A DNA stretch of 64,000 bases from a plasmid. Positions 1 to 64,000 of this stretch are shown here, one piece after another (within the stretch, counting starts at the first letter, position 1; each line of letters opens with the position of its first letter). The notes below the pieces were generated by a model, which was given only the letters and a program-made list of their open reading frames with translations, was not told the DNA's origin and searched no databases. Made by a program: the position numbers and the translations under genes. The stretch is taken from sequence record NZ_CP023526.1. The stretch is one strand, 5' to 3'.

Positions 1-868
1 ATTTTCTTCGTGAACCAGGCCAGCGCGCTGCTGTCGAAGAAGACACCGTAGTAATTGGTGTGTCGCTCAACCACTCGCCTCAACCAGCAGCCTGTTTCGT
101 CCGGTTCAGCGCCTGCGGCTGAAACGGCGATAAGTGAAGCGGGCACAATAAGCGGGACAACTGCCGTAGTTACGCTTTGTGGTATAGAGATCCACGATAG
201 CTGTATGGGTCGAGTGCGAGCTGAGGCAGCAGAGCATATGACCCACTATCAGACCACAGAAAAAACCTCCGTTATTCACCACTACCGGGGCGGGATCCTG
301 GAAGATGACAGGCTGTTGCGTCGGAGATTGCCCCTGATACTGGGGCTTAACCGCAGGCAACCGCATCGCGGCAGTTTGGGTACCATCGCCACACGCACGC
401 AAAGTAGCAGGCAGGCAACAACCCCGCCCGCGATCGACAAGTATTTTTTGTTTATTGGGTTTACCGGCTTACAGAGACAGAAGAGGCCCACCAAAGTGAG
501 CCTTTAGATTTTGACAAGTCAGGTTGTCGCAGTGCCGGGTGCCTCCCGGTGAGCCTTAGGCTGGTCAGGCCGAACTCGCGCAGCTTATGCTCTGGACATT
601 ATTCACTTCCAACCAATTACGCCCCGCCGCACAGGGGGATCCACTGCGACAAAACAACCCTACTATCGACAGTAAAATATCGGCAAGGCTTAAACAGAAA
701 ATTCGTGTTCACTGTCAAAAAAAGCCCTCAGAGATGAAACTGCGGGCACAAGTCGAAACATTGATACAGGAAAGCACGCCCCCGACACGCAACTGTACAG
801 GGCACTTTTAATTATGGATGCGTACTGATAATTACCAGTGGCTATGTTAATTAATTGTTATTTGCACA

Positions 869-950
869 ACGCATTCGGCTGAGCACTAGCCCCCACGCTT
901 AGAACTTGCCCGCACAAAGTGTTTTGGGGTAGTGCTCATGCGTATGCATT
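869..950. repeat. ~80-bp palindromic MITE/REP-like element, copy 1 (divergent interior; inserted in the left arm only)
   Basis: Ends cattcggctgagcact...agtgctcatgcgtatgcat form an imperfect hairpin. The matching position in the right arm lacks the element. Confidence 0.6.
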
Positions 951-1317
951 CTTTATTATTTAAGGTTTTTCATCCAGGGCAAGAAATGGCAGGTCTGCAC
1001 GGAATTCAATCAATATACTATCGTACATCATCACCCCGGTCAGAAATGAAAGAATAAGTATCAAAGTAATCAACCATTTACGCAATTGATTTTCTCAATT
1101 ATTTGCCTCATCGTAATAGTGTGTATCACGGAAAGCAATTACCTGTGAATAGAGGTAATAATATATTATGCAGCCACCAACAAAGCATCCGGCGATCACT
1201 GCAATCATCAGCATTTTTTTCAAAGACATCACAACGCTCGCATTTGTTCCATAAAGTAACAGCGTAGGCGATTCTATATAAACGTATTATCAATCTGAAT
1301 TAGAGAATAACTGATAA

Positions 1318-1396
1318 GCATTCGGCTGAGCACTGCTACCTGGCGACAGGTCTGATACGGAGATACCAGTTAACCACTCAGTGCTCATGCGAATGC
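1318..1396. repeat. ~80-bp palindromic MITE/REP-like element, copy 2
   Basis: gcattcggctgagcactg...cagtgctcatgcgaatgc. The interior is near-identical, in inverted orientation, to copy 3. Confidence 0.65.
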
Positions 1397-1619
1397 TTTA
1401 AAAAATGCCCGGCCATTTCAGGACCGGGTAGCAAAGGTGTTTTGTTTACTCGTGCTATTTTTATATGCCATTCGGTCACTTCACTGACCTGATAGCTGTT
1501 ATCTGATGCCCAGGAAAGCTGCGGGTCTGATCCCCTGCCGTCAACGGTATCGCTTTTTAAAGTCCCGCTCGTCCGGACTATCGCACTGGTGGCTGCCCCT
1601 AATAATAACAGGTCTACAC

Positions 1620-1685
1620 TCGCCTGCCGCACTGGGCTAGCGTTGAACCAGTTGCTTTACCTACTGAGCTAAGCCGGCTTTGTTT
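1620..1685 (-). pseudogene. Decayed tRNA-Arg copy with the anticodon arm deleted (mirror copy of the tRNA-Arg at 9666-9742)
   Basis: Reverse complement GCTTAGCTCAGTAGGTAAAGC...CTGGTTCAACGCTAGCCCAGTGC aligns to the D-arm, T-arm and acceptor stem of the intact tRNA-Arg. About 23 nt spanning the anticodon stem-loop is missing. Confidence 0.5.
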
Positions 1686-1758
1686 GGACCGCCACCGGGG
1701 CCTCGAACCTCGTACTACAACACCATGGTTGTCGCTCTTCCTGATGAGCTAGTGGCGG
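1686..1758 (-). pseudogene. tRNA-like sequence with a 6-nt anticodon loop (probable tRNA pseudogene)
   Basis: The 7-bp acceptor stem (CCGCCAC/GTGGCGG), D-arm GCTC/GAGC, T-loop TTCGAGG and a 3' CCA can be drawn. The anticodon arm ACAAC-CATGGT-GTTGT has a non-canonical loop. Confidence 0.4.
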
Positions 1759-1759
1759 T

Positions 1760-1834
1760 TGGTGGTCCTTGTTGGATTTGAACCAACGACGAGCGATTAT
1801 GAGTCGCGCGCTCCAACCGCTGAGCTAAAGGACC
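1760..1834 (-). tRNA. tRNA with anticodon CAU (tRNA-Ile2 lysidine-type, ileX-like, or tRNA-Met)
   Basis: Reverse complement GGTCCTTTAGCTCAGCGGTTGGAGCGCGCGACTCATAATCGCTCGTCGTTGGTTCAAATCCAACAAGGACCACCA folds as a cloverleaf. The anticodon loop is CTCATAA. It resembles E. coli ileX. Confidence 0.8.
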
Positions 1835-2315
1835 GAGTCACGAATCTTAGGGCAATTATTTACCCATGTAAACTATGCTGATATTTCCGAATATTACGAA
1901 GTAATTGAGAAGCAAACCACCACAAAAACGCCTCACTTCATGGTTAATGAATGCAGAGGTGCTCTGCACAGAGTGCACTACTACAGATTTTACAGATAAT
2001 AAAAATCTCACCATTGATAGCAGAATTTCGATTTTTAAGTTATGTATTGTAGCAACCGCACTTAGCAGTGTTAAATTGGGTTTGGTAATTAACCCCCCCT
2101 TTCAGTTTAGGCGGAAGGATATATACTCATCAACATTCCCTGCCCGTTTTGATGTTGATATCAAAGCCTTGAATAAATCCCTCAGCGGCCAGGAGGCAAA
2201 CAGAAACATGATTGTGTGATATGCCCACTTTCATTGCCATAGCGCGTAACGTCATATTTTCGATGTGGTGTCATTCCAGAAGCACACAGATATTCATCGT
2301 GCTTAATGAGAAAGA

Positions 2316-3257
2316 TCATGATTCCAAAACAGTGCGAATCTGTTGAGAAAGCGTATCCAGCAGAGCAAATCGCCGGCGGTATTCCGCCCGCTTTTTACTG
2401 GAAATGGTGCTGATATCCTTACATGCAGGAATCTGTGGCAGAATATAATATCCTTCCTGACAACAGACAGCACCTATGCTTTTCCAGAAAGCATCATAAT
2501 CGGCATGTACCATCGCTGACTGCTTTTTGTAACGAGCAAGGCTATAAACATGTGTATCACCTCCAACCGCCAGGATCTTTTCGATCTGCATACACTGTGC
2601 GAAATGACAAACAGCATCCAGTACCATGCGTTTGGGAAACACGCCAAAGCAGGCTTTGGTTGCATGCCGAATTACCTCATGCGGGGTAGTGCGGCAGCTT
2701 CCCTGCAAACCACCAATGAATAACGTCCTTTTCCCCTGATGTCGGCAAAGAGTGAAGGTAATTTTCGCCAGGATCCTGGCCTGATCGTCACGCATAACCA
2801 TTGTACAATCCCCCTCTTTATCAAGATTCACCTCACTCTTCAGGCTGACAGAGAAACGAATATTATCTTTCCCCTCAAGCTCGGCCAGAGGTAAACCATC
2901 GTGGGACAACCAGCTTGATATCTGCCTGCGGGTAAGCTGGCTATACATGGTATTGTAGTGAAACTGCACGGCACGAAGTTTCTGCTTGCGCGTAAATTTG
3001 AGTGTCAGATAAGCGCGATTGAGGCGTACAGGCAAACGTGGCTGCATGGCCAGAAGTCTGTACATATAGGGACCATGTATGATTACATCCAGTAGTTGCC
3101 ATGTGAACAACGGGGCCAGAATCCCTCGCCATAAGAACTTTAAACGATAATTACCCCGGTTCCACATTTCCCCAGGACGGTATTCACCCGTCACCAGACT
3201 TATAAAGAGATTCCAGACAGAAACAGGATATGCCCCACTCAACGCATGATCAGTCAT
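2316..3257 (-). CDS. Putative VirK/YbjX-like (DUF535) family protein
   Basis: ORF of about 313 aa starting at MTDHALSG. Motifs GNYRLKFLWRG and HGPYMYRLL are recalled from the DUF535/VirK family. The call rests on recalled similarity only. Confidence 0.4.
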   Translation of the reverse strand: MTDHALSGAYPVSVWNLFISLVTGEYRPGEMWNRGNYRLKFLWRGILAPLFTWQLLDVIIHGPYMYRLLAMQPRLPVRLNRAYLTLKFTRKQKLRAVQFHYNTMYSQLTRRQISSWLSHDGLPLAELEGKDNIRFSVSLKSEVNLDKEGDCTMVMRDDQARILAKITFTLCRHQGKRTLFIGGLQGSCRTTPHEVIRHATKACFGVFPKRMVLDAVCHFAQCMQIEKILAVGGDTHVYSLARYKKQSAMVHADYDAFWKSIGAVCCQEGYYILPQIPACKDISTISSKKRAEYRRRFALLDTLSQQIRTVLES

Positions 3258-3589
3258 GACTATCACCCACAGAAATAAGATATATGTTATTTGAACATAT
3301 AAAGTATTAACACTTCTTAAATCAGATAAGAAAATTAAAAAAATGGGCGCTGACATCAATGCAAGATATAAAAATAAATATTAATCAAGGTTAAGACCAA
3401 AAAAATAAGATAATTCTTTAGGTCTTCTCAAAAAGATAACAACGATAAGGCTCTGTCGGAAATATCCCAGAAAATAGAAGTGTGCCTTATTATGGATACA
3501 ATTAGGCTGTTAATGAATAAAGCTGCTTTCGGGCTGGGGTATCTCCTGCGTTTTCTATCAGTTTTTTAAGCATTCAGGACAACTCGATT

Positions 3590-3715
3590 CCCGAAAATGA
3601 CGCTTTCGTATCTTCGAATGATTTAAACCCGAGCCCCGACTTCGTGATGAGTTTAATCTCCCGATCGTCTTGTTCTACGAGGTTATTCAGGTATTTTATC
3701 CGCCTCACCCCAATC
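3590..3715 (-). pseudogene. IS6-family (IS26-like) transposase C-terminal fragment
   Basis: Minus-strand translation resembles the IS26 C-terminus (...EQDDREIK...LGFKSF...). Confidence 0.5.
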
Positions 3716-3729
3716 AACAAAGGCTAGAG

Positions 3730-3900
3730 CCCACAGGCAGGCATCCGGTTAACTCATATTTTCTTAATTATTTCAGCAGGTAATATCAGAAACACCTTTA
3801 CCTGACGAAGAGTGTTTAATAATGGAACAACGATAGTTCTTCAGCCAAAAAACAGCATGTCGCCAATTGGCAGGCCAGCGATCTTACCCGTCAGCAGGAC
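3730..3900 (+). pseudogene. Degenerate IS66-family end (IR-like gcatccggttaactcatattttcttaattatttcagc) with a decayed tnpA start
   Basis: About 75 % identical to the reverse complement of the intact IS66 right end plus tnpA start at 6940-7040. The tnpA reading frame is broken by a stop after MEQR. Confidence 0.5.
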
Positions 3901-4056
3901 TACAACTCAACGAGTTACATCAGGAACGTAAACATGCCATTGAGGGGATCTGCAACATGGTGGGATCTCCAAATCAACGTTATATAAAACTATCAGAAGT
4001 ACCGCTATGTCTATAGTGAGGATACCGGGTCAGCTCTGCGCTTTCTCTATGCCGTA

Positions 4057-4320
4057 ATGGCACCTAAACCTGATCCTGGGCACTCGCTACAGGGAAGATC
4101 TAAAATGCTTTCCCTCGACAACGGCCCGGCGGCCAAAAGCCAGGTTTTCCAGGACATCATGCTATCGCTGGGCGTGGACTGGTTGACTCATTTACCCGCA
4201 GGGAAAAATGGTGAACAGGTGACAGCTTGCCCGACAGGGAAGGTGGGGCATCCTTTTCGAATCGTCAAAGAAGCCCACGAAACGTTGTACCATTTCCACA
4301 AACAAGAAACCGAACAGTAG
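4057..4320 (+). pseudogene. DDE transposase/integrase catalytic-core fragment (rve-like)
   Basis: LSLDNGPAAKSQVF...LGV...KNGEQV resembles the DDE-core region of IS481/IS3-type integrases. The ORF is truncated at both ends. Confidence 0.4.
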
Positions 4321-4646
4321 GTCAATGAGTGGCTGTTACGCTATCTGCTTCACTACAATGACCAGCCACACCGTTCACAGTCTCACCCACGTCTGGAAGA
4401 CAGGCTGACCCGCTTCCCTCCGGGTAAGCATCCGGTGAACTCATATTGACAGATCCGATGGGAGCAGCCTCAGGTTTCCCCGGCAACCGTTCGTCAGGTG
4501 GTGAAGTACTGAGTGAGGTATTCCACGCGTGTGGCGCTGGAACTGAGTCAGGTAAACTATGGCGATGAAGCCTTGTGGGAAGCGGGCTTCCGCTATTTAC
4601 GGACTCAGGCGCGCAAGTCCTTAGTGCGGATATCACAAGCTTTCTG

Positions 4647-6221
4647 TCAGACTCCTTCGCGCACGAAGACGAACCCCGGCAGCGGCAGCAACGCGTCCAG
4701 GTCCTCTTCCGGCCAGCCCGGTAACCGTTGCAGAACGTTCGTCAGCCAGGCATGTGGATCAAGACCGTTCATCTTCGCTGTTTCCAGTAGACTCATGATT
4801 TTCGCGGCACGCTCACCCGCTGCAACCGAACCGGCAAAGAGCCAGCTGGAGCGTCCCATCACCACAGATCTGATGGCCCTCTCACAGCGATTATTGTCCA
4901 GGGGTAACGCACCATCCTCCAGGAAGCGACTGAGGGTCACCCGGCGTTTTAGTGCATACGCGATCGCTTTACCCAGCGCGGAGCTATCCGGGCACGCATC
5001 TTTCTGCTGCTCCAGCCAGTGCCACAACTTGTCCAGCACGGGGCGGGCATAACGCTGTCGCCATTGACGGATCTTTTCCACCGGCCGGTGTCGGACCTTC
5101 TTTTCCAGCCGGTATAACCCGGCGATCTGTCTGACCGCCATCGCGGCGCGAGGATCCTTGCTCGCCTTATAAAGGTCGGCAAAGTTTCTACGGGCATGTG
5201 CCCGGCAACCTGTTAGCGCGATCCCTCTGTTTTGCCCGGCCAGGGTTTCATAGGCCGGATATCCGTCGACCACAAGATTTCCGGCCCAGTCCTTCAGGTA
5301 TGCCGCCGGGTACACGCTACTCCTACCGGGCTGACTGTCGAAGCAGACGACAGCAGGGCCGCTTTTTTCACCGCTGACGTAAGCCCACAGGTAGCCGGCA
5401 CGGGCTTTGCCGCCCTTTTTCGTATCCAGGATTTGCAGGGGCGTTTCATCGGCATGCAGCACATCGCATGTCAGCAGCATCCAATGCAGTGATTCCGCCA
5501 GTGGCCTCAGCGCCCCCCCCGCACGGCCGATCATATCGGCCATCGTGCTGACGGGCAGATGGATATCCGAGCGGGCCAGCACCGACTGCTGGCGGTACAG
5601 GGGCATATGGTCGCAGTGCTTGCTGATCACCACCTGGGCAATGAGTGACGCCTCTGCCACACCTTTCGGGATAATGTTTGCAGGCATATCACCGCTGACC
5701 ACCCGCTGGCAGCAGATACAGCCATACTGCGGGCGAACGTACCGGTTAACCACGACGCGAGCCGGGATATATTCCAGTTTTTCGCTCACCTCATCGCGGA
5801 TGTGACGCAGTTCGCCCTGGCAGTCAGGGCAGCTTTCGGTTGAGGCCGGTTCGATAGTTTTTGTGACACGCGGGAGATGAGCCGGGAGCGGTTTTCGTGC
5901 CGGACGTTCCGGGGCTGATTGTTCTTCGGCAGGGAGCAGCGTGTCCAGTTGCGCTTCAACTGCGGCGATATCCGCATCCATATCCTCTTCGAACAGGGAG
6001 CGTTGCATACCGGCCAGTGTTTCGCCCTTTTTACCGAACCGTTGCTGGCGGGCCAGTTTCAGTGCTTCTTCCAGGAGCTGTATACGTTGCAGGAGGCTGG
6101 CATTTTTCAGGCAAAGCTTTTCATTTTCTTCATTCTCAGCCATCACTTTTTGCACCATGGCAAGTGCCAGAGTGCGAAGTTCCTCGATGTCACTGGTGGT
6201 GGTGAGAACAGAGATATCCAT
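4647..6221 (-). CDS. tnpC: IS66 TnpC transposase
   Basis: 525-aa ORF from MDISVLTTT. It has the zinc-ribbon cysteines (CPDCQG...CICC) and the DDE transposase region typical of IS66 TnpC. Confidence 0.85.
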   Translation of the reverse strand: MDISVLTTTSDIEELRTLALAMVQKVMAENEENEKLCLKNASLLQRIQLLEEALKLARQQRFGKKGETLAGMQRSLFEEDMDADIAAVEAQLDTLLPAEEQSAPERPARKPLPAHLPRVTKTIEPASTESCPDCQGELRHIRDEVSEKLEYIPARVVVNRYVRPQYGCICCQRVVSGDMPANIIPKGVAEASLIAQVVISKHCDHMPLYRQQSVLARSDIHLPVSTMADMIGRAGGALRPLAESLHWMLLTCDVLHADETPLQILDTKKGGKARAGYLWAYVSGEKSGPAVVCFDSQPGRSSVYPAAYLKDWAGNLVVDGYPAYETLAGQNRGIALTGCRAHARRNFADLYKASKDPRAAMAVRQIAGLYRLEKKVRHRPVEKIRQWRQRYARPVLDKLWHWLEQQKDACPDSSALGKAIAYALKRRVTLSRFLEDGALPLDNNRCERAIRSVVMGRSSWLFAGSVAAGERAAKIMSLLETAKMNGLDPHAWLTNVLQRLPGWPEEDLDALLPLPGFVFVREGV

Positions 6222-6263
6222 GCGGGTAATTATACCGCACATGGTACGGATAATCATTATTGT

Positions 6264-6644
6264 TCATAAGGTTATGTTGGTTTTTGGTGCAGATTCAGCT
6301 GCGTCCCGGGAGATCCACGTTGTGAGGTCGTGGCCTTTTACCTGTTGCCAGTCAACGCCGCTGACAAGCCAGCTGAACTCATCAGGTGTGAGGGACCAGG
6401 CGGCCTCATTTGCCCGGGGCCAGCGGAAGTGACCCTTGTGCAGGCGGCGAACGCACAGCCAGACGCCGTGCTTATCCCAGCGCAGCACCTTGATGCGCGA
6501 ACGGGCTTTATTGGTGAAGACGAAGGCAGCCCCTTCATGCCACGACGCATTGAGTTCATCCTGGACATACTGTGTCAGGGTGTCGATCCCCCGTCCCATA
6601 TCAACGGGTTTTACAGCGAGAAAGACATTCTCAGGCGTCAGCAT
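6264..6644 (-). CDS. tnpB: IS66 TnpB (orf2)
   Basis: IS66 orf2-like sequence (...VFTNKARSRIKVLRWDKHGVWLCVRRLHKGHFRWP...) starting at MLTPENV. Confidence 0.8.
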   Translation of the reverse strand: MLTPENVFLAVKPVDMGRGIDTLTQYVQDELNASWHEGAAFVFTNKARSRIKVLRWDKHGVWLCVRRLHKGHFRWPRANEAAWSLTPDEFSWLVSGVDWQQVKGHDLTTWISRDAAESAPKTNITL

Positions 6645-6960
6645 ATTTGAGAGCCCTGAAGACATCGGTGAGTTGCGAAGGATGGCAGCACATGCGTATC
6701 CCGCCGGGGAGAAAGAGGGTTACAGGCTCATTTACTCCAGGTGAAAAAGGTTCTGCAGGCGGCGTAGCTTCAGTGATATGTACGGGCAGCACAGCGGGTT
6801 TGCTGGCGCGTCGTTCAGCCCTGGCGACATCCTGAGGCCATTCACGAAAGGATGTGAAGGGAATATCGTTGAGTTCACAATACTGATGACGGGTAAGACC
6901 GCTGGCCCGCCAGCTGGCGACATGTTGTTTTTTCTGCTCAATGAACCATCGTTGTTTCAT
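6631..6960 (-). CDS. tnpA: IS66 TnpA (orf1)
   Basis: 109-aa ORF at the tnpA position of the IS66 element, with a 14-nt overlap onto tnpB. Confidence 0.8.
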   Translation of the reverse strand: MKQRWFIEQKKQHVASWRASGLTRHQYCELNDIPFTSFREWPQDVARAERRASKPAVLPVHITEATPPAEPFSPGVNEPVTLFLPGGIRMCCHPSQLTDVFRALKYADA

Positions 6961-7037
6961 CAGTAAACATCCTTCGTCAGTTAAAGATGCTGCTGATATT
7001 ACCCGCTGAAATAATTAAGAAAATATGAGTTCACCGG

Positions 7038-7226
7038 ATGCTTACGGTAGAGCAGGATCATCGGGGCATTAAGCGCATCACGAAATCCACGCTCGGATTT
7101 AAATCATTTGCATCTGCGGAAGCGACAATCGCGGGAGTTGAACTTCATCGGATGCTTAAAAAAGGACAGCTGGAAAACACAGGAGATACTCCAGCCTGGA
7201 AACAGTTCCTTTCGTTAGCAGCCTAA
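7038..7226 (+). pseudogene. IS6-family transposase C-terminal fragment
   Basis: MLTVEQDHRGIKRITKSTLGFKSFASAEATIAGVELHRMLKKGQL matches the IS26 Tnp C-terminus. Confidence 0.6.
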
Positions 7227-7307
7227 TCATGTCCAGAATGAGGCACATTCCGATTTTTTAGAATATTTTCGACAAAGCCTGTTACCATCCTTTAATTTAT
7301 AAAGCAT

Positions 7308-7811
7308 TTACAACGTGGGGGGCCAATTGCCAATCATTACATGAAGCCTTTCCATTTCTTGAGCTAAAAGATAGTTTTCAGCAGGATGCCGGGATAATCC
7401 AAAATCAATTAAGTTAAATTGTCGGAGAGATTCATCAAAAAGAATGTTTGTTGATTTAAGATCGCCGTGATAAATATTCATATTGTGAATATTCTGAACC
7501 GTTGTAATTAACTGATTTCTGTCTTGTAAGGATAGCGTTGATTTATCATAAAATTGTAAACTCTCACCTGGAATTTTCCTCATCGTCATCGTCGTTCTGT
7601 TGATCATTTCAGCAGAGTCATTGCCATGCACCATTCTAAATATTCTAACTTCATCTTCCACACCAAACATAGCACCTATTCCCCGAAGCTCCTTACGAAC
7701 ATATCCATTTCCGATATCATAAACAATCCCGCCAGCCCCGACACCTAATACATTCTCGCCCACACTGCTATTACTGCTATTACGACGAAAAACCTTATTC
7801 AGCAGCACCAT
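7308..7811 (-). CDS. Minimal protein-kinase-fold protein, OspG/NleH-like (candidate effector-type kinase)
   Basis: Glycine-rich loop GVGAGGIVY, lysine in YVRKEL, catalytic-loop-like YHGDLKSTNILF, and DFG motif IDFGLS in only 167 aa. The N-terminus abuts an IS6 fragment. Confidence 0.5.
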   Translation of the reverse strand: MVLLNKVFRRNSSNSSVGENVLGVGAGGIVYDIGNGYVRKELRGIGAMFGVEDEVRIFRMVHGNDSAEMINRTTMTMRKIPGESLQFYDKSTLSLQDRNQLITTVQNIHNMNIYHGDLKSTNILFDESLRQFNLIDFGLSRHPAENYLLAQEMERLHVMIGNWPPTL

Positions 7812-7820
7812 GCGGATGAC

Positions 7821-8078
7821 TCACCAGCGCAGGGTGGCATGGTCAACGATGATGCCCCGGTCTGCCATTATCTCTTCCAGATTGCGCAGGCTCAGGGAAT
7901 ATGCCAGGTACCAGCGGACACACTGTGCGAGGATATCAATGGGATAATGCAGCCGTTTAAAGACTTTTCTGATGAGTGACACACAGAGCTCATTATGAAT
8001 TTTCGCCATGATATTTTGGTCTGACTCCTTAATGCGACATAACCCCAGCGTCGTTCTGCTATGTTTGATTTTTTTCAA
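7821..8078 (-). pseudogene. IS6-family transposase N-terminal fragment
   Basis: ...YPIDILAQCVRWYLAYSLSLRNLEEIMADRGIIVDHATLRW matches the IS26 Tnp N-terminus. Confidence 0.6.
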
Positions 8079-8212
8079 TAAGCAATGAGTATTTTTACGA
8101 AAGATGAACGCTCGCTTTTGTTTGACATGTGATACGTTGAAATACTTGATGACGAGAAATATTCTTACGTCATTTAGGTATTATCTATAATGATTATTAA
8201 TTGAGGTGACTT

Positions 8213-8509
8213 ATGGAAAACTCCATTCAAATATTAGATGCTGCAATTTCAAAGCTCAGACTTATCCGAACCAGTGGTGAATGTTTTGACTGCGTGGTTA
8301 ATATCTCAGGTAAAAATGAGAAAACAGAAAAAATAGAAAGTCATTTTGCTTCAGCATTTAGTATTTCTTCACAGGGACAATCTGAATTATTCAATCTTCT
8401 TTACACTGCATCTCAGGAGGGGAAAAAACTTGACTCTGTTTTACTCAGAGCAGAAGTGAGTTCTCCGGATGTCTGGGAGCTGGATGAGTTCGTTATTAAG
8501 GGGAAATAA
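8213..8509 (+). CDS. Hypothetical protein (98 aa, AT-rich)
   Basis: Isolated ORF with an upstream AT-rich promoter-like region and low-GC codon usage. No recognisable motif. Confidence 0.35.
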   Translation: MENSIQILDAAISKLRLIRTSGECFDCVVNISGKNEKTEKIESHFASAFSISSQGQSELFNLLYTASQEGKKLDSVLLRAEVSSPDVWELDEFVIKGK

Positions 8510-8989
8510 GGGTCCTGTTGAGAGGGGGGTGCATGGATAGCCAAATCATTATCATCAAGGTCAGTCCATTCTGACATGCGTTAACAATGCCGCATAAACA
8601 CAACGTCAGAAAGCGTCACCGCATTCCCAAAGCAAAACGCCCCTTCACCAACCGGCCTCAATATGAAGCCGGTCTTAAACAGCGCCATAGCCTTACTCTC
8701 TGGATTACACCCGGGACTATTGCACAATGGAAGGCGCTGTCCGCACCTTGCCATTCAGGGCTGCCTGATGCTGCGTACCACCTTCCGGATAACCAGGAGA
8801 GCGATAAATCTGCACTCTGGAAGTCTGCCATTCCTGGCTCTGGCTGCAGGCTGCTCAAATAAGAGAGCAATATCGGGGGAAACGTTTTTGCTTCTGCGCG
8901 ATGGCCAGCCAGCGGGTGAAAAACAGATTTTCAGCCCAGGGCATGCCGGCCCCACCCTTCTGACGCGTCAGGTGAGAGAGCGCTGCGAT

Positions 8990-9420
8990 GGCGCTCTCCG
9001 GTGACTCTGCGTCCATGCGTCACTTCTCAAGGCCCCTCTCTTCCAGTTTCTGTGCAATTGTCATAAAAATGTCCTCATGCTGCGGTGGCCGGCGGGTCAG
9101 CACCTGCAGGAATACTTCAGGTCTGGCTGTATCCCCTGTCTGCAGCATCCAGTTCATCAGGGCGACCAGATGCTCTGTCAGCCCGGTATGCGGATCAAAA
9201 CCATTAATCTTCGCTGTGTTTCCAGCAGGCTTATGATTTTGGCTGCACGCTCACCCGCCACAATCCGACCTGCGAAGAGCCTGTTGGAGCGCCTGATAAC
9301 CGCAGATCTGATGACCCTCTCGCAGAGATTATTGCCCAGCGCTGAGCTGTCCGGGCACCCGTTTTTCTGCAACTTCAGTCATTGCCACAGCCTGCCCGGC
9401 ATAGGCCCCACATAACGCTG
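8990..9420 (-). pseudogene. IS66 TnpC C-terminal remnant
   Basis: Minus-strand ...DSSALGNNLCERVIRSAVIRRSNRLFAGRIVAGERAAKIISLLET aligns with the C-terminus of the intact TnpC at 4647-6221. Confidence 0.6.
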
Positions 9421-9665
9421 CCTTCACTGACGGATCTTTCCCACTGGCCAGTGTCAGATTTGAAAAAGCACAAAATTTTTAGATTTGCTTGTGGTCAGCT
9501 ACAGGGCGATACTCATCCACGGGCAGCAGGTACCGGGCCGTTTTAGTTTACATGCGGTGGCTAAAGCGGCTTAAAAGCGGTCATTGAATCAATCTTCCCT
9601 GGACTCCAATCCGATTGAAAGTGAATGCTCGGTATCTGCTGACCTGCACAGCAAACTGCTTCTGT

Positions 9666-9742
9666 GCACTGTTAGCTCAGTTGGACAGAGCGTTGCCCTC
9701 CGGAGGCAAAGGTCGCTGGTTCAATTCCAGCACAGTGCACCA
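9666..9742 (+). tRNA. tRNA-Arg (anticodon CCG)
   Basis: Cloverleaf folds from GCACTGTTAGCTCAGTTGGACAGAGCGTTGCCCTCCGGAGGCAAAGGTCGCTGGTTCAATTCCAGCACAGTGCACCA. Anticodon loop CTCCGGA, T-arm GCTGG/CCAGC, 3' CCA. Confidence 0.85.
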
Positions 9743-10042
9743 GGAGTGTGTAGACCTGTTTTTGTTGGGGACAGCTCTACCGGCTCGATAGTTCGGGTTC
9801 GAAAGACTAAAAAGATACGCAGATAGCGGGGAGCCAGACCCGGACCTTTACGGCCATTGTATAATGACTTTTACCTCAGCTTTCCACCACCAAGATTGAG
9901 CTGATGATACAGGTTAAATTCCTGCTGGATGATCCGGATAGCAGCTATGAGGTCTGCGATGAGACCGAATGACGTATAAAAATAGCATGAATAAGCAATT
10001 TCCTTTTGCGACCCGGCACAGAAACGGCCGGACCTTTTTAAG

Positions 10043-10123
10043 ACATTCGCATGAGCACTGAGTGGTTAACTGATATCTCCGTATCAGACCTGTCGCCATG
10101 CAACAGTGCTCAGCCGAATGTCT
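10043..10123. repeat. ~80-bp palindromic MITE/REP-like element, copy 3 (inverted relative to copy 2)
   Basis: gacattcgcatgagcactg...cagtgctcagccgaatgtc. Its reverse complement matches 1318-1396. Confidence 0.65.
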
Positions 10124-10782
10124 ACATGGCCGATTTTTATTCTCTGATGCAAATTGATGTGGCGTTTATGTAAAACCACCTACGCTTCATTTTCTAGAAA
10201 AATACGAGCGCGGTAATGATCTTGAAAAAATGCTGATAATTGCGATAAATTTCGGGGACTTTATTAGTAATTATATAATATAGCATTATTCACAGATGAT
10301 TTTTCTTAGTGACTCGCATTTCTACGAAAAGGTGGCTGAGTAGGGTGAATAATTGCGCAAATGGTCGCTTATTCTGCTACTGATTCATAACCTGGCTGAT
10401 GATGTACGAACGCATGTTGATGCAATTCTTCGCAGACCTGCCATTTTCCCGGGGGATAAGCCTTAAATGATTGAAAGCGTATTCATAATTTAAAACGTCC
10501 TGTACGGTCGTGTCAGTACTGCGCTTTCCAGTATTGATGCCTGCAGTCTTACATTTGAATTTTTTCGATAGCGAACACGAATTTATCCTCCCGGAATTGC
10601 TCTAATTCCGCATAAAGAATATGGTTATATTGTCGCAGTGAATCCCCCTGTGCGGCGGGGCAAAATGGTTAATAGCTCCATGTGAATTAGCAGTGCGAGT
10701 CCGGTCTGACCAGCCTAAGACTCACCGGGAGGCACCCGGCACTGTGGCTACCTTACTTAATGACTGGCTTGTCAAAATCTCA

Positions 10783-10812
10783 AGGCTCACTTAAGTGAGC
10801 CTTTTTTGTCTC
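10783..10812 (+). terminator. Rho-independent terminator-like hairpin (aaggctcacttaagtgagcc + T-run)
   Basis: A perfect GC-containing stem followed by ttttttgt. A weaker mirrored copy lies at about 495-520. Confidence 0.5.
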
Positions 10813-11395
10813 TGTTGCCCCATTGGACAAAAAATACCTGTATGTAAGCATTTGGGAAGTCACTGAACGGTAAACGCCGTTAAGCAGTCAATTTAAATAT
10901 TCATTAATTACACTTATTCATTGAACTCTCTCAGCCCTCTCACTGACGGATTCCGACACCGTAAAGGAAAAAATCCCTTGCATATTGAGGTACTACGCCA
11001 GAATCCCAGATTTTTCCGTCACTCCAGTTTCAGCCCCGTAACCAGCGCATCCAGGTCAATAATTTCATTGTTGATCTGGAAGGTGGAATGCCCGGTCAAT
11101 ACAATGTGCGGCCAGACCACCGGTGATATCTTGATCAACGCCTCAATTCCCTTTCATTACCTTCGGCTTCCAGTCGTTCCGGTATTCGCGGCAGGATCGC
11201 CGTGTTGTAATAAATGGGAGCATAAAAAAGCCAGGGCATCGATGTTTTACCATATGGCAGGTACCCCTGAAGCATCTGTCACCCGCAGGTCTGCGTGCGA
11301 CTGCCCCAAGGATTTCTATGCTCTTTTACGTTTTTACCCGTTTCCGGGGCCGAATAACCGTGCCCCGCGCGTGCATCAGTGGGGGTCTGACCGGG

Positions 11396-12238
11396 CTACT
11401 TCTTAACAGGGTCGGTCAGACCAGCCGCTTTATTGATGACCATCTGCAGCACTGCCTGGTCAGTCATGCCTGGGATCACCGTGATCGTCTCTGCAGTAGC
11501 GCCGATGGCTGGCATCACCACCAGGCCCGGCGTACCGGTGAGCCCGATGTCCGTGGCCAGCTGCCCGGTGAGGGTCAGCTCAGCCTGCACGTCCCTGTCC
11601 TTCGCTATCGCCGACGGGGCGATCTTCATGGCCCCGGCCGCAGTGCGGATATCATTCTCCGTCAGCGCCCCCTCGTTATGCCCGGTGGCATACAGTTCAT
11701 TATGGTACGCGAGGTACGCCTCTGATCCCTTCTGCTGCCAGATTTTCAGGCCTGTCTCTGCCGCCAGGCGGGAGGCAGGCCATCTGTCGCCGAAAATGGG
11801 CCACTCACGGAACACAAAGCGCACCTGCGGGTTGGCTTTCATCAGCTTCGTCAGATCCGGGGCCAGATGGCTGCAGTAAACACACTGGTAGTCGAAGAAG
11901 AGCGTCACCACCACCTTCGCATCCGCAGGACCGTAGGACGGCGCATGCGGGTCATGCAGCAGTTCAGACTGGTACGCCAGCGCCCCTTCCGTCATCGCCT
12001 TCACCGCCGCCGCTTCCTGACGGGCCTGCAAGGTCTCACTGACCTTTACCAACACCTCCGGGTGAGCAATCAGCCAGTCAGCCGCCACCGCTCCGATCCG
12101 GGCCTCTTGTTCCGGGCTGAACGGCGAGGCCGGTTTTGCCACCTCTGCGTGGGAAAAATGGCTGATTCCCTGGGCAACCACCCCACCCAGGACGCCGCTC
12201 AGCAGAATGGCTGCGGCAATGTTTGATTTTTTAAGCAT
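11396..12238 (-). CDS. DsbA/DsbC-like thioredoxin-fold disulfide oxidoreductase of conjugative-element type
   Basis: Signal peptide, CxxC motif (CVYC), and a thioredoxin-fold layout. GC-rich (about 62 %) block with other ICE-like hypothetical proteins. Confidence 0.6.
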   Translation of the reverse strand: MLKKSNIAAAILLSGVLGGVVAQGISHFSHAEVAKPASPFSPEQEARIGAVAADWLIAHPEVLVKVSETLQARQEAAAVKAMTEGALAYQSELLHDPHAPSYGPADAKVVVTLFFDYQCVYCSHLAPDLTKLMKANPQVRFVFREWPIFGDRWPASRLAAETGLKIWQQKGSEAYLAYHNELYATGHNEGALTENDIRTAAGAMKIAPSAIAKDRDVQAELTLTGQLATDIGLTGTPGLVVMPAIGATAETITVIPGMTDQAVLQMVINKAAGLTDPVKK

Positions 12239-12307
12239 GATGTTTCCTGTAAATAAATAATAATGTGATACCTCTGCCGGGAACCCCGGTGGCCCTGTGG
12301 GCCTTGA

Positions 12308-12604
12308 TTATTCGCGGGGCAACAGGCGGGATGACACCGACTTGCACCACTGAAAATCCTTCGTCACCGCCTCAGGCTCGGCGATATCCTTTATTTTACG
12401 GGGACGCCCGCGCGGTACTTTTCTGTATTTCGCCTGTTTCACCGCCTGCGCATGATGCGCGGCGGCTTCCTCCGCCAACTGTCGTCTCCGGGCAGATGAG
12501 AGAACATGGCCCAGCGTTCTTTCCTCCTGCGTTATCAGCGCGTTCAGCAAAAAACTTTCGTACTCCGTCAGGCCTTCCGTCAGCTGGTGATACGTGTCTG
12601 TCAT
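12308..12604 (-). CDS. Hypothetical protein of the conjugative-element remnant (98 aa)
   Basis: Start MTDTYHQ with RBS gggagaggg. The longer upstream extension of the six-frame ORF overlaps the neighbouring gene. Confidence 0.4.
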   Translation of the reverse strand: MTDTYHQLTEGLTEYESFLLNALITQEERTLGHVLSSARRRQLAEEAAAHHAQAVKQAKYRKVPRGRPRKIKDIAEPEAVTKDFQWCKSVSSRLLPRE

Positions 12605-12824
12605 GACTTTCCCTCTCCCGTAATTTCCCGTGGCATGCTGCTGGCAGCGTGCCACTCTGGCTTCGGCGTACGCCCGCCCGCCTGCCCGCGGGGCCTGTTT
12701 CGCCACCCAGGACCAGACCCGGCGGCAGGCTTCTACCGTCCGGCCAGTTTTAGCCTCACCGCCACCAGGTCCCGCCCGCAGCGGCTGCTTATCTTCGCAC
12801 CTACCGTCAAAAGAAAGTTCCGAT

Positions 12825-13589
12825 TCAGTCTTCAAGTGATTTCTCCTTCACGATGTCCCGTTCAGCCTGGTTCATCCGGGCTGCGGACGGCGGGTCTGTC
12901 TCCGTCCCGCGCTCCTCCAGCTGCCGTTCAGCCTGTTTGTCCTGTGACAGGCGGGAGACCGAAGCTATATCCCGGTCCAGGCGCTGCTGCGCCGTCCTCT
13001 GCTCCCGTGAAAGGATGGCCGCCAGGGCTGCCACCTCGGTATCCTGGCCACCCATCTCATCCTTCAGCAGAGTAAACACCCTGTCCAACGTCGCCGGATC
13101 GGTCTTCTCCGTTTGCGGCATATTTTCTATCAGGAGGGCCGCCAGTTTCTCTGCCTCCCGCTTCGCCACCGCTTCCAGGTCCTGAAGCACCGGGATAACC
13201 GCCGTTTCGGGCGTGCTCGCCCTCACGGCCTGAGCTGACACTGCTGCCTCGTCGATAAGGTTATCCGCCCCGGTGAGCCGACTAAGGTTGTGCGGCAGGT
13301 CATCCCCTTCCAGACGCACAATCACCCCGCTGGCCGGATAGTCGCGGGCAAGTTCCAGCCCCGCAGGCAGGCTGTCGGCCACCCGCACCTCGCCGTTGCG
13401 GCTCTGCTGAATGCCGGCAAAGCGCGCATCCTCCCGACCGGTGACCCGGTGCGCCCCGGAGAACGCCTGTCCGCCGTGCTCATCCTGGGTGAGACTGAAT
13501 ATCACCATCCCCGCCCGGTTGCCGTTGGTGTCCCACAGCGCAAACCCCACGCCCGGCTCTGGCTGACGACGGGTGGCAGGGACAAACAC
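12825..13589 (-). CDS. Hypothetical conjugative-element protein (254 aa, coiled-coil-rich C-terminus)
   Basis: Long ORF in the GC-rich block, co-oriented with its neighbours. Confidence 0.45.
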   Translation of the reverse strand: MFVPATRRQPEPGVGFALWDTNGNRAGMVIFSLTQDEHGGQAFSGAHRVTGREDARFAGIQQSRNGEVRVADSLPAGLELARDYPASGVIVRLEGDDLPHNLSRLTGADNLIDEAAVSAQAVRASTPETAVIPVLQDLEAVAKREAEKLAALLIENMPQTEKTDPATLDRVFTLLKDEMGGQDTEVAALAAILSREQRTAQQRLDRDIASVSRLSQDKQAERQLEERGTETDPPSAARMNQAERDIVKEKSLED

Positions 13590-13717
13590 GCCCTGCGATA
13601 CCCCCTGCGCCAGCCCGTGGCTTTTCAGCAGGGCGCGCCCGGCCGCGACGCGGTCCAGCGGTTTTGCCCAGGACAGGATACCCTCCGCCGCCCGGGCGGC
13701 GTGGTCCTCGCTCTCCT

Positions 13718-14050
13718 TCAGGTAGTCATGCGCCGTCCCGTCGCCTTTGTGCTTCGCCAGTTCGGCCAGCCAGCCCTCCCGGTTGTCCGTCTATAGGTGG
13801 CGATGGCGACCACCACCTCCCCAATCAGCAGCCACTTCATCAGGGAGGAGTCCTGCCCGAAGGTGCCCTTCACCGCGTCATCCCCGACCTTGAGCAGGTC
13901 TTTGGTTGCCCCGGCAAACGCTGCATGCTGCAGCACCAGGAACAGCGCGCAGGCCAGCAGGGCCATCACCAGAACGTGCGCCACCTCCCGGCGGAACACC
14001 TTTTGTTTCACGGCGGAGAAAGCGCCGCGATGACTCAGTACCACTTCCAT
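13718..14050 (-). CDS. Hypothetical membrane protein of the conjugative-element remnant
   Basis: A hydrophobic segment (VLVMALLACALFLVLQHAAFAG) within a 110-aa ORF. It may be truncated or frameshifted. Confidence 0.35.
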   Translation of the reverse strand: MEVVLSHRGAFSAVKQKVFRREVAHVLVMALLACALFLVLQHAAFAGATKDLLKVGDDAVKGTFGQDSSLMKWLLIGEVVVAIATYRRTTGRAGWPNWRSTKATGRRMTT

Positions 14051-14131
14051 TATTGAATCCTTCTGAAACAGTGAGTTAAAACAACGTTGTTACAGCGGAC
14101 CGGGTAACCTGCCCGCTGTAAAAATGGTGTC

Positions 14132-14314
14132 TCAGGGGCGCCGTAAACCGGCCTTACCCGACGGGCACCTCGCCCGATGCTGCTCTATCTGCACCAGGAG
14201 GTCCGCGATATCGCAACTGCGGGCGAGCGCATCCCGGCACAGACGCTGGTAGCGCAGCTTCAGCGCCGAGAGGGCAATCACCGGTTCACGCCAGTGTTTT
14301 ATTTCCGGGGACAT
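14132..14314 (-). CDS. Small hypothetical protein (60 aa)
   Basis: ORF from MSPEIKHW, lying just downstream of conserved leader element copy 1. Confidence 0.3.
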   Translation of the reverse strand: MSPEIKHWREPVIALSALKLRYQRLCRDALARSCDIADLLVQIEQHRARCPSGKAGLRRP

Positions 14315-14367
14315 ACGAACCTCCAGTGAAAATAAGCCGGGAGAGAAAGCCAAAATAAGAGAGAAGC

Positions 14368-14500
14368 CCCGCCGGGAAACAGGCATGCTACCGCCCCAGG
14401 GTGTCACACCTGTCGTGGGGCAGAGATGCCCCGACGGGGTTCGGGCAAAGGGAAGCCCGCCGCTTTTTCGGGAATAAAAAAGCGGGTAATGCAAAAACAC
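14368..14500 (-). promoter_or_regulatory. Conserved ~120-bp leader element, copy 1 (identical 35-mer catgctaccgccccagggtgtcacacctgtcgtgg plus a covarying hairpin)
   Basis: Shares the 35-mer and downstream similarity with 16352-16495. Both copies lie 5' of minus-strand genes. Confidence 0.5.
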
Positions 14501-15017
14501 GTTTTTGGGGACGGACTGCGACCGGCGTCAGCTTGTCGTGCCGACCGGGCTGAACACTACAGCGTCAGAATGTCTTGTGGATCACCAGTCAGCACAGGGA
14601 TGGTCTTCAGGCTGTGGTAGAGTCGAAGTTGCGCCTCAGCAGTGCGGGTACGTCCGGCCTTCTTCGGGCCAGCGTCAGCAGATCGCTGGCGGGCCGCATC
14701 AGCAGAATGCGGGTACTCACCGGGTTATTGGCCGGGTGCTCTGGATCGTTGATGGGTGTGGTCATAAACATTTCTCCTGGTTAGGTGGAGAAATTCTTTC
14801 ATAAAAAAACTCTTTTTTTACTTGGGCACCTGCCCAATGTGAATTTATACAGTGTTTTCTATCCCTTTAAATTAAAAGAAATTATGCCTTTTTCATAAAT
14901 GAAGATATATTTTCTATTAATTATGTTTTTGATAAATATCAATTTCTAGATCGCGGCCATCACCATAAATATCTTGATTACTACAATATGGTGGGGAACA
15001 TCCCCACCATATTGTTC

Positions 15018-15764
15018 CTATCCAAGAGGCAATAGTGTGGGCTCAGAAACAAACTGCTCAGGAATGATATTAAGCCAGCCATAGTGCCTGGAAAAGTGTA
15101 AGAGATCCTCTCTGTCAGAGAGATTAAGCTTCAGGTAGATACTACGAAGGCATTGCTCTATCGCCTGTTTGGATACTTTCATGTATTCAGCAATCCACCG
15201 GTTGGACCTGCCTGCGGCTGTTAGCCAGGCGACGACCCATTCCTTCCTTGTCAAAACAGACGCAGGTGACACCCCGGTGAATCTGCCGGAATCAATAATA
15301 TTGAGGGGGGCCTTTTTTAGTTCCGGAATAACGACCGGCAACCAGTCAACAGATTGTTCGAGGGAGGAGAGCTCCGTAAGGAAAATCAGGGTACATTTAT
15401 TCCCTTCAAGCAGAAGGGGAACCAGTCTGACGATGAATGACGTAACACCATTGATGTCATTGAAATATCCCCATGAGAAAAGAAGCGTCTCTTTCCCGGA
15501 CGCCATCGTTCGTTTTTCAAATTCATGCATCAGACTGATGTTATGCGCTGGGGCAGCAAAAACTTCCAGATCGGTCATTCCGGCAACGGAAATCACTCGG
15601 GGTAAAAAACGGGCTGAAAACGCAAGACTGGTATCCATCAAATAATGATCTGCGGATTTTATGTACCATATCCCACTGAAATTTTTATAAAAATCATAAA
15701 AATCATGATGAAATCCTTGTGATCCGGCGGTGAGATCCATAGGATCGAGAGTAGCCATAACCAT
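15018..15764 (-). CDS. LuxR-family transcriptional regulator (C-terminal GerE-type HTH)
   Basis: C-terminal ...VSKQAIEQCLRSIYLKLNLSDREDLLHF is a LuxR/GerE HTH. The N-terminal domain is unassigned. Confidence 0.6.
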   Translation of the reverse strand: MVMATLDPMDLTAGSQGFHHDFYDFYKNFSGIWYIKSADHYLMDTSLAFSARFLPRVISVAGMTDLEVFAAPAHNISLMHEFEKRTMASGKETLLFSWGYFNDINGVTSFIVRLVPLLLEGNKCTLIFLTELSSLEQSVDWLPVVIPELKKAPLNIIDSGRFTGVSPASVLTRKEWVVAWLTAAGRSNRWIAEYMKVSKQAIEQCLRSIYLKLNLSDREDLLHFSRHYGWLNIIPEQFVSEPTLLPLG

Positions 15765-16016
15765 CCTCCTTAAACTGAGTGGTTTTTGGTTAGCTCGTAT
15801 GATGGGGGTCCAGCCCATCATACGAGCGCAACATGATATTTTGAGGCAGCATTATTTCGTGCTGCCCGGTCACTTTATCACAGCGATAAGATACCGCCAG
15901 GGTTATTTCTGTCCGTTGAATACTCATGTATTCCCCCCAGAATCATGCAGGTGCAGCGTTTATTTACTGCAGGCCTTGAATCGTTTATAGGCGTTGAATA
16001 ACCGTGCCCGGTAACC

Positions 16017-16322
16017 TTATTGAATAAGAGCCTGTACCAGGATCAGGTTATAAAAGCCTTTCCTGTAACAAACTGAAATAACTTCATTGTAATTTCGTAC
16101 ACCGAAAGCGATTATTAGTTCGCGCAGACAGCGATTGATCTCTCGGCCATGCAGGCCGGTCATTTCAGTCACACCGGAACGTGAAAATCCTTTCAGAAAG
16201 AAAAAGAGCACTCTCGCCTGCTCATCACTCAGGTGGTAGCCAGGATAATATGCCGTCGGCATCATCATTTTCTCTACCACCACGTCATCACGGATAAGCT
16301 CACACATTTCTTTGTAATTCAT
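16017..16322 (-). CDS. Small LuxR/GerE-type HTH protein (101 aa)
   Basis: LSDEQARVLFFFLKGFSRSGVTEMTGLHGREINRCLRELIIAFGV is HTH-like. It is preceded by leader element copy 2. Confidence 0.45.
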   Translation of the reverse strand: MNYKEMCELIRDDVVVEKMMMPTAYYPGYHLSDEQARVLFFFLKGFSRSGVTEMTGLHGREINRCLRELIIAFGVRNYNEVISVCYRKGFYNLILVQALIQ

Positions 16323-16351
16323 GTCCTGCTCTCTGCATTACTTCCCGTTCA

Positions 16352-16495
16352 GCCGGGAAAGGATTATTTAAAAAAAAGACATGCTACCGCCCCAGGGTGT
16401 CACACCTGTCGTGGTCCGCTGTGGGACCGACGTTTTTGGCAAAAGGAAACCCGCCGGATTTTTCGGTAAAGAAAAATTCAGGTAACACAAAATAT
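16352..16495 (-). promoter_or_regulatory. Conserved ~120-bp leader element, copy 2
   Basis: The same 35-mer. The following hairpin differs in sequence but keeps its pairing (ggggcagagatgcccc versus ggtccgctgtgggacc). Confidence 0.5.
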
Positions 16496-16709
16496 ATTTT
16501 CAGCACCAAATTCATCGTGATGATGAATATTTTTGCATCTCTTTGAAATTAAGACTTATCGCTATTTTTCTCTCCGCTCTCAAAAGAGGGCGAAATATAC
16601 CCCTTAATTTCCCGTCAAGTAAATTGATCTACATCAATAAACTACACTGAGTGTACTGGACAACAATTTTTAAATGTGATTGGCGAAAAAAGTGTAGCCA
16701 GGTACACTT

Positions 16710-17096
16710 TTGGAAATGAGGTCGGACCAGATGAAAGAAAACACCCACCCTGCTATCGAAGCACTCAGGGAAGAAATCCATCATCAGGGACTGACATATG
16801 AAGACATTGCGCGACAAGCACCAATGTCCCTTAACCACCTTAAAAACCTGATGAGTGGCCGCACCCGACTGCGTGTTGAAGACAGGGATGCTATCTGCCG
16901 GGCGATGAACGTCGATCCACAGGATATCTTCCTGCAACGAAAGGACTATATAGAAAACCTCTACTTCATTGATATCCGACACCTTCCGCCAGATTTGCAG
17001 GATGCCATCAGGATGATCATCGGCGACCTCACGCTGCATGCCAGACTGCTGGAGATGCATACGAAAAGGCGAAAGCGGCGCGCTATAAAGAAGTAA
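16710..17096 (+). CDS. XRE-family (Cro/CI-type HTH) regulator
   Basis: GLTYEDIARQAPMSLNHLKNLMSGRTRLRVEDRDAICRAMNV is an XRE HTH. The overlapping antisense ORF 16629-17261 is rejected. Confidence 0.55.
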   Translation: MEMRSDQMKENTHPAIEALREEIHHQGLTYEDIARQAPMSLNHLKNLMSGRTRLRVEDRDAICRAMNVDPQDIFLQRKDYIENLYFIDIRHLPPDLQDAIRMIIGDLTLHARLLEMHTKRRKRRAIKK

Positions 17097-17453
17097 TTTC
17101 CGGATACAGATGAGGGAAGCATGCCAGTGGAGGTGACTTTCTGCACGCTGGCACGCTCTGCCATTCTGGCGGCGACCAGCCGCGGAGGTCAGTTTCTCCA
17201 GGTAAATGACCTGCTTTTTCGGTAAGAAACCAACGAAATCAGAGGACAGAGAAGAAGCCATTCATTTACCCGCCCATGACCGGGTCATTGCCCGATCCAT
17301 AGCAAAACAGTAAAGTATACTACTCCATACCCTTATGACCTTTTAATGCTGATTAAAGGGCCATAAGACGCCTACATCCATCCCATTTAATCACGACAAA
17401 TGAGCATTTAAATGCACCATTCTGTATATTATACTATATAGAGAAATACTATA

Positions 17454-18110
17454 ATGCAAGAGAAGCACAATCTGATACCTCGCGATGAGGGTATGTCATT
17501 GAATAACATCGGTAAAAACCTTACCCACTTAATGCAACTGAAGGGGATCGACTCACAACAACTCAGTGACCGGATCGGGGTCGGCATCGCGACGATTAAA
17601 AATTTAAGAAGAGGCGTGGGCAACCCAACGATTTCAACCCTGCTGTCTATTGCAGATTTTTTCAATGTCAGCATCGGCGCACTAACCGATCAACTGCTGG
17701 ATGGCGATAAAACCATCAGCGCTAACAACGCCCGGGTTCTGCCACTGATAAAGTTTAATGAAACAGAAGCGTTCCTGGAAAAGAAGGTACTGCACACTGA
17801 CACTTACACAACCGAAGTAGATAATGAGGAGGATGATTCTCTCTTTGTCGTTGAAATAACCAGCAGGGTCCTCCAGCCAGAACTGGACAGAGGAACCCTC
17901 TGTGTTATATCCAGAACGGAAGAATATTATGACGGAGACATCGTTCTTCTGAAGATCAAGGACTATCCACTCTGTTTTCGCCGTATCTTCATCGGGAATG
18001 ATGGATATCAATTTTGTAATATCTCCATGGGAACCGAAATGGATATGAAACAATATACTGATTTTAAGATAATCGGCGTGATGTTAAAAAAAATAAACAG
18101 GTTGAGATAA
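17454..18110 (+). CDS. CI/LexA-like repressor: N-terminal XRE HTH plus a C-terminal S24-peptidase-like domain (catalytic Lys not evident)
   Basis: N-terminal HTH (LTHLMQLKGIDSQQLSDRIGVGIATIKNLRRG). The C-terminal 110 aa follow the beta-rich S24/LexA pattern (GDIVLLKIKD...). Confidence 0.6.
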   Translation: MQEKHNLIPRDEGMSLNNIGKNLTHLMQLKGIDSQQLSDRIGVGIATIKNLRRGVGNPTISTLLSIADFFNVSIGALTDQLLDGDKTISANNARVLPLIKFNETEAFLEKKVLHTDTYTTEVDNEEDDSLFVVEITSRVLQPELDRGTLCVISRTEEYYDGDIVLLKIKDYPLCFRRIFIGNDGYQFCNISMGTEMDMKQYTDFKIIGVMLKKINRLR

Positions 18111-18608
18111 ATGAAAATACTTTCAACCCTGAAGAGGTTGATTATTGATCTGTATACACCTGCATACAGCTATACTCTTGAAAGAAATAATCAGGGCGCA
18201 GAAAAGGATGTCTGGATTTTCAAAGAGTACGGGACACACTCTTTTGTAAAAAAGAGCTGGAAGCAACTCCAGGAAAGCAATTTTCTTCAGCAGGTCAATC
18301 CTAAAGACATTGCCTATATAGCAGAAGCCGAGGCAGAAAAAAAACTTGAAGAATCAAAGATGTATATAACTGAGGAGAAACGAAACAGAGTATGGGTGCT
18401 AAAAAGCTCCCAGGAAAAGCTGTCTGTCACGGGTGATGAATTTATCAATAATCCTGAACTCATTGATAAAACAGAGAGCGCTGATGCTACCCGGATAGCT
18501 TTTCATACCGGATTAAAAAAGGGGCTGCTCATTTCAGCGACTCTGCATACAGGTCAACCGGAAAAACCCCAAACAAAAGGAGGCGGAAGACTGACAATCG
18601 TTAAATGA
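18111..18608 (+). CDS. Hypothetical protein (165 aa), translationally coupled to the CI-like repressor
   Basis: The start codon directly abuts the upstream stop. No recognisable motif. Confidence 0.45.
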   Translation: MKILSTLKRLIIDLYTPAYSYTLERNNQGAEKDVWIFKEYGTHSFVKKSWKQLQESNFLQQVNPKDIAYIAEAEAEKKLEESKMYITEEKRNRVWVLKSSQEKLSVTGDEFINNPELIDKTESADATRIAFHTGLKKGLLISATLHTGQPEKPQTKGGGRLTIVK

Positions 18609-19338
18609 TAAAGGTTTTAATAACGGGCCTGTCGGCCAGTGATATGACAGAGAATCCGCTATTCTCAACAATTTTCACACTTGTTGCCCCGTTTTCCCAC
18701 TGATGACAGACTGCAGGGGAAACCGATAATAAAATGTCTCCCGTTTTGCGTTGAAAAAGTGTATGCGCATGGCCGGAACCAATAAACCTGACGCCGTTTC
18801 TTCGACAAACGCTCAAAAGTTCGTGACCATTTAACAGCAAACACTCATCAACCAAAGGCGTACCAACGGGTAGCAGGTGATGATGCAAAAAAACAGCCGT
18901 CTTTCTGTCTGAATCACTCAGCTGACTTTCAAGTTGATTGAGTTCCTGAGGTGAAATAAGGCCATAGTCGTCCCCCTTCACTACGCTGTTAACGAACAAA
19001 ATGCGCCATTGGCTGTCGGAAAGCTGGAAAGCATCAACATTATTGATGCCCCCGTGTTGTTGATGTGCCAGTAAGACATGTTCAGCACTATCATGGTTTC
19101 CCAAAAGATAAGCATAAGGAATATCGAGCAATTCCATTTTGCTAAAAAAATAGCGATACGACTCAACACTGCCATCATGGCTGATATCGCCGCTGACGAC
19201 AATCCCGTCAACATTTAGCAGATCGCGATGCGATATGATGTATGAAACAACCGAGTCAAAAGACGCCCGGTTTTTAATCGCCGCAGCAGATGAGGTATCA
19301 GAAAAAAGATGAATATCTGTGAGCTGTAAAATACGCAT
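18601..19338 (-). CDS. Calcineurin-like metallophosphoesterase, CpdA/Icc-like (class III 3',5'-cyclic-nucleotide phosphodiesterase family)
   Basis: Motifs D-x-H (LTDIHL), GDxxxxG (SGDISHDG), GNHD, HHH and GHAH, in the order seen in E. coli CpdA. AT-rich codon usage. Confidence 0.65.
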   Translation of the reverse strand: MRILQLTDIHLFSDTSSAAAIKNRASFDSVVSYIISHRDLLNVDGIVVSGDISHDGSVESYRYFFSKMELLDIPYAYLLGNHDSAEHVLLAHQQHGGINNVDAFQLSDSQWRILFVNSVVKGDDYGLISPQELNQLESQLSDSDRKTAVFLHHHLLPVGTPLVDECLLLNGHELLSVCRRNGVRFIGSGHAHTLFQRKTGDILLSVSPAVCHQWENGATSVKIVENSGFSVISLADRPVIKTFII

Positions 19339-19339
19339 A

Positions 19340-20038
19340 TCAACCTTCCTTTGTTTTTCTCAGCCATAAAATGGGATTATACGATTCACCCCAGTCAAAA
19401 TGATCTGTTTTTTCTATGCGTTTAACAAACGCAGCGAGTATGATAGCCAGCGGTAAAAGCACAATAGAAATGATAACCTTGTAACTCCATGTTGTAAGGA
19501 TAATATTTATTAGCTCATAAAATTTATATTTACCTGATAAGCTTATCGGATACGCAGTCAGCAGCAACGCCCCTTGAGTAATAACAGCACCCAATGTGTA
19601 TCTGATGAAAAACAGTTTCCCCGAAAACAGCATTTTCATTTTTGAGATAAAAATACCGTTAATAAAATATGATACTGGCACAGAGATCCAGGTACCGATC
19701 ATCACACGCCAGAAATCATGATACATGAGATAATATCGCCGGGAAATTTCATTATAATCCATCTGAATAATTGATGACAGATTGAGAGCAACAACGTAAA
19801 ACGTCTGACATATAACCATGATCCATATAGAACGCACTGATAATTTATAGCCATACACCTCGGTCAATATCGTAGATATTAAGAAGCATAACGAAAAAAT
19901 GACACCACTTGCCGTGATCTTAAGGTCATACACAGAGTACACCTTATAAACAAGTGTGTCGCAGGTTATCATTATTGTAACAAGCAACCCGACAAAAAAA
20001 CCATAGAGTTTAAAATCATTATTCATGTCAGCACCCAA
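19340..20038 (-). CDS. YhhQ/DUF165 (COG1738) family transporter (queuosine-precursor / 7-deazapurine transporter family)
   Basis: Six predicted TM segments. Conserved stretches FSLCFLISTILTEVYGYKLS and KVIISIVLLP parallel E. coli YhhQ (FSFPFIFLATDLTVRIFG, KVLISIVFFLP). It overlaps the downstream PDE gene by 1 nt, indicating an operon. Confidence 0.6.
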   Translation of the reverse strand: MGADMNNDFKLYGFFVGLLVTIMITCDTLVYKVYSVYDLKITASGVIFSLCFLISTILTEVYGYKLSVRSIWIMVICQTFYVVALNLSSIIQMDYNEISRRYYLMYHDFWRVMIGTWISVPVSYFINGIFISKMKMLFSGKLFFIRYTLGAVITQGALLLTAYPISLSGKYKFYELINIILTTWSYKVIISIVLLPLAIILAAFVKRIEKTDHFDWGESYNPILWLRKTKEG

Positions 20039-20302
20039 CCAATAAACGAACTCCAGAAATCTGGTACGTTGCTATGAGGTCATTCACTTCGCACCAACCA
20101 GAGCAGATACATCCTCCTTTTATGCAGGGGGTGCATGTTATGTCTGTGTGCTAAAGCGAAAGCGTATACCCTCAATAAAATGCAGGTCGGGAAAATTTAT
20201 TGCAAGAATTAGGGTTATTAACGACTGTTATTTAAGAGAATTCTTCTGTGCAAACTTTAATTTCAAAGAATACACTTTAAAATCTTGTTGTTAAAAAAAT
20301 CA

Positions 20303-20704
20303 TCAGCCTTCAGCATCAAAAATCCGATCCAATTGCTCAGCTGAGTTTCGCCGTATTTCAGCCCTGATAGATTCAAACTGATATTCCCCACGGGATTTCA
20401 CCTCATCAATTTCGCCAACCATACGGAGGAGCATCGTCGATGCATAGCTGGTTTTCAGCATATAATCCATCAGTATCCGGTTAAAATCAGCCTGCCCTGC
20501 GTCGTTATCGGTTCTGTTTTCTTCGCCCTCAGCTTCTCTTTTCTTTTGAGCCGAATAAACACGAAGGCCAAGATCAAGAAGCATCCCGCACACCGATGAA
20601 ATATTTGCCTGGCTGACATCAGCTCCGTCATTTCTTTTTTCGTCCACTATCTGACGAACCCGCTCATAATTATTTTTATCAATGTAGACCTGTGCTCTTG
20701 GCAT
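20303..20704 (-). CDS. traM: TraM relaxosome accessory protein (F-like)
   Basis: Aligns along its whole length with F TraM (VYIDKNNYERVRQIVDEKRNDGA...MLLDLGLRVYSAQ versus VNLYISNDAYEKINAIIEKRRQEGA...MLLELGLRVHEAQ). Confidence 0.8.
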   Translation of the reverse strand: MPRAQVYIDKNNYERVRQIVDEKRNDGADVSQANISSVCGMLLDLGLRVYSAQKKREAEGEENRTDNDAGQADFNRILMDYMLKTSYASTMLLRMVGEIDEVKSRGEYQFESIRAEIRRNSAEQLDRIFDAEG

Positions 20705-20740
20705 GCTCTCAGCTCTCTTATCTGCGCTATTTCAACGTCC

Positions 20741-21100
20741 GTTTACCGGTTAAAAAATGGTCTAACTCTGACACCAAAATCAGACTCTATGTCACAATTT
20801 AGCATAGAGTCTGATTTAGAGTCTAGTTACAAAACACACAATAAATTAGAGTCTAAATCAGACTATGCAATAGAGTCTGATTCAGACTCTAGTCATTATA
20901 ATTATATGTTTTTATTGCGATAGTCTGATTAGAGTCGCCAGAAGACTCTAACCAGACTCTGTTGAGGACTCCAATTAGAGTCTGATTTATTGCAAAATGC
21001 GTTAAGTGAACACTAATGCTTCAATATAACTTATTGTTTTAAAAGCATCTTGCAGGATTTTCAAATCCTGCGTCAGGTGTGGTAATTATCAGATCAATGA
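20741..21100. promoter_or_regulatory. F-like oriT region: array of about 10 GANTC (GAGTC/GACTC) TraM-binding-type motifs at about 12-bp phasing, plus a candidate nic-like sequence (caggtgtggtaatt, about 21066-21080)
   Basis: Repeated (t)agagtctgatt units in both orientations immediately upstream of traM. TraM of F-like plasmids is known to bind GANTC repeats in sbmA-C. Confidence 0.6.
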
Positions 21101-21600
21101 GCTGGGTCTTAAAATACCATCGTCACCTGTCTCGTTTGTGCCAGAATAATGGCGGGAATATGCCCTATCTGTATGACTTTAGTCCCTAAAATTATTAATA
21201 AAGTTAGCTGCTCATTCGCAATTGCCATTCAGCATATAAACACTAAAGCTTATCTGAAGACCCACGAAATGATATCTCGAATAATCTGATATTTCTCATT
21301 CATGTTTATATCAATGCGTTGTTAGGGAATCATTCATCCCCCGTTGTGACAAGCGTATTATCTGCCAAACTAATAATGTCGATATGTGGCCATATTTTAC
21401 AATGATGCAATAACCTGCATTTCCGCATGAAGCCGATCCCATCATAGAGGATACATAGAGATTGGAAGGTATTTTTGGGTGTTTTGGCTCAGTCCTGACA
21501 ACGGTGACCCTGCGGATGACACCACGAAATTGATAACTTATGTGGAATCCAGACCGGGTCACAACAGCACATTTTTTGACCTACACAGACAGTTATATTT

Positions 21601-22518
21601 TCATTGTACCGCATCCTGTTCATCAAACTGAATGGCTATTTTCAGTTTATCCAGCTCTTCTATCCACCAGGATTTATAGCGAGACGGGTTACGATTTTCC
21701 CATCCAACCCAAACGGGTTCCCGCCCAAGTTCATATCCCAGATCAACAATACTGAGTGTTTGATTATCGAGTTGTTTCTTGACAGCAAGCATAGGCACAA
21801 TACCGATTCCATATCCCTCCTCGAGCAGAGAAAACTGTGTAAAAAAATCATTAACGAGAATTTTATTTTTTATTTTAAGTTGTGTTATATCATATCTGAC
21901 GTGTGAATCCAGACTGCTGTTTGTAATTATCGCTAACAACTCGCCCTCTTCATCTTTTTGACACCAAATTTTTTTATGATTTCTTTCAATATATTCTGGT
22001 GCCGCACAAAATATTAATTTATTCTCTCCAATAAATTTACTTTTCACATCCACCTGGGAAGGACATGATATGTTGGAAATGACAAAATCCAACTTTGAAC
22101 TTTCCAAATCACCCCATTCTGAACCATCCTTCATTTTATTTATTTTTATCTTTATTTTTGGGTATTTAACTGAAAAGTCATGTAATGATCTTCCCAACAG
22201 GTTAATAGAGAATGATTCACTCACGCCCAAGTTAAACACCGGGTTCCTTGGGTTTTTTATCATTAACTTGCATTCAAGATTATCAATTGCCTTCAGGATC
22301 CATTCACCTTCAGTCGCAATATTCTCTCCTTCCTTTGTAAGAGAGATAAGCGGGCCATTGCGGTCGAACAATTTCACCCCTAAATTTCGCTCAAGACAAA
22401 TCACCCGATATGATATCGCGGAAGGTGTTTTATTCATGAGCCTAGCGGTTGTCGAAAACGAACCTGTAAGCTTAATTAGGTTTATGATTTTCAGCGCGTC
22501 AAGTGATAGCTTGGCCAT
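21601..22518 (-). CDS. LysR-family transcriptional regulator
   Basis: N-terminal LysR HTH (TGSFSTTARLMNKTPSAISYRVICLERNLGVKLFDR) and a substrate-binding-domain layout. Confidence 0.8.
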   Translation of the reverse strand: MAKLSLDALKIINLIKLTGSFSTTARLMNKTPSAISYRVICLERNLGVKLFDRNGPLISLTKEGENIATEGEWILKAIDNLECKLMIKNPRNPVFNLGVSESFSINLLGRSLHDFSVKYPKIKIKINKMKDGSEWGDLESSKLDFVISNISCPSQVDVKSKFIGENKLIFCAAPEYIERNHKKIWCQKDEEGELLAIITNSSLDSHVRYDITQLKIKNKILVNDFFTQFSLLEEGYGIGIVPMLAVKKQLDNQTLSIVDLGYELGREPVWVGWENRNPSRYKSWWIEELDKLKIAIQFDEQDAVQ

Positions 22519-23514
22519 TATTCATGAGTTCCACAGATTTTTCAATGAGTAACAAGTATTCAATGTCCATGTGTTCTTCTCAACGGTATTGGCACAAAGT
22601 AATCGTTACTTATTCATCTCCGTCGATTACAACTCTTACCACACGAAGCTCATTTATTACCGTTCACCTTTTTAGTCCCCACAAGAAGTTACCGAGCAAA
22701 CCAACGGAAGCAAGGTGGTAAACGGAAATAAACATCACCAGGGCAGAGGCGAATACTATGTCCACTCAGGCACCAGATCGCGCGCATCTTTTTGCCTTTA
22801 AGAGCCCACATCTATATTAATATACCCCTTTCCTTGATCAAATATGATGCAGGTCAGGCCATATCGGTGAAGCACGGCATCATTGTCGATAACGTCCGGT
22901 TCTACCTGAGAGATACTACAGCTGATGATCGATCATTCAGCATGAGTTTAACGACTGGTCTCTGTTTTCTATGAGGATGACTTTACTATTCCCCCACCGG
23001 TTCGCGTGGAAATAAACAGGGTTTGATAAGCTACAACCTCGTTTTCTGCCTGTCTGCACCTGCATCAACAGACAGACCAGTTCCCCTCCATGTAGAAATC
23101 ATACAGACAAAAAACAACAACGTTATCAGACATATTTATCAATGTACGTACCCTTTTCCACGTTAATATAGGACCAAGAGGCATGCCAATACTATTGAGA
23201 GCGCCGGGAAAGAAGCCCGGAAAACTCTGAATTCAGCTTGCTGGCACACAGAAACATGCGTTCTGGACTGATACAATATGTCCGCCCGATGCTTTGATTT
23301 AGAAATTTTCAAGCTGAAAAAAATCAACGATCTTTCTGGTTCAACACCCCAATTTTTTTAATGTTGGTGATTATGTCTGCTAATCGTTGAGTTCCTGCAG
23401 GTTTTTGGACTCAGTAATCGTAAATATTTCTGAAGAGAGTCCGGCGACTTTCTCATTTAACAAAAAAAAGATCATCAGGTTAAGAATCAGCACTCCGGGA
23501 AAGGCAGGTAAAAC

Positions 23515-23883
23515 ATGGTATTCGGATCGCACGCAGGTGATCTTAAAGGGACGGTTTTTCTCAGTCTCGGGCAGCATATTCTGGCCACCCTGCTAATATT
23601 TTCAGTGTTCCGATTTGCCGGTTGCACAAGCGATACATATACACTGGGACCCTTGACCGACAACGTTGTCAACCACGGGAATCTGACAATGAATTACCTA
23701 ATTATATCGTACCGATCTCAATACAAGTCAGGGGGTACGATGTCACACGAGGGTGACTTTAGACGATGCCCTCCAGACATCAATATGATGCAAAGTGACC
23801 GGATGCATGCAAATTCCCCAGGATGTCACCCACACGAAACGTACTTTTCTATTAAAAATGATTACTTATGCAATACTCTGTAG
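23515..23883 (+). CDS. Possible small lipoprotein (lipobox FAGC)
   Basis: Signal-peptide-like ILATLLIFSVFRFAGC. Weak call. The ORF overlaps the start of the next gene. Confidence 0.25.
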   Translation: MVFGSHAGDLKGTVFLSLGQHILATLLIFSVFRFAGCTSDTYTLGPLTDNVVNHGNLTMNYLIISYRSQYKSGGTMSHEGDFRRCPPDINMMQSDRMHANSPGCHPHETYFSIKNDYLCNTL

Positions 23884-24638
23884 ATAATAAAATTATAGTA
23901 ACACAGTCCGGCATCACTACCCCAGACGATGAATCCACGCAATTTATCATTTCTGCCGTGCCACTGCGTTTACTGACCTACTTTGTTAAAAACAGCAACA
24001 GACTGATTACACGTGAAGAAATTTATTATCATGTGTGGGAAATGCACGACCTGACACCATCAGGAACAGCCCTGGCGACTCAAATGAGTTATCTCAGAAA
24101 AATCTTGTCTTCTTATGGCCTTGGTGATGATGTACTGATCACGAAGCCAAAACTTGGTTTTATTTTTAACGCAACGATTACACAAACAACCGGGATATCA
24201 GAAACCATTCACAATGAAATTGAAGAAGAAAATGAAGAAATAAAAGAGAAAAAAAATTATAATAACACCATTTGTTACATTGTAATTTTCTGCGCTGTAC
24301 TTACAACCATTGCATATTTATTGTTTTTTAAGACGGAGAAAGAAAGTGACATTAACTGGCATACACTGAACACAATTAAAGGTTGCCACGTTTACATAAT
24401 GAATCCTGACATATCACAGACTGTTTCAATGTACTATCAAAAAAAGGCTTATGAATTTATCACTAAAAATGGTCTACGTTGTGATGCCGACGACATGGTG
24501 CTTATAAATATTCAACACCCTGACACCAACGGTCACGATAATGTCTATGAGACCAAGCAATTTTATTCATATTGTAAAAAAATGAAGGAAAATTACATAT
24601 GCGACAACACTTATTTTTCTGCAGGAAAAATAGACTAA
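23868..24638 (+). CDS. ToxR/CadC/PsaE-like membrane-anchored winged-helix (OmpR-type) transcriptional activator
   Basis: N-terminal OmpR/PhoB-type wHTH (LLTYFVKNSNRLITREEIYYHVWE...LRKIL), a single TM segment (ICYIVIFCAVLTTIAYLLFF), and a periplasmic C-terminus. Confidence 0.6.
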   Translation: MQYSVDNKIIVTQSGITTPDDESTQFIISAVPLRLLTYFVKNSNRLITREEIYYHVWEMHDLTPSGTALATQMSYLRKILSSYGLGDDVLITKPKLGFIFNATITQTTGISETIHNEIEEENEEIKEKKNYNNTICYIVIFCAVLTTIAYLLFFKTEKESDINWHTLNTIKGCHVYIMNPDISQTVSMYYQKKAYEFITKNGLRCDADDMVLINIQHPDTNGHDNVYETKQFYSYCKKMKENYICDNTYFSAGKID

Positions 24639-25090
24639 CACTTTCTTTAACCGCATTATTTATCGTCGTCATTATGGCTTTCTATTTTATAAAAAACACA
24701 CATAAAATTCTAATTCATTGTAGCAGTCAAATAAATTCTATTTTTGGTGACAATGAAACCTACCCCACGTTTAGTGGCATTTATACATTCATGCTTGACG
24801 ATGGACAGGGTTATATCTCAGTCAACGGTATTTTCCATACACAAAGTAATACCTATACAGTCCAGAAAATAATTAAAATCTCACTTCACACGGTGTCCTA
24901 TGATCAGGTCTTCTATGATATTAAGCAAGCCTCAGTACAGAGCCTTACCGGCGATAACCTGCCTGATACCCTGTATGTACGATACATATTAAGCCCCTTC
25001 ACTGTTATTGCCCTTGACAAAACACTCCACAATTCCTACCTCATTCGCAACCTATACTCTCCTGTTCTGATATGCAATCCCATGAATTAA
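24599..25090 (+). CDS. Single-pass membrane protein, candidate ToxS/PsaF/TcpH-like partner of the upstream ToxR-like regulator
   Basis: One N-terminal TM (LTALFIVVIMAFYF). Gene position and size match known ToxR-partner pairs. No sequence-level proof. Confidence 0.35.
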   Translation: MRQHLFFCRKNRLTLSLTALFIVVIMAFYFIKNTHKILIHCSSQINSIFGDNETYPTFSGIYTFMLDDGQGYISVNGIFHTQSNTYTVQKIIKISLHTVSYDQVFYDIKQASVQSLTGDNLPDTLYVRYILSPFTVIALDKTLHNSYLIRNLYSPVLICNPMN

Positions 25091-25317
25091 TAAAGCAAAA
25101 ACATAATAATCCAGCCACAAAAAGAATAAAAAGTTAAAAAACAAAATAAAATAGGAATTAAAAACTAATTAAAGACATCAAATCAGTTTAACATTTCATA
25201 AAAGATTTCTTTTTGAGAGCATTAATGCGTCCAAGAGAGGTGCCTATTACGTCAGTTCCTGTACTGCGAACGGACGCTAGCACACCTCATTAACGCATAG
25301 CAGTACGCATGACATGA

Positions 25318-25944
25318 GTGAATGAAATGGCATATCAAAAATTCCCTGACATAACCGAGTACCGGTATGGCAACAACAGTCGTGTACTTATACGGACTAA
25401 TGTGCCATTTCTTGAAGTGACACTTAAATTCTGCACAGAGCGTTTTTTTTCAACCGACATGGGCGTTCTGTATATCATTGATGCAATACTTTTCAGTAGT
25501 TTCTCTGATCTGTTGAATCATCTAAGAAGGGTAAATGCCGTTAAACCTGATATGCATATCATAATTATTGATGATAATAAGCCAACTCAACAATCTGAAG
25601 GAGAGTTCTGCCCATGGATCCTATCAACTAAAGACTCTATTGAATCACTTATTTCATGTCTGAAGGCATTGAACTCCGCGGTCGATAATTTTAATGATAT
25701 AGTCACGTACTATGAAAACAGGCGTAAGATGGGCTATCTGGATCCGAGACAGGCACAAATGCTGGAATGGGTTTGTAAGGGAGAGTCTATCGATTGTATT
25801 GCCTCCAGAATGAATCTTTCACCTAAAACCGTTTACTACAACCTGAGAAAAGTCTCAGCTTATCTCGGCATGAAAAATCTGTCTCAGCTCATCGTGTTCA
25901 TGCTCCGCGAACATTATGTCCCATTTTGTTTGAATGCACGCTGA
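25318..25944 (+). CDS. LuxR-family regulator (GerE HTH at C-terminus)
   Basis: LDPRQAQMLEWVCKGESIDCIASRMNLSPKTVYYNLRKVSAYLGMKN is a LuxR-type HTH. Confidence 0.6.
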   Translation: MNEMAYQKFPDITEYRYGNNSRVLIRTNVPFLEVTLKFCTERFFSTDMGVLYIIDAILFSSFSDLLNHLRRVNAVKPDMHIIIIDDNKPTQQSEGEFCPWILSTKDSIESLISCLKALNSAVDNFNDIVTYYENRRKMGYLDPRQAQMLEWVCKGESIDCIASRMNLSPKTVYYNLRKVSAYLGMKNLSQLIVFMLREHYVPFCLNAR

Positions 25945-26999
25945 TCTTTTTTACGCACAAAAGAAACAGACTGCAGAGGCACTATTGTACGTTGCTCAAG
26001 ACCTGCCACAGTCTGTGGCCGGGTAATTTTTTCGGTCATTGCAATGATATTCATCACATGCTGTTTTGCAAAAAATGCACGACATCTGTTGCCATTTCAA
26101 CTGGTGGCTGTTGTGACTCCTGTAAGCCGGGGAAGATAATACACCACCTGCAAAAATTGCCATTCTCGCCCTGCAGCCCTCAACACTGAGTTCCGTAATA
26201 CTGGTATTGCGGCACAGGGTAAAATCAGGGTTGACAAGCTGGGCGCACTGAAACAGACAGAAATCACAGCGCTGCTGAAAGAGGGAGGAATTTTCGACGG
26301 GAGCAAAAATGCCTTCGTTCGGGGCTCCGACTGGCAAATCTGCGTGGCGCCCGAAAGGCGGATGTCGTTGCTTTACTCGCCCCCACCGTAGGGGATGATA
26401 TGTCTTACGGGCCCGCCAGCGGTATTTCGCAGCCGGCAAATGCCAGCCACTCTGAACTTGATTATGCCACGGTGAGTGTGTGCAAAACAGGGAAGCGCCG
26501 ATATGGTTTTGCACGCGGGTATATATCAAAAGATGACTCGCGGGGAACCCTGATGGTAAATGGAGAAACAGACGCAACAATACCCGCCTGGTCTGCAGCA
26601 GGCCGAAAGTGGAAAGGAGATATTACGCGTGTTCCTGCGGGGCAGCCCGATGCGACCGACTATGCCAGCCAGTTCCGCCTCAGCGCCCATCAGGTGCACT
26701 GTGGCACGTTTCTCGTCCTGAAACCGGTAAGGTATCATCCCGGCCTCTTGCAACACCCGCAGCACGTTCCCGGTACCCCGTTGGGTCTGCGTGTCCATCA
26801 GGAGGATCTGAACATTATCCCGGACGGCCCGACGAGCAGGACTTCCGCTTCTTGCAGGGCCGGCTTCTCACCTGGTCCACAATCAGGGCACTCAGATCCG
26901 ATGCAGAAAGCTTATCCCTGCCAATTGACTGAGGCCAACAATCGGGTTGCGGCTGTACAACAATCTGAATCGCCGAGGATTTAACAAACACCTCAGAGT

Positions 27000-27440
27000 C
27001 ATTTAAGATGGCTTAAAGAGAGGTGCCCATAAGCAGTAAGCGTTATCCTGAAGAGTTTAAAATTGAAGCACTCAAACAGGTTATTGATCGTGGCCATTCT
27101 GTTTCCAGTGACTGAAACGTGAACGGATAAAGAAAATGATCTACGGAACGCGAGAAGAAGCCTGCAGTGATATTTTTGATTACATCGAAATGTTTTATAG
27201 CGGCAAGCATCAGCATGGTTCGGGCGATCAGATGCCACACGAGAGTACCGCTATTTGTCCTCCCTTTTTTCTCATGAATATAGCCGCAAAACGTGGGAGT
27301 GGACGCCAGCTCCAGATTCACCTTCCCTGCTTCACCCTGAGTCCATCACGTATGACTTTCATTGCCGTTCTTCAACGCTGATATACCATTCATACTGTTG
27401 TCTGAAAAATATGCCCGTTCCCGGATATAATCAGGCGTTC
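27000..27440 (+). pseudogene. IS3-family remnant (orfA start fused to orfB C-terminus by internal deletion)
   Basis: RYPEEFKIEALKQVIDRGHSVS is an IS3 OrfA N-terminus. ...DYIEMFYSGKHQHGSGD... is a degenerate IS3 OrfB C-terminal motif (consensus ...EYIEVFYNRKRRHSSLGY). Confidence 0.5.
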
Positions 27441-27672
27441 TAAGTCGTTTTTAATGATCGAAACACACGCATGAGATCGAAATATCCGGATCGGATCCTT
27501 CATGTTTCTTTCTGCTGTTTCCTCGTGATTGTAATAATATTCTTTATGCATTAAAAATATCGTTAAAAGTAAGATACAAAAATATAAAACGTGATGTTTA
27601 CATATTGCATTTATGAAAAAAATAATTAAAAATCGACTTGCATCAATTTAATTTTAAACCAAGGAACTCAGA

Positions 27673-28077
27673 ATGTCAGAAGCATTGAAAATTCTTAACA
27701 ACATTCGTACGCTGCGCGCTCAGGCGCGTGAACTTCCTCTTGAAGCGCTGGAAGAAATGCTGGAGAAGCTCACCATCGTGGTCAGTGAGCGCCAGGAAGA
27801 AGAGGCATCCCAGCGTAAAGAACTCGAAGATAAACAGGCGAAGATTGACGCTTTTCGAGCCAAATTACTGGAAGAGGGAATTGATCCAAGCGAGTTGCTC
27901 TCCTCTCTGAAGGTCGTCTCAACAAAAACCAAGGCACCCCGTGAACCCCGCCCGGCAAAGTATAAGTATATCGATGAGAATGGGAGCGAAAAAACCTGGA
28001 CCGGTCAGGGCCGTACACCAAAAGCGATTGCCAGCGAGCTTGAAAAAGGTAAAACGCTCGACGATTTCGCCCTGTGA
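27673..28077 (+). CDS. H-NS family nucleoid-associated protein (horizontally acquired paralog, Sfh/Hfp-like)
   Basis: [20 protein letters not shown]...TWTGQGRTP...LDDF is near-identical in layout to H-NS. The upstream promoter region is AT-rich. Confidence 0.85.
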
Positions 28078-28480
28078 TCGTAAGGTTGGGTTAACAATTT
28101 ACCCCGGAGCTCACCCCTCACGCAGGCAACAGATCAGCGGGCTGAGTCGTTTATTGCGCGTACCTCTGCAGCATACAGGTGAGCCTGGTGGCTGAGAGGT
28201 ATTGCTCTCTCGCATTTTCATGGCAATGCCCACGTGCCGATGAAGGATTTTTTGAGTGCATCGCCAGGCATCTCCTGTACAGGCCACCTGAGTCCTTATT
28301 CACGGTAACAGTCAACTAAAACTGGTCACCGCTTTAAAGTTTCTCCAGTATCTATTCTCCGACTTGTAGGGTGATAACCCGTCGTCAAACTCGCGTGGCC
28401 TGAGTGCGCAGCTGGCAGCTCACCAGCCCCAGTTCTTTCATAATTTGCAAGCGCAGGCCATCGCCCCGTCAGGAAGCCCC

Positions 28481-29005
28481 TTAGTGTTGACATGGTCCCG
28501 ATACTTCTTGCGCCAGCAGAACCATGGCAGATGTTGTGCCGCTCCAGAACCTGGCATCGTAATATAGTCCAACTGTCGTCTGGCTTTTCAAGACTGTTTT
28601 TCCGGTATTTGTCGCTACTGCGATGAACCCTAACACCCGGCAGAATGTGGCGACAGAATAATGTGCTCTGAGTTTCCCTATTATCGGGAACTGTTGAAGG
28701 TGTCTGGCATCAAGAGTGTGGTAGATTTCTCCTGAGCTCACATATTTTAATTCGCTCCAGAGTGATAGGGGATACTTTTAGTGTCATTGCCCACTGCGCA
28801 TCACGCAACTGCTTCACCCATCGCGCCATCGTGGAAAGGCAACATTCACAGCGTTGGCTGCATCCGCAACCGTGTAATTCTGGCCAGGAACCCGTTGAGC
28901 GGATTCGCGTTTAAACCCCAGGCTGAAATGTCTTCTTTTCATTAGTGCACCTGTAATGTTCTGAGATGAGCACATCACCTCTGTGATGGTAGCAAAATTC
29001 TGCAA
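28481..29005 (-). pseudogene. IS3-family (IS911-like) orfA/orfB remnant
   Basis: [29 protein letters not shown] is an IS911 OrfA motif. The downstream fragment resembles the OrfB N-terminus. Both are truncated. Confidence 0.6.
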
Positions 29006-29024
29006 ACCACTTCAGACCCAAATT

Positions 29025-29068
29025 GCATTCAAACAAAAAGGAGTCAGACGATTTCTCATCTGACTCCT
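29025..29068 (-). terminator. Intrinsic terminator of the tRNA-Ile2 gene
   Basis: Minus-strand hairpin GGAGTCAGATGAGAAATCGTCTGACTCC followed by TTTTTGTTTG, immediately 3' of the tRNA. Confidence 0.65.
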
Positions 29069-29077
29069 TGTTTAATT

Positions 29078-29153
29078 TGGTGGCCCCTGCTGGGTTTGAA
29101 CCAGCGACCAAGCGATTATGAGTCGCTCGCTCTAACCACTGAGCTAAAGGGCC
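29078..29153 (-). tRNA. tRNA-Ile2 (anticodon CAU; ileX/ileY-like)
   Basis: Reverse complement GGCCCTTTAGCTCAGTGGTTAGAGCGAGCGACTCATAATCGCTTGGTCGCTGGTTCAAACCCAGCAGGGGCCACCA is near-identical to E. coli ileX and gives a perfect cloverleaf. Confidence 0.85.
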
Positions 29154-29783
29154 AGTCCGCGCATCTTACATGGTTGGCTTTCACTGCGTAAACGCTGCCC
29201 AGAAGAATAATTTTCACACTAAGACCAAATCCTTCCCGCAGTGATTTTGTGTCTTCCAGTCAATCCAGGCCCTACTATGCCTGTGTTTTCATACTCCAGG
29301 TGAGGGGCGGCGAGAGAGTATTCCCGGCAGTGAAGCGGCCCATCGCGTTTCGCCATTTTCTGCCCATTGGAGACACGCTCTTTAAATATCACTGCCGGGG
29401 CGGGGTGGAAAACTGAGCCCCCGTTGCTGCCACTGGACCTGCAGGCTTGCTGACATTTTGGGAGGGCATAATGAAGGGCACCGGGCCGCCTGTGAAGATG
29501 ACATCAATGTGATGACCTTAATCACGCACAATACCTGTTTACTGGGAGGTATCTTTCAGTCGTGTCAGCGCCCTGTCCCGCTTTTCTTTGCTCTCAAACC
29601 ACCAGACAAATTGCTTATTTTTAAGGAAAGAATCATTTTTAAGCCCATTGGTTGCCCTGAAACCCCGGAAATACATGCTCATTGGTCGTCACTACGGGAC
29701 GCTGGCCAACCACAGCTGGCGCCCGAGTGGCATGATAAAAAATACCACCTTATTTTCATAAGGTGATATTTTGACATCCTTCT

Positions 29784-30779
29784 TCAGTCATTTTGAAGCC
29801 CTGATATGCAGGCCTTTGTCTCTCCATACGCCATCAGGAAACAATGTGCCTTCGAGGCGGCACTGGCCGCTTTGAAAATGTAGCGCTTATCCCCGCGTAG
29901 GGCTTTCAACCAGGAAGCAATATAGCTTCCGTGTTGTACCTCTCCCCTGACGCCCAAATCGGCCATCAAAAAGGCGCTCCCCAGCTCAGCGATCAGTTCC
30001 TCAAACGCGTACCCTTCTGATCCAAATCTTCCCTCTTTCTCCCGATTTAAGCGGCTTCTGGCCCCGCTCCAGTGAACCAGCTCATGCAATCCCGTCGCGT
30101 AAAAATTTGCGGCATCATCGAATAAATGACGCTCCGGTAGCCAGATTTCATCTGTAATCGGTCGATAACATGCCTGCTGACCACGCTCGGTAATGTCCGC
30201 TCCGGTGCGCTGAAAAAGCGTTTCAACATACGGCAGAGGATCGAATGCCTCTCCGGCCTGCGGCACAGCGCCTTCCCCCAGACTCAGCCCGTCGATTTGC
30301 TCCACGTTAAACACGGTGAAAGATTTCACCATCGGGATCCTTTCGATCTGGCCGTCGTCGATTTCTTTTTCCAGCATCTTGTAAAAAATGCCGGTGGTGC
30401 CGATTTCACCCTTGCGAACATGAGCGCCCTGCTCCTGGGCTTGCTTGTAGGTCAGCCAGCGGGAATCGTTAAAGCCCGGCTTTGCAGCACTGCACCAAAA
30501 CAGCATGATGTTTATTCCGCTGTACGCCGTACCGGTGCTGAGATTTGACGGGATACCCGACACCATGCCGTTACGTTTCCACGGACACATCCACGGCTTA
30601 ACCCCCATTTCCAGCGCTTCAATAATGCTGTCGGTGACAGTCTGATAAACATCTTTTTTTTGTTTGGTTTTGCCCTTAGAAAATTTCGTTTTTGGGGAGC
30701 CTGACTGCTCCAGCGGGGATACGCTGGTCGCCTGTGCGGGATTAGGGTTGCTTGTCTGGGTATGCAGGTTCATCGTCAT
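29784..30779 (-). CDS. ardC: ArdC-family antirestriction protein (N-terminal DUF1738 ssDNA-binding domain + C-terminal HExxH zincin domain)
   Basis: Start MTMNLHTQ with a GGAG RBS. N-terminal ...KPWMCPWKRNG...SGINIMLFW... ArdC-N signature. C-terminal HELVHW metallopeptidase motif. Confidence 0.8.
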   Translation of the reverse strand: MTMNLHTQTSNPNPAQATSVSPLEQSGSPKTKFSKGKTKQKKDVYQTVTDSIIEALEMGVKPWMCPWKRNGMVSGIPSNLSTGTAYSGINIMLFWCSAAKPGFNDSRWLTYKQAQEQGAHVRKGEIGTTGIFYKMLEKEIDDGQIERIPMVKSFTVFNVEQIDGLSLGEGAVPQAGEAFDPLPYVETLFQRTGADITERGQQACYRPITDEIWLPERHLFDDAANFYATGLHELVHWSGARSRLNREKEGRFGSEGYAFEELIAELGSAFLMADLGVRGEVQHGSYIASWLKALRGDKRYIFKAASAASKAHCFLMAYGETKACISGLQND

Positions 30780-31738
30780 GGTTGTTTCTCCGTCAGTGTA
30801 AATTTCGTCTTCGTATCGCCTGACGGTTCGGCCTCCCGGCATCGTTCTGGCCAGCAAGGGCGCGTAGCGGCTTTGCATTACCTTGCGGGCCAGGTTGTGT
30901 TGGGGGACGATGACCGGAAGCTGATACGAAGAGGAAAGGCAACACAGGAGAAAATGACGATGTGCATAGCCGGACTTAGCGCCCTTTATGCTGCAAAAGT
31001 GAAATCGTATTTGCCGTGGCAGAAGATGGAATAACCCCCCTTTAGGGGCCGGCTAATAGGCGGGCATATTTAATCAAGCCCGGCGCAAGATGTAGCGGTG
31101 TGCTTTCATACCTCAGACACTGGCGAGTAGCCAGAAACATAGAACGGGCGTAGCTCGAGTTAACACCAGTGAAACCGCCAGCGTAATGTGGCTTGACGAC
31201 CACCCGAAACGGATGGAAGACAAAGGAGTCAAGCGCATTTTAACCCAGCCCTGTCTTGGTATGTCTTTGTCACTGACTTTACTGTGTTACATGGGTCTTC
31301 CCCGTCCATGGTGGGAGACTCAGATTTCCATGTTTAACCTGCCATAATGGAACACCACTGCGATTTAGAAGCGTTCTTTGTTCCGGTATTCTCTGGACTT
31401 GATCCCTGCAGCCACATTTTAGTGTTTAGTGATTCTGCGTTGCTGTTTGAGATCTGATGTTTCATGGCATTCATAACCATAAAGCCTTTTAGGTTACGTT
31501 CTGTCTGCACTGCTCAGCAGTGTAATTCCCACGTTTTTTGCCATGCTCATCCATTCCTGACACAACCGCCTACTGTGTTACGTGAATGCCAGGCGGCATT
31601 TTTCGGCAGCATAATGGCGTGGTCACACTTATGATTAATTCACTGTTAAACCAGATACGCCGGTTGATAGTTCACTGGCTGGCCAGCGGCGTGGCTACCG
31701 CCGATACAGGTAGTAGCCAAGGCCTGGCATTTACTTCG

Positions 31739-32854
31739 TCAGGAAGATCTTTTTTTCACGGCGATGGCATGACAAAGAAGTACGCTGGCGCACCCAGCGA
31801 TTCCCCCTATCAGCGCACTCAATATTAAAAAAACCACTATACCGGGGCCATCTTTCTTAATGGGGTACGTAGGTGACTGCTGAAAGTTAATCACTGGAAT
31901 GTTGGTATTTTTAATACTAACCTCTTCAAGCCGGGCTAGCCGATATTCTCGATTTTTAATATCCGGATTAAGTTCAGTAAAATCGCTGATTGTTTTCTCT
32001 ATTTCAAGTTTACTCGAGATACCTTTGGTCCCGAGGGTTACAGAGAAATCAGGGTCGTCGCTGACTATCTGACCCTTGCCATAGACAGGCTCTGTTATGT
32101 TAGCTGCCTGTGCTATTTTTCGTGCATAACCCAGCCTCAGGATGCTGGAATTGTGGCTATTTTGTAGTTGAACACGATCCAACGTCAATTTTTCCCTCTC
32201 AGTATTAAGTTTCAATGCCAGGGCATTACGAATACCACGCACTATTTGACTGGCTGTTTTATCCGAGATAAAAGCAATATAGCCACTAAGCACATCTTGT
32301 GCATCACTGGCATGGGCTCCGGTAAAACTTAATGTCCAGGAACGGAAAGGCTGATCAGACTCATTTTTTCCCGTATAATTATTCGATGCTTTCATCTGTT
32401 CAGCAATCTCGCTGATAGTATGACGAAAAGCGTCCGCATTTTTTCCCGCCGCCACAAGCTTCCCGACCAAAGCAGGTGCTGACCTAATATATTCATTCAC
32501 CAATCGCTGTGACTCAAACTTTTTAATAAATAAATTAAACATATCATCCCGATCGACAGAATAATCAACACCAAGGATCTGTATATCTGCCAGGGTTTCT
32601 TGTAATTCATCCAGTTGTGTCGACTCTACAGGCGTAATTATGGCTTTACTGGTCCAGGCTTGGGGTTGAAATAAATACACCATACATCCCGTCAGCATGC
32701 AAACAAAGATAATGATAATAACTCTTTTCTTTGCAAGCCAAAGTGAAGTAAGTAAATCTATAAGATCAATTTCGTTGATGTCGTGTAATGGTGATTTAAC
32801 ATGTTCAAGAAACGCCACATGATCTACCGACGGAATATCTTTATAAGGGGACAT
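31739..32854 (-). CDS. Wzz/FepE-family polysaccharide co-polymerase (O-antigen chain-length determinant)
   Basis: N-terminal IDLIDLLTSLWLAKKRVIIIIFV (the Wzz signature IDLIDLL...W), TM1, a long periplasmic coiled-coil region, and a C-terminal TM GPGIVVFLILSALIGG. Confidence 0.65.
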   Translation of the reverse strand: MSPYKDIPSVDHVAFLEHVKSPLHDINEIDLIDLLTSLWLAKKRVIIIIFVCMLTGCMVYLFQPQAWTSKAIITPVESTQLDELQETLADIQILGVDYSVDRDDMFNLFIKKFESQRLVNEYIRSAPALVGKLVAAGKNADAFRHTISEIAEQMKASNNYTGKNESDQPFRSWTLSFTGAHASDAQDVLSGYIAFISDKTASQIVRGIRNALALKLNTEREKLTLDRVQLQNSHNSSILRLGYARKIAQAANITEPVYGKGQIVSDDPDFSVTLGTKGISSKLEIEKTISDFTELNPDIKNREYRLARLEEVSIKNTNIPVINFQQSPTYPIKKDGPGIVVFLILSALIGGIAGCASVLLCHAIAVKKRSS

Positions 32855-33545
32855 GATTAAACATCTCGCACGTTACGCAATTCTTTTAAGAATCTCAATG
32901 ACTGAAAACCAGGAAATAAATAGCCATTCAGGATAACGCAGACGATCGCTGGATCGCATGACTATTCGGGTACAATTCGGATTTTTCAGTGAAGGGCCTG
33001 ACTCAGTCAGGATCGAAGCGCGTGGTCCCGTGCAAAAAATTGAGCAGCAACTCAAACACAATCAGGCACAGTTAGATCGTGGGCTTCACCCGTAGAACTG
33101 GCAAGATATCGCGCCCAAATTGCATCCTGGGTCTGAATCAGTATGGCGAAAAAGTCTGGTATCTATCCCATAAACGGTAATCCAGCAGGCCTTCCTGGGG
33201 TGCCACGGCACATCGGATACGGCTGATTTATTCACCGGAAAAACGCGTATTAATGGGGATGGGTCACACCAGTACACGACAGGAAGCTAATCCATGAATA
33301 AAATGACCTGGAAAGTGAAATTATTTCTCTTCGCATAAAAACCATTATCTGACTAACTAAAGCCGACTGTGAATAATTATCTAATTCTCTCCATGACCGC
33401 CTAACTGCCTGCAACAATTAATTAATAAAAATGGCTAAATTTAACCTTACGATAACTCTTCATGGATTATGTTCTTTATTTCTTCAGGCGTTGATAATTG
33501 GTTTGGATTTCACTTGTTCTAATAATCCATTAATTAAAACAGGAG

Positions 33546-33950
33546 ATGACGTTTTTGATGAAACAGATAATGAAATGGTTTTCCTCCGCGATTGTCGTCG
33601 GCTTACTGGCAGGCTGCGTCTCACGCACCGCGCCAATTGAAACCGTACAAAACAATGTCAGCACCGGGCATACCGAAACGCAGGTTCGCGCCGCTATTCT
33701 GAAGGCGGGTCTGAATCGCCAGTGGATCATGAACGATGCTGGTCCTGGCGTGATTAACGGTCGCCAACAGGCACGCGACCATCGTGCCAATATTATTGTG
33801 CAGTATTCTGCCAACAGCTACATCATTAAATATGACAGCAGCGTCAATCTGATGGCTGCCGAAGGAAAAATTCATAAGAATTACAACCGCTGGGTGCATA
33901 ACCTCGATAAAGATATTCAGATGAATCTTTCCACCGGGGCACAACTGTAA
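33546..33950 (+). CDS. Lipoprotein (lipobox LAGC), possibly the first gene of the APE locus
   Basis: Signal peptide plus LLAGC lipobox. It is co-oriented with the downstream cluster. Confidence 0.45.
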   Translation: MTFLMKQIMKWFSSAIVVGLLAGCVSRTAPIETVQNNVSTGHTETQVRAAILKAGLNRQWIMNDAGPGVINGRQQARDHRANIIVQYSANSYIIKYDSSVNLMAAEGKIHKNYNRWVHNLDKDIQMNLSTGAQL

Positions 33951-34203
33951 TCCACCGTCGCACGCACGGGTCACCAGACACCGTGCGTAATAGCCTGCGA
34001 GAAAAGACCGAATTTCTATCGATTTCGCCCCGCAACAGTTCCCCCTGGGGCCTTCAACATTGCATGATGTGATGCACCAGGCCGCACTTTGCAGGTGACA
34101 CCGGCTGGATAAACCGTGACAACGAAATACTGCCACATGAATAACACAAAAATAACTGGCTTAACATTACTGCTCTGAGTAGGGAAAGACCTGGCTTACA
34201 CCA

Positions 34204-34926
34204 ATGAACTTTGCATTAAACCTAACCGACTGGCAGGCCCGGGCGCCTGGATTAAGCGATAACGCCGAGTGGCTCGACTGGGCCCAAAGCGCGAACACTA
34301 TCGACCCGGACGCCCCGCAAGCTAAGCTGACGACACTTCCGATGATGACCGCACGCCGCCTGAGTTCAGGTAGCAAGCTGGCGGTGGAATGCGGTCTGTC
34401 GATGCTGCGCAAGCATGCTGTAGATGCGGTGCTCTATACCAGCCGCCACGGCGAACTGGAGCGAAACTACCGCATTCTGGAGGCGCTTGCTACGCGTCAG
34501 CCTGTGTCGCCGACTGATTTCGCACTCTCCGTACACAACTCGGCGGTGGGAAATCTGACTGTTGTGGCCGAACATCCCGTCGTCTCGTCGTCGCTCTCGG
34601 CAGGGAAAGACACTTTCCTGCAGGGGCTGTGCGAAGTCATCAGCCTGTTGCAGGCAGGTTACCAGTGCGTGCTGATGGTCGATTTTGACGGTAATGTGCC
34701 GGCGTTTTATCACCCGGACCTGCCCCCCGACATGCCTGACTGGGCCTACGCGGTAGCGCTGGTGTTTGAGGCCGACAATAGCCTGAAATGTACCACGGCA
34801 CCGGGCGGCAACGCAGGGGAAAGCGGCTTACCGCAAAGCCTGACATTTCTGCGCCACCATTTGCGCGACGACCGGGAATTCACCATCGAAGGTGAGGTCT
34901 CCCGTTGGAACTGGTCCCGCGTATGA
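34204..34926 (+). CDS. APE cluster: ketosynthase-like chain-length-factor (KS-beta/CLF-type, lacks active-site Cys context)
   Basis: 240-aa thiolase-fold-like ORF at the head of a FAS-like operon, with ATGA overlap onto the next gene. Confidence 0.55.
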   Translation: MNFALNLTDWQARAPGLSDNAEWLDWAQSANTIDPDAPQAKLTTLPMMTARRLSSGSKLAVECGLSMLRKHAVDAVLYTSRHGELERNYRILEALATRQPVSPTDFALSVHNSAVGNLTVVAEHPVVSSSLSAGKDTFLQGLCEVISLLQAGYQCVLMVDFDGNVPAFYHPDLPPDMPDWAYAVALVFEADNSLKCTTAPGGNAGESGLPQSLTFLRHHLRDDREFTIEGEVSRWNWSRV

Positions 34927-35696
34927 AATTGCTCAACCGCCTGTGGCGTATTTTCGCCACCGGATTTTGCTTCTCGCTGTTTGGGCTTGGCGGCCTGCTG
35001 CTGTCGCTTATCGGATTCAACATACTGTCAGGTGTGGTACGTGATGCCGCGAAACGGCGTCGCATCGCCCGTCGCAGCATTTCGCTGAGCTTCCGATTTT
35101 TTCTGTGGGTCACTAAAGCGATGGGCGTGCTGGATTACCGCTTTCACGGCAGAGCCATTTTGCAGCAGGAACAAGGCTGTCTGATTGTCGCCAATCATCC
35201 GTCGCTGCTGGACTACGTGCTCCTGGCCTCGATGATGCCGGAAACTGACTGCCTGGTGAAAAGCGGGCTGCTGAAAAACCCGTTTGTCAGCGGCGTGATC
35301 CACAGTGCCGACTACCTGATCAACAGTCAGGCCACCAGTCTGCTGCCCGAGAGTCAGCGGCGGCTGGCGCAGGGCGACACCATTGTGATATTCCCGGAAG
35401 GCACTCGAACCCGCTACGGTGAACCGATGACCCTGCAGCGCGGTGCGGCGAATATTGCGGTGCGGTGCGCAAGCGATGTCCGCCTGGTAACCATTCATTG
35501 CAGTGAACGGATGCTCGATAAACAGAGTCGGTGGTACGACGTACCACCGGTAAAACCGGTCTTTGAAGTGAAGGTTGGCGATCGCATCGCCATGACCGAT
35601 TTTTATGATGCAAACACACAGGAACCCGCCATGGCAGCCCGCCAGCTCAACCGGTTGTTTCTGTCTGAATTACAAAACACAAACCCGGAAAGATGA
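34923..35696 (+). CDS. APE cluster: lysophospholipid/1-acyl-glycerol-3-phosphate acyltransferase (PlsC family)
   Basis: HxxxxD-type motif (NHPSLLD) and the FPEGTR motif of PlsC-family acyltransferases. Confidence 0.7.
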   Translation: MKLLNRLWRIFATGFCFSLFGLGGLLLSLIGFNILSGVVRDAAKRRRIARRSISLSFRFFLWVTKAMGVLDYRFHGRAILQQEQGCLIVANHPSLLDYVLLASMMPETDCLVKSGLLKNPFVSGVIHSADYLINSQATSLLPESQRRLAQGDTIVIFPEGTRTRYGEPMTLQRGAANIAVRCASDVRLVTIHCSERMLDKQSRWYDVPPVKPVFEVKVGDRIAMTDFYDANTQEPAMAARQLNRLFLSELQNTNPER

Positions 35697-35986
35697 CCGG
35701 GAACGCCCTTTTATGGCAGGAATTAATGATGCAAACGCTTTATTTTGAACTCAAAAATCTCATCATTCAGACCCTGAATTTTGAGGAGTTATCCGCGAAT
35801 GAAATTGACACCCATGCCCCTCTCTTTGGCGACGGTTTAGGCCTGGATTCCATTGATGCGCTGGAGCTGGGGCTGGCGGTGAAAGATCGGTATGGCGTGG
35901 TGCTTTCCGCGGAAAGCGAAGAGATGCGTCAGCATTTCTATTCCGTTGCCACACTGGCGTCCTTTATCAGCACGCAGCGTGCCTGA
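35693..35986 (+). CDS. APE cluster: acyl carrier protein 1
   Basis: Phosphopantetheine attachment motif LGLDSIDALEL. Confidence 0.8.
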   Translation: MTGNALLWQELMMQTLYFELKNLIIQTLNFEELSANEIDTHAPLFGDGLGLDSIDALELGLAVKDRYGVVLSAESEEMRQHFYSVATLASFISTQRA

Positions 35987-35998
35987 GGACGAATTCGT

Positions 35999-36250
35999 AT
36001 GACCACACAAGAAACCCTTTATGAGGAAGTGACCGAACTTCTGCACAAGCTGTTTGAAATCGATCCTCTGAATGTCAAACCTGAATCCCGCCTGTACGAA
36101 GACCTGGAGCTGGACAGCATCGACGCCGTCGATATGGTCGTTCACCTGCAGAAAAAAACCGGCAAAAAAATTAAGCCAGACGAATTCAGGTCAGTCCGCA
36201 CCGTTCAGGATGTGGTTAATACGGTAAATCGTCTGCTGCACGGCGAGTGA
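35999..36250 (+). CDS. APE cluster: acyl carrier protein 2
   Basis: Attachment motif LELDSIDAVDMV. Confidence 0.8.
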   Translation: MTTQETLYEEVTELLHKLFEIDPLNVKPESRLYEDLELDSIDAVDMVVHLQKKTGKKIKPDEFRSVRTVQDVVNTVNRLLHGE

Positions 36251-36834
36251 CCGTGCACAGTTCACGCTCGCTGCAGTGGATACGGCAGGTGGCGGGGGCG
36301 GCGGTACTCGCCTGGCCGCTACTGTTTGGGTTTGATCTGGCCTACAAAGGTCTGCACTGGTTGCTTCCCGTCATGGCTTTGCTGCTACTGGCACGTTTGT
36401 GCCTGATGCGTCACCAGCCAGGACCGCTGCAGGGTGTGTTGCAGACGGTGACGCTGGCAGGCCTCGCGCTTTGCGTCACCAGTAGCTTACTGAAAACACA
36501 CCAGTTGCTGCTGTTCTATCCGGTGGTGGTCAATCTGGTGATGCTTGCCGTGTTTGGCAGTTCACTGTGGAGCGCCATGCCACTGGTCGAGCGTATCGCC
36601 CGCCTGCGTGAGGCCGAACTGCCCCCGGCAGGCGTGCGTTATACCCGGCAGGTCACCCGTGTCTGGTGCCTGTTTTTTATCGTGAACGGAGCAATTGCCC
36701 TCTTCACTGCCGTTTGCGGCGATATGAAGCTGTGGACCGCGTGGAACGGCGTCATAGCCTATCTGCTGATGGGTACACTGATGGCCGCAGAATGGCGGGT
36801 TCGCAGACATTTGATGAAAAGAGAACAACCATGA
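36247..36834 (+). CDS. APE cluster: integral membrane protein
   Basis: Multiple hydrophobic helices, with overlapping stop/start to its neighbours. Confidence 0.6.
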   Translation: MTVHSSRSLQWIRQVAGAAVLAWPLLFGFDLAYKGLHWLLPVMALLLLARLCLMRHQPGPLQGVLQTVTLAGLALCVTSSLLKTHQLLLFYPVVVNLVMLAVFGSSLWSAMPLVERIARLREAELPPAGVRYTRQVTRVWCLFFIVNGAIALFTAVCGDMKLWTAWNGVIAYLLMGTLMAAEWRVRRHLMKREQP

Positions 36835-38174
36835 CACACCCCCTGCCGCTGGCTCAGTGGCTGAGCCTGTCGCGGCCTGACGACACCTGCATTGCCTGGC
36901 TTGGCGAACGCCAGTGGTCACTTGGCGAACTGCGCCACGACGTCGCGGCCCATGTAAAGGCTTTACAGGCACAGCCCGGTCAACGCTGGGCGATCTGTTT
37001 CGAGGACAGCTATCTGTTTATTGTCGCACTGCTCGCCGCCTTGCACGCAGGAAAAGTGCCGGTGATCCCCGGGCATTGCCGCGCCTCCGTGCTGAACGAA
37101 CAACGGGAAATATTCGATGGCGTCCTGAGCGACACGGAGCTTAAGTACAACGGGTTACAAATCGTGGTTCGCACGGGTGCTCATCAGGGCGAGGTCGCGC
37201 TACCACCTGTCGCTGAAGACTGCTACGTCGAAGTGTTAACCTCGGGCTCAACGGGCCGACCGAAGCAAATTATCAAACCCGTGGCTCTGCTTGATAAAGA
37301 AGCCAGCATGCTGCACACCCACTTCAGCCCGCGTTTTGACGGTTGCCGGGTGGTGGCCTCCGTCATACCGCTGCACCTTTATGGCCTGACGTTCCGCATC
37401 TTTTTGCCAATGGCCTGCGGCATGCCGCTGCACGCGGCGATGACCAGTTACATCGAACAGCTCTGTGCGCTGGACAACCGGCACCGCTACGTATTTATCA
37501 GTAGCCCGGCGTTCCTGAAGCGGCTTGACCAGAACCTGACGCCGCCGCCGGTGGGCATGATCCTCTCTGCAGGCGATACGCTACCGTGGAAAAGCGTGCA
37601 GGACACTCAGCGATGGTTCAACGTCTGGCCGGATGAAATCTACGGCAGTACAGAAACCGGGATTATGGCCTGGCAACATCGTATGAATAACGAGACCTCA
37701 TGGCGGCTTTTTCCGGGCGTGACCCTGCATGCCGAAGGCGAAGAATGGCGTTTGCGGTCACCGCTGCTGGCGCAAGCCAAAGGGCTGCTACTTGACGATG
37801 ACATAGAGCAGATGAATGACAGTTTTCGCCTTACGGGCCGTCGGGGCCGCATTGTCAAAATGGAAGAAAAACGCATTTCGCTGAGCGAAGTGGAACACCG
37901 CCTGATGGCGTTGCCGGGCGTGAGGGATGCCGTCGCAGTGCCCGTTTTACGCGGGGGTCGTCAGCGCCTTGGCGTGGTACTGGTGCTGAGCGAGAACGCA
38001 CGCCAGCAGTGGCTGCAAACCGATGGAAAAGCGCAGGAGCAAGCGTGGTATCAGGCGTTGTTGCCGCTGCTGGATCCGATCGCCGTGCCCCGTTACTGGC
38101 GGGTGGTTGATGAAATACCTGTTAACAGCATGAATAAACGCGTGTGCGCGCAATTGCAGGAGTTATTTGCATGA
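36831..38174 (+). CDS. APE cluster: AMP-dependent adenylating enzyme (acyl/aryl-ACP ligase)
   Basis: AMP-binding motif LTSGSTGRPKQI and the YGSTETG motif. Start MTHPLPL, with ATGA overlap. Confidence 0.8.
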   Translation: MTHPLPLAQWLSLSRPDDTCIAWLGERQWSLGELRHDVAAHVKALQAQPGQRWAICFEDSYLFIVALLAALHAGKVPVIPGHCRASVLNEQREIFDGVLSDTELKYNGLQIVVRTGAHQGEVALPPVAEDCYVEVLTSGSTGRPKQIIKPVALLDKEASMLHTHFSPRFDGCRVVASVIPLHLYGLTFRIFLPMACGMPLHAAMTSYIEQLCALDNRHRYVFISSPAFLKRLDQNLTPPPVGMILSAGDTLPWKSVQDTQRWFNVWPDEIYGSTETGIMAWQHRMNNETSWRLFPGVTLHAEGEEWRLRSPLLAQAKGLLLDDDIEQMNDSFRLTGRRGRIVKMEEKRISLSEVEHRLMALPGVRDAVAVPVLRGGRQRLGVVLVLSENARQQWLQTDGKAQEQAWYQALLPLLDPIAVPRYWRVVDEIPVNSMNKRVCAQLQELFA

Positions 38175-38524
38175 AACCGCGTGAAATTGAACGCCATCTG
38201 ATCGGGCCAGGGACGTTATCCATTGTGCTGTATCTGGATCCGGACCTGTTTTGGTTCCAGGGTCACTTTGACGTCCAGTCCCTGCTGCCGGGCGTGGCAC
38301 AACTCGACTGGGTCATGCACTATGCCCTCCCCCTGCTGGCCCCTGGCTACCATTTTCACCGTATCCAGAACCTCAAGTTTCAGGCGCCTCTGCTGCCAGA
38401 CACCATCGTCACGCTGACGCTTAACTGGCAGGCGGAAAAACAGCTACTGACCTTTAGCTATCTGCGCCATGACGGCGACATCCGCCTCACCGCCAGCAGC
38501 GGAAAAATTTGCTTATGTCAGTAA
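38171..38524 (+). CDS. APE cluster: hotdog-fold dehydratase (FabA/FabZ-like)
   Basis: Small hotdog-fold ORF, translationally coupled to its neighbours. Confidence 0.6.
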   Translation: MKPREIERHLIGPGTLSIVLYLDPDLFWFQGHFDVQSLLPGVAQLDWVMHYALPLLAPGYHFHRIQNLKFQAPLLPDTIVTLTLNWQAEKQLLTFSYLRHDGDIRLTASSGKICLCQ

Positions 38525-40194
38525 TGTTTTCACCCTGCATTCTGATCCCCTGCTACAACCACGGTGCGATGATGGCGAGCGTGCTGGCGCGTCTTTCTGC
38601 ATTCGCTCTACCGTGCATTATCGTTGACGATGGCAGCGAGGAAGTCACACGGGTAGCGCTGGAAAAACTTGCCGCCAAACACGATAACGTCACGCTTGTC
38701 CGTCTGCCGGAGAATACTGGCAAAGGCGCGGCAGTGATCCGCGGTATTGAGGAAGCGCAGCGCGGAGGTTTCAGTCATGCAGTCCAGGTGGATGCCGACG
38801 GACAGCATGCGATTGAGGATGTTCCTCGCCTGCTGGCTGTGGCGCAGAAACATCCGGACGCGCTGATCTCCGGCAAACCCGTCTACGACGACTCCGTGCC
38901 GCGCTCGCGTCTCTATGGACGTTACGTTACCCACGTCTGGGTGTGGATTGAAACACTCTCTTTACAACTTCAGGACAGCATGTGCGGCTTTCGCGTTTAC
39001 CCCGTGGCTCCCACACTGAAGCTGACAGCGCGTGTGACGCCTGGCAAACGGATGGATTTCGATACCGACGTGATGGTGCGCCTCTACTGGCAGGGCAACA
39101 CCAGCTATTTCGTGCCCACGCAAGTGACCTACCCGCCAGACGGCCTGTCACACTTCGACGCCCTGGGGGACAACGTGCGAATAGCGTGGATGCATACCCG
39201 CCTGTTCTTTGGCATGCTGCCGCGCATCCCCTCACTGTTGAGGCGTAAACGCACGCAGCACTGGGCATGTCAGCCAGAGGCCAAAGGCTTATGGGGCATG
39301 CGCCTTATGATTTGGATATGGAAGACCTTTGGTCGGGGCACGTTTTCGCTGCTGTTATGGCCGGTGACAGCCGTGTTCTGGCTTACCGCCAGCGCACCGC
39401 GCCGCGCGTCGCAACAGTGGATTGCGGCAACCAGGAAAGTACTCGAAGCCCGCAATATGCCCCAGCCTGCGCGCCTTACCAGTTTTTATCATTTCATGCG
39501 CTTCGGACACGCCATTCTCGATAAAATCGCCAGCTGGGGCGGAGCCCTGCAACCCGGGCGCGATATCGCGTTTGCACCTGGTGCGGAGGAAACGCTGGAT
39601 ATGTCTGCCCCAAGAGGCAAGCTGCTGCTGGCATCACATCTTGGCGATGTGGAAGCCTGCCGGGCACTGTCGACCCGCACCATTAACGCCCTGGTGTTTA
39701 ACGATAACGCCCGGCGGTTTAAGCAGGTAATGGCAGAGAACGCCCCGCAGTCAGGCCTCCATCTGATCCCGGTGACGAACATTGGTCCGGATACCGCGAT
39801 GCTGCTGAAAGAGAAACTCGATCAGGGCGAATGGGTGGCAATTGTCGGTGACCGGATTGCGGTCAATCCGCCGCGCGGCGGCGGCTGGCGTGTTATCTGG
39901 AGCGAGTTTATGGGCAAACCTGCACCATTCCCGCAGGGGCCGTTTATTCTGGCCTCGGTGCTTAAATGTCCGGTGCTGATAATTTTCGCCCTCAAAAAGC
40001 AGGGCAAACTGCACATCCACTGCGAACCCTTCGCTGACCCGCTGCTGCTACCGCGCAGTGAGCGTCAGCAGGCCTTACAGGCCGCCGTCGACCACTACGC
40101 ACAACGCCTTGAACACTACGCCCTGCAGTCGCCTCTCGACTGGTTTAATTTTTTGGACTTCTGGCAGTTGCCGGACGCAACGGATAAGGAGTAA
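38514..40194 (+). CDS. APE cluster: bifunctional glycosyltransferase family 2 / lipid-A-type acyltransferase fusion
   Basis: N-terminal GT2 motifs (CYNHG, IVDDGSEE, DADGQH). The C-terminal half resembles LpxL/HtrB-type lauroyl acyltransferases. Confidence 0.65.
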
Positions 40195-40620
40195 GGGGTG
40201 CTGAATGATCCCCGCTTTACCACTGAAGTTGAAATCACCGTGCCGTTCCACGACGTCGATATGATGGGGGTGGTGTGGCACGGCAACTATTTTCGCTACT
40301 TCGAAATGGCACGTGAGGCGCTGCTCAACCAGTTCGACTACGGCTACCGGCAGATGAAAAAATCCGGCTACGTCTGGCCAGTGGTGGACACACGTGTGAA
40401 ATACCGGGATGTGGTGACCTTCGAGCAGGTCATCCGCGTGCGGGCCACGCTCGAAGAGTATGAAAACCGGTTGCGCATCGGCTACGAAATTTTCGACGCC
40501 ACCACCGGGAAGCGAACCACTACCGGCTACACCATTCAGGTGGCGGTGGACGAACAAACCAAAGCGCTGTGTTTTGTCAGCCCGGCGATTTTATTTGCAC
40601 TCATGGGAGTGACACCATGA
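40195..40620 (+). CDS. APE cluster: 4HBT/YbgC-like acyl-thioesterase
   Basis: Hotdog thioesterase motif ...VPFHDVDMMGVVWHGNYFRYFE.... Probable GTG start. Confidence 0.7.
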   Translation, partial: GVLNDPRFTTEVEITVPFHDVDMMGVVWHGNYFRYFEMAREALLNQFDYGYRQMKKSGYVWPVVDTRVKYRDVVTFEQVIRVRATLEEYENRLRIGYEIFDATTGKRTTTGYTIQVAVDEQTKALCFVSPAILFALMGVTP

Positions 40621-41222
40621 AATTCTGGCCGCTCATTGCCCTGCTGCTGGCCCCGCTGGCGCACGCCGTGACTCTGGACGGACTCCAGCAGCGTTTTGCT
40701 GAACAACCGGTTATCCGTGCACATTTCGAACAAATCCGCACCGTCAAGGCCATGCCACAGCCGCTTCGCTCGCAGGGTGAAATGCTGATCGCTCGTGGCA
40801 CCGGGCTATTGTGGGATCAGACCGCACCGTTCCCGATGAGGTTAATGCTCAATGATTCACGGATGGTTCAAAGCATTAACAACCAGCCGCCGCAGATCAT
40901 TACCGCGGATAACAATCCGCAGATATTTCAGTTCAACCATCTGCTGCGCGCGTTGTTCCAGGCGGATCGTAAGATGCTGGAGCAGAATTTCCGCCTCGAC
41001 TTTAAAGACCTGGGCAACGACCGCTGGACGTTGAAGCTGACGCCAGTCACCACCCCTCTGGACAAGATTTTCACCTCTATCGATTTAGGGGGTAAAACCT
41101 GTCTCGAGACCATCCAGCTTAATGATAAACAGGGTGATCGCACTGACATCACCCTGTCAAAACATCACCTGACCCCGGCTACTCTGACCGATGACGAACA
41201 TCAGCGCTTTGTCGCCCACTAA
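40617..41222 (+). CDS. APE cluster: LolA-like outer-membrane lipoprotein carrier protein
   Basis: Signal peptide MKFWPLIALLLAPLAHA and a LolA-like beta-rich sequence. Confidence 0.6.
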   Translation: MKFWPLIALLLAPLAHAVTLDGLQQRFAEQPVIRAHFEQIRTVKAMPQPLRSQGEMLIARGTGLLWDQTAPFPMRLMLNDSRMVQSINNQPPQIITADNNPQIFQFNHLLRALFQADRKMLEQNFRLDFKDLGNDRWTLKLTPVTTPLDKIFTSIDLGGKTCLETIQLNDKQGDRTDITLSKHHLTPATLTDDEHQRFVAH

Positions 41223-43515
41223 CGCCCGGTACCTGGCCTTTGGTTGGCTGGCGTTGTGCGTGACGCTGCTCATGGTGCTCATACTGTTTCTGCCGCGTGC
41301 ACGTCTCAACAGCAGCGTTCTGGCGATGTTACCGGCACAAACGCTGGGAGCGATTCCGCCTGCTCTGAACGACGGTTTTATTCAGCGCCTCGACAACCAG
41401 CTGGTGTGGATGGTCAGTCCCGGTAAGAGACCCGATACGGCCGTGGCACAACGCTGGCAAACGCTGCTTACACAGTCCGGCGTGCTGCATAAGGTGAAAG
41501 GTGCGATGGATACCCGCAGCCAGCAGCGCTGGGGTGAGTTTTTCTTTATGCACCGTAACGGACTTGTCGACCCGGACACTCGCGCCCGGCTGCAACAGGG
41601 CGGCGAGGCTCAGGCGCAGTGGATTTTATCGCAGCTGTATTCGGCGTTTTCCGGCGTCAGTGGCAACGAACTGAAAAACGATCCACTGATGCTGGTGCGC
41701 GGTTCGCAGCTGGCGCTGGCGCAAAACGGACAGACGTTGCAGTTGATGGACGGCTGGCTGGTGGCACGGGACGGGGCCGGAAACTACTGGTATTTGCTGC
41801 ACGGCGAGCTGAACGGTTCATCGTTCGACATGCAGCAAACGCATGCGCGGGTCACCCAGTTGAACGCTCTGGAAGCTGAGCTGAAAGCGCAGTATCCGCA
41901 GGCGCAGCTGCTGTCGCGCGGAACCATGTTCTACAGTGACTTCGCCAGCCAGCAGGCGAAGCATGACGTTTCTACCCTCGGCCTGGCGACAGTGTTGGGC
42001 GTGATCCTGCTGATTGTGCTGGTGTTCCGCTCACTACGTCCGCTTATGCTGAGCCTGATTTCTCTCAGCATCGGTGCACTGGCTGGCACGGTGGTCACCC
42101 TGCTGCTGTTCGGCGAACTGCATCTGATGACGCTGGTAATGAGCATGAGTATCATCGGCATTTCTGCCGACTACACGCTCTACTACCTGACCGAACGCAT
42201 GATTCACGGTGCAACCTCAACGCCGTGGCAAAGCCTGGCCAAAGTACGTCACGCGCTGCTGCTGGCGTTGCTGACGACTGTGGCAGCATATCTGATCATG
42301 ATGCTCGCGCCATTCCCGGGCATTCGTCAGATGGCCGTGTTTGCCGCCGTGGGTTTAAGCGCCTCCTGTCTGACCGTGGTGTTCTGGCATCCGTGGTTGT
42401 GTCGTGGCCTGCCGGTTCGCCCGGTGCCGATGATGCACCTGATGCTGCGCTGGCTGGCGGCCTGGCGTCACGATAAAAAGTTGTCAGTTGGTTTACCGGT
42501 GACGCTGGCGCTTTTCTCGCTGGCCGGGTTGGTGACGCTGCATGTAGATGACGATATTTCTCAGCTACAGGCACTCCCGCAGCATCTACTGGCACAGGAA
42601 AAGCACATCACCGCGCTCACCGGGCAGAGCGTCGATCAGAAATGGTTTGTGGTATACGGTGCCGACGCACAGCAAACGCTGGAGCGGCTGGAAGCCTTTA
42701 CGCCGGCGCTGGATAAGGCTCGCGCACAAGGCATCTTCAGCAGCTATCACACGCTGCCGCTAAATTCGCTGAAACGCCAGCAGCAGGATTTACAGCTGCT
42801 GAAACAGGCCACACCTGCAATTACGAAAGCATTCGCTGGTGCCGGATTATCAGCGATTTCACCTGATGTTAACCCAATGCCCGTGACCGTCGACGCCTGG
42901 CTGCAAAGCCCGGCAAGCGAAGGCTGGCGTCTGCTGTGGCTGACGTTATCTGACGGCAAAAGCGGCGTACTGATCCCTGTCGACGGTGTGAAAAACAGTG
43001 CCATGTTGAAAACTCTCGCTGAACGGGTCAAAGGGGTGGCATGGTTCGATCGCAAAGCGTCGTTTGATGCATTGTTCTCGCTGTATCGCATCATTCTGAC
43101 CACCCTGCTCGTCATGGCGCTGGGCGTTATCGCTGCGAGCGCAATGGTGCGCCTGGGTTGGCGCAAAGGACTCATTAGCCTGGTACCGTCAACCTTGTCG
43201 CTCGGCTGCAGTCTGGCCGTACTGGCATTCAGCGGACATACGGTAAACCTGTTTTCCCTGCTGGCACTGGTCATGGTGTTAGGCATTGGCATCAACTACA
43301 CCCTGTTTTTCAGCAACCCTCGCGGTACGCCGATGACCTCGCTGCTGGCGATTGGGCTGGCGATGATAACCACGTTGCTGACCCTGGGGATGCTGGTCTT
43401 CAGCACCACCCCGGCGATAAGCAGTTTTGGCATCGTGCTGGTCAGCGGGATTTTCACCGCCTTCTTGCTGTCCCCGCTGGCAATGCCGGCCAAACAAGAG
43501 CAAAGCAAACAATGA
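41191..43515 (+). CDS. APE cluster: MMPL/RND-superfamily exporter
   Basis: 774 aa with 12 predicted TM segments in two bundles and large periplasmic loops. Confidence 0.75.
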   Translation: MTNISALSPTNARYLAFGWLALCVTLLMVLILFLPRARLNSSVLAMLPAQTLGAIPPALNDGFIQRLDNQLVWMVSPGKRPDTAVAQRWQTLLTQSGVLHKVKGAMDTRSQQRWGEFFFMHRNGLVDPDTRARLQQGGEAQAQWILSQLYSAFSGVSGNELKNDPLMLVRGSQLALAQNGQTLQLMDGWLVARDGAGNYWYLLHGELNGSSFDMQQTHARVTQLNALEAELKAQYPQAQLLSRGTMFYSDFASQQAKHDVSTLGLATVLGVILLIVLVFRSLRPLMLSLISLSIGALAGTVVTLLLFGELHLMTLVMSMSIIGISADYTLYYLTERMIHGATSTPWQSLAKVRHALLLALLTTVAAYLIMMLAPFPGIRQMAVFAAVGLSASCLTVVFWHPWLCRGLPVRPVPMMHLMLRWLAAWRHDKKLSVGLPVTLALFSLAGLVTLHVDDDISQLQALPQHLLAQEKHITALTGQSVDQKWFVVYGADAQQTLERLEAFTPALDKARAQGIFSSYHTLPLNSLKRQQQDLQLLKQATPAITKAFAGAGLSAISPDVNPMPVTVDAWLQSPASEGWRLLWLTLSDGKSGVLIPVDGVKNSAMLKTLAERVKGVAWFDRKASFDALFSLYRIILTTLLVMALGVIAASAMVRLGWRKGLISLVPSTLSLGCSLAVLAFSGHTVNLFSLLALVMVLGIGINYTLFFSNPRGTPMTSLLAIGLAMITTLLTLGMLVFSTTPAISSFGIVLVSGIFTAFLLSPLAMPAKQEQSKQ

Positions 43516-43630
43516 TAGTACTTGCCGATACCGCATGCCCGGCGGCGCATCGCCTGTGCGGGTCTGCTAACCATGATGGTTTGCGCAGGCCGGATAAGCG
43601 CCGTTTCACCCAGCAGATATTGAGGTTTTA

Positions 43631-44203
43631 ATGATAAAACGCCTGTTCTGGCTCACCACCGCGCTGCTTCTGGCGGGCTGCAGCCACTCCACGGGGCGTG
43701 ACAACACCCGTCCACAGGCCTGGCTGCAACCAGGCACTCAGGTGACACTGCCTCCGCCGGGTATTACCCCTGAGATCAGTGCGCAGCAGTTACTGACCGG
43801 CAGCGTGAACGGTAAAACTCAGTCTCTGCTGATGATGCTCAACGCCGACAATAAAGCGCTGACTCTCGCGGGGCTCTCCTCCGTAGGCATTCGTCTCTTC
43901 CTTGTCACCTACGATGAAAAAGGCATGCATACTGAGCAATCCATCGTGATGCCGCAACTGCCCCCCGCAAACCAGGTCCTGGCAGACGTGATGCTGAGTC
44001 ACTGGCCAGTCAGCGCCTGGCTACCGTATCTGCCAAAAGGCTGGACGCTCACCGACACTGGCGATAAACGCGAACTACGCAATGCCAGCAGCAAGCTGGT
44101 AGAGGAGATAACCTACCTGCAACGCAAAGGCAAACGCGTGCCCATCAGCATTGAGCAGCACGTGTTTAACTACCGCATCGCTATTCAATCGCTGGGTGAC
44201 TGA
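43631..44203 (+). CDS. APE cluster: DUF3261-type lipoprotein
   Basis: Lipobox LLAGCSHS, at the conserved position after the MMPL gene. Confidence 0.55.
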   Translation: MIKRLFWLTTALLLAGCSHSTGRDNTRPQAWLQPGTQVTLPPPGITPEISAQQLLTGSVNGKTQSLLMMLNADNKALTLAGLSSVGIRLFLVTYDEKGMHTEQSIVMPQLPPANQVLADVMLSHWPVSAWLPYLPKGWTLTDTGDKRELRNASSKLVEEITYLQRKGKRVPISIEQHVFNYRIAIQSLGD

Positions 44204-44204
44204 G

Positions 44205-45371
44205 ATGATTTATATTGCCGCCGCCGGAATGGTTAACGCACTGGGCAGCACACTGGACGAGATTGCCGACAACCTGAGCACTGGCGTAGCGCCAGGCATG
44301 CGCCCACGTGAGGGTTGGTTACAGGGGGAAGTCGCGGTGCTTGGCGGCGTGGAAGGTAAACTACCGTTCATTCCTGACGAATTTGTCAATCACCGTTCCC
44401 GCAATAACCAGCTGCTGCTGGCGGCCCTGGACCAGATCCAACCGCAGGTCACGGAGGCTATCGCACGCTTTGGTCGTGGTCGTGTGGCGGTCATTATGGG
44501 CACCAGTACCTCCGGACTTGACGAAGGCGACATTCACGTCAGTCGCAGGCTGCGCGGCGAAGCCAGCCATCACTGGCGTTACACGCAGCAGGAACTGGGC
44601 GATCCGTCGCGCTTTCTGCGTAACTGGCTGAAGCTCGACGGCCCGGCCTATACGCTTTCTACCGCCTGCTCTTCCAGTGCACGTGCAATGATCAGCGGCC
44701 GCCGTCTGATTGAGGCAGATCTGGTCGACGTGGCGATTGTCGGCGGGGCCGATACATTGAGCCGGATGCCTGTCAACGGTTTCAACAGCTTAGAGTCACT
44801 GTCCACCACGCGTTGCCAGCCATTTGGCCGTGACCGCTGCGGCATTACTGTCGGTGAAGGCGCAGCACTGATGTTGCTGACCCGCGAACCGCAGTCGATA
44901 GCGCTGCTGGGCGTGGGTGAATCCAGCGACGCGCATCATATTTCTGCCCCACACCCTGAAGGCGAAGGGGCTGTTCGCGCCATTCGACAGGCGCTTGCCG
45001 ATGCCGGGCTTCATCCCCACGAAATTGGCTATATCAATCTGCATGGCACCGCCACATCGCTGAATGATCGGGTAGAAGCAAGAGTGATTCACGACCTGTT
45101 CGGCAGCAGCGTACCGTGCAGCTCCACCAAGCACCTGACGGGCCACACACTGGGCGCGGCGGGGATCACTGAAGCGGCCATCAGCATGCTGATCCTTGAG
45201 AGGAGACTGCCGCTACCCGTACAGGACTTCAGCCAGTCACCGTTTGATCCGGCACTGCCGGAGAACGGTATTGTGCGTCAGTCGCAGCCGCTCGCACGTC
45301 CAACGATTTTATCCAACTCCTTCGCCTTTGGCGGGAATAACGTCAGCATTCTGCTGGGGAGAATGGCATGA
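44205..45371 (+). CDS. APE cluster: beta-ketoacyl-ACP synthase (KAS I/II-like)
   Basis: Thiolase fold with catalytic Cys context (TACSSS) and His motifs (HGTAT, GHTLGAAG). Confidence 0.8.
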   Translation: MIYIAAAGMVNALGSTLDEIADNLSTGVAPGMRPREGWLQGEVAVLGGVEGKLPFIPDEFVNHRSRNNQLLLAALDQIQPQVTEAIARFGRGRVAVIMGTSTSGLDEGDIHVSRRLRGEASHHWRYTQQELGDPSRFLRNWLKLDGPAYTLSTACSSSARAMISGRRLIEADLVDVAIVGGADTLSRMPVNGFNSLESLSTTRCQPFGRDRCGITVGEGAALMLLTREPQSIALLGVGESSDAHHISAPHPEGEGAVRAIRQALADAGLHPHEIGYINLHGTATSLNDRVEARVIHDLFGSSVPCSSTKHLTGHTLGAAGITEAAISMLILERRLPLPVQDFSQSPFDPALPENGIVRQSQPLARPTILSNSFAFGGNNVSILLGRMA

Positions 45372-45844
45372 GCCACTATTTAACACCAGACGCATATCTG
45401 CCTCACCACGCCCCAATGCTGCTCCTGGAAACGACAGAAAACGTGACAAACGAACAGGCCGTTTGCCGGGTGACCGTCAATCGCAACGGCGTACTGGCCC
45501 CGTTCATTGATGCCAACGGCTGTCTTCCGGGTTGGTACGCGCTGGAGTTGATGGCGCAGACCGTCGGTGTATGGTCCGGCTGGAATCGCCATCAGCGCGG
45601 TGAAGCGCCGATATCACTTGGCATGGTACTCGGCGCGCGCGAGCTGAAATGTGCTGCGGGAGAATTTCAGGCCGACAGTACGCTTGAGATAACCGTTTCG
45701 CTGCTGATGCAGGATGAGCGTTTTGGCAGCTTTGAGTGCGAAATTACCCACAAGGGTGAAACACTCGCGAGCGGACGGGTCAGTACCTTCCAGCCCGGAC
45801 CACAGGAACTCACTACGCTTTTTCAACAGGGATCGCCATCATGA
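45368..45844 (+). CDS. APE cluster: 3-hydroxyacyl-ACP dehydratase (hotdog fold)
   Basis: Hotdog-fold ORF, ATGA-coupled to its neighbours. Confidence 0.6.
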   Translation: MSHYLTPDAYLPHHAPMLLLETTENVTNEQAVCRVTVNRNGVLAPFIDANGCLPGWYALELMAQTVGVWSGWNRHQRGEAPISLGMVLGARELKCAAGEFQADSTLEITVSLLMQDERFGSFECEITHKGETLASGRVSTFQPGPQELTTLFQQGSPS

Positions 45845-46572
45845 GTCGTTCAGTACTGGTCACAGGTGCCAGCAAAGGTATCGGGCGCGCCATTGCGCTT
45901 AAACTGGCCGCAGACGGATTCAGCATCGGCGTACACTTTCACAGCGACGAGCGGGGCGCGGGCGATACGCTTTCGGCCATTGAACGCGCAGGCGGCACGG
46001 GGCGTCTGTTGCAATTTGATGTCGGCCATCGCGAGCAGTGCCGCGAGGTGCTGGAGGCCGATATTGAACGGCACGGCGCGTGGTACGGTGTGGTCAGCAA
46101 CGCAGGCATTACGTGCGATGGTGCATTTCCCACACTCAGTGAAGACAACTGGGACAGTGTTATCCGCACCAATCTCGACAGCTTTTACAACGTCATTCAT
46201 CCCAGCGTAATGCCGATGATCTCAACCCGCAAAGGCGGCCGTATCATCACGCTGTCCTCGGTCTCCGGACTGATGGGCAATCGCGGGCAGGTCAACTACA
46301 GCGCAGCAAAGGCGGGGATTATCGGCGCGACAAAAGCGCTGGCGATTGAACTGGCAAAACGCAAAATCACCGTCAACTGCATCGCGCCGGGACTTATCGA
46401 TACCGGGATGATCGCTATGGAAGAAAGGGCGCTGAAAGAAGCAATGAGCGTTATTCCAATGAAACGTATGGGTCATGTCGAAGAAGTGGCCGGGCTCGCC
46501 AGCTACCTGATGTCAGATATTGCAGGCTATGTCACCCGGCAAGTGATTTCTGTTAATGGAGGCATGTTGTGA
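45841..46572 (+). CDS. APE cluster: 3-oxoacyl-ACP reductase (FabG-like SDR)
   Basis: TGASKGIG Rossmann motif and YSAAKAG catalytic motif. Confidence 0.85.
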   Translation: MSRSVLVTGASKGIGRAIALKLAADGFSIGVHFHSDERGAGDTLSAIERAGGTGRLLQFDVGHREQCREVLEADIERHGAWYGVVSNAGITCDGAFPTLSEDNWDSVIRTNLDSFYNVIHPSVMPMISTRKGGRIITLSSVSGLMGNRGQVNYSAAKAGIIGATKALAIELAKRKITVNCIAPGLIDTGMIAMEERALKEAMSVIPMKRMGHVEEVAGLASYLMSDIAGYVTRQVISVNGGML

Positions 46573-47798
46573 TCCGTCGCGTTGTGATCACCGGCATGGG
46601 CGGTGTGACCGCCTTTGGCGAAAACTGGGCAGCGGTATCTGAAGGCCTGCGAGGCTATCAGAATGCGGTGCGAAAAATGCCGGAGTGGCAAATCTATGAG
46701 GGTCTACACACACTACTTGGTGCCCCGATTGATGGTTTCACCCTGCCCGCACATTACACACGCAAACGCACGCGTGCGATGGGCCGCGTGTCACTGATGT
46801 CCACCCGCGCCAGCGAACTGGCGCTCGAGCAGGCCGGGCTGATTGATAACCCGGTTCTGACCAACGGCGCAACCGGAATTGCCTACGGCTCTTCGACCGG
46901 AAGCACCGGGCCGGTGAGCGAATTTGCCACCATGCTGACCGAAAAGCACACCAGCAACATCACCGGTACCACTTATGTGCAGATGATGCCGCACACCACG
47001 GCGGTGAACACCGGGCTGTTCTTCGGCCTGCGCGGGCGCGTTATTCCGACATCCAGCGCCTGCACCTCCGGCAGTCAGGCGATTGGCTATGCGTATGAGG
47101 CCATTCGCAACGGTTATCAGACCGTGATGGTGGCAGGCGGCGCGGAAGAACTGTGTCCTTCCGAAGCGGCGGTGTTTGACACACTGTTTGCCACCAGTCA
47201 GCGAAACGACGAGCCTGCCACCACGCCATCCCCGTTCGATGCCAGCCGTGACGGGCTGGTGATCGGAGAAGGCGCAGGCACGCTGGTGCTGGAAGAACTG
47301 ACGCACGCTCAGGCGCGCGGGGCGAAAATCTACGGTGAGATTGTTGGCTTTGCCACTAATTGCGATGCCGCCCACATCACACAGCCACAGCGTGAAACCA
47401 TGCAGGTTTGCATGGAGCAGTCGTTGCGTCAGGCGGGGCTGGCACCGTCCGATATTGGTTATATTTCCGCACACGGCACGGCCACCGACCGGGGTGATAT
47501 TGCCGAAAGTCAGGCGAGTGCCGTGGTGTTTGGCAACCGGACGCCGGTTTCCTCACTGAAGAGTTATTTCGGGCATACTCTTGGTGCCTGTGGCGCGCTG
47601 GAAGCCTGGATGAGTCTGCAAATGATGCGCGAGGGCTGGTTTGCACCAACCTTAAACTTGCGACACCCTGATGAACGGTGTGGCGACCTCGACTACATTA
47701 TGGGAGCATCCCGGGCCATCGACTGTGAGTTTTTGCAGAGCAACAACTTTGCCTTCGGCGGGATCAACACCTCGCTGGTCATTAAACGCTGGGCGTAG
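46569..47798 (+). CDS. APE cluster: beta-ketoacyl-ACP synthase II-like (FabF/FabB family)
   Basis: Cys-His-His triad context (SACTSGS, HGTATDRGD, GHTLGACG). Confidence 0.85.
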   Translation: MIRRVVITGMGGVTAFGENWAAVSEGLRGYQNAVRKMPEWQIYEGLHTLLGAPIDGFTLPAHYTRKRTRAMGRVSLMSTRASELALEQAGLIDNPVLTNGATGIAYGSSTGSTGPVSEFATMLTEKHTSNITGTTYVQMMPHTTAVNTGLFFGLRGRVIPTSSACTSGSQAIGYAYEAIRNGYQTVMVAGGAEELCPSEAAVFDTLFATSQRNDEPATTPSPFDASRDGLVIGEGAGTLVLEELTHAQARGAKIYGEIVGFATNCDAAHITQPQRETMQVCMEQSLRQAGLAPSDIGYISAHGTATDRGDIAESQASAVVFGNRTPVSSLKSYFGHTLGACGALEAWMSLQMMREGWFAPTLNLRHPDERCGDLDYIMGASRAIDCEFLQSNNFAFGGINTSLVIKRWA

Positions 47799-47800
47799 CG

Positions 47801-48379
47801 ATGTACAGACTGTTCCTCGGGAAGATTTCCACGCTTTGTCAGAAGAGCCTGCCGCCCGTTCTGGCGGACCAGGCACCAGGCGGCAAGTGTCGCAACGCCT
47901 GGCTTGCCGGACGGGCTCTGCTGTGTCACGCCATTTCTCCGCTGCCGGAGATCGGCTACGGCGAGCAGGGCAAACCCGGGTTCGACGACAGCCATGCGCT
48001 GTGGTTCAACTTAAGCCATAGCGGTGACGACATTGCCTTACTGATTAGCGACGAAGGTCCGGTGGGCTGTGATATCGAAGCCATTCGCCCGCGCCCGCTG
48101 TGGCGACAGATTGCCAGGGCAACCTTCACCCTCAGTGAGCACACGGTGATTGCGCTGGAGCCCGAGGCGCATCGTCTGGAAACGTTCTGGCGGATCTGGA
48201 CGCGCAAGGAGGCAATGGTTAAGCAACGCGGCGGCAGTGCGTGGCAGATAATCCGCTTCGACAGTACGTCGCCGCGGCATCTGTACCTGAGTGATTTCCT
48301 GCATGAAGGGTTAAGTCTGGCGGTGTGTACACCGACAGCGTTTCAGGTCAGTCCGCAGGATGTTGAAAGGGTAAGCTGA
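47801..48379 (+). CDS. 4'-phosphopantetheinyl transferase (EntD/Sfp-AcpT family)
   Basis: Motifs FNLSHSGD and WTRKEAMVKQRG. Confidence 0.75.
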   Translation: MYRLFLGKISTLCQKSLPPVLADQAPGGKCRNAWLAGRALLCHAISPLPEIGYGEQGKPGFDDSHALWFNLSHSGDDIALLISDEGPVGCDIEAIRPRPLWRQIARATFTLSEHTVIALEPEAHRLETFWRIWTRKEAMVKQRGGSAWQIIRFDSTSPRHLYLSDFLHEGLSLAVCTPTAFQVSPQDVERVS

Positions 48380-48492
48380 AACGCGGCCTTTTGGCCTTTC
48401 TTCTTTCCCCCGACGTCCCCTCAACTCTCTCCCTCCGGCCTGGGCGTTCCCCGGCAATATGAAAAGCGCGATGACGTGTGATCTACAGGCTA

Positions 48493-49247
48493 CGGAGAAC
48501 TCACATAGCAGCGTGCTTCCGGTAAGCTCGTATGTTCATACTCATTTCAGGCGGTCACATCGGTGTCAGCGCCCACTGACGCACGGAGGCTTAGTGATGC
48601 AAAAATCACGGCACTCTTCATGTCGCCACTGAGTGGCAAGCCCATACCCTGCCGCGCTTCACTGAATGCTGAGGAGGCAAAATAATTCCCCGCACCCTAC
48701 AGCGTCCGTCCCCGGCCGGGCACAGCCATCCCGGAAAGCCATCGATCATCATCAACCTGCACATTCACCGGCAGTCCGGCGTCATAGCAGGCCTGGTACC
48801 ACTCCCCTACCTGACAGGCATTCCCGCTCAGCCATGCCTGTCCGCTGTTTTCACTGAACAGCGCCAGACTGACAGTGCCGTCTGTCCGGATAACAAACGC
48901 GGCCCGGCTGGCGGCATAAGGCCGGCCCCTGATGTCCACTTCAATGTCTCGCATCCCTTTCCGCTCGGGACGAAAGGGCAATATCCGGCTGCCTGCCTTT
49001 CGCTGCAGGTCGCGCTCTGCCGCCGTCAGCGACGTCGCCAGGGCACGCCCGTCCCCGGTTAGCGCAATGAATACCCGTCGGCTGGAATTTCTCTGCGTGC
49101 GGATTAATCCGGCGGACTCCAACAGTTCACAGGAATAATAAATGCTACTATTTCTGAGTGACTTCTGAATATATCTTATCGGGGAAAGTCCCGAAAAATG
49201 ACGTTCGACTGACAGAATAAAAATAAGAACTTTCTTTTGGAGATTAG
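48493..49247. repeat. Direct repeat B, copy 1 (755 bp, near-identical to 55828-56582)
   Basis: Base-by-base comparison shows identity over the whole length with at most a few mismatches. Confidence 0.9.
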
Positions 49248-49281
49248 ATAATTCTCGCTGTCTTGACATACCCGTACCCAT
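48697..49281 (-). CDS. Winged-helix (MarR-like) DNA-binding protein with an unknown C-terminal domain, copy 1
   Basis: N-terminal ...LQKKVLIFILSVERHFSGLSPIRYIQKSLRNSSIYYSCELLESAGLIRTQRNSSRRVFIALT is a wHTH pattern. The body lies inside repeat B. The N-terminus differs between copies. Confidence 0.5.
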   Translation of the reverse strand: MGTGMSRQRELSNLQKKVLIFILSVERHFSGLSPIRYIQKSLRNSSIYYSCELLESAGLIRTQRNSSRRVFIALTGDGRALATSLTAAERDLQRKAGSRILPFRPERKGMRDIEVDIRGRPYAASRAAFVIRTDGTVSLALFSENSGQAWLSGNACQVGEWYQACYDAGLPVNVQVDDDRWLSGMAVPGRGRTL

Positions 49282-49608
49282 CCTCCTGATGGTTGGTTTT
49301 ATATCACCTGCCTACTAATCCTGGAGTTTCTACAGGCAAGATATATTGGCATTATCCAGAATATCAGGCTTATGTATGCTGTATCTGAGGAGTAAAGCGC
49401 TTAGCTTAAATCGCTCAAATCGACCAAGTAATACACCGTCAACTTACCATTATCAACATTATTTTAATCACATGGTGATTTTATTGATGATAAGTAAATT
49501 ATTTAACGAATCTCTGAACACATCAATCGTGAACTGCGGTACAAGCCGGGTTGCATTGGGTATATACTGGTCAGCGTTGAGTAATTATCATGATCAGAAG
49601 GAACGACA

Positions 49609-50304
49609 ATGAACAAAGCCGTAGTAGTTTTTAGTGGGGGCCAGGACTCGACAACTTGCCTGGCTTATGCGTTACGTAAATACGAAGAGGTTCATTGTAT
49701 AACGTTCGATTACGGACAACGCCACTCCGAAGAAATCAACATAGCGAAAAAATTAGCAAAAAAATTTAATGTTTCTCATAAAGTTTTAAATACCAATATA
49801 CTTAATGATTTATCAGCAAGCAGTTTGACACGACCCAACATACCGGTGCAAAAACATGAAAGTAGTCAGGATAACACATTGCCAAACACGTTTGTCCCCG
49901 GAAGAAATATCCTATTCCTGACTCTCGCATCCATCTATGCTTATCAAATATCCGCTAAAACAGTTATTACAGGTGTAAGCGAAACAGATTTTTCTGGCTA
50001 TCCTGATTGTCAGGGAGAATTTATTAAAGCGTTAGACAAAGCCATTTCTCTAGGATTGGACAATAATATAAAAATTGAAACACCACTCCTTAATCTCACC
50101 AAAGCCGAGACTTGGGCGATGGCTGATTACTATGGCATTCTCGAAATCATAAAAAATGAGACGCTGACCTGCTACAATGGCATTAAATATGATGGGTGTG
50201 GTAATTGTCCGTCATGTTTTCTTCGTAACAGAGGATTTGATCAATATAATAAAAATCAGTTGAAAGTCATGAAGTCATTCAAAGAAAAATCCTCTTTTCT
50301 TTAA
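49609..50304 (+). CDS. queC: 7-cyano-7-deazaguanine synthase QueC
   Basis: PP-loop SGGQDSTT and the C-terminal zinc cysteines [16 protein letters not shown]. Collinear with E. coli QueC at an estimated ~60 % identity from memory. AT-rich codon usage. Confidence 0.85.
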
Positions 50305-50353
50305 AAAATAAATTTATGATGGGGCTATTTATTTCCACCCCATCATATAGATA

Positions 50354-51222
50354 TTATTTTCCTCTCTCATCTTTCACAAGAAAGCGATTAAAATAAAATC
50401 TCGTCAAATAAGCCGGGAAAACATTAAAACAAGCAAAAAAAGACTTAATAACAATCTGAATGATAGCCATTTTCATAATCACATGCAGGCTTAATTTTCC
50501 ATAGAATGCAACCAAACAAAACACAAAACTATCAATCACCGCCGCTGTCATAGTGCTAAAAAAACCCTTAAAAACAGAAACCTGGAGTTGGTAATGTTTT
50601 TTATCTTGCATAAAACATAGGAGTTAGCATTCTCTGACAAAAAGAATGATAACGATGATGCAAATACAGTGGAAATTATTTGATTTATTAACAAGCTGTA
50701 TGAAGCATTCAGCTTCCAGTCAGGGATGGATGGAAGTTTCGTCGACACACTTAATAACAAAACAATAATCAAATTAGCTGACAGAGACAAGTAAATAGCT
50801 TTTCTTGCCAGGTGCATCCCATAAAACTCACTCAGAAGATCTATAACAAGAAATGAGAACGGATAGATGAATGTGCCAGGGGTAACAACTAAATTAAATA
50901 GTTGCACAAAAACTGGTTTCGTGGCTGCTATATTACTGAAGACGTAAAAAACACTTAATAATAAAATCAAAACAGCATAAATAAACCAAGACTTTTCATT
51001 TCGATCTTCGTACTCATATACAGTTCGTGCATCTGTGCATGATGAGTAAATTTTTCGATAGATTGATTTTATTTCATATATATTTAAATTATCAATAATT
51101 TCACATTTTTCAAGTTCTTTTATATTAATCTTTATGATCTTACTGGTTGATAAGATCAAGATATTTGCAGAGTTATCGGCTTTATTAAATCCGAGAAGCT
51201 TATATTTACTCCCCATAGTCAA
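50354..51222 (-). pseudogene. YhhQ/DUF165-family transporter, apparently frameshifted (two overlapping ORFs, 50548-51222 and 50354-50611)
   Basis: TPGTFIYPFSFLVIDLLSEFYG parallels E. coli YhhQ TWGAFSFPFIFLATDLTVRIFG. The C-terminal part continues in another frame. Confidence 0.55.
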
Positions 51223-51814
51223 ATCGCTCCTCTATTATATCACCAACAAAAACACTCCCATTACCTTCTAAAAAAGAAGCAGATCCGATGTAAAATTCAT
51301 TTTTTATACCATGATAATTAAGCTCATTCTCACTTTCATCTTTTCTTCCTCTCTTAACGAGCAACAAATCTCCCGCATTATATTTCCCTTCAATATCCTT
51401 TTCTAAAACAATCCCTATAACATTAGATTCACAGCCAAAATAAAAAGTTAGTTTTCTCTCAGAAACGAGCATGCCTATTTTTTTATTCAAGAAATCCAGT
51501 GAACTACATTCTGATTGGAAAAACACAGGTACCGCACAAGGGTTCATATTTCCATCTAGAGAAATCACTGTGTCAATACGTTCTTTTTCTTCAATATCCA
51601 AACTTTCTATTTCTTTGTAGGACACACCAAAAAAATCTGATACTTTCTGTATAGTTGACTGATGAACATTTGATACCCTACCGTCAAGTATATTATAAAT
51701 TGTTGTTCTGTTGAGACCGGTGCGATCGCATAAAGAAACCCGGGTTTCCCCTCTTGAACTTAATAGATAGTGTAAATTTTTCTTAACAAATTCTATTTTT
51801 TGTTTTTTATGCAC
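51206..51814 (-). CDS. CI/LexA-like repressor (XRE HTH + S24-like C-terminal domain), second copy of this architecture
   Basis: N-terminal HTH (RVSLCDRTGLNRTTIYNILDGR) and a C-terminal beta-rich domain (GDLLLVKRGRK). It overlaps the downstream yhhQ start. Confidence 0.55.
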   Translation of the reverse strand: MHKKQKIEFVKKNLHYLLSSRGETRVSLCDRTGLNRTTIYNILDGRVSNVHQSTIQKVSDFFGVSYKEIESLDIEEKERIDTVISLDGNMNPCAVPVFFQSECSSLDFLNKKIGMLVSERKLTFYFGCESNVIGIVLEKDIEGKYNAGDLLLVKRGRKDESENELNYHGIKNEFYIGSASFLEGNGSVFVGDIIEERFDYGE

Positions 51815-52459
51815 ACGACCCTCCCTGTAGAAATATCTTAACCTTAAAAAGGAGATTGAACCCCTGAATGATATGGTGCACAGGAATAAAACATAACAGC
51901 ATGTTATACAAACTCTATCCGTAAAACAAAGTCGAAGAAGTCCTTGCGTATTTCATTCCCACACAGCCGCAAGGAGGACTTAGTATTTACATACTCATCT
52001 GATATATAAACAGTAAACATCATGTGTGATATTCATCTCAATTGCTAAGTCAGCATGGAGGTCTCCTCAGTCCAGGCCTGCCAGGTATCATTTGTCCCTG
52101 CGGCTCACTGCGGCTGTGTTTGCCCCGGTGCAGGGATTTCTGCCATATCATAAAACACAGTACATGTACGGCGGTTTCATCAAGCTACGCAAATGTGTGT
52201 TCAATAAGGGATGAAGAGATACATCCGGCATAACGGCGATCTCACTGACACGCCGACAAGGCGAGCCTCAACCCGGCAGTATTTCCCGCCCACTGCACCT
52301 TCACGAGATACGCAGCTGTGGGAATTTTATCTTTGATGACAGACCCAGCCGGTCAGACCCTCGTCTGAAAATTCTGTTTCTTATCAAGAAGGGGGCCCGT
52401 ATACAGATCTTGCCTCTAACTGGGGGACGTCTCAGGGAAGCGCCTTGGTATCCAGAGAA

Positions 52460-53194
52460 TTACTTTAGCTGAAGGGCAAACAGCGCAGAATATCCACCGT
52501 CCATCACGATGTCACTCCCTGTCATGAAGTCATTCTGGAGTAGAAAATGTATTGCCGACCAGACATCCTCTACCGTTCCACACCGTCCCGTCAGATAGGC
52601 CTGGCTGTAGTCTGGCAGATGGCCAGCATATTTATTGCGGATCATTGGTGTATCAATTGTTGCGGGGGAAATGGAGTTAATCAGGATCCCTGGTGCAAAC
52701 TCGACGGCACAAACCTTTGTCAGATTGACAATCGCCGCTTTAGCACTGCTGTAGGCCGCCATCCCTTTAGCTCCTACAGAGGCCGTTGAGCTTGCAACAT
52801 TGACTATCTTGGACACAACACCATTACCCTGCATTTTTCTGGCTTCCAGTTTACAGGCATGAAAAGCAGGCATAAAAATTTGACGATAAGACTGAACCAT
52901 TTCAGTGGAAGCAAGATCTGAAAGGGGTTTTCTGACCCCAGTCACCCCCGCGCAGTTAACGGCGTAGTCCAGTGATTCTATACGGGCAAACGCTTGCTCG
53001 GCCTCTTCCCAGTTTGACAAGTCACATATTATTTGCGTTATCGACTTATCCAGCACATCGGAAAAAATTGTATCCATACCGATAACATTGAATCCCGCAT
53101 GATAAAACTGTACAGCGGCATAGCGACCAATGCCACTGGCATGTCCGGTCACGAGAACAGTACGTTTTATTTTTTCAGCCTCCGCCACTTGCAT
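52460..53194 (-). CDS. Short-chain dehydrogenase/reductase (SDR)
   Basis: VTGHASGIG Rossmann motif and YSSAKAA catalytic motif. Confidence 0.7.
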   Translation of the reverse strand: MQVAEAEKIKRTVLVTGHASGIGRYAAVQFYHAGFNVIGMDTIFSDVLDKSITQIICDLSNWEEAEQAFARIESLDYAVNCAGVTGVRKPLSDLASTEMVQSYRQIFMPAFHACKLEARKMQGNGVVSKIVNVASSTASVGAKGMAAYSSAKAAIVNLTKVCAVEFAPGILINSISPATIDTPMIRNKYAGHLPDYSQAYLTGRCGTVEDVWSAIHFLLQNDFMTGSDIVMDGGYSALFALQLK

Positions 53195-53232
53195 GTCACT
53201 GCCAACCTTTGTCCTTTGCTTCATGCCCCATG

Positions 53233-53607
53233 CTATGGTTTAAACTCAAGGGCGACATGAACGAATACCTTTCTCACCGCCTCTGACGGTGCGGGTAACA
53301 CAGCCCCGCTCACATCGCCCATGGCAGCTCGACACAGTTCAAGGTTGCCATGTTCATACTTCACGGTTTTCTCCTCCATATTCAACCGTAGCGTGCAGGT
53401 CTTGCCCCGCCACTGGTCAATATCAAAGAAATTTTGTTCAATTGCCCGACTGAGTAAACCGGCATATTCATTCGGGTTATCACCGGTATATTTATCCCCA
53501 AAATGAATGGGCGCATCCGGAGGGGGGGTTGTTACTGTTCTATGCTGACAACCTGCAACCGACAAGCATCCTGATAATATCAAAGTCCTCAGTCCGAACC
53601 GTGTCAT
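53233..53607 (-). CDS. Lipoprotein carrying a TolA C-terminal (domain III)-like domain
   Basis: Lipobox LSGCLSVAGC. The C-terminal 80 aa (EYAGLLSRAIEQNFFDIDQWRGKTCTLRLNMEEKTVKYEHGNLELCRAAMGDVSGAVLPAPSEAVRKVFVHVALEFKP) align with E. coli TolA domain III (YAGQIKSAIESKFYDASSYAGKTCTLRIKLAPDGMLLDIKPEGGDPALCQAALAAAKLAKIPKPPSQAVYEVFKNAPLDFKP), including both Cys residues. Confidence 0.6.
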   Translation of the reverse strand: MTRFGLRTLILSGCLSVAGCQHRTVTTPPPDAPIHFGDKYTGDNPNEYAGLLSRAIEQNFFDIDQWRGKTCTLRLNMEEKTVKYEHGNLELCRAAMGDVSGAVLPAPSEAVRKVFVHVALEFKP

Positions 53608-54174
53608 CGCTCAGCCTTTGTCACCACATTAAAGAGAATGCAGTTTTGCCTGTGATTCCCTTCTTAGTCAAATGCCGGTTCTTAAACCAGCTGATTTTTT
53701 CAGAGAATTCGGGCTTTATCGCCCAGACAGGTAATGAACGTTATTTTATTAAAGAATTCAGACACAACTCCCGGCGGATAACAGCACTTCAGTTGCCGAA
53801 TACAGAAAATAATTGACCGTTCAATACCGTATAAAAGCATCGAAAGCATTATTGATTACGGTTGAAGTACTACAGCTAAATCCACGATACAGTGTCCTGC
53901 CTGAGCACGCGGGGCAGTGATATACGTGATAAAATCTGAGGATTAGTATTAATTCTGTATGGCCCGGAACAGACCACGTCCTGCAGCACTCATTATGGTA
54001 AGCATCACCCGTCACCGCTTCACCGGCAACAGCAGGGTGAAGTCTGGATATTCACTATTCCTGTCGCTCGCCGGAACAGAGATAAGGCGCAATTTCAGGC
54101 AAGAGGGAGCTTAAGAGAGAAAGCTTCGCAATATGAGACACCGACCTAAGGCGCTCAAATTTTTTTCTTAAGTA

Positions 54175-54639
54175 TCAGTTCTTTAATTTATCCCACTTTA
54201 CAGCGACGACAATACTCCAGTTTCCCTCGGAGTTAGGCCTGCGCCATTTCGCCTTTTCCATAATACGCAGATATTCGAGTGCCTCGGAGAAAGAAAAAAA
54301 ACGCTTTTGCGCCGTTTTATCGCCCACGCCAAACGAGCCATCGCGAGAACTCGCCAGTCCGGGATGAAAGCAAGTGCCATCTGCTGCATAGGGAACCAGC
54401 AATTCAGGATCGTTCTCTTCCGTTGAATCCGTTATCAGTAGTTGCCACGGTTCGACGCGAAGCGCTTTTGCAAGCCGGTCTATCGCATCCAGAGAAACAT
54501 TCGCACCACCACGCTCAACTCTGCTCATGTAGCTACGCGCAAACCCACAGCTATCAGCAAATGCTTCCTGGCTCATTCCGGTACTGATGCGCAACGCTTT
54601 GACACGCTTGCCAAACAATGTGCTTAAGGACTTTTTCAT
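54175..54639 (-). CDS. XRE-family HTH protein with an unknown C-terminal domain
   Basis: HTH LRISTGMSQEAFADSCGFARSYMSRVERGGANVSLDAIDRLAKAL. Start MKKSLSTL. Confidence 0.5.
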   Translation of the reverse strand: MKKSLSTLFGKRVKALRISTGMSQEAFADSCGFARSYMSRVERGGANVSLDAIDRLAKALRVEPWQLLITDSTEENDPELLVPYAADGTCFHPGLASSRDGSFGVGDKTAQKRFFSFSEALEYLRIMEKAKWRRPNSEGNWSIVVAVKWDKLKN

Positions 54640-54894
54640 GCCCTGAATGTGCAATTTTGAGCACCACAAGAGCCACGCTCTAATAGTGACATTTCGAATC
54701 AAAATTATTTGTTTTGTGATCGCGCGTAGATTAAATCTGATCTTTGTCCTGCTAACATCGGAAGAATCAAATTAAACCCTAAAAAAGACATTTTAAATCA
54801 AGCTGACCTCCATCCATCACCGGGTAAAACCGATACGTGAAACATCAAAGGAAAGTGATCAGCGCACGATTATTAGCCGCGTCGTCGGCACCTT

Positions 54895-55796
54895 ACGTTC
54901 TGCCCTGGGGCGGCACACCCGTCCCGCCTAATCCTCACCCTCACATCAGGAGATACCCTGTGAACACCCCCCTTTCTGTACCCCGTCACCCGCTTCAGGG
55001 CAAAGTCATCGCCATCACCGGGGCCGCCTCCGGGATCGGCCTCGCCTGTGCCTCCGCCTTTCTTGCCGCCGGGGCCCGTGTTGTCATGATTGACCGCGAC
55101 GTCGGAGCCCTCCTCCACCACGCAGATACCCTCGGAGAGCACGCCCTGCCCCTGCCGGCCGACATCACCGACCCTGACCAGGCCGACGGTCTCGCTGACC
55201 ACATCCTCTCCCTCGCCGGACGCCTCGATATCTTCCATGCCAACGCCGGCATGTACACCGGTGGCCCCTTCGTCGACACCGACCCCGACACCATCGCGAA
55301 GCTCCTCGACCTCAACGTCACCGCCACTTTTCGCTGTATCCGCGCTGTCCTCCCCGCCTTTATCGCCCGACGCGGCGGGGATATCCTCCTCACCAGCTCC
55401 GTCGCCGGGGTCGTCCCTGTGGCACACGAGCCCGTCTATACCGCCTCCAAGTTTGCCCTCCAGGGCTTCGTCCACAGCCTCCGCCGGCAGCTCTCTCCCC
55501 ACGGGGTCCGCGTCGGGGCCATCCTTCCCGGCCCGGTCAGCACCGCCCTGCTCACCGCCTGGCCCGAGGCAAAACGCCGTGAGGCCCTGGAGACCTGCGC
55601 CCTCCTGCAGCCCGCTGATGTCGCCGAAGCCGCGCTCTTTATGGTCACCCGGCCCCACGACGTCGTCATCCGGGATCTTGTGATCCTCCCGGCCGGGGTA
55701 GATCTCTGACGCCTTCCTGCCCGGATACTCAGACAGCTGCTCTCACGGAGACCTCAACGACGCCGGGAACCCGGCCCCGGCGCCTGAGGACAAGTC
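54895..55796. repeat. Direct repeat C, copy 1 (about 900 bp, about 66 % GC)
   Basis: Near-identical to 62155-63058. Confidence 0.9.
54960..55709 (+). CDS. GC-rich short-chain dehydrogenase/reductase (SDR), copy 1
   Basis: GTG start after an AGGAGA RBS. TGAASGIG Rossmann motif and YTASKFA catalytic motif. Lies within repeat C. Confidence 0.7.
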   Translation: MNTPLSVPRHPLQGKVIAITGAASGIGLACASAFLAAGARVVMIDRDVGALLHHADTLGEHALPLPADITDPDQADGLADHILSLAGRLDIFHANAGMYTGGPFVDTDPDTIAKLLDLNVTATFRCIRAVLPAFIARRGGDILLTSSVAGVVPVAHEPVYTASKFALQGFVHSLRRQLSPHGVRVGAILPGPVSTALLTAWPEAKRREALETCALLQPADVAEAALFMVTRPHDVVIRDLVILPAGVDL

Positions 55797-55827
55797 CAGT
55801 TACTCTGGCTATTTGCAATCTGAGGCT

Positions 55828-56582
55828 GCGGAGAACTCACATAGCAGTGTGCTTCCGGTAAGCTCGTATGTTCCATACTCATTTCAGGCGGTCACATCGG
55901 TGTCAGCGCCCACTGACGCACGGAGGCTTAGTGATGCAAAAATCACGGCACTCTTCATGTCGCCACTGAGTGGCAAGCCCATACCCTGCCGCGCTTCACT
56001 GAATGCTGAGGAGGCAAAATAATTCCCCGCACCCTACAGCGTCCGTCCCCGGCCGGGCACAGCCATCCCGGAAAGCCATCGATCATCATCAACCTGCACA
56101 TTCACCGGCAGTCCGGCGTCATAGCAGGCCTGGTACCACTCCCCTACCTGACAGGCATTCCCGCTCAGCCATGCCTGTCCGCTGTTTTCACTGAACAGCG
56201 CCAGACTGACAGTGCCGTCTGTCCGGATAACAAACGCGGCCCGGCTGGCGGCATAAGGCCGGCCCCTGATGTCCACTTCAATGTCTCGCATCCCTTTCCG
56301 CTCGGGACGAAAGGGCAATATCCGGCTGCCTGCCTTTCGCTGCAGGTCGCGCTCTGCCGCCGTCAGCGACGTCGCCAGGGCACGCCCGTCCCCGGTTAGC
56401 GCAATGAATACCCGTCGGCTGGAATTTCTCTGCGTGCGGATTAATCCGGCGGACTCCAACAGTTCACAGGAATAATAAATGCTACTATTTCTGAGTGACT
56501 TCTGAATATATCTTATCGGGGAAAGTCCCGAAAAATGACGTTCGACTGACAGAATAAAAATAAGAACTTTCTTTTGGAGATT
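55828..56582. repeat. Direct repeat B, copy 2
   Basis: As above. It lies 31 bp after the end of repeat C copy 1. Confidence 0.9.
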
Positions 56583-56606
56583 CGTTAACTGTTGCTTTTT
56601 TATCAT
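56034..56606 (-). CDS. Winged-helix DNA-binding protein with an unknown C-terminal domain, copy 2
   Basis: Identical to copy 1 except for the first 10 or so residues. Confidence 0.5.
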   Translation of the reverse strand: MIKKQQLTNLQKKVLIFILSVERHFSGLSPIRYIQKSLRNSSIYYSCELLESAGLIRTQRNSSRRVFIALTGDGRALATSLTAAERDLQRKAGSRILPFRPERKGMRDIEVDIRGRPYAASRAAFVIRTDGTVSLALFSENSGQAWLSGNACQVGEWYQACYDAGLPVNVQVDDDRWLSGMAVPGRGRTL

Positions 56607-56754
56607 GCCTTTTTACTTTATCCTGACTGTGGTTTTCTGTTTATCGTTATCTGCCATATCCATGATGATACAAACTATCATTCTCGGCCAAAGCAGAAAC
56701 TATACCTGTTGACCATTATATGTAATATGCAGGAATGATAATAAAGATCCACAT

Positions 56755-56804
56755 TATGTAGGGTTCATTTTGTGTAGAGTACGTTTTATGTAGGGTGTTT
56801 TTTA
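56755..56804. promoter_or_regulatory. Three tandem ~17-bp iteron-like direct repeats (T[AG]TGTAG[GA]GT core) upstream of the tandem LuxR-type genes
   Basis: ttatgtagggttcattt / tgtgtagagtacgtttt / atgtagggtgtttttt, immediately 5' of the ORF at 56820. Confidence 0.45.
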
Positions 56805-56819
56805 TCCGGGAGTTTTATC

Positions 56820-57503
56820 ATGGCAATAGCTTCGTTACCCGAAAACTTAATCCAGATGTTTGAAAATGATCCCATTGTTGGATGGGCAGTAAAAGATAAA
56901 GAGTCTCATTTCGTTTACGTAAATAAGGCTTTTAAAATATGGCAAACAATTTCAACGCATTATGACTATGAAGGACTTAAAATTAATGACATTCCGGTTC
57001 CTGTGGCTGAGTTCTCAGATCTGTTTGAACAGCAGGAAAGATACATTGAAGACTCAGGAAAACCCGTACGGGCAATTACAACCCATATTCAGGGCAAAGA
57101 GAAAATCATGCAACCCGCATACAACATTCAGGAACCATTATTTGATGAAAAAAACATTTGTAATGGCACGCTTATAAGCGTAAGGCATGTCAACATCATC
57201 ACGCCGACATCACTCCTCGCAGGGAAAATAAAGCAACATGCAATTTTCCAGGCACCCTCAGTGATATTTACAGAAAAAGAATGGGAAATGGTCTATCTAC
57301 TACAGTGTGATTTCAGCCTTAAAGAAATTAGTAGCATCCTTGGTATTTCTGTTAACGCCATTAACGGAAGATTGAGAAGTTGCTTTAAAAAAATTGGGGC
57401 AAACTCATCATCATCTTTGATTGAGTTTTGCAAATGCAACGGGATGGATAATTACATCCCACAATTCTTTTTAAAAAAGGGGCATATTATCGTTACTGAC
57501 TGA
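56820..57503 (+). CDS. LuxR/GerE-type HTH regulator with an unknown N-terminal domain (paralog 1)
   Basis: C-terminal TEKEWEMVYLLQCDFSLKEISSILGISVNAINGRLRSCFKKIG HTH. Confidence 0.55.
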   Translation: MAIASLPENLIQMFENDPIVGWAVKDKESHFVYVNKAFKIWQTISTHYDYEGLKINDIPVPVAEFSDLFEQQERYIEDSGKPVRAITTHIQGKEKIMQPAYNIQEPLFDEKNICNGTLISVRHVNIITPTSLLAGKIKQHAIFQAPSVIFTEKEWEMVYLLQCDFSLKEISSILGISVNAINGRLRSCFKKIGANSSSSLIEFCKCNGMDNYIPQFFLKKGHIIVTD

Positions 57504-57512
57504 GGGTTATCC

Positions 57513-58157
57513 ATGGATTTTTATTTTAAAAGATCGTTGTTTGGATGGGCCATAAAAGACAACGCATCGCGATATATTTATGTTAACGATTTAGCCTGTC
57601 AATATTTCAATATATCAGCAACCAGAATCATGGGCCGCATAGACACTGAACTAATCCCTGATATTGGAGAGCATTACAAATACATATTACGCGATGACAA
57701 TGAGATAATCAAAAACAAAAAAATGAGCATTGTGCTGAAAGTATTCAATTATGGAAATGAAGGCAAGTTGCGTGCCTATCTGGTAGAAAAAAGACCCTGG
57801 CCGTTACAGAATGGTTCAACAGGCATCATTTGTACCTACATTGAACTCACTAATGTCTATCTGTCCTCATTCTTCGATAATATCTATCGTAAACCCCTTA
57901 TCTTCACCAGACCATCCCCTCTTTTTACCGATCGCGAATGGGAGATAATACTCTTACTGTTATGCGGAGTTAAACGCAAAGGCATATCCGAAATTCTTGG
58001 TATTAGCTACATAACACTAAGAAACCGCATAATACTCTGCTGCGAAAAGTCCGGAGTGCTGAATTATACCCAGCTGCTCAAATATATCCGTACTCAGGGT
58101 TGGGATAACTATATTCCACCGTTTTTTTTAAAGCAGGGGCATATGATCCTTGTTTAA
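57513..58157 (+). CDS. LuxR/GerE-type HTH regulator (paralog 2, tandem to 56820-57503)
   Basis: Same architecture. The shared C-terminal motif DNYIPxFFLKxGH shows the two genes are paralogs. Confidence 0.55.
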   Translation: MDFYFKRSLFGWAIKDNASRYIYVNDLACQYFNISATRIMGRIDTELIPDIGEHYKYILRDDNEIIKNKKMSIVLKVFNYGNEGKLRAYLVEKRPWPLQNGSTGIICTYIELTNVYLSSFFDNIYRKPLIFTRPSPLFTDREWEIILLLLCGVKRKGISEILGISYITLRNRIILCCEKSGVLNYTQLLKYIRTQGWDNYIPPFFLKQGHMILV

Positions 58158-58639
58158 CCTAACTTTGCCTCTGTCGACCAAATGCCATGTGATCACCTGT
58201 CATACAGTGAACGCCTTTAATGCAAAAAATTTTGAATCTGGTATCCGCTATTTTTAGCGGTTCAGTTCAGGGCTGAGAATGACGCAAGTGCGCCGACCAG
58301 TTACGGGAGTATGGGTCGGGTCATACCGTTGGCCACAATCAGTGCCGTACTCAGTACAGGGGCAACGGCAGCCGTCAGGAGCAACGATCCGCAAGTAAAC
58401 AGGTCTGATGCTGTGGGCAGCCTGGCGCTCATGGCTTCCCTGCACATTTAGCGCCGGAGCCTACCCCACCCTCGCTGGTCCGAAGACCCCATACGTCATT
58501 CAAGACCACCGTCGGAAACTTCGCATGCAAAGTTCGTGCACGCCCGATATTCTGAAAAGTCGCGGCAATCTGCCGGCGGGACACAGAACCACATTCAGAA
58601 AAGACTCGCTGCATATTGTGAATAATTTTTCGTTTTTTC

Positions 58640-59165
58640 CCGGTTAAACATGCAGGATTGTCGGGCCATACTCTGATATTTGAAGTGGTCGGAATGGAAT
58701 ACTGTCTTTCAGGTTTTAACGGCGAACGTCTGGATCCGGTCAAGAGGCATTATCATCCTGGGAACGGTTACCGGGGTTACAGTCCTGTACTGGGACGTTT
58801 TACCCGGCCAGATTTATATAACCCCTTTGGCAAGGGTGGTATTAACCCCTACGTTTACTGCACCGGGGATCCGATCAACCGGGATGACCCGTCAGACCAT
58901 TTCAGCCAGGGTAAGTGACTGGGTTTAGGTATCGGGTTTATTGCAGCGAAAGCCTTCAGTCTCGCGACAGAGAGGAGCACCATGCTGGGTGATTCGGCCA
59001 TTGGGGCAGGCTCTGAGCTCACAGAGGATCGTGTCGACCAACAGCGTGTGAACTGGATCCAGATGAATCTTTCTGCAAGGCTAAACGCCACCACCACACT
59101 GGCCGGATTTGGTCTGGGGAGGTTTGGACCAGTAATCTCTTTGTTCGTTCCGCGTCAGGTCTGAG
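58640..59165 (+). pseudogene. Orphan Rhs/YD-repeat C-terminal core fragment with an in-frame stop, followed by a short Gly-rich hydrophobic CT tip
   Basis: LDPVKRHYHPGNGYRGYSPVLGRFTRPD...GGINPYVYCTGDPINRDDP matches the Rhs core end (xDPxGL context degenerated to DPSDH). A TGA stop follows, then in-frame LGLGIGFIAAKAFSLA.... Confidence 0.55.
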
Positions 59166-59614
59166 TCTGTTTACACTCTCCTTTAACACTGTCCGGATTT
59201 TTGACTGGAGTCAGAAAAATGGAAATCTTAAAAGTGCATGGAACTGAAAGGGGTGCGTTCACACATCCTAAGTCAAAAAAGTTGGTGAACTGAACGGAAT
59301 AGGTGTTGGCCTGCATCATGTACTTAAACGCACGTTGTGTAGCTTCATAGTTCACCTGTTCTGCGCGCTAAACGGGCGCCCAGTACAAGATAACTGGTCT
59401 GGTAGACTCAATATGCAAGCACGTCGTCTGTTAATAAGTGTCGGTTTTGTGCCATAGATATTCCCACCTCCACTTCTGCATTTTCAGAATTGGCCATCAC
59501 TTTTCTCGCGACGCCCCCCATTAGTCCCTCAGACGTTATTCTGCCATCAAGACCATCTCCTCAAGCAAGATCAATCGTTAGGCCGGCATCATCAAAAAAT
59601 CGTATGCAGATGTA

Positions 59615-60826
59615 TTGTGTTTTTACTCTTTTCGCCATAAATTGAAAAAAGTAATACAAACTACTACAACGGGTTTGATCATGCACTCACTGACAAAGAT
59701 TCTGAGCTCACTACTCACTGGCGGACAGGAACGAGCACTAAAAGTAATGGATGAAGAGGAGGATGGCCGCAAAGAAGTGACATCCATACGTCTAAAACCT
59801 CAGACGCGGGCGTACTTACAGGCGCAGAGTGAAGTGCTTGGAATTTCGGTTTCACAGTTTATAAACATCATTGTTGATGGAGTGGTAAATATCGAGACGT
59901 CACCACACCAGAGTCGAATAGATACTATTTATGACCGACTGATGTTGCTGTTCGAAATCAATGGAATTGGACCATTAGAAATGAGCCAGATACTGGCTGA
60001 GTATGGGCTAACGCTGTCAAAACTTAAATCACGTGATGCAACACTTGATCTTCTGACTCCGGAGTTACTTAAGAACGTCAGCAACTGGTTCGGTGTACAG
60101 CAATCCTGGCTTAGCGCAAAAAGCGAGGGCGTATTCCCCACGCGCGCTCTCCACTGGTATAAAAATACCGAGGGAATGGCAGCTTCAATTATTGAAAGAA
60201 ACATTGAGTATGGCGATCTTGATGTTTATATCATCAAGAATGCTGGCGTGAGCTTCGAGCAGGCCGAAAAATATGATGACTATGAGAACAATTTGGGTAT
60301 GGGGTTTGTACTCGAGTACCGCACTAAGATAGGCAGCGCCAGCATCTGTCGGTATGAGTTTTGCGAATTTCAGCGCTGGAACTACATTCGGTGTCGCAAT
60401 GACCTGAAGCTGATATTCAGGTTCCTTCACGAGCTTGAACAAAAACGTGCTGCCATCCGTGTTCACGGCTGTACGGTAAAAGAAGCAATATTTGAAAGGA
60501 TCTATAATGGTCGTATCCTTCCAGACCAGCTTAGAATTGCCCTGAACAACGCTGCGTGGTGGGATCCCCGTATCATAACAGAAGATGTTGCGGTCAATTA
60601 TAGTGAGATGAAATTCAGCAAGTTCGTGACGGCCTACTGCGAGCTCCCTATGAAAACAATAAGGCCGGTTTATAACCAGTATTCCAGCAACCCTGAGGCC
60701 TGGACCGTAACGTTATGGAAAGATGATTCCGGGGAACAGAAATACCATTCATTACGTGAAGCGCTGGAAGACAGTTTCAGGCGATATCACAGCACTGATT
60801 TTCCTTCACCAGATGGTGATTGTTAG
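59615..60826 (+). CDS. Hypothetical protein with an N-terminal ribbon-helix-helix (CopG/Arc-like) motif and a ~300-aa unknown C-terminal domain (alternative start at 59681)
   Basis: TSIRLKPQTRAYLQAQSEVLGISVSQFINIIVDGV fits the RHH beta-alpha-alpha pattern. The rest has no recognisable motif. Confidence 0.45.
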   Translation: MCFYSFRHKLKKVIQTTTTGLIMHSLTKILSSLLTGGQERALKVMDEEEDGRKEVTSIRLKPQTRAYLQAQSEVLGISVSQFINIIVDGVVNIETSPHQSRIDTIYDRLMLLFEINGIGPLEMSQILAEYGLTLSKLKSRDATLDLLTPELLKNVSNWFGVQQSWLSAKSEGVFPTRALHWYKNTEGMAASIIERNIEYGDLDVYIIKNAGVSFEQAEKYDDYENNLGMGFVLEYRTKIGSASICRYEFCEFQRWNYIRCRNDLKLIFRFLHELEQKRAAIRVHGCTVKEAIFERIYNGRILPDQLRIALNNAAWWDPRIITEDVAVNYSEMKFSKFVTAYCELPMKTIRPVYNQYSSNPEAWTVTLWKDDSGEQKYHSLREALEDSFRRYHSTDFPSPDGDC

Positions 60827-61233
60827 CTGAAGATCAGTGAGCTTATAAGATTTTTTATAGCGTGGGTTCCGAAGCAACCAATACATTTCAAACTAACTCG
60901 TTTCTTATGTGTTTCACATTATCAGTAATGCTAGTAACTTACTGATATTTAAATCGGTAAGGCTAAAATAACTATCCTTATGAATCATTAAAAGCTTACC
61001 TTAACTAAACTCATAAATAGGCTCGTTGAGCCTATTTAACATTGATAAACCCCTCGAAAAAACAATACTTTTATATCTTTCTGCTATTTTTACAGGTTAA
61101 GGGATCTTTTTCATTCTGACCAGTACTCGTCGCCAACGCCTGCCTGTTTTGCACAGGGCTCGCCACATCGGCAGTACAGATATTTATAGATACCATGTTC
61201 AGCAATGGTGAGGCATCAGTCAGGCAACCGCCA

Positions 61234-61731
61234 CTAAGGTACGATGTCAATATCGAACTCACCCTGTAGCTTCTGACGCTGCTCGGTTGAGAGACGACTA
61301 ATTTTCAGTGCAATATTCATTATAGAAGGCGACAGATCCCGCAGAGATTCCACGGTGCTGTCTGCATACTGTGCGGATAACACTCTCATTGCCTGCATGA
61401 TGACCAGATGGCGCTGCGCTTCCGAAATATGTCGGAACAACATTGTCAGCAGAGCAATATCGTCTTCAACTCCTGCGGGTTCTGCCCACTCACCCTCCTC
61501 TCCCAGGAACCATGCCGCACTTACCCCAGTTGCTTTTGCAAGTTTCTTCAGTTGTAAAATGCTGGGGAATGACTCGTGCTTTAAATATCCCCTGATGGCC
61601 GCCTCAGATAACCCCGATTTACGCGCCAGAGAGCTCTTGGTATAGCCAGACATTTCCATGGCCACAGACAACCGTGATCCAAACATGTTCTCATCCGCAG
61701 GTTCAGTCAACTGACTGCCTTTTTTCACCAT
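61234..61731 (-). CDS. XRE-family HTH protein with a C-terminal extension
   Basis: HTH LSVAMEMSGYTKSSLARKSGLSEAAIRGYLKHESFPSILQLKKLAKATGVSAAWFLG. Confidence 0.5.
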   Translation of the reverse strand: MVKKGSQLTEPADENMFGSRLSVAMEMSGYTKSSLARKSGLSEAAIRGYLKHESFPSILQLKKLAKATGVSAAWFLGEEGEWAEPAGVEDDIALLTMLFRHISEAQRHLVIMQAMRVLSAQYADSTVESLRDLSPSIMNIALKISRLSTEQRQKLQGEFDIDIVP

Positions 61732-62154
61732 CTCGTTCTACTCTTAACCGTTTGATTTAACAAGAATATCAATTCAAAAACTCATCAAATCGAAATATTT
61801 TTCGAAAATTAAATTTATTTCGCATTAAATATCGATATCATGTCAGTATAAATTGCAGACAGTTTCCCTCTGCAGATTCAAACACTGAGCATCGCACAGC
61901 CCGGGCGAAATTGCCATGCACGCGTACGTGCCATCAAAGGCAACGTCCAGGCACTGTGTAGCCTGACCGAACCCCGGCTTCACGCAAGTCCGGCCTTCGA
62001 ATTTCAGACACACCACATCGTATACCCGCCAGCCCTGTTTCATCCGGCAGGGGCTCCTGCGCGCGCTGGCATTCTACCATGTCCGACATGAGACGAAGGA
62101 GAGACAAGCCACATGACTCACACCGACGGGCACCAGCCCGACATCTGGCCCGCA

Positions 62155-63058
62155 TACGTTCTGCCCCGGGGCGGCACACCCGTCCCGCCTGGTCCTCACC
62201 CCCACATCAGGAGATACCCTGTGAACACCCCCCTTTCTGTACCCCGTCGCCCGCTTCAGGGCAAAGTCATCGCCATCACCGGGGCCGCCTCCGGGATCGG
62301 CCTCGCCTGTGCCTCCGCCTTTCTTGCCGCCGGGGCCCGTGTTGTCATGATTGACCGTGACGTCGGAGCCCTCCTCCACCACGCAGATACCCTCGGAGAG
62401 CACGCCCTGCCCCTGCCGGCCGACATCACCGACCCTGACCAGGCCGACGGTCTCGCTGACCACATCCTCTCCCTCGCCGGACGCCTCGATATCTTCCATG
62501 CCAACGCCGGCATGTACACCGGTGGCCCCTTCGTCGACACCGACCCCGACACCATCGCGAAGCTCCTCGACCTCAACGTCACCGCCACTTTTCGCTGTAT
62601 CCGCGCTGTCCTCCCCGCCTTTATCGCCCGACGCGGCGGGGATATCCTCCTCACCAGCTCCGTCGCCGGGGTCGTCCCTGTGGCACACGAGCCCGTCTAT
62701 ACCGCCTCCAAGTTTGCCCTCCAGGGCTTCGTCCACAGCCTCCGCCGGCAGCTCTCTCCCCACGGGGTCCGCGTCGGGGCCATCCTTCCCGGCCCGGTCA
62801 GCACCGCCCTGCTCACCGCCTGGCCCGAGGCAAAACGCCGCGAGGCCCTGGAGACCTGCGCCCTCCTGCAGCCCGCTGATGTCGCCGAAGCCGCGCTCTT
62901 TATGGTCACCCGGCCCCACGACGTCGTCATCCGGGATCTTGTGATCCTCCCGGCCGGGGTGGATCTCTGACGCCTTCCTGCCCGGACACTCAGACAGCTG
63001 CTCTCACGGAGACCTCAACGACGCCGGGAACCCGGCCCCGGCGCCTGAGGACAAGTCC
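62155..63058. repeat. Direct repeat C, copy 2
   Basis: Near-identical to 54895-55796. Confidence 0.9.
62221..62970 (+). CDS. GC-rich SDR, copy 2 (identical protein apart from about 1 residue)
   Basis: Within repeat C copy 2. Confidence 0.7.
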   Translation: MNTPLSVPRRPLQGKVIAITGAASGIGLACASAFLAAGARVVMIDRDVGALLHHADTLGEHALPLPADITDPDQADGLADHILSLAGRLDIFHANAGMYTGGPFVDTDPDTIAKLLDLNVTATFRCIRAVLPAFIARRGGDILLTSSVAGVVPVAHEPVYTASKFALQGFVHSLRRQLSPHGVRVGAILPGPVSTALLTAWPEAKRREALETCALLQPADVAEAALFMVTRPHDVVIRDLVILPAGVDL

Positions 63059-63356
63059 GGAGAGGTGCCCTGTCCGCCAAAAGTCGTGCCCCATGGCGCT
63101 TATGGGACTATGACTCACGTCCTTCTACTTTCATCAAAGTGTTGATATTCGTTACTCTTTAGAAAGAGTACCCCCCCTTCTCAATAATCAATGCCGTATG
63201 GACTTAACAACGGCCGCTATGAGCGAGGAACGGAAGTTCGTTTTCAGGTAACATACTCCATATGCAAGAGGTTCTCTAAAAGAGAATGGGGCGTCTAAGC
63301 GGGATATTTACCGCTTCGCGGCACTCTTATGCTCGGAGACGCAACCTGTACCACCA

Positions 63357-63388
63357 CTTTCTGATGCCCCCGCGAGGGCATCAGAAAG
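63357..63388. terminator. Perfect 13-bp-stem hairpin (ctttctgatgccc-ccgcgag-ggcatcagaaag) followed by a T-rich stretch; candidate bidirectional terminator
   Basis: Read directly from the sequence. Confidence 0.4.
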
Positions 63389-63539
63389 TTATTATCTGAA
63401 AAACACCCGCGCGGTCATCAGGGACAAGCGTTGCAATGGTAGTCTTTCCATTTCAGGAATCAGGGTTTAGGGAGCTGCAGAGCAGCAAACGCCGTTAAGC
63501 GCTCATTTTAAATGGGTATTAAGGAAAAAGAGGTACTTT

Positions 63540-63989
63540 ATGAAGCTTAAACATCTGGGCACATCGGTGCTGCTGGCGGCAATGGTTTGCTGGAGTAGTT
63601 TATCTACAGCAACCAGTGAGCAGGAAGTGAATGCAAGGCTCGATCAACTTTTCAATACACACCAGGAATATCATAATTTTCTCGATAACCTGCAAACACA
63701 GCTCATCAGCGAAAATAAAGTAGAAGTAGCGAAACTGATTTCTTACCCCATTAAAGTTAATATTGATGGTAAAAAGATTAAAATAAAAACGCCGCAACAG
63801 CTTATCAAATTATACGGTTCCATTTTTACCCCTGCTCTGGTGAAAGTAGTTAATACCCAGCAGTATAAAGATCTGCTTATCAACGCTCAGGGCGTAATGA
63901 TTGGCAACGGGCAAATATGGTTTTCCTCTGTTTGCGGAGATAATCAGTGTAAAAAATCAACCGTGCTAATTACCACCATCAATAAATAG
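63540..63989 (+). CDS. Secreted hypothetical protein (signal peptide; two Cys near the C-terminus)
   Basis: N-terminal MKLKHLGTSVLLAAMVCWSSLSTATS with an RBS aggaaaaagagg. AT-rich. Confidence 0.45.
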   Translation: MKLKHLGTSVLLAAMVCWSSLSTATSEQEVNARLDQLFNTHQEYHNFLDNLQTQLISENKVEVAKLISYPIKVNIDGKKIKIKTPQQLIKLYGSIFTPALVKVVNTQQYKDLLINAQGVMIGNGQIWFSSVCGDNQCKKSTVLITTINK

Positions 63990-64000
63990 GGTACTGTCGT

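Follow-up and report, generated by a model that had tools for sequence, protein, structure and literature searches.

A 64,000-nt stretch of Cedecea neteri DNA (record NZ_CP023526.1; the whole stretch is referred to here as the window) carries near its start two sequences of ~1.2 kb, which face each other in inverted orientation across an 8-kb segment. Their arrangement raises the question of whether one locus has been duplicated, whether the segment between the copies can be flipped, or whether the two copies arrived separately. Our analysis favours the last possibility, to which we assign a probability of about 0.8. The arms would be two independently inherited relics of lambdoid-prophage late-operon leaders, lying head to head around an IS66-riddled stretch, and neither a duplication nor a switch. 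Such a pair of relics is ordinary, and the module is already known from lambdoid prophages.

Comparison of the window with itself reveals an extended anti-diagonal between positions 437–1690 and 9660–10841, far above the chance level. It was recovered by blastn, by a repeat search and by MAFFT alignment, and it agrees with the preliminary description, in which inverted copies had been placed at 440–1690 and 9660–10850. Searching positions 1–2000 against the window with blastn returned three inverted matches, namely 955–1503 with 10471–9937 (71.7%, 558 nt, E=5.5e-75), 437–662 with 10841–10620 (74.5%, E=1.3e-38) and 1573–1651 with 9796–9716 (76.5%, E=2e-10). The repeat search resolved nine collinear inverted pairs spanning both arms, from 437–459/10819–10841 through 1592–1651/9716–9775, the best of which is 1319–1404/10035–10120 (86 nt, 93%). 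An ~80-bp palindromic element had been noted earlier and is indeed present in both arms. Because the pairs are collinear and the MAFFT alignment runs through both arms over their full length, the similarity is not confined to this palindrome. Overall identity of the arms is ~72–78%, with blocks reaching 86–93%; a five-sequence alignment gives 71.9% (1078 aligned columns), lower than the 75–85% estimated earlier. Uninterrupted identity reaches 29 nt at most; the next runs measure 25, 24 and 20 nt, so that three are at least 24 nt long. The left arm contains an insertion of ~115 nt (about 836–950) with a second hairpin copy that is missing from the right arm, and a 78-nt segment of the right arm is missing from the left. 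Further inward than described earlier, the homologous relics reach the Q pseudogene at 2291 on the left and begin at ~9460 on the right. A second, concentric inverted repeat (3448–3897 against 6883–7280) adds a larger mirror symmetry to the region, which the reading as two prophage relics does not fully explain.

The arms look non-coding yet ordered. Each consists of one or more tRNAs, an intrinsic terminator, an imperfect hairpin of ~80 nt, two small ORFs (44 and 41 aa) and an STnc100 sRNA with its terminator (Table 1). The same unit is present in L019 (IMG/VR UViG_2671180115_000008), an intact lambdoid prophage of Cedecea sp. NFIX57, where the order is Q (PF03589, 5.5e-49), late promoter and leader, tRNA-Arg(CCG), terminator, hairpin, ORF-A, ORF-B, STnc100, P21-type holin and lysozyme. 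The L019 unit is 79.6% identical to the left arm over 1001 nt and 78–83% identical to the right arm. Its likeness to both arms (73–83%) extends over the full unit including tRNA-Arg(CCG), terminator, both hairpin copies, ORF-A, ORF-B and STnc100, and its leader is homologous to the right-arm leader. L019 differs from the arms in having retained Q, holin and lysozyme, and in an additional partial STnc100 and tRNA-like insert after tRNA-Arg. In L023, likewise an intact lambdoid prophage, Q (PF06530, 9.6e-41) is followed by a tRNA remnant, the unit with STnc100 and then a holin.

Table 1. Coordinates of features in the two arms and their inner flanks (positions in the window; L-numbers are comparison loci).
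Feature	Position	Strand	Evidence or remark
Conserved tail past left STnc100 terminator, outer limit of inter-arm similarity	437–472	-	pair 437–459/10819–10841, 83%; blastn
Left STnc100-family sRNA gene	473–677	-	Rfam RF02076, 94.0 bits, model positions 1–206
Second imperfect hairpin copy, inner sequence different	872–950	-	within ~115-nt insertion; absent from right arm, common to L019 and L028
Small ORF-B, intact: 41 aa, TTG start, one hydrophobic helix	960–1085	-	protein conserved in L019, L023, L028
Small ORF-A, intact: 44 aa, one hydrophobic helix, lipobox-like IAGC	1095–1229	-	identical to database protein P0001
Imperfect hairpin, left copy 1	1319–1404	-	93% to right copy; fold -38.9 kcal/mol, z=-4.1
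Intrinsic-terminator-like stem and T-run, between tRNA segment and hairpin	1408–1428	-	conserved in right arm and L019
Chimeric tRNA pseudogene: Thr-like 5' part, Arg-like 3' part	1625–1690	-	~99-nt deletion relative to orthologous loci L028, L031 (alignment)
tRNA-like gene, 6-nt anticodon loop, at argN position of Stx phages	1685–1758	-	identical in L028, L031, L034
tRNA(CAU), homologue of phage ileZ	1760–1834	-	Rfam 65.1 bits
Lambdoid antiterminator Q (PF06530 type), C-terminal remnant, in-frame stop	2166–2291	-	tblastn with L023 Q: 50% over 42 aa, E=3e-9
Right-arm leader, homologous to Q-to-tRNA intergenic region of prophage L019	9460–9665	+	81.5% over 287 nt to L019 3163–2879
Intact phage-type tRNA-Arg(CCG), CCA encoded	9666–9742	+	ARAGORN; Rfam tRNA 69.9 bits
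Terminator-like stem, homologous to left 1408–1428	10012–10031	+	alignment; terminator scan made no call
Imperfect hairpin, right copy	10035–10120	+	fold -37.5 kcal/mol, z=-4.6
ORF-A pseudogene	10216–10343	+	1-nt loss in A-run, ATG out of frame; also in-frame stop and 6-nt deletion
ORF-B pseudogene	10353–10466	+	8-nt and 4-nt deletions, hydrophobic helix scrambled
Right STnc100-family sRNA gene	10610–10813	+	RF02076, 106.9 bits
Conserved tail, outer limit of inter-arm similarity	10814–10841	+	pair 437–459/10819–10841; blastn

The left arm comprises a four-tRNA array and the Q pseudogene (2291–2166). When aligned, the array proves collinear with those of phage 2851 (ileZ-argN-argO) and phage 689R5, and 585 phage records match it. 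A promoter-like site is located at 1872–1844, next to the tRNA(CAU), and the tRNA-like gene that follows the latter is probably a pseudogene. The preliminary description had reported a left tRNA-Arg that lost its anticodon arm. That no intact tRNA exists at this position is correct, ARAGORN calling none at 1625–1690 and a tRNA fold being absent there as well, but the sequence is actually a fusion of two neighbouring tRNA pseudogenes, one Thr-like and one Arg-like, created by the ~99-nt deletion. Of the two small ORFs, ORF-A differs from its L019 counterpart by 5/2/16 substitutions at the three codon positions, an excess at the third.

In the right arm, the tRNA-Arg(CCG) is intact, as had been stated earlier: its cloverleaf is canonical, its anticodon loop has 7 nt and its score against the tRNA model exceeds the threshold. 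Its identity with the tRNA-Arg(CCG) that follows Q in L019 is 93%, whereas that with E. coli tRNA-Arg is no more than 86–88% (56 nt). The leader preceding it contains a conserved promoter-like element (TTGCTT-17-GATACT, 9485–9513) and is cut upstream by an IS66 relic; no Q remains on this side. Relics of a conjugative element (TraA, TraI_C and a DsbA-like gene) adjoin the right arm on its right.

The terminator-like hairpin described earlier in each arm is identified here as the terminator of an STnc100 sRNA, a member of the STnc100/PasD family (RF02076). Both arms end in full-length covariance-model matches (positions 1–206), and their scores of 94.0 and 106.9 bits are well over the gathering score of 47. 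The two copies have diverged and are ~79% identical to each other. The left terminator has an 8-bp stem at 503–484 followed by a degenerate, interrupted U-tract (CTTCTGTCTC), and the right one has a 9-bp stem (10782–10803) followed by TTTTTTG, which the terminator scan rates as a good intrinsic terminator. In Fels-1 of Salmonella LT2, STnc100 copies are present between Q and the holin; the present case differs from the known family in its Cedecea host and in the occurrence of two diverged copies in relics without a phage. STnc100 has been located 75 nt downstream of stx2 and named a prophage marker (PMC12370729; bioRxiv 10.64898/2026.05.13.724894).

Stx-converting lambdoid phages show a likeness in gene order. 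In these phages (933W; 2851) Q is followed by pR', ileZ-argN-argO, stx2AB, STnc100 and the S/R/Rz lysis genes, and in the Stx2c phage 2851 we find Q, ileZ, argN, argO, stx2AB, STnc100 (158 bits) and S. Order and orientation agree with those seen here: tRNA(CAU) comes first (~85% identical to Stx-phage ileZ on the left), then an aberrant second tRNA, an Arg tRNA, a cargo of ~0.9–1.3 kb and STnc100 with its terminator. However, two tiny membrane-protein ORFs with hairpins take the place of stx2AB as cargo, the Arg tRNA has the anticodon CCG and reads CGG rather than AGA or CGA, the Q gene is either a pseudogene or missing, and no lysis genes come after STnc100. Searches by tblastn with the holins, lysozymes and Rz proteins of L019, L023, Fels-1 and 689R5 found no holin, lysozyme or spanin remnant beside either arm. 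The assignment to a prophage is thus made from three features, namely the module itself, the remnant of Q and the leader, and because a lysis cassette is lacking beside both arms, we regard the loci as relics and not as prophages.

Whether the two relics descend from one locus within this lineage can be judged from their relationship to each other and to loci elsewhere. An inverted duplication of a single tRNA-Arg/STnc100 locus, in this chromosome or in an ancestor, followed by long divergence, indels and IS insertions, would account for the collinearity of the arms over ~1.2 kb, and the concentric repeat would add to the mirror symmetry expected from it. Upstream of the tRNAs, however, the inner flanks are non-homologous, with a PF06530-type Q remnant on the left and an L019-type leader on the right. 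In the ORF segment the two arms are less similar to each other (70.2%) than each is to L019 (left 78.2%, right 79.3%). Quartet analysis of the small-ORF segment pairs the left arm with L023 and the right arm with L019 in 993 of 1000 bootstraps, within a phylogeny that is thin because the searches yielded only four or five homologues of the whole unit. For the STnc100 segment and for the complete set of columns there is no clear winner or a slight lean towards left plus right, which is compatible with a duplication and could also reflect old shared history or gene conversion. Indels are mosaic, being shared in a mixed pattern with L019. Moreover, separate orthologues of the left arm and of the right arm exist in other Cedecea genomes, in each case without the partner arm nearby. 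The left block (VirK, Q remnant, tRNAs and unit) is 95–98% identical in L028 and L030–L034, with no right arm within 10 kb of it there, and C. neteri NBRC 105707 (L003) has a collinear version of the right block (kinase, leader, pseudo-tRNA-Arg, hairpin and STnc100), which lies among conjugative-element genes. A divergence of ~28% would also make the event far older than the surrounding IS debris. We therefore consider the duplication, one of the origins proposed in the preliminary description, to be unlikely. The other proposal, two ancient paralogous loci brought into inverted apposition, comes close to the evidence, but the loci are relics of the late leaders of two different lambdoid prophages and not chromosomal tRNA-Arg loci.

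The remaining explanations assign a function to the inverted arrangement itself. Since ~1.2 kb of inverted homologous sequence brackets the 8-kb segment, the arms could act as substrates for homologous recombination and flip the segment between two orientations as a genome-plasticity switch. Prophage and IS repeats mediate inversions in enterobacteria, and the present locus resembles those produced by prophage, IS or rrn repeats in that inverted homologous segments of mobile origin bracket a chromosomal segment. The documented cases, however, involve long near-identical repeats, and the arms are ~72% identical with only three identical runs of at least 24 nt. Divergence of this size (~28%) reduces RecA-dependent recombination by orders of magnitude. 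Judged from the sequence, inversion of the 8 kb by homologous recombination, as envisaged earlier, is improbable because no identical run exceeds 29 nt. The only two assemblies of the strain (NCBI and Logan) have the segment in one and the same orientation. The interval contains no invertase-type recombinase gene; its Pfam matches are DUF535, IS66 tnpA/B/C and a kinase fragment, which also speaks against a site-specific switch of the Hin/Gin/Fim type. A switch of either kind is thus very unlikely. Little can be said for the tRNA-Arg as a chromosomal attachment site, with the arms as att-flanking duplications that an integrating island or ICE left behind, even though tRNA genes commonly serve as integration sites and conjugative relics lie just right of the right arm. 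Integration yields short direct repeats and not inverted ones of 1.2 kb, as the preliminary description had rightly argued; the tRNA-Arg(CCG) is of phage type, closer to the L019 copy than to E. coli tRNA-Arg, and no adjacent integrase was seen. This origin we regard as highly improbable. Inverted repeats around IS-rich DNA might also suggest the termini of a large composite mobile element carrying the 8-kb interior. Termini of active elements are near-identical, unlike the arms at ~72%, which moreover occur separately and with different neighbours in other genomes, and both a target-site duplication and a matching transposase are absent, making this the least credible of the explanations considered.

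According to the reading as two prophage relics, the module would correspond to the leader of the late operon, which extends from the antiterminator gene Q to the lysis genes. By analogy with the lambda paradigm, Q-modified RNA polymerase in a live phage would read through the internal terminators, and the module would be expressed together with lysis. Two versions of this module, ~72% identical and differing in Q/leader type and tRNA set, would have been placed head to head, the inverted layout resulting incidentally from their separate acquisition and from scrambling by IS elements. Q is a dead gene in the left relic and has been deleted from the right one, and the lysis genes are gone from both. 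The decay is complementary: tRNA(CAU) and both small ORFs survive in the left relic, which has lost its Arg and Thr tRNAs, and tRNA-Arg(CCG) and the better-terminated STnc100 survive in the right one, in which both small ORFs are lost. Such function as remains would presumably depend on local promoters. The candidate products are the tRNA-Arg, which would decode CGG, the tRNA(CAU), which probably decodes AUA, a pair of paralogous STnc100-type putative base-pairing sRNAs and two predicted small membrane peptides.

The mirror-image repeat of about 1.2 kb proposed in the preliminary description is confirmed by our analysis. The source of the window is Cedecea neteri (assembly GCA_900461005.1, contig UAVU01000009.1). 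Comparison of window positions 1–2000 with the whole window by blastn reveals three collinear inverted matches between the left arm (437–1690, minus strand) and the right arm (9660–10841, plus strand), which pair 955–1503 with 10471–9937 (71.7% over 558 nt, E=5.5e-75), 437–662 with 10841–10620 (74.5%, E=1.3e-38) and 1573–1651 with 9796–9716 (76.5%). A repeat search of the window places nine inverted pairs on a single anti-diagonal, the top one being 1319–1404/10035–10120 (86 nt, 93%), and the two arms align end to end in MAFFT. The similarity is therefore extended and collinear, and is not restricted to the palindrome of about 80 bp. Identity between the arms is 71.9% over 1078 shared columns of a five-sequence alignment, somewhat lower than the earlier estimate of 75–85%.

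Judged by their contents, the arms are two decayed relics of lambdoid late leaders, placed in inverted apposition. Read in its own direction (left minus, right plus), each arm consists of the tRNA gene or genes, an intrinsic terminator, an imperfect hairpin of about 80 nt, two small ORFs (ORF-A and ORF-B) and the sRNA STnc100. The "terminator-like hairpin" noticed earlier is present in both arms and, as a terminator scan reveals, is more exactly the terminator of STnc100.

Features of the two arms and their upstream flanks (window positions, strand in brackets)
Feature	Left	Right	Remarks
Q pseudogene fragment	2291–2166 (-)		In-frame stop; just upstream of left tRNAs, abuts DUF535/VirK gene
Leader		9460–9665 (+)	81.5% identical to Q-to-tRNA spacer of L019 (Cedecea prophage); upstream of tRNA-Arg
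Intrinsic terminator	1428–1408 (-)	10012–10031 (+)	
Imperfect ~80-nt hairpin	1404–1319 (-)	10035–10120 (+)	-38.9 (left) and -37.5 (right) kcal/mol; folds, z about -4
ORF-A	1229–1095 (-)		44 aa, one hydrophobic helix
ORF-B	1085–960 (-)		41 aa, one hydrophobic helix
STnc100 sRNA	677–473 (-)	10610–10813 (+)	Full-length RF02076; 94.0 (left) and 106.9 (right) bits; gathering score 47
All hairpin copies	872–950, 1319–1404	10035–10120	Other loci and contigs: L003, L009, L011, L014–L016, L019, L021–L023, L026, L035–L039

STnc100 is a prophage sRNA. It sits 75 nt downstream of stx2 (PMC12370729) and has been described as related to PasD and as marking phage origin (bioRxiv 10.64898/2026.05.13.724894). 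The layout in which the late antiterminator gene Q is followed by tRNAs, cargo and STnc100 was verified in four sequences from phages or prophages. Stx2c phage 2851 carries Q, tRNA-Ile, tRNA-Arg, tRNA-Arg, stx2A, stx2B, STnc100 (158 bits) and S, in that order, and Fels-1 has its STnc100 copies between Q and the holin. In the intact prophage contig L019 of Cedecea sp. NFIX57, a full-length homologue of the unit has Q (PF03589) on one side and a P21-type holin with a lysozyme on the other; it is 79.6% identical to the left arm over 1001 nt and 78–83% identical to the right arm. A second prophage contig, L023, holds the unit between Q (PF06530) and a lambda-type holin. Searched with blastn, the phage collection matched the left arm through tRNAs alone and the right arm only through Fels-1 STnc100 and unrelated tRNAs, so that no deposited phage shows the middle of the unit at blastn sensitivity. 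Against the E. coli complete genomes, the arms matched nothing but a 56-nt tRNA-Arg segment. The main value of our analysis is a correction, in that a 1.2-kb "mirror duplication of a tRNA-Arg locus", striking as it looked, becomes two decayed copies of a standard lambdoid module, and the architecture known from Stx phages and Fels-1 is seen to reach Cedecea phages. Fels-1 has three STnc100-type copies, and L019 carries an extra partial STnc100 (positions 2585–2805, 72 bits, model positions 29–154) as well as a weak tRNA-like match, both between its tRNA-Arg(CCG) and hairpin; from the copies in these two sequences, the sRNA appears prone to tandem duplication.

The right leader holds a conserved promoter-like TTGCTT-17-GATACT and is cut off by a relic of IS66 tnpC (9177–9458). 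No remnant of holin, lysozyme or spanin was found by tblastn following either arm. Beyond the left arm lie YegR and Rpn-type genes, and beyond the right arm lie conjugative-element relics (a DsbA/ScsC-like gene, TraI_C and TraA). Since unrelated genes follow and lysis-gene remnants are absent, both loci are orphaned relics. The conjugative-element relics occupy 11396–13589 and continue to about 15800, comprising the DsbA/ScsC-like gene, DUF3811, a TraI C-terminal fragment, TraA pilin and a LuxR/GerE regulator, and GC climbs to 58–66% at 11–14 kb. In protein look-ups, the kinase between the arms had a match in the same strain only, and VirK with its long TTG start had no exact match.

The preliminary description had offered two origins, a segmental inverted duplication or two loci brought into inverted apposition. 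The second comes close, with the loci now recognized as lambdoid relics, so that the earlier interpretation was right in part, and the evidence favours two separate acquisitions over duplication in place. The inner flanks of the arms are non-homologous and their Q/leader types differ. Over the ORF segment, the arms share 70.2% identity, against 78–79% for each with L019, and the quartet (left,L023)|(right,L019) is recovered in 993 of 1000 bootstraps. Because L023 is non-homologous in its post-tRNA segment, the whole-unit quartet does not decide the matter, and weight was therefore placed on the ORF segment and the flanks, on which the arms are rejected as sister sequences. Indels are mosaic, as a 78-nt segment is common to the right arm and L019 without the left, and an insertion of about 115 nt with a second hairpin is common to the left arm and L019 without the right. 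As a caveat, the STnc100 segment gives no resolved grouping, so the real picture is old shared ancestry in the phage gene pool plus recombination.

Orthologues of the two blocks also occur separately. The left block (VirK, Q remnant, tRNAs and unit) is found at 95–98% identity in six other contigs, one of which, the 369-kb contig L028, shows the right arm nowhere within 10 kb. The right block (kinase, leader, pseudo-tRNA-Arg, hairpin and STnc100) recurs in collinear order in C. neteri NBRC 105707, surrounded by conjugative-element genes. Terminal repeats of a composite transposon are rejected, as the arms are too diverged and each is found separately elsewhere. Repeats derived from att sites would have another orientation and length, and the earlier dismissal of site-specific integration is upheld.

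The right-arm tRNA-Arg(CCG) is canonical and 93% identical to the L019 phage tRNA. The left tRNA-Arg had been described as having lost its anticodon arm; instead, the orthologous loci L028 and L031 contain four tRNA-like genes (a CAU gene, a gene whose anticodon loop has 6 nt, a Thr-like and an Arg-like gene), and in the window a deletion of about 99 nt has fused the last two, leaving the 5' part of the Thr-like gene joined to the 3' part of the Arg-like one. The left array is collinear with ileZ-argN-argO. The gene with the 6-nt anticodon loop (1685–1758, minus strand) has a good cloverleaf and an encoded CCA, is unchanged in relatives, occurs also in L028, L031, L034, L015 and L020, and occupies the argN position of Stx phages; similar genes are present in other lambdoid contigs. 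A third tRNA(CAU) at 29078–29153 (minus strand), near an H-NS-like gene (27673–28077), is 84% identical to that of the left arm, with the match including 15 nt upstream. It may represent a further ileZ-type tRNA carried by a phage or an island.

ORF-A and ORF-B are kept as proteins in the left arm, L019, L023 and L028, and both are pseudogenes in the right arm. Differences in ORF-A between the left arm and L019 number 5/2/16 at codon positions 1/2/3, and substitutions in ORF-B avoid position 2. Neither ORF matches a family in Pfam or PHROGs, and a search of 5.8 billion proteins found ORF-A in only three clusters, from C. neteri, Cedecea sp. NFIX57 and one metagenome. Decay in the two relics is complementary, an example of redundancy being resolved. 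Orphan pieces of the module (a CGG-decoding tRNA, STnc100-type sRNAs and small peptides) can outlast the phage in islands, a route by which prophage sRNAs and tRNAs turn into host genes.

The outer stem of the hairpin (CAUUCG-CA-UGAGCACUG ... CAGUGCUCA-GC-CGAAUG) is conserved, and the inner hairpins that it encloses are interchangeable. Seventeen distinct copies, picked by exact stem words from Cedecea loci and IMG/VR lambdoid contigs, have this stem in common and several unrelated self-complementary inner sequences. In this sample, whose ascertainment by exact stem words makes the result a lead and not proof, 94% of stem cells pair, the three terminal pairs have compensatory changes, and eleven of the one-sided changes, almost all of them, are G-U wobbles on the late-transcript strand. 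The hairpins often directly follow an intrinsic terminator in lambdoid late regions, and have no match in Rfam. In IMG/VR a 24-mer from the hairpin loop has no match, and of 185,579 species genomes only that of C. neteri NBRC 105707 gave one. A dispersed MITE is rejected, as all three copies in the window lie inside the arms. A tentative and rather doubtful reading is that the hairpin represents a structured RNA element, so far undescribed, in the late transcript; on this reading it travels with a Cedecea-restricted gene pair for small membrane peptides at the stx position of Stx phages. It may, for example, be a site of RNase III-type processing or act as a stabiliser, keeping tRNA, peptide mRNA and sRNA apart. 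For phage RNA biology, modest leads come from the hairpin family and from the pair of small ORFs.

The intervening 8 kb was earlier considered potentially invertible. Recombination is strongly suppressed between sequences about 28% diverged, and the three longest stretches of uninterrupted identity between the arms measure 29, 25 and 24 nt. Both strain assemblies have one and the same orientation, and a Pfam search found no invertase gene within the interval. Functional or frequent inversion of the segment thus seems unlikely.

A second, concentric inverted repeat (3448–3897 and 6883–7280, 72–88% identical) makes the mirror symmetry of the region larger than the reported arms; each copy consists of an IS6/IS240-like transposase fragment joined to the right end of an IS66-family element. 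A complete IS66-family element with tnpA, tnpB, a 536-aa tnpC (split in two in the NCBI assembly) and perfect 24-nt inverted ends occupies 4424–7045. The absence of an 8-bp target duplication (CCCTCCGG vs GGTAGAGC) suggests recombination between IS copies rather than simple insertion. Positions 9023–9175 are another dispersed repeat, 94% identical to DNA about 2 kb past the left window edge in an Rpn/Transposase_31 region (L027 13216–13368), which may account for the end of the short-read contig L029 near 8931.

Follow-up and report, generated by a model that had tools for sequence, protein, structure and literature searches.

[quoted passage not shown] Each copy probably represents an F-like tra operon leader module, composed of an ops core and a JUMPStart-like upstream half, that recruits RfaH. 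Both copies were found in the window, the 64,000-nt stretch of plasmid record NZ_CP023526.1 that was analyzed. The ops leader itself is a known kind of control element; its place upstream of traA and the presence of a second copy before regulator genes are unusual.

Two repeats with an exact ops core

As the first-pass annotation had noticed, a 35-mer, CATGCTACCGCCCCAGGGTGTCACACCTGTCGTGG, is present in identical copies; the window has exactly two, at 14384-14418 (copy A) and 16380-16414 (copy B), both on the plus strand, and none of 100 shuffles gave a match. On the minus strand, in the sense orientation of the downstream genes, the 35-mer ends in GGCGGTAGCATG, which agrees exactly with GGCGGTAGnnTG, the consensus for RfaH ops (PMC13596475; PMC11880322). 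The GGCGGTAGnnTG pattern matched twice in the 64-kb window against 0.06 matches expected, and both matches are on the minus strand, where they form the 3' end of the repeat: at 14384-14395 in copy A (read 14395->14384) and at 16380-16391 in copy B (read 16391->16380). RfaH recruitment needs the C3:G8 pair together with G4, G5, T6 and A7, and the pause dinucleotide is T11-G12; the central bases are essential, positions 9-10 are free, and G12C still permits recruitment (PMC5995543). All RfaH-critical bases (C3, G4, G5, T6, A7, G8, T11 and G12) are present in both copies, each of which is co-oriented with the downstream minus-strand genes and lies in their untranslated leader. An eight-U run (16370-16377, minus strand), read from the sequence, begins 2 nt past the ops of copy B and is not conserved in relatives.

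The likeness between the copies extends over ~105 nt (14384-14492 in copy A, 16380-16488 in copy B), with ~74% identity overall (mean column identity over the aligned stretch including flanks) and an identical 35-mer. The distance from the repeat end to the start codon is 69 nt for copy A (start at 14314) and 57 nt for copy B (start at 16322). Near-identical homologues of the element differ by 1-nt indels, and the source gene calls place no gene over either copy and give orf60 60 aa, versus 122 aa for the extended open reading frame. The element is therefore non-coding, and the concern that it might map inside a longer real coding sequence was not borne out. A megablast search of E. coli genomes returned no match.

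Gene context of the two copies

Both copies lie in a decayed F-like transfer region, in which the order on the minus strand is copy B, orf101, a LuxR-type traJ analogue, a frameshifted traY, copy A, orf60, traA and a traI fragment. The first gene past copy B, orf101 (16017-16322, minus strand), encodes a small protein that in tblastn is 32% identical to the C-terminus of a LuxR-type regulator from a plasmid; a Pfam search gave no match for it, and it is called as a gene in C. neteri. The LuxR/GerE-family regulator that follows (15018-15821, minus strand; Pfam GerE) occupies the position of traJ in F. LuxR-type homologues with 30-40% identity were found upstream of the leader in most related loci, and annotated plasmids have a LuxR-type gene between traM and traY/traA. 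The traY gene (14560-14771, minus strand) is interrupted by a frameshift: TraY of relatives aligned by tblastn to 14706-14560 in one frame, with the N-terminal part in the frame of 14771-14607.

The first gene past copy A, orf60 (14132-14314, minus strand), has a GGAGG Shine-Dalgarno sequence and no recognisable regulator domain, and precedes the F-type pilin gene traA (13718-14050, minus strand; Pfam TraA, E 1.6e-12). Homologues of orf60 are present in Erwinia, Serratia and Pantoea plasmids, and in pEB170 one lies directly after a plasmid-borne rfaH, within the tra operon. Both minus-strand open reading frames named in the first-pass annotation thus exist; its description of them as two unrelated small regulator genes was imprecise, since orf101 resembles a LuxR C-terminus and orf60 lacks a recognisable regulator domain.

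No rfaH gene was detected in the 64-kb window by tblastn, so the factor is assumed to come from the host chromosome; rfaH is present in ~84% of Enterobacteriaceae genomes (PMC7593976). The tra operon is largely deleted in the window, and given this truncation and the frameshift in traY, selection may have ceased to act on copy A in this genome.

Conservation of the module among related plasmids

The same module was identified in about 30 related plasmid and metagenome loci, from which a covariance-model alignment was built, as had been proposed at first pass. Wherever the downstream sequence and a recognisable traA were available, the module was located ~90-160 nt upstream of traA with ops directed toward it. 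Across the 30 homologous copies, ops is invariant at positions 1-9 and 11, has G or A at position 10 and is variable at position 12; this pattern of fixed and free positions matches the published RfaH requirements (PMC5995543). In identity, strand, position and conservation, the two sites in the window are those of ops.

Some second-clade loci contain a second GGCGGTAG, which lies inside a transglycosylase gene and was dismissed as a coding coincidence.

Copy A falls with the Enterobacter/Klebsiella type, and copy B with the metagenome locus L013. A divergent xre gene flanks the module on its other side in Pantoea stewartii, L009, L013 and copy B of the window, which places the module within a promoter-to-gene leader. 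Near-identical leaders adjoin LuxR proteins that are only 40-46% identical, which suggests that the signal is read by a factor of the host and not by one specific to the plasmid.

Hairpins upstream of ops

Four hairpins, H1 to H4, precede ops on the minus strand. H1 (14397-14412 in copy A; 16393-16408 in copy B, with the same sequence) lies just 5' of ops and consists of a CAGG/CCTG stem with an 8-nt loop, overlapped in copy A by another register, the palindrome GGTGTCACACC (14400-14410). The CAGG...CCTG arms are invariant in 30 of 30 homologues, and double substitutions (T/A, A/T, C/G) have altered the inner palindrome symmetrically among them. H2 spans 14412-14435 in copy A (GTCG-TG-GGGCA-GAGA-TGCCC-CGAC) and 16408-16431 in copy B (GTCG-TG-GTCC-GCTGTG-GGAC-CGAC). 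The outer stem GTCG/CGAC is shared, while the inner stem has changed from GGGCA/TGCCC to GTCC/GGAC with pairing retained, and the nearest relative of the copy B version is that of L013. Among homologues the outer stem of H2 is likewise conserved, and the inner-stem sequence has changed in at least five lineages and is still paired.

H3 is a CGGGC/GCCCG hairpin in copy A (14442-14459), with core pairs invariant in 18 homologues, and a weak one of three pairs (-2.6 kcal/mol) in copy B (16438-16452). H4 is A/U-rich, with arms CCGCTTTTT/AAAAAGCGG in copy A (14460-14485) and GGATTTTTC/GAAAAATTC with flanking C-G pairs in copy B (16454-16482); a stem of 9-11 bp was present in every clade-1 homologue, with differing sequences and loops of 6-11 nt. 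Both the hairpin that follows the 35-mer, altered in sequence and kept in pairing, and the A/U-rich stem-loop next to it had been reported at first pass and are present in both copies.

The covariation claimed from the two copies was upheld when further copies were included. Across 18 distinct homologues, 84% of cells were paired, compared with 38-54% when the partners were slid, and the covariation score was unmatched by 500 shuffles. RNAalifold on MAFFT alignments of either strand gave weak consensus structures because the stems were misaligned there, and was superseded by the covariance-model alignment. Counts of G-U versus A-C pairs and per-hairpin folding energies gave a mixed outcome as to the strand: in many homologues H2 and H4 are slightly more stable as plus-strand RNA, while the minus strand gives the more stable fold for H3 and for the H1/ops region. 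The orientation of ops and the genes was therefore the sole basis for assigning a strand to the hairpins. The hairpins 5' of ops are real, and the ops explanation leaves H2-H4 unaccounted for. The idea that H1 acts as a pause hairpin, lying ~12 nt from the pause site, was not adopted, because ops is described as a hairpin-independent, backtrack-type pause (PMC5995543).

Relation to JUMPStart and known RNA families

An Rfam scan of 12000-19000 at E<=1 returned nothing, including FinP (RF00107) and traJ_5 (RF00243), both of which were detected in plasmid F by the same tool as a control. In very narrow scans the only relevant family was JUMPstart (RF01707), matched on the minus strand below its gathering score of 35: copy A scored 11.7 bits, and copy B gave a full-length match at 16380-16421 with 19.6 bits (E 0.0095 in a 50-nt search). 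The Rfam search suggested by the first-pass annotation thus yielded sub-threshold matches only; the region of plasmid F with the accepted ops likewise had no JUMPstart match at the gathering score. H1, as CAGG/CCUG or as GGUG/CACC with a triloop, ends 1-4 nt before GGGCGGUAG, so that a hairpin stands immediately 5' of GGGGCGGUAGCGUG as in JUMPstart, and H1 is the counterpart of the Rfam JUMPstart hairpin. The module therefore shares with JUMPStart a short hairpin followed by GGGGCGGUAGCRUG in the 5' leader of an RfaH-dependent operon. It differs in the sequence of its upstream half and in the additional H2-H4, which are absent from JUMPStart.

Alternative explanations

The first-pass annotation had considered an operator for one of the LuxR-type proteins. 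In a broader form of this explanation, the module would be a DNA operator or promoter in which the LuxR-type traJ analogue, TraY or Xre recognises either the palindrome GGNGTCACN'CC or H4, an A/T-rich inverted repeat, and controls initiation of traA and, in the window, of orf101-luxR; such a function could coexist with ops. The company of a LuxR-type gene in most loci, the symmetric changes of the palindrome and the location of the module, in several loci, between divergent genes, where a promoter has to be present, are all compatible with it. However, leader sequence does not track LuxR divergence, as the near-identical leaders beside dissimilar LuxR proteins illustrate, and a symmetric double substitution in the palindrome separates two loci whose LuxR proteins are 99.6% identical and whose TraY proteins are 100% identical. 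The H4 arm spacing, varying from 6 to 11 nt, is a poor fit to a dimer site on duplex DNA, and no sigma-70-like hexamers were found in the module, nor promoter hexamers in or beside the palindrome. As far as the sequences indicate, no palindrome was seen at a fixed promoter distance and co-varying with the regulator. An operator is thus disfavoured, and we consider it unlikely as the explanation of the module.

Given that F-like plasmids use the antisense RNA FinP at traJ, the plus strand could be imagined to encode a FinP-like RNA that starts between traA and ops, covers ops and H1, and ends at H2/H3, where a U tract follows on the plus strand, so that the leader would be repressed by pairing. 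H2 of copy B and H3 of copy A, L003 and L013 did score as terminator-like on the plus strand (for H3 of copy A, on that strand only), and the slightly greater plus-strand stability of H2 and H4 points the same way. Nevertheless, the U tract after H2 is absent in copy A, L006, L011 and the whole second clade, and the would-be first stem-loop is broken by substitutions that preserve the GGNG/CN'CC palindrome pairing. No promoter was predicted on the plus strand, no FinP or traJ_5 match was found in the window, despite the matches in the F control, and H3 and the H1/ops region favour the minus strand. This explanation is very improbable.

Still less credence is given to a leader RNA, for instance a riboswitch or a protein-binding attenuator, that regulates in cis on its own, independently of RfaH, and in which the ops match is incidental. 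The preservation of pairing through sequence change, and the lack of any curated RNA family that explains H2-H4, would suit it, but the block that never varies coincides exactly with ops and the two G before it, as in JUMPStart, its fixed and free positions follow the RfaH requirements, and F-like tra operons are known RfaH targets. Moreover, no sense-strand U tract follows H2-H4 within the repeat, and no G+C-rich hairpin with a U tract is conserved on the sense strand 5' of ops among homologues, as an intrinsic-terminator attenuator would have; the terminator-like site that a scan placed just downstream of the copy A ops (14383->14368) differs from copy B and relatives. The attenuator proposed at first pass is accordingly unsupported, the most conserved part of the element being GGCGGTAGnnTG, which is read as non-template DNA (PMC5995543). 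Of the shared 5'-UTR regulatory RNA proposed with it, a shared cis-acting element in the untranslated leader with conserved pairing stands, whereas ops is a DNA signal and not a small RNA.

Finally, a recent local duplication without a function of its own, which the 2-kb spacing of the copies in a clearly rearranged region (deleted tra operon, frameshifted traY) might suggest, is scarcely credible and already contradicted by the homologues, since the 35-mer is identical in copies that otherwise diverge, the copies group with different relatives, and the module is conserved in about 30 independent loci.

Comparison with known transfer systems

RfaH and ops are required for tra expression in F and R1 (PMC13596475; PMC7303359), and without RfaH conjugation of F is four orders of magnitude lower (PMC13596475). 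Plasmid F carries GGCGGTAGCGTG between traV and traR, the same 12-nt signal as GGCGGTAGCATG here. In both cases the signal occupies an untranslated stretch between genes of an F-type tra operon, in the non-template strand, with a small hairpin before it and, still further 5', another hairpin followed by CGGCGGGCTT. However, the F site is ~5 kb into the operon (PMC13596475), whereas here and in about 30 relatives it is directly upstream of traA. The published view is of a single ops per F-like plasmid; the window has two, one ahead of regulator genes. The regulators differ as well, F using a non-LuxR TraJ with FinP and the present plasmid family a LuxR/GerE-type protein with no FinP match.

The conjugation operon of IncX plasmids depends on an RfaH-type factor recruited in the leader near the promoter (PMC11880322), and thus resembles the present case in having a leader ops-type site for such a factor. 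IncX plasmids, however, have their own factor (PrfaH) and type-P/VirB transfer, whereas the window is devoid of an rfaH-like gene and its site fits the canonical chromosomal-RfaH consensus. The FinP/traJ 5' UTR is similar in being a structured leader of at least two stem-loops in the regulatory part of F-like plasmids, with loops and stems that vary between plasmids; it differs in that there is no sequence or model match, the module is at traA and not at the activator gene in relatives, and the conserved block is ops. No description of ops upstream of traA in LuxR-type F-like plasmids was found in the literature searched, the coverage of which was incomplete.

Proposed mechanism and implications

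The following scheme is inferred as regards the start of transcription, the binding of RfaH and the function of the hairpins. Transcription of the minus strand by RNA polymerase would begin at a promoter upstream of the module. As ops works only when transcribed, the start would have to lie upstream of at least the 35-mer. The sole sigma-70-like match upstream of copy B (16594-16623, minus strand; TTTACT-18-TATATT) is a weak consensus match ~100 nt upstream, and no sigma-70 consensus was found upstream of copy A. Once transcribed, GGCGGTAGCATG in the non-template strand would recruit the host NusG paralogue RfaH; the RfaH-bound polymerase would resist Rho and pausing, RfaH would aid ribosome loading, and processive polymerase and ribosome loading together would allow expression of the downstream genes. 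In relatives, the module before traA would serve the long tra operon. In the window, copy A would serve orf60-traA, and copy B orf101 and the LuxR-type traJ analogue, so that expression of the activator would also depend on RfaH.

H1-H4 most likely form structure in the nascent leader RNA, and could plausibly keep the untranslated leader closed to Rho until RfaH loads, or stabilise the 5' end. A bolder proposal, which we regard as rather doubtful, is that H4-H3-H2-H1 (~105 nt) constitutes a distinct, uncatalogued leader RNA acting with ops in LuxR-regulated F-like plasmids, and that in C. neteri a second copy was recruited before the traJ-like activator operon. If so, the leader RNA may shield the leader from Rho until RfaH loading or set pausing or processing of the pilin mRNA, and the second copy would put the master transfer regulator under RfaH control, a wiring undescribed for F-like elements.

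The covarying leader of the window is best explained by known biology, and lies in a tra remnant that is decayed and probably non-transferable. RfaH and ops permit the expression of very long transfer, capsule and toxin operons. In a whole branch of F-like plasmids, found in Enterobacter, Klebsiella, Pantoea and Erwinia and in many cases in clinical isolates, ops stands at the very start of the pilus genes, within a larger conserved structured leader. The traA leader of these relatives provides a defined target for testing the RfaH dependence of transfer.

Two copies of a leader module carry an exact ops sequence

The 35-mer CATGCTACCGCCCCAGGGTGTCACACCTGTCGTGG was found exactly twice on the plus strand of the window, at 14384-14418 and 16380-16414, and in none of 100 shuffled sequences. 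Pairwise alignment showed that the similarity between the two copies, designated A and B respectively, spans ~105 nt and ends on both sides. Hairpins are numbered H1 to H4 outward from the 12-nt site described below. H2 (14412-14435 in copy A and 16408-16431 in copy B), located directly after the 35-mer, combines a common outer stem (GTCG/CGAC) with different inner stems, GGGCA/TGCCC in copy A and GTCC/GGAC in copy B. It is accompanied by H3, a small G+C hairpin at 14442-14459 of copy A that is weak in copy B, and by the A/U-rich H4 (14460-14485 and 16454-16482). Two minus-strand ORFs, orf60 (14132-14314) and orf101 (16017-16322), begin 69 and 57 nt past the repeat, respectively. The first-pass annotation had described an identical 35-mer in two copies, a hairpin of differing sequence and preserved pairing, an A/U-rich stem-loop further on and minus-strand ORFs near both copies, all of which were recovered here.

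On the minus strand, which is the sense strand of the downstream genes, the 35-mer reads CCACGACAGGTGTGACACCCTGGGGCGGTAGCATG and ends in a 12-nt exact match to the RfaH ops consensus GGCGGTAGnnTG. This consensus is identical in the cited papers, in which ops is a non-template-strand signal in the leaders of long operons, causing RNA polymerase to pause and recruiting RfaH (PMC13596475, PMC11880322, PMC5995543). The ops pattern had two matches in the window against 0.06 expected, both within the repeat and on the minus strand. Mutation at C3, G4, G5, T6, A7 or G8 abolishes or reduces RfaH recruitment, and T11-G12 is the pause dinucleotide (PMC5995543); all of these residues are present in the window ops. 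Across 30 homologues, positions 1-9 and 11 were invariant, position 10 was G or A, and position 12 was G, C, T or A, a pattern compatible with the published mutational data since G12C still allows RfaH recruitment (PMC5995543). In the Rfam scan that had been proposed earlier, JUMPstart was the only relevant family to align, on the minus strand, and its scores of 11.7 bits (copy A) and 19.6 bits (copy B, over the full length of the model) were both below the gathering score of 35. A segment of the F plasmid with the accepted ops also gave no JUMPstart hit at the gathering score, so that a sub-threshold score is uninformative alone. At the level of sequence, two leaders carry an exact ops on the sense strand, and the positions that RfaH needs are exactly those conserved. 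These defining sequence features make the element an RfaH site of the ops/JUMPStart type belonging to an F-like tra operon, and it would work like one.

Eight consecutive U residues (16370-16377, minus strand) start 2 nt past the copy B ops. This run is absent in copy A and the relatives, and could be a pause or termination point just past the RfaH loading site.

The module precedes traA in related plasmids

BLAST matches to the element only were obtained from IncFII-type plasmids of Enterobacter, Klebsiella, Escherichia and Pantoea. In every annotated case the element occupied the gap just upstream of traA and lay downstream of traY, or of a LuxR-type regulator where traY was unannotated, in the order traM, LuxR, (traY), element, traA, traL, traE, traK. 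The search for further copies suggested by the first-pass annotation also yielded, by pattern scan, 6 genome and 21 metagenome loci. In a tblastn survey of these scan loci, traA lay downstream of the element in about half, a count that takes in contigs reaching far enough with a detectably similar pilin, and most had a LuxR homologue upstream. The element fell into two clades, one with the full module, including both window copies, and a second (Enterobacter mori/Klebsiella variicola type) having only the 35-mer and the first hairpin in common with it. A second GGCGGTAGCCTG was observed at 6716-6727 of the related locus L012 and at the same site in L019, L021, L031 and L032, ~2.1 kb away from the leader and on the other strand; judging the flanks by eye, it appears to lie within a coding sequence, probably a transglycosylase (SLT) gene, and probably reflects a coding coincidence.

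Between ops and traA, the relatives carry a long, very stable hairpin, as at ~3905-3990 (minus strand) of L002 with arms such as CAGATAATCCCCCGCGGC / GTCGCGGGGGCGTATCTG, with equivalents on the minus strand of L001, L003, L006, L011, L013 and L027. Its sequence varies among lineages while the pairing is kept, and RNAfold gave about -29 to -52 kcal/mol for the stretch of leader between ops and the start of traA, this hairpin included. After it comes GGGCnTATnTGCCC, a small hairpin that has a U-rich tail. Copy A in the window keeps the first ~30 nt of this stretch and then diverges into orf60.

Hairpin pairing is conserved while the stems differ

As had been advised earlier, a covariance model was built from a minus-strand alignment with a hand-set structure for H4, H3 and H2, and it recovered all copies at 45-137 bits. 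Among 18 distinct full-length copies, standard pairs occupied 84% of cells compared with 38-54% when partners were slid, the observed covariation score was reached by 0 of 500 shuffles, and 8 of 23 pairs had changes on both sides, these pairing and covariation figures being somewhat overstated because the alignment was fitted to the model. On inspection, the number of different stems was at least five for the inner part of H2 and at least six for H4, and every one of them paired. The spacing of the H4 arms ranged from 6 to 11 nt, which suits a single strand that folds on itself better than it suits a dimer site in double-stranded DNA. Just 5' of ops, the palindrome GGNGTCACN'CC exhibited symmetric double substitutions (T/A, A/T and C/G), one of them being a difference between two loci with 98.4% identity over 1 kb. 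In L006 and the L011 group this palindrome is disrupted, and the invariant CAGG/CCTG pairing is all that is left. Counts of G-U versus A-C and folding energies gave opposing strand signals for different hairpins, and the assignment of the hairpins to the sense strand therefore follows from ops and the gene orientation.

A FinP-like antisense RNA encoded on the plus strand would fit the terminator-like scores of H2 or H3 on that strand in several loci. Against it, copy A, L006, L011 and all of the second clade lack the U tract, the substitutions that keep the palindrome break the 5' stem that such an RNA requires, and Rfam returned no FinP or traJ_5 match. The earlier suggestion that the module is an operator for the LuxR-type regulator is disfavoured, as near-identical leaders adjoin LuxR proteins that are only 40-46% identical, a symmetric double substitution arose beside LuxR and TraY proteins that are 99.6% and 100% identical, respectively, and promoter hexamers were not found within the module. 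Since the leader does not track LuxR, the signal of a host factor fits better than that of a plasmid-specific protein. The two outcomes named at the outset as counting against a structured leader were both excluded: a longer coding sequence over the element by 1-nt indels among near-identical homologues and by the source gene calls, and a recent meaningless duplication by the ~74% identity of the copies (aligned stretch, flanks included) and their differing H2, H3 and H4. By eye, copy B looked most like L013 and copy A most like the Enterobacter/Klebsiella type.

The transfer region of Cedecea neteri is a remnant

Pfam searches placed both copies within a minus-strand F-type conjugation locus, comprising TraA pilin (13718-14050), the C-terminal part only of the TraI helicase (12825-13589) and a LuxR/GerE-family regulator (15018-15821) that occupies the traJ position of F. 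A traM homologue (20659-20309) and a frameshifted traY (14560-14771, between the LuxR gene and copy A) lie on the same strand. The N-terminal part of traY is in the frame of a 54-aa ORF (14607-14771), and its conserved C-terminal part (…AGRTRTAEAQLRLYHSLKTIPVLTGDPQDILTL) is in a different frame, ending at 14560. The minus-strand order is traM ... (xre, plus strand), copy B, orf101, LuxR-type regulator, traY, copy A, orf60, traA and traI fragment. This fragment directly follows traA, and traL through the bulk of traI, a span of about 30 kb in F, is missing; as only the C-terminal part of TraI is left, the tra operon has lost most of its length by deletion. The transfer region in the window is a remnant, and its location on a 722-kb Cedecea neteri contig indicates that it is probably an integrated, decaying element. 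An IS66-family insertion sequence with tnpB and transposase (~4600-7050) shares 72-91% identity with copies on plasmids of Enterobacter, Serratia and E. coli, and likewise points to a region that is mosaic and rearranged.

An Xre-type HTH gene (16710-17096, plus strand) diverges from copy B, and its homologues adjoin the leader in the same place in Pantoea stewartii, L009 and L013; with this divergent gene on its far side, the module at these loci must sit between promoter and first gene. Next to it is a LexA/CI-like repressor gene with HTH and peptidase S24 domains (17454-18110, plus strand), and both proteins may additionally regulate the transfer genes. The product of orf101 is identical to an uncharacterised Cedecea neteri protein. 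Annotated relatives of orf60 were limited to small hypothetical genes carried by plasmids of Erwinia, Serratia and Pantoea. On Erwinia billingiae pEB170 (L034, 2793-3668), the orf60 homologue immediately follows a plasmid-borne rfaH inside an F-type tra operon, which suggests that the orf60-type protein is functionally linked to RfaH-controlled transfer genes.

Comparison with F and proposed mechanism

Expression of tra in F and R1 requires RfaH and ops (PMC13596475, PMC7303359). The F plasmid carries the same 12-mer (GGCGGTAGCGTG) between traV and traR (PMC13596475), in a spacer whose layout resembles the module: a hairpin, CGGCGGGCTT, a small hairpin and ops. This spacer (L033, 7718-7840) gave a weak full-length match of 16.9 bits to the module model, which hints that the whole leader, beyond ops alone, is ancestral and moved within the operon. 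In contrast to the textbook site, which follows traV in F, the ops described here precedes traA, within a larger conserved hairpin array that has no Rfam entry, and is accompanied by a LuxR-type regulator instead of F-type TraJ/FinP. Moreover, the published description gives F-like plasmids a single ops, whereas Cedecea neteri has two. No description of the placement before traA was found in the literature searched, the coverage of which was incomplete. The constant place before traA was evident in a plasmid family related to known RfaH targets.

We propose that a polymerase started upstream would transcribe H4 to H1, pause at ops and take up host RfaH. No rfaH gene was found in the 64-kb window; about 84% of Enterobacteriaceae genomes carry one (PMC7593976). 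For copy B, the start may be a weak TTTACT-18-TATATT match (16623->16594), and copy A may be transcribed by read-through from upstream genes. Most plausibly, though as conjecture, the upstream hairpins would keep the untranslated leader folded, limiting Rho access before RfaH loading, or would protect the 5' end. The RfaH-bearing polymerase would then withstand Rho and pausing through the downstream genes, namely, in intact relatives, traA and a tra operon of roughly 30 kb. In the window, copy B would put orf101 and the LuxR-type activator under RfaH dependence too. The main feature is accordingly one explained by established biology, in a degraded locus, and the residual interest lies in the unexplained hairpin array and in the wiring from RfaH to the activator.

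What the first reader, a model, noticed from the sequence alone, without database searches (positions are those of the whole stretch)
53233..53607. Lipoprotein with a TolA domain-III-like C-terminus: possible decoy or mimic of the phage/colicin receptor domain
The last ~80 residues align convincingly, by eye, with E. coli TolA C-terminal domain III, including YAG...AIE..F.D...GKTCTLR...LC.AA...P.S.AV..VF.....EFKP and both cysteines. Here the domain is fused to a lipoprotein signal peptide instead of the TolA TM-helix-II scaffold. TolA-III is the docking site for filamentous-phage g3p and for group A colicin translocation domains, and it contacts TolB/Pal. An envelope-tethered free copy could act as a decoy that blocks phage or colicin entry, or could modulate the Tol-Pal system. 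I am not aware of a characterised stand-alone TolA-III lipoprotein.
Basis: partly seen in the sequence, partly recalled or inferred. Interest (0 to 1): 0.65.

Follow-up and report, generated by a model that had tools for sequence, protein, structure and literature searches.

The report
Outer-membrane lipoprotein copy of TolA's head
This small gene encodes only the tip domain of the envelope protein TolA, the part that colicins and filamentous phages grab to enter cells, fused to a lipoprotein anchor; it belongs to a widespread, uncharacterised family carried by prophages, bacteriocin plasmids and genomic islands, and most likely acts as a decoy.

Summary
The minus-strand ORF 53607-53233 encodes a 124-aa protein with a lipoprotein signal peptide (VAG|C20, +2 Gln) and a TolA C-terminal domain. 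Support: Pfam PF06519 at E=1.3e-9; E. coli TolA-III structures at E~3e-13; AlphaFold model matching 2x9a/3qdp/1tol at TM 0.80, rmsd 2.0 A. It lacks TolA's membrane helix and domain II and scores far below the NCBIfam TolA cut-offs, so the database name "TolA" is wrong.

It is not unique. Exhaustive HMMER found dozens of 110-160-aa proteins with an invariant lipobox Cys and a TolA-III domain (PHROG 5772, "unknown function"). Members sit in E. coli lambdoid prophages (888 of 5426 complete genomes), about 366 Klebsiella 10-kb bacteriocin plasmids, Citrobacter prophages and chromosomal islands. Two relatives fuse TonB_C to TolA_C behind one lipobox. No functional study was found.

The window copy (Cedecea neteri) is a rare, divergent member. 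It lies in a 5.6-kb low-GC cassette beside an aryl-polyene cluster, 8 nt upstream of an SDR gene that is not a conserved partner.

Best reading (inferred, about 0.45): an outer-membrane-tethered TolA-III mimic that captures TolB N-termini and bacteriocin or phage TolA-binding strands, blocking Tol-dependent import. Main rival: deliberate Tol-Pal inhibition causing leakiness or release.

The parts
53233..53607 (-). Complete CDS of the 124-aa TolA-III lipoprotein, including the TAG stop at 53233-53235
   Evidence: ORF list and sequence. An identical protein, P0001, occurs in Cedecea neteri GCA_900461005.1 and in two Logan assemblies.
53551..53607 (-). Signal peptide, residues 1-19 (MTRFGLRTLILSGCLSVAG): an n-region with two Arg, a hydrophobic core and the lipobox V-A-G
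   Evidence: Read from the sequence. Lipobox register fixed by the family alignment and by a regex survey of 43 relatives.
53548..53550 (-). Cys20, the predicted lipid-modified first residue of the mature protein. The +2 residue is Gln, so outer-membrane sorting by the Lol +2 rule is predicted.
   Evidence: Invariant column in 28 of 28 homologues. None of 43 lipobox relatives has Asp at +2. The sorting rule itself is established knowledge and was not tested here.
53488..53547 (-). Short Pro-rich tether (residues 21-31) plus the subfamily-specific motif PIHFGDKYTG (residues 33-42), modelled as an extra beta-strand (residues 32-39)
   Evidence: AF2 secondary structure and pLDDT of 89 for the residue 31-40 block. 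The motif is conserved only with P0002.
53236..53487 (-). TolA C-terminal (domain III) fold, residues 41-124: helix 45-57, strands 71-76 and 81-87, helix 89-101, helix 109-114, C-terminal strand 117-122 (VALEFK), and the disulfide pair C71/C92
   Evidence: Pfam, PDB phmmer, AF2, Foldseek and residue mapping onto E. coli numbering.
53615..53618 (-). Putative Shine-Dalgarno AAGG, 7 nt upstream of the ATG
   Evidence: Read from the sequence. The simple consensus scan found no sigma-70 promoter in the 567-bp upstream spacer.
52460..53224 (-). Cytoplasmic short-chain dehydrogenase gene starting 8 nt after the stop codon. It is probably co-transcribed but is not a conserved partner.
   Evidence: Pfam adh_short/adh_short_C2 and NCBIfam generic SDR. 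It is absent next to the closest homologue P0002 and next to all other relatives examined.
49246..54893 (.). 5.6-kb low-GC (41%) accessory cassette that carries the gene. It is bounded by repeat Y (48487-49245) and repeat X (54894-55797), and both repeats recur around a second cassette (55823-63058).
   Evidence: Self-BLAST, GC values, and a Logan contig that equals 49216-54971 exactly.

Best explanation
The gene encodes an outer-membrane-anchored, free-standing copy of the TolA head domain that works as a molecular mimic or decoy. After Sec export, lipidation at Cys20 and Lol sorting to the inner leaflet of the outer membrane, a tether of about 12-20 residues holds a TolA-III fold just under the outer membrane. 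There it offers the same edge strands that native, inner-membrane-anchored, PMF-energised TolA uses for beta-strand augmentation. It therefore competes for the N-terminus of TolB and for the TolA-binding epitopes of incoming Tol-dependent (group A-type) bacteriocins and filamentous-phage pIII proteins. Because the mimic is not coupled to TolQR, anything it captures is not pulled inward, so import stalls. The result is bacteriocin tolerance or superinfection exclusion, at the cost of some Tol-Pal inhibition. Shown here: domain identity, fold, lipobox, family distribution and contexts. Inferred: outer-membrane localisation, ligand binding and the protective phenotype.
For: 1. The fold and sequence are TolA-III.
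2. The beta3 edge strand and helix that bind g3p-N1, ColN and TolB in E. coli TolA (A415-K420 and G334-E349, per PMC4339652; PMC7391070) are retained. The window protein has Y48 A49 G50 ... A55 I56 E57 and V118 A119 L120 E121 F122 K123 P124. There is no proline at the positions equivalent to D418 and K420, where proline substitution abolishes binding.
3. The lipobox Cys is invariant, and no relative has Asp at +2.
4. Relatives sit where protective accessory genes sit. In E. coli lambdoid prophages the gene lies between Q and the lysis genes, with a consensus-like promoter of its own (10 of 12 matches) and a downstream terminator. It is present in 888 of 5426 complete E. coli genomes and 127 IMG/VR contigs. 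Citrobacter koseri prophages carry two copies. About 366 Klebsiella 10-kb ColE-type plasmids carry it next to a cloacin/colicin-E3-like bacteriocin with a Gly-rich N-terminal domain.
5. Two relatives (P0009, P0036) fuse TonB_C and TolA_C behind one lipobox. This makes sense if the job is to mimic the heads of both import energisers.
6. Engineered free periplasmic TolA-III is biologically active in E. coli. RBP-signal-TolAIII makes the outer membrane leaky (PMC6195910 citing Wan & Baneyx 1998). From my own knowledge, Levengood-Freyermuth et al. 1993 reported colicin and phage tolerance; that paper could not be read here.
Against: No experiment or expression data exist for this gene or any relative; ten literature searches found none. 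The window copy is not in a prophage or bacteriocin plasmid, and no bacteriocin gene was seen among the window ORFs I scanned. It is a divergent member. It has a 4-residue deletion in the beta1-beta2 hairpin and GNL in place of the near-invariant GDP, and D98, R112, V116 and H117 sit at otherwise conserved positions. The model shows an extra N-terminal strand (residues 32-39) that could cap a binding edge itself, so its ligand range may differ or be self-limited. TolA-TolB affinity is low (40-200 uM), so a decoy would need high local concentration. Some relatives are chromosomal orphans next to flagellar, fimbrial or efflux genes, which argues neither for nor against a defence role.
Confidence: 0.45

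Rival explanations
1. It is a Tol-Pal modulator rather than an import blocker. The tethered TolA-III sequesters the TolB N-terminus at the outer membrane and so acts as a dominant negative on Tol-Pal. This deliberately loosens the outer membrane to increase vesiculation, periplasmic leakage, or release of bacteriocin or phage progeny. Any tolerance to colicins would be a side effect.
For: Free periplasmic TolA-III causes outer-membrane leakiness and release of periplasmic protein. The E. coli prophage copy lies between Q and the holin, where late-transcribed lysis-associated genes lie. The Klebsiella plasmids that carry it also encode a bacteriocin and its release (lysis) protein. The Tol-Pal review notes that modulating TolB-TolA interactions could regulate OMV production (PMC7391070).
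Against: The TonB_C+TolA_C fusion lipoproteins are hard to explain by Tol-Pal loosening alone. The prophage copy has its own promoter-like site and terminator, like a gene expressed in lysogens. On the plasmid it lies upstream of the bacteriocin operon on the opposite strand, not within it. A constitutively leaky envelope would be costly for chromosomal orphans such as the window copy.
Confidence: 0.25
2. It is a hitch-hiking or decaying accessory gene with no current function in this Cedecea strain. It arrived as cargo of a horizontally acquired cassette and persists by drift.
For: The gene is extremely rare. Its 90%-identity cluster holds 3 member sequences on 3 contigs, out of a collection of 15 billion protein sequences. 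The scan of 185,579 species-representative genomes confirmed only one relative, in Enterobacillus tribolii, so no representative, including those of Cedecea species, carries a copy that matches the search patterns. The gene lies in a 41%-GC mosaic cassette within a region full of mobile-element remnants (IS66, a TraI fragment, ArdC). No consensus promoter was detected upstream.
Against: The ORF is intact and has a start codon, an SD, a canonical lipobox and both disulfide cysteines. The model folds confidently. The Enterobacillus orthologue at 45% identity preserves the lipobox, the PIHFG[DE]KYTG motif and the C-terminal EF.P, which indicates purifying selection over a long divergence.
Confidence: 0.15
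3. It is an envelope-stabilising paralogue that helps Tol-Pal instead of competing with it, for example as an outer-membrane docking site that concentrates TolB or TolB-Pal near particular sites or under stress.
For: Several relatives are chromosomal and adjacent to envelope machinery: between fliE and yedD, after a fimbrial usher, and after an EmrAB-OEP efflux operon. The domain retains the TolB-binding strand.
Against: Without coupling to TolQR no force can be transmitted, and force is the point of the TolA-TolB contact (PMC7391070). Every known effect of uncoupled TolA-III is inhibitory. The strong association with prophages and plasmids is unexplained by this reading.
Confidence: 0.08
4. 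It is simply TolA, or a truncated tolA pseudogene, as the public annotation ('cell envelope integrity inner membrane protein TolA') says.
For: The database name. The best NCBIfam hits are the TolA equivalogs.
Against: The scores are 43.9 bits against a cut-off of 213 (NF007065) and 27.6 against 59.45 (TIGR02794), and only the last ~85 profile positions match. There is no TM helix or SHLS motif and no Ala/Lys/Glu-rich domain II. There are no tolQ, tolR, tolB or pal neighbours. The protein has its own lipoprotein signal, which is conserved across the family, so it is not a fragment.
Confidence: 0.02

Closest known systems
TolA domain III (E. coli TolA residues ~325-421; Pfam PF06519; PDB 1TOL, 1S62, 2X9A, 3QDP/3QDR)
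   Same: Same fold, about 41-43% identity, same disulfide, and the same C-terminal beta3 strand ending in FKP that accepts TolB, g3p-N1 and ColN by strand addition.
   Different: It has no inner-membrane anchor, no TolQR coupling and no domain II. It is tethered by a lipid to the (predicted) outer membrane instead. It has a 4-residue shorter beta1-beta2 hairpin and an extra N-terminal strand motif.
PHROG 5772 / NCBI 'cell envelope integrity TolA C-terminal domain-containing protein' (short TolA-III lipoproteins of prophages, ColE-type plasmids and islands)
   Same: Same architecture of lipobox, variable linker and TolA-III. The window protein hits the PHROG profile at E=6e-14.
   Different: The window protein and its one orthologue form a divergent, very rare branch, about 28-34% identical to the other short family members over the full-length alignment. 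It sits in a non-phage, non-plasmid cassette and has a shorter linker. The family itself has no assigned function.
Engineered periplasmic TolAIII (Levengood-Freyermuth, Click & Webster 1993; Wan & Baneyx 1998 RBPss-TolAIII)
   Same: A free TolA head exported to the periplasm and uncoupled from TolQR. It produces outer-membrane leakiness and, by recollection, colicin and phage tolerance. This is the laboratory precedent for the proposed mechanism.
   Different: It is artificial, soluble and over-expressed. The natural protein is lipid-anchored, and its expression level is unknown.
Phage lipoproteins that block entry at the envelope (Cor of HK022/phi80/N15, Llp of T5) and prophage-encoded mimics of host envelope parts (phage FimU, PMC12952977)
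   Same: These are small proteins encoded by mobile elements, predicted to sit at the outer membrane, that interfere with a host import route used by competitors. The phage FimU case shows the principle of mimicking a host component.
   Different: There is no sequence or fold relationship. Cor and Llp bind the receptor FhuA, whereas here the protein would imitate the periplasmic energiser head. Only signal-peptide-level similarity to Cor was seen, and only for one relative.

Membership tests
TolA C-terminal domain (Pfam PF06519) | Profile score above the gathering threshold | tested here: met
   38.5 bits against a cut-off of 25, E=1.3e-9, covering profile positions 7-95 of 96.
TolA C-terminal domain (Pfam PF06519) | TolA-III three-dimensional fold | tested here: met
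   AF2 model with pLDDT 84-90 over the domain. The top seven PDB hits are all TolA-III; the best has target-normalised TM 0.80 and rmsd 2.0 A.
TolA C-terminal domain (Pfam PF06519) | Conserved disulfide pair and a C-terminal edge strand without backbone-blocking prolines | tested here: met
   C71 and C92 align with E. coli C363 and C388. L120-E121-F122-K123-P124 aligns with L417-D418-F419-K420-P421.
Bona fide TolA (NCBIfam NF007065 / TIGR02794 equivalogs) | Whole-protein score above the curated cut-off | tested here: not met
   43.9 bits against 213, and 27.6 against 59.45. Only the C-terminal ~85 profile positions align.
Bona fide TolA (NCBIfam NF007065 / TIGR02794 equivalogs) | N-terminal inner-membrane helix (SHLS motif) and a long Ala/Lys/Glu-rich domain II | tested here: not met
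   The protein is 124 aa. Residues 1-20 are a lipoprotein signal and residues 21-40 a Pro-rich tether.
Bona fide TolA (NCBIfam NF007065 / TIGR02794 equivalogs) | Location in the tolQ-tolR-tolA-tolB-pal-cpoB cluster | tested here: not met
   The neighbours are an SDR, HTH regulators, QueC and a preQ transporter.
Bacterial lipoproteins (Lgt/LspA substrates) | Signal peptide ending in the lipobox [LVI][ASTVI][GAS]C | tested here: met
   V17-A18-G19-C20 follows a 10-residue hydrophobic core. The Cys is invariant in 28 of 28 homologues, and 43 relatives have lipoboxes. Actual lipidation was not tested.
Bacterial lipoproteins (Lgt/LspA substrates) | Outer-membrane sorting (no Lol-avoidance Asp at +2) | tested here: met
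   The +2 residue is Gln, and 0 of 43 relatives have Asp at +2. This is a sequence rule only; localisation cannot be tested with these tools.
PHROG 5772 (phage TolA-III lipoproteins, unknown function) | Significant match to the family profile over the domain | tested here: met
   E=6e-14, 53.3 bits, residues 39-124 against profile positions 38-128 of 128. The phage mEp460 protein scores 1.6e-62. The match does not cover the N-terminal third.
Superinfection-exclusion / bacteriocin-tolerance determinants | Demonstrated protection against a phage or bacteriocin | not testable with these tools
There is no PADLOC model hit and no functional paper was found.
Superinfection-exclusion / bacteriocin-tolerance determinants | Carriage on a prophage or bacteriocin plasmid | tested here: not met
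   This is met by relatives but not by the window copy, which sits in a chromosomal cassette bounded by repeats.

The most novel reading that the evidence does not exclude
Mobile elements of Enterobacterales carry a general, so far unrecognised class of envelope immunity. These are lipid-tethered (and some soluble) mimics of the heads of the two import energisers, TolA and TonB, including TonB_C+TolA_C fusions. They intercept the strand-augmentation epitopes of incoming bacteriocins and phage proteins at the outer membrane. The effect would be broad, toxin-domain-independent tolerance to Tol- and Ton-dependent bacteriocins and to phages that need these systems. The Cedecea protein would be a divergent member whose extra N-terminal strand tunes or gates the binding edge.
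Probability: 0.35. Interest if true: 0.75.

Novelty: new variant of a known kind. Interest (0 to 1): 0.58.

Why it matters
TolA-III is the best-studied periplasmic docking site for colicins and filamentous phages. In the laboratory, an uncoupled copy perturbs the envelope. A natural lipid-anchored copy carried by mobile elements would be a ready-made, genetically simple way to block a whole import route, unlike classical immunity proteins, which neutralise a single toxin.

That would affect three things:
- predictions of bacteriocin and phage sensitivity, which matter for klebicin and colicin therapeutics against Klebsiella and E. coli;
- the ecology of bacteriocin plasmids and prophages;
- genome annotation, because about 16% of complete E. 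coli genomes and hundreds of Klebsiella plasmids carry a gene that PGAP calls 'tolA' although it cannot be TolA.

The hypothesis can be tested with a plasmid and spot assays.

Tried and rejected
1. Nucleotide searches of the locus against E. coli genomes and plasmids found no match.
2. The first word-indexed protein search found only the gene's own cluster. The exhaustive HMMER search was needed to see the family.
3. I tested whether the downstream SDR is a functional partner. It is rejected, because it is absent next to the closest homologue and next to all other relatives examined.
4. I tested whether the 81-aa ORF beside the Klebsiella plasmid copy is a TolB fragment, as one paper's wording suggested. 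By eye its translation is a basic, Arg/Lys/Glu-rich sequence that does not look like TolB; no profile search was run on it.
5. The search for related loci failed with the 28-sequence alignment because no stretch was conserved enough. With the two-sequence alignment it found only Enterobacillus tribolii.
6. The BFVD viral structure library gave no match, and PADLOC gave none for the TolA-like proteins.
7. A neighbour-joining tree of the domain was star-like. Real TolAs nested among lipoprotein lineages, so I draw no conclusion on one versus several origins.
8. Ten literature searches found only passing mentions of plasmid 'tolA' (PMC6807383, PMC10269471) and no functional work. Levengood-Freyermuth 1993 and Cascales 2007 are not held.
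9. I could not determine where the extra N-terminal strand docks, because model coordinates are not returned.
10. The Rfam and promoter scans of the upstream spacer found nothing.

Full report
**1.

The ORF lies on the minus strand, running 53607 to 53233 with a TAG stop at 53233-53235. It encodes 124 residues and has an AAGG 7 nt upstream of the ATG.

- Pfam TolA_C (PF06519) matches residues 39-121 at E=1.3e-9, 38.5 bits against a gathering score of 25.
- phmmer against PDB sequences aligns residues 41-124 end to end with E. coli TolA 333-421 in 1s62, 3qdp, 2x9a and 1tol, at E=3e-13 to 2e-12.
- An AlphaFold2 model built on 26 family sequences has pLDDT 84-90 over residues 31-124.
- Foldseek against the PDB returns only TolA-III structures at the top. 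The best is 2x9a_B at E=2e-7, target-normalised TM 0.80, rmsd 2.0 A and 41% identity. TonB-CTD follows far behind.

Both were tested and both failed to refute.

**2. It is a lipoprotein, and it is not TolA**

The N-terminus is MTRFGLRTLILSGCLSVAG|CQHR. It has two Arg, a hydrophobic core and the canonical lipobox V-A-G-C.

A second LSGC at C14 would leave a 13-residue signal, which is too short. The family alignment places the invariant Cys at C20. The +2 residue is Gln. By the enterobacterial Lol rule (established knowledge, not tested here), this predicts the inner leaflet of the outer membrane.

The mature protein consists of:
- a Pro-rich tether (residues 21-31);
- the motif PIHFGDKYTG, modelled as an extra strand at residues 32-39;
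- the TolA-III fold.

It fails every feature that defines TolA itself:
- NCBIfam TolA equivalogs score 43.9 bits against a cut-off of 213, and 27.6 against 59.45.
- There is no membrane helix and no domain II.
- There are no tol-pal neighbours.

The public name 'cell envelope integrity inner membrane protein TolA [Cedecea neteri]' is therefore a misannotation.

**3. Where the gene sits**

The window is 99.98% identical to Cedecea neteri GCA_900461005.1, contig UAVU01000009.1.

- An aryl-polyene biosynthetic cluster occupies about 34-48.4 kb at 58% GC.
- Immediately after it comes an unusual tandem arrangement:
  - repeat Y, 48487-49245;
  - cargo A, 49246-54893, at 41% GC;
  - repeat X, 54894-55797, at 67.5% GC, an SDR gene;
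  - repeat Y again, 55823-56582, 99.6% identical;
  - cargo B, 56583-62154, with two LuxR-type regulators (one with a PAS_4 domain), a 403-aa ORF and an HTH gene;
  - repeat X again, 62155-63058, 99.0% identical.
- Cargo A holds QueC, a YhhQ-family queuosine-precursor transporter, an HTH protein, an SDR, the TolA-III lipoprotein and an HTH_31 controller-like protein.
- An independent Logan contig equals cargo A exactly.
- The rest of the window carries IS66, a TraI fragment, ArdC, a DsbA/ScsC-like gene and tRNAs, which looks like island or ICE debris.

The SDR starts 8 nt after the lipoprotein's stop codon, so co-transcription is likely. It is absent from every other family context, so I do not treat it as a partner.

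**4. The gene is not unique; it belongs to an uncharacterised family**

Exhaustive phmmer over 1.84 billion representatives gave 50 hits at E<=1e-3. Most are 110-160 aa.

- In an alignment of 28 of them the invariant columns are the start Met, the lipobox Cys, Y48, G68, the two disulfide Cys, G87 and P105.
- A scripted survey found 43 lipobox-bearing relatives and none with Asp at +2.
- PHROGs holds the family as phrog_5772, 'unknown function'. The window protein scores E=6e-14 and the phage protein 1.6e-62.
- PADLOC has no model for it.

Contexts found for family members:

| Host and element | Position | Evidence |
|---|---|---|
| E. coli lambdoid prophages | 142-aa gene between antiterminator Q and the holin/lysozyme. 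A TTGAGC-18-TATAAT site lies 30 nt upstream and a terminator follows the next ORF, which is moron-like. | |
| Same E. coli gene, prevalence | 888 of 5426 complete genomes, named 'tolA' by PGAP; 127 IMG/VR contigs | |
| Citrobacter koseri lambdoid prophages | Two divergent copies in the nin region next to dinI | |
| Same Citrobacter prophages | A 109-aa TonB_C protein after the lysis genes | |
| About 366 Klebsiella ~10-kb mobilisable ColE-type plasmids | 123-aa copy upstream of a bacteriocin operon. Its 561-aa toxin has the Gly-rich N-terminal domain typical of cloacin/colicin-E3-type (Tol-dependent) bacteriocins. | |
| Unidentified Enterobacterales (metagenome contigs) | Between fliE and yedD | |
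| Serratia fonticola chromosome | After a fimbrial usher | |
| Closest homologue P0002 (45% identity over the pairwise alignment; Enterobacillus tribolii-like) | After a MarR-OEP-EmrAB operon | |

There are also soluble secreted stand-alone TolA-IIIs (P0006, P0007, P0034). Most tellingly, two lipoproteins fuse TonB_C and TolA_C (P0009, P0036).

**5. Literature**

Ten full-text searches found no functional study. Two papers mention the plasmid 'tolA' in passing as an accessory gene (PMC6807383; PMC10269471).

**6. How it most likely works**

Established facts:
- TolB's N-terminus, g3p-N1 and colicin N bind TolA-III by beta-strand addition to beta3 (A415-K420), with helix G334-E349 also contacting g3p-N1. 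D418P and K420P abolish binding. Colicin A adds to the opposite edge, beta2 (PMC4339652; PMC7391070).
- The TolA-TolB contact is where PMF-derived force is applied.
- A free periplasmic TolA-III makes the E. coli outer membrane leaky. From my recollection of Levengood-Freyermuth et al. 1993, which I could not read here, it also renders cells tolerant to colicins and Ff phage.

Mapped onto the window protein, the helix keeps Y48, A49, G50, A55, I56 and E57. The terminal strand is V118-A119-L120-E121-F122-K123-P124, with no proline at the two critical backbone positions.

From this I infer that a TolA head tethered under the outer membrane and uncoupled from TolQR competes with native TolA for TolB N-termini and for incoming TolA-binding epitopes, so Tol-dependent import stalls. 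The prophage and bacteriocin-plasmid contexts and the TonB_C+TolA_C fusions fit an import-blocking role. My confidence is about 0.45.

The steps that remain inferred are lipidation and outer-membrane location, ligand binding, and any phenotype.

**7. Rivals**

- **Purposeful Tol-Pal inhibition, for leakiness, vesicles, or release of bacteriocin or phage (0.25).** It is supported by the leaky phenotype of free TolA-III and by the position next to lysis or release genes. It is weakened by the TonB fusions, by the gene's own promoter and terminator in the phage, and by its placement outside the bacteriocin operon.
- **Hitch-hiking gene without current function in Cedecea (0.15).** It is supported by extreme rarity and the mosaic context. 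It is opposed by the intact ORF and by conservation of the lipobox and the PIHFG[DE]KYTG motif at 45% identity.
- **A helper of Tol-Pal (0.08).**
- **Real TolA or a fragment of it (0.02).** This was refuted in section 2.

**8. Peculiarities of the window copy**

It shares the following only with P0002, except for the hairpin deletion, which P0032 also has:
- a 4-residue deletion in the beta1-beta2 hairpin, which removes the otherwise invariant Gly;
- GNL in place of GDP;
- the conserved pre-domain motif that AlphaFold models confidently as a strand.

Model coordinates are not returned, so I cannot say whether this strand caps the beta3 edge, caps the beta2 edge, or pairs with the short strand at residues 103-106. 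If it caps beta3, the protein would be self-occupied, and its mechanism would need rethinking. A neighbour-joining tree of the domain was star-like and does not resolve whether the lipoproteins arose once or several times from enterobacterial TolA.

**9. Verdict**

The feature is real and the annotation is wrong. The architecture is a new deployment of a well-known domain, but the family is already catalogued (without function) and common. The specific gene is a rare divergent member in an ordinary-looking accessory cassette.

I rate it a new variant of a known kind, with interest 0.58. The value lies in the family-level hypothesis, which is cheap to test and relevant to bacteriocin and phage sensitivity in E. 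coli and Klebsiella.

Noticed in passing
window 48487-63058: Two accessory cassettes sit in tandem, each bounded by the same two repeats. The layout is Y (48487-49245), cargo A, X (54894-55797), Y' (55823-56582, 99.6% identical), cargo B, X' (62155-63058, 99.0% identical). It looks like two alleles of one variable locus joined head to tail, next to the aryl-polyene cluster.
   Followed up: partly
P0009 (235 aa) and P0036 (204 aa); loci L098 1856-2563 and L099 308-922: Lipoproteins that fuse a TonB C-terminal domain and a TolA C-terminal domain behind one lipobox (Pfam TonB_C E=3e-12 and 3e-16; TolA E=2e-32 and 7e-24). P0009 lies next to an N6/N4 DNA methyltransferase on a short contig.
   Followed up: partly
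L091-L094 6491-6895 (-) (6491-6967 in L094) and 7001-7396 (+); L093 12651-12980: Citrobacter koseri lambdoid prophages carry two divergently transcribed TolA-III genes next to dinI. They also carry a 109-aa stand-alone TonB_C protein after the lysis cassette, which PHROGs labels 'Rz-like spanin'. Similar TonB_C mini-proteins occur in Klebsiella temperate phages.
   Followed up: partly
window 49609-51814: A very low-GC (33%) trio: QueC (7-cyano-7-deazaguanine synthase), a queuosine-precursor transporter (Vut_1/YhhQ family) with an ~85-residue N-terminal extension whose ORF overlaps that of an upstream 202-aa HTH protein. This may be a preQ0-related accessory module.
   Followed up: no
E. coli complete genomes and Klebsiella plasmids: There is systematic misannotation. 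PGAP names the 142-aa prophage lipoprotein (888 of 5426 genomes) and the 123-aa plasmid lipoprotein 'tolA: cell envelope integrity protein TolA'.
   Followed up: yes
L003 4915-4944 and 6074-6091: The E. coli prophage copy has a near-consensus sigma-70 promoter-like site (TTGAGC-18-TATAAT) 30 nt upstream and a terminator-like hairpin after the next ORF (a 131-aa hypothetical). This is the classic 'moron' layout.
   Followed up: partly
window 473-677 (-) and 10610-10813 (+); 1201-1503 vs 9937-10243: Two inverted copies of the sRNA STnc100, with 79%-identical inverted flanks, bracket a ~10-kb segment. That segment contains tRNA genes (one with an odd anticodon call at 1685-1758), a DUF535 gene, an IS66 transposase and a kinase fragment.
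   Followed up: no
window 11396-13589 and 29784-30878: Conjugative-element debris is present: a DsbA/ScsC-like thiol oxidoreductase, a C-terminal fragment of relaxase/helicase TraI at 60-66% GC, and an ArdC antirestriction/metallopeptidase gene beside tRNA-Met.
   Followed up: no
window 54175-54702 (-): The HTH_31 protein upstream of the lipoprotein gene matches PADLOC restriction-modification 'control protein' models (E=2e-19) and has a ~75-residue C-terminal extension. No R-M genes are adjacent.
   Followed up: no
P0005 (323 aa), P0006, P0007, P0020, P0022, P0034: There are secreted, non-lipoprotein stand-alone TolA-III proteins. One (P0005) has two TolA/TonB-like modules joined by an Ala/Lys-rich linker, and two (P0020, P0022) have a long coiled-coil-like N-terminal region.
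   Followed up: no
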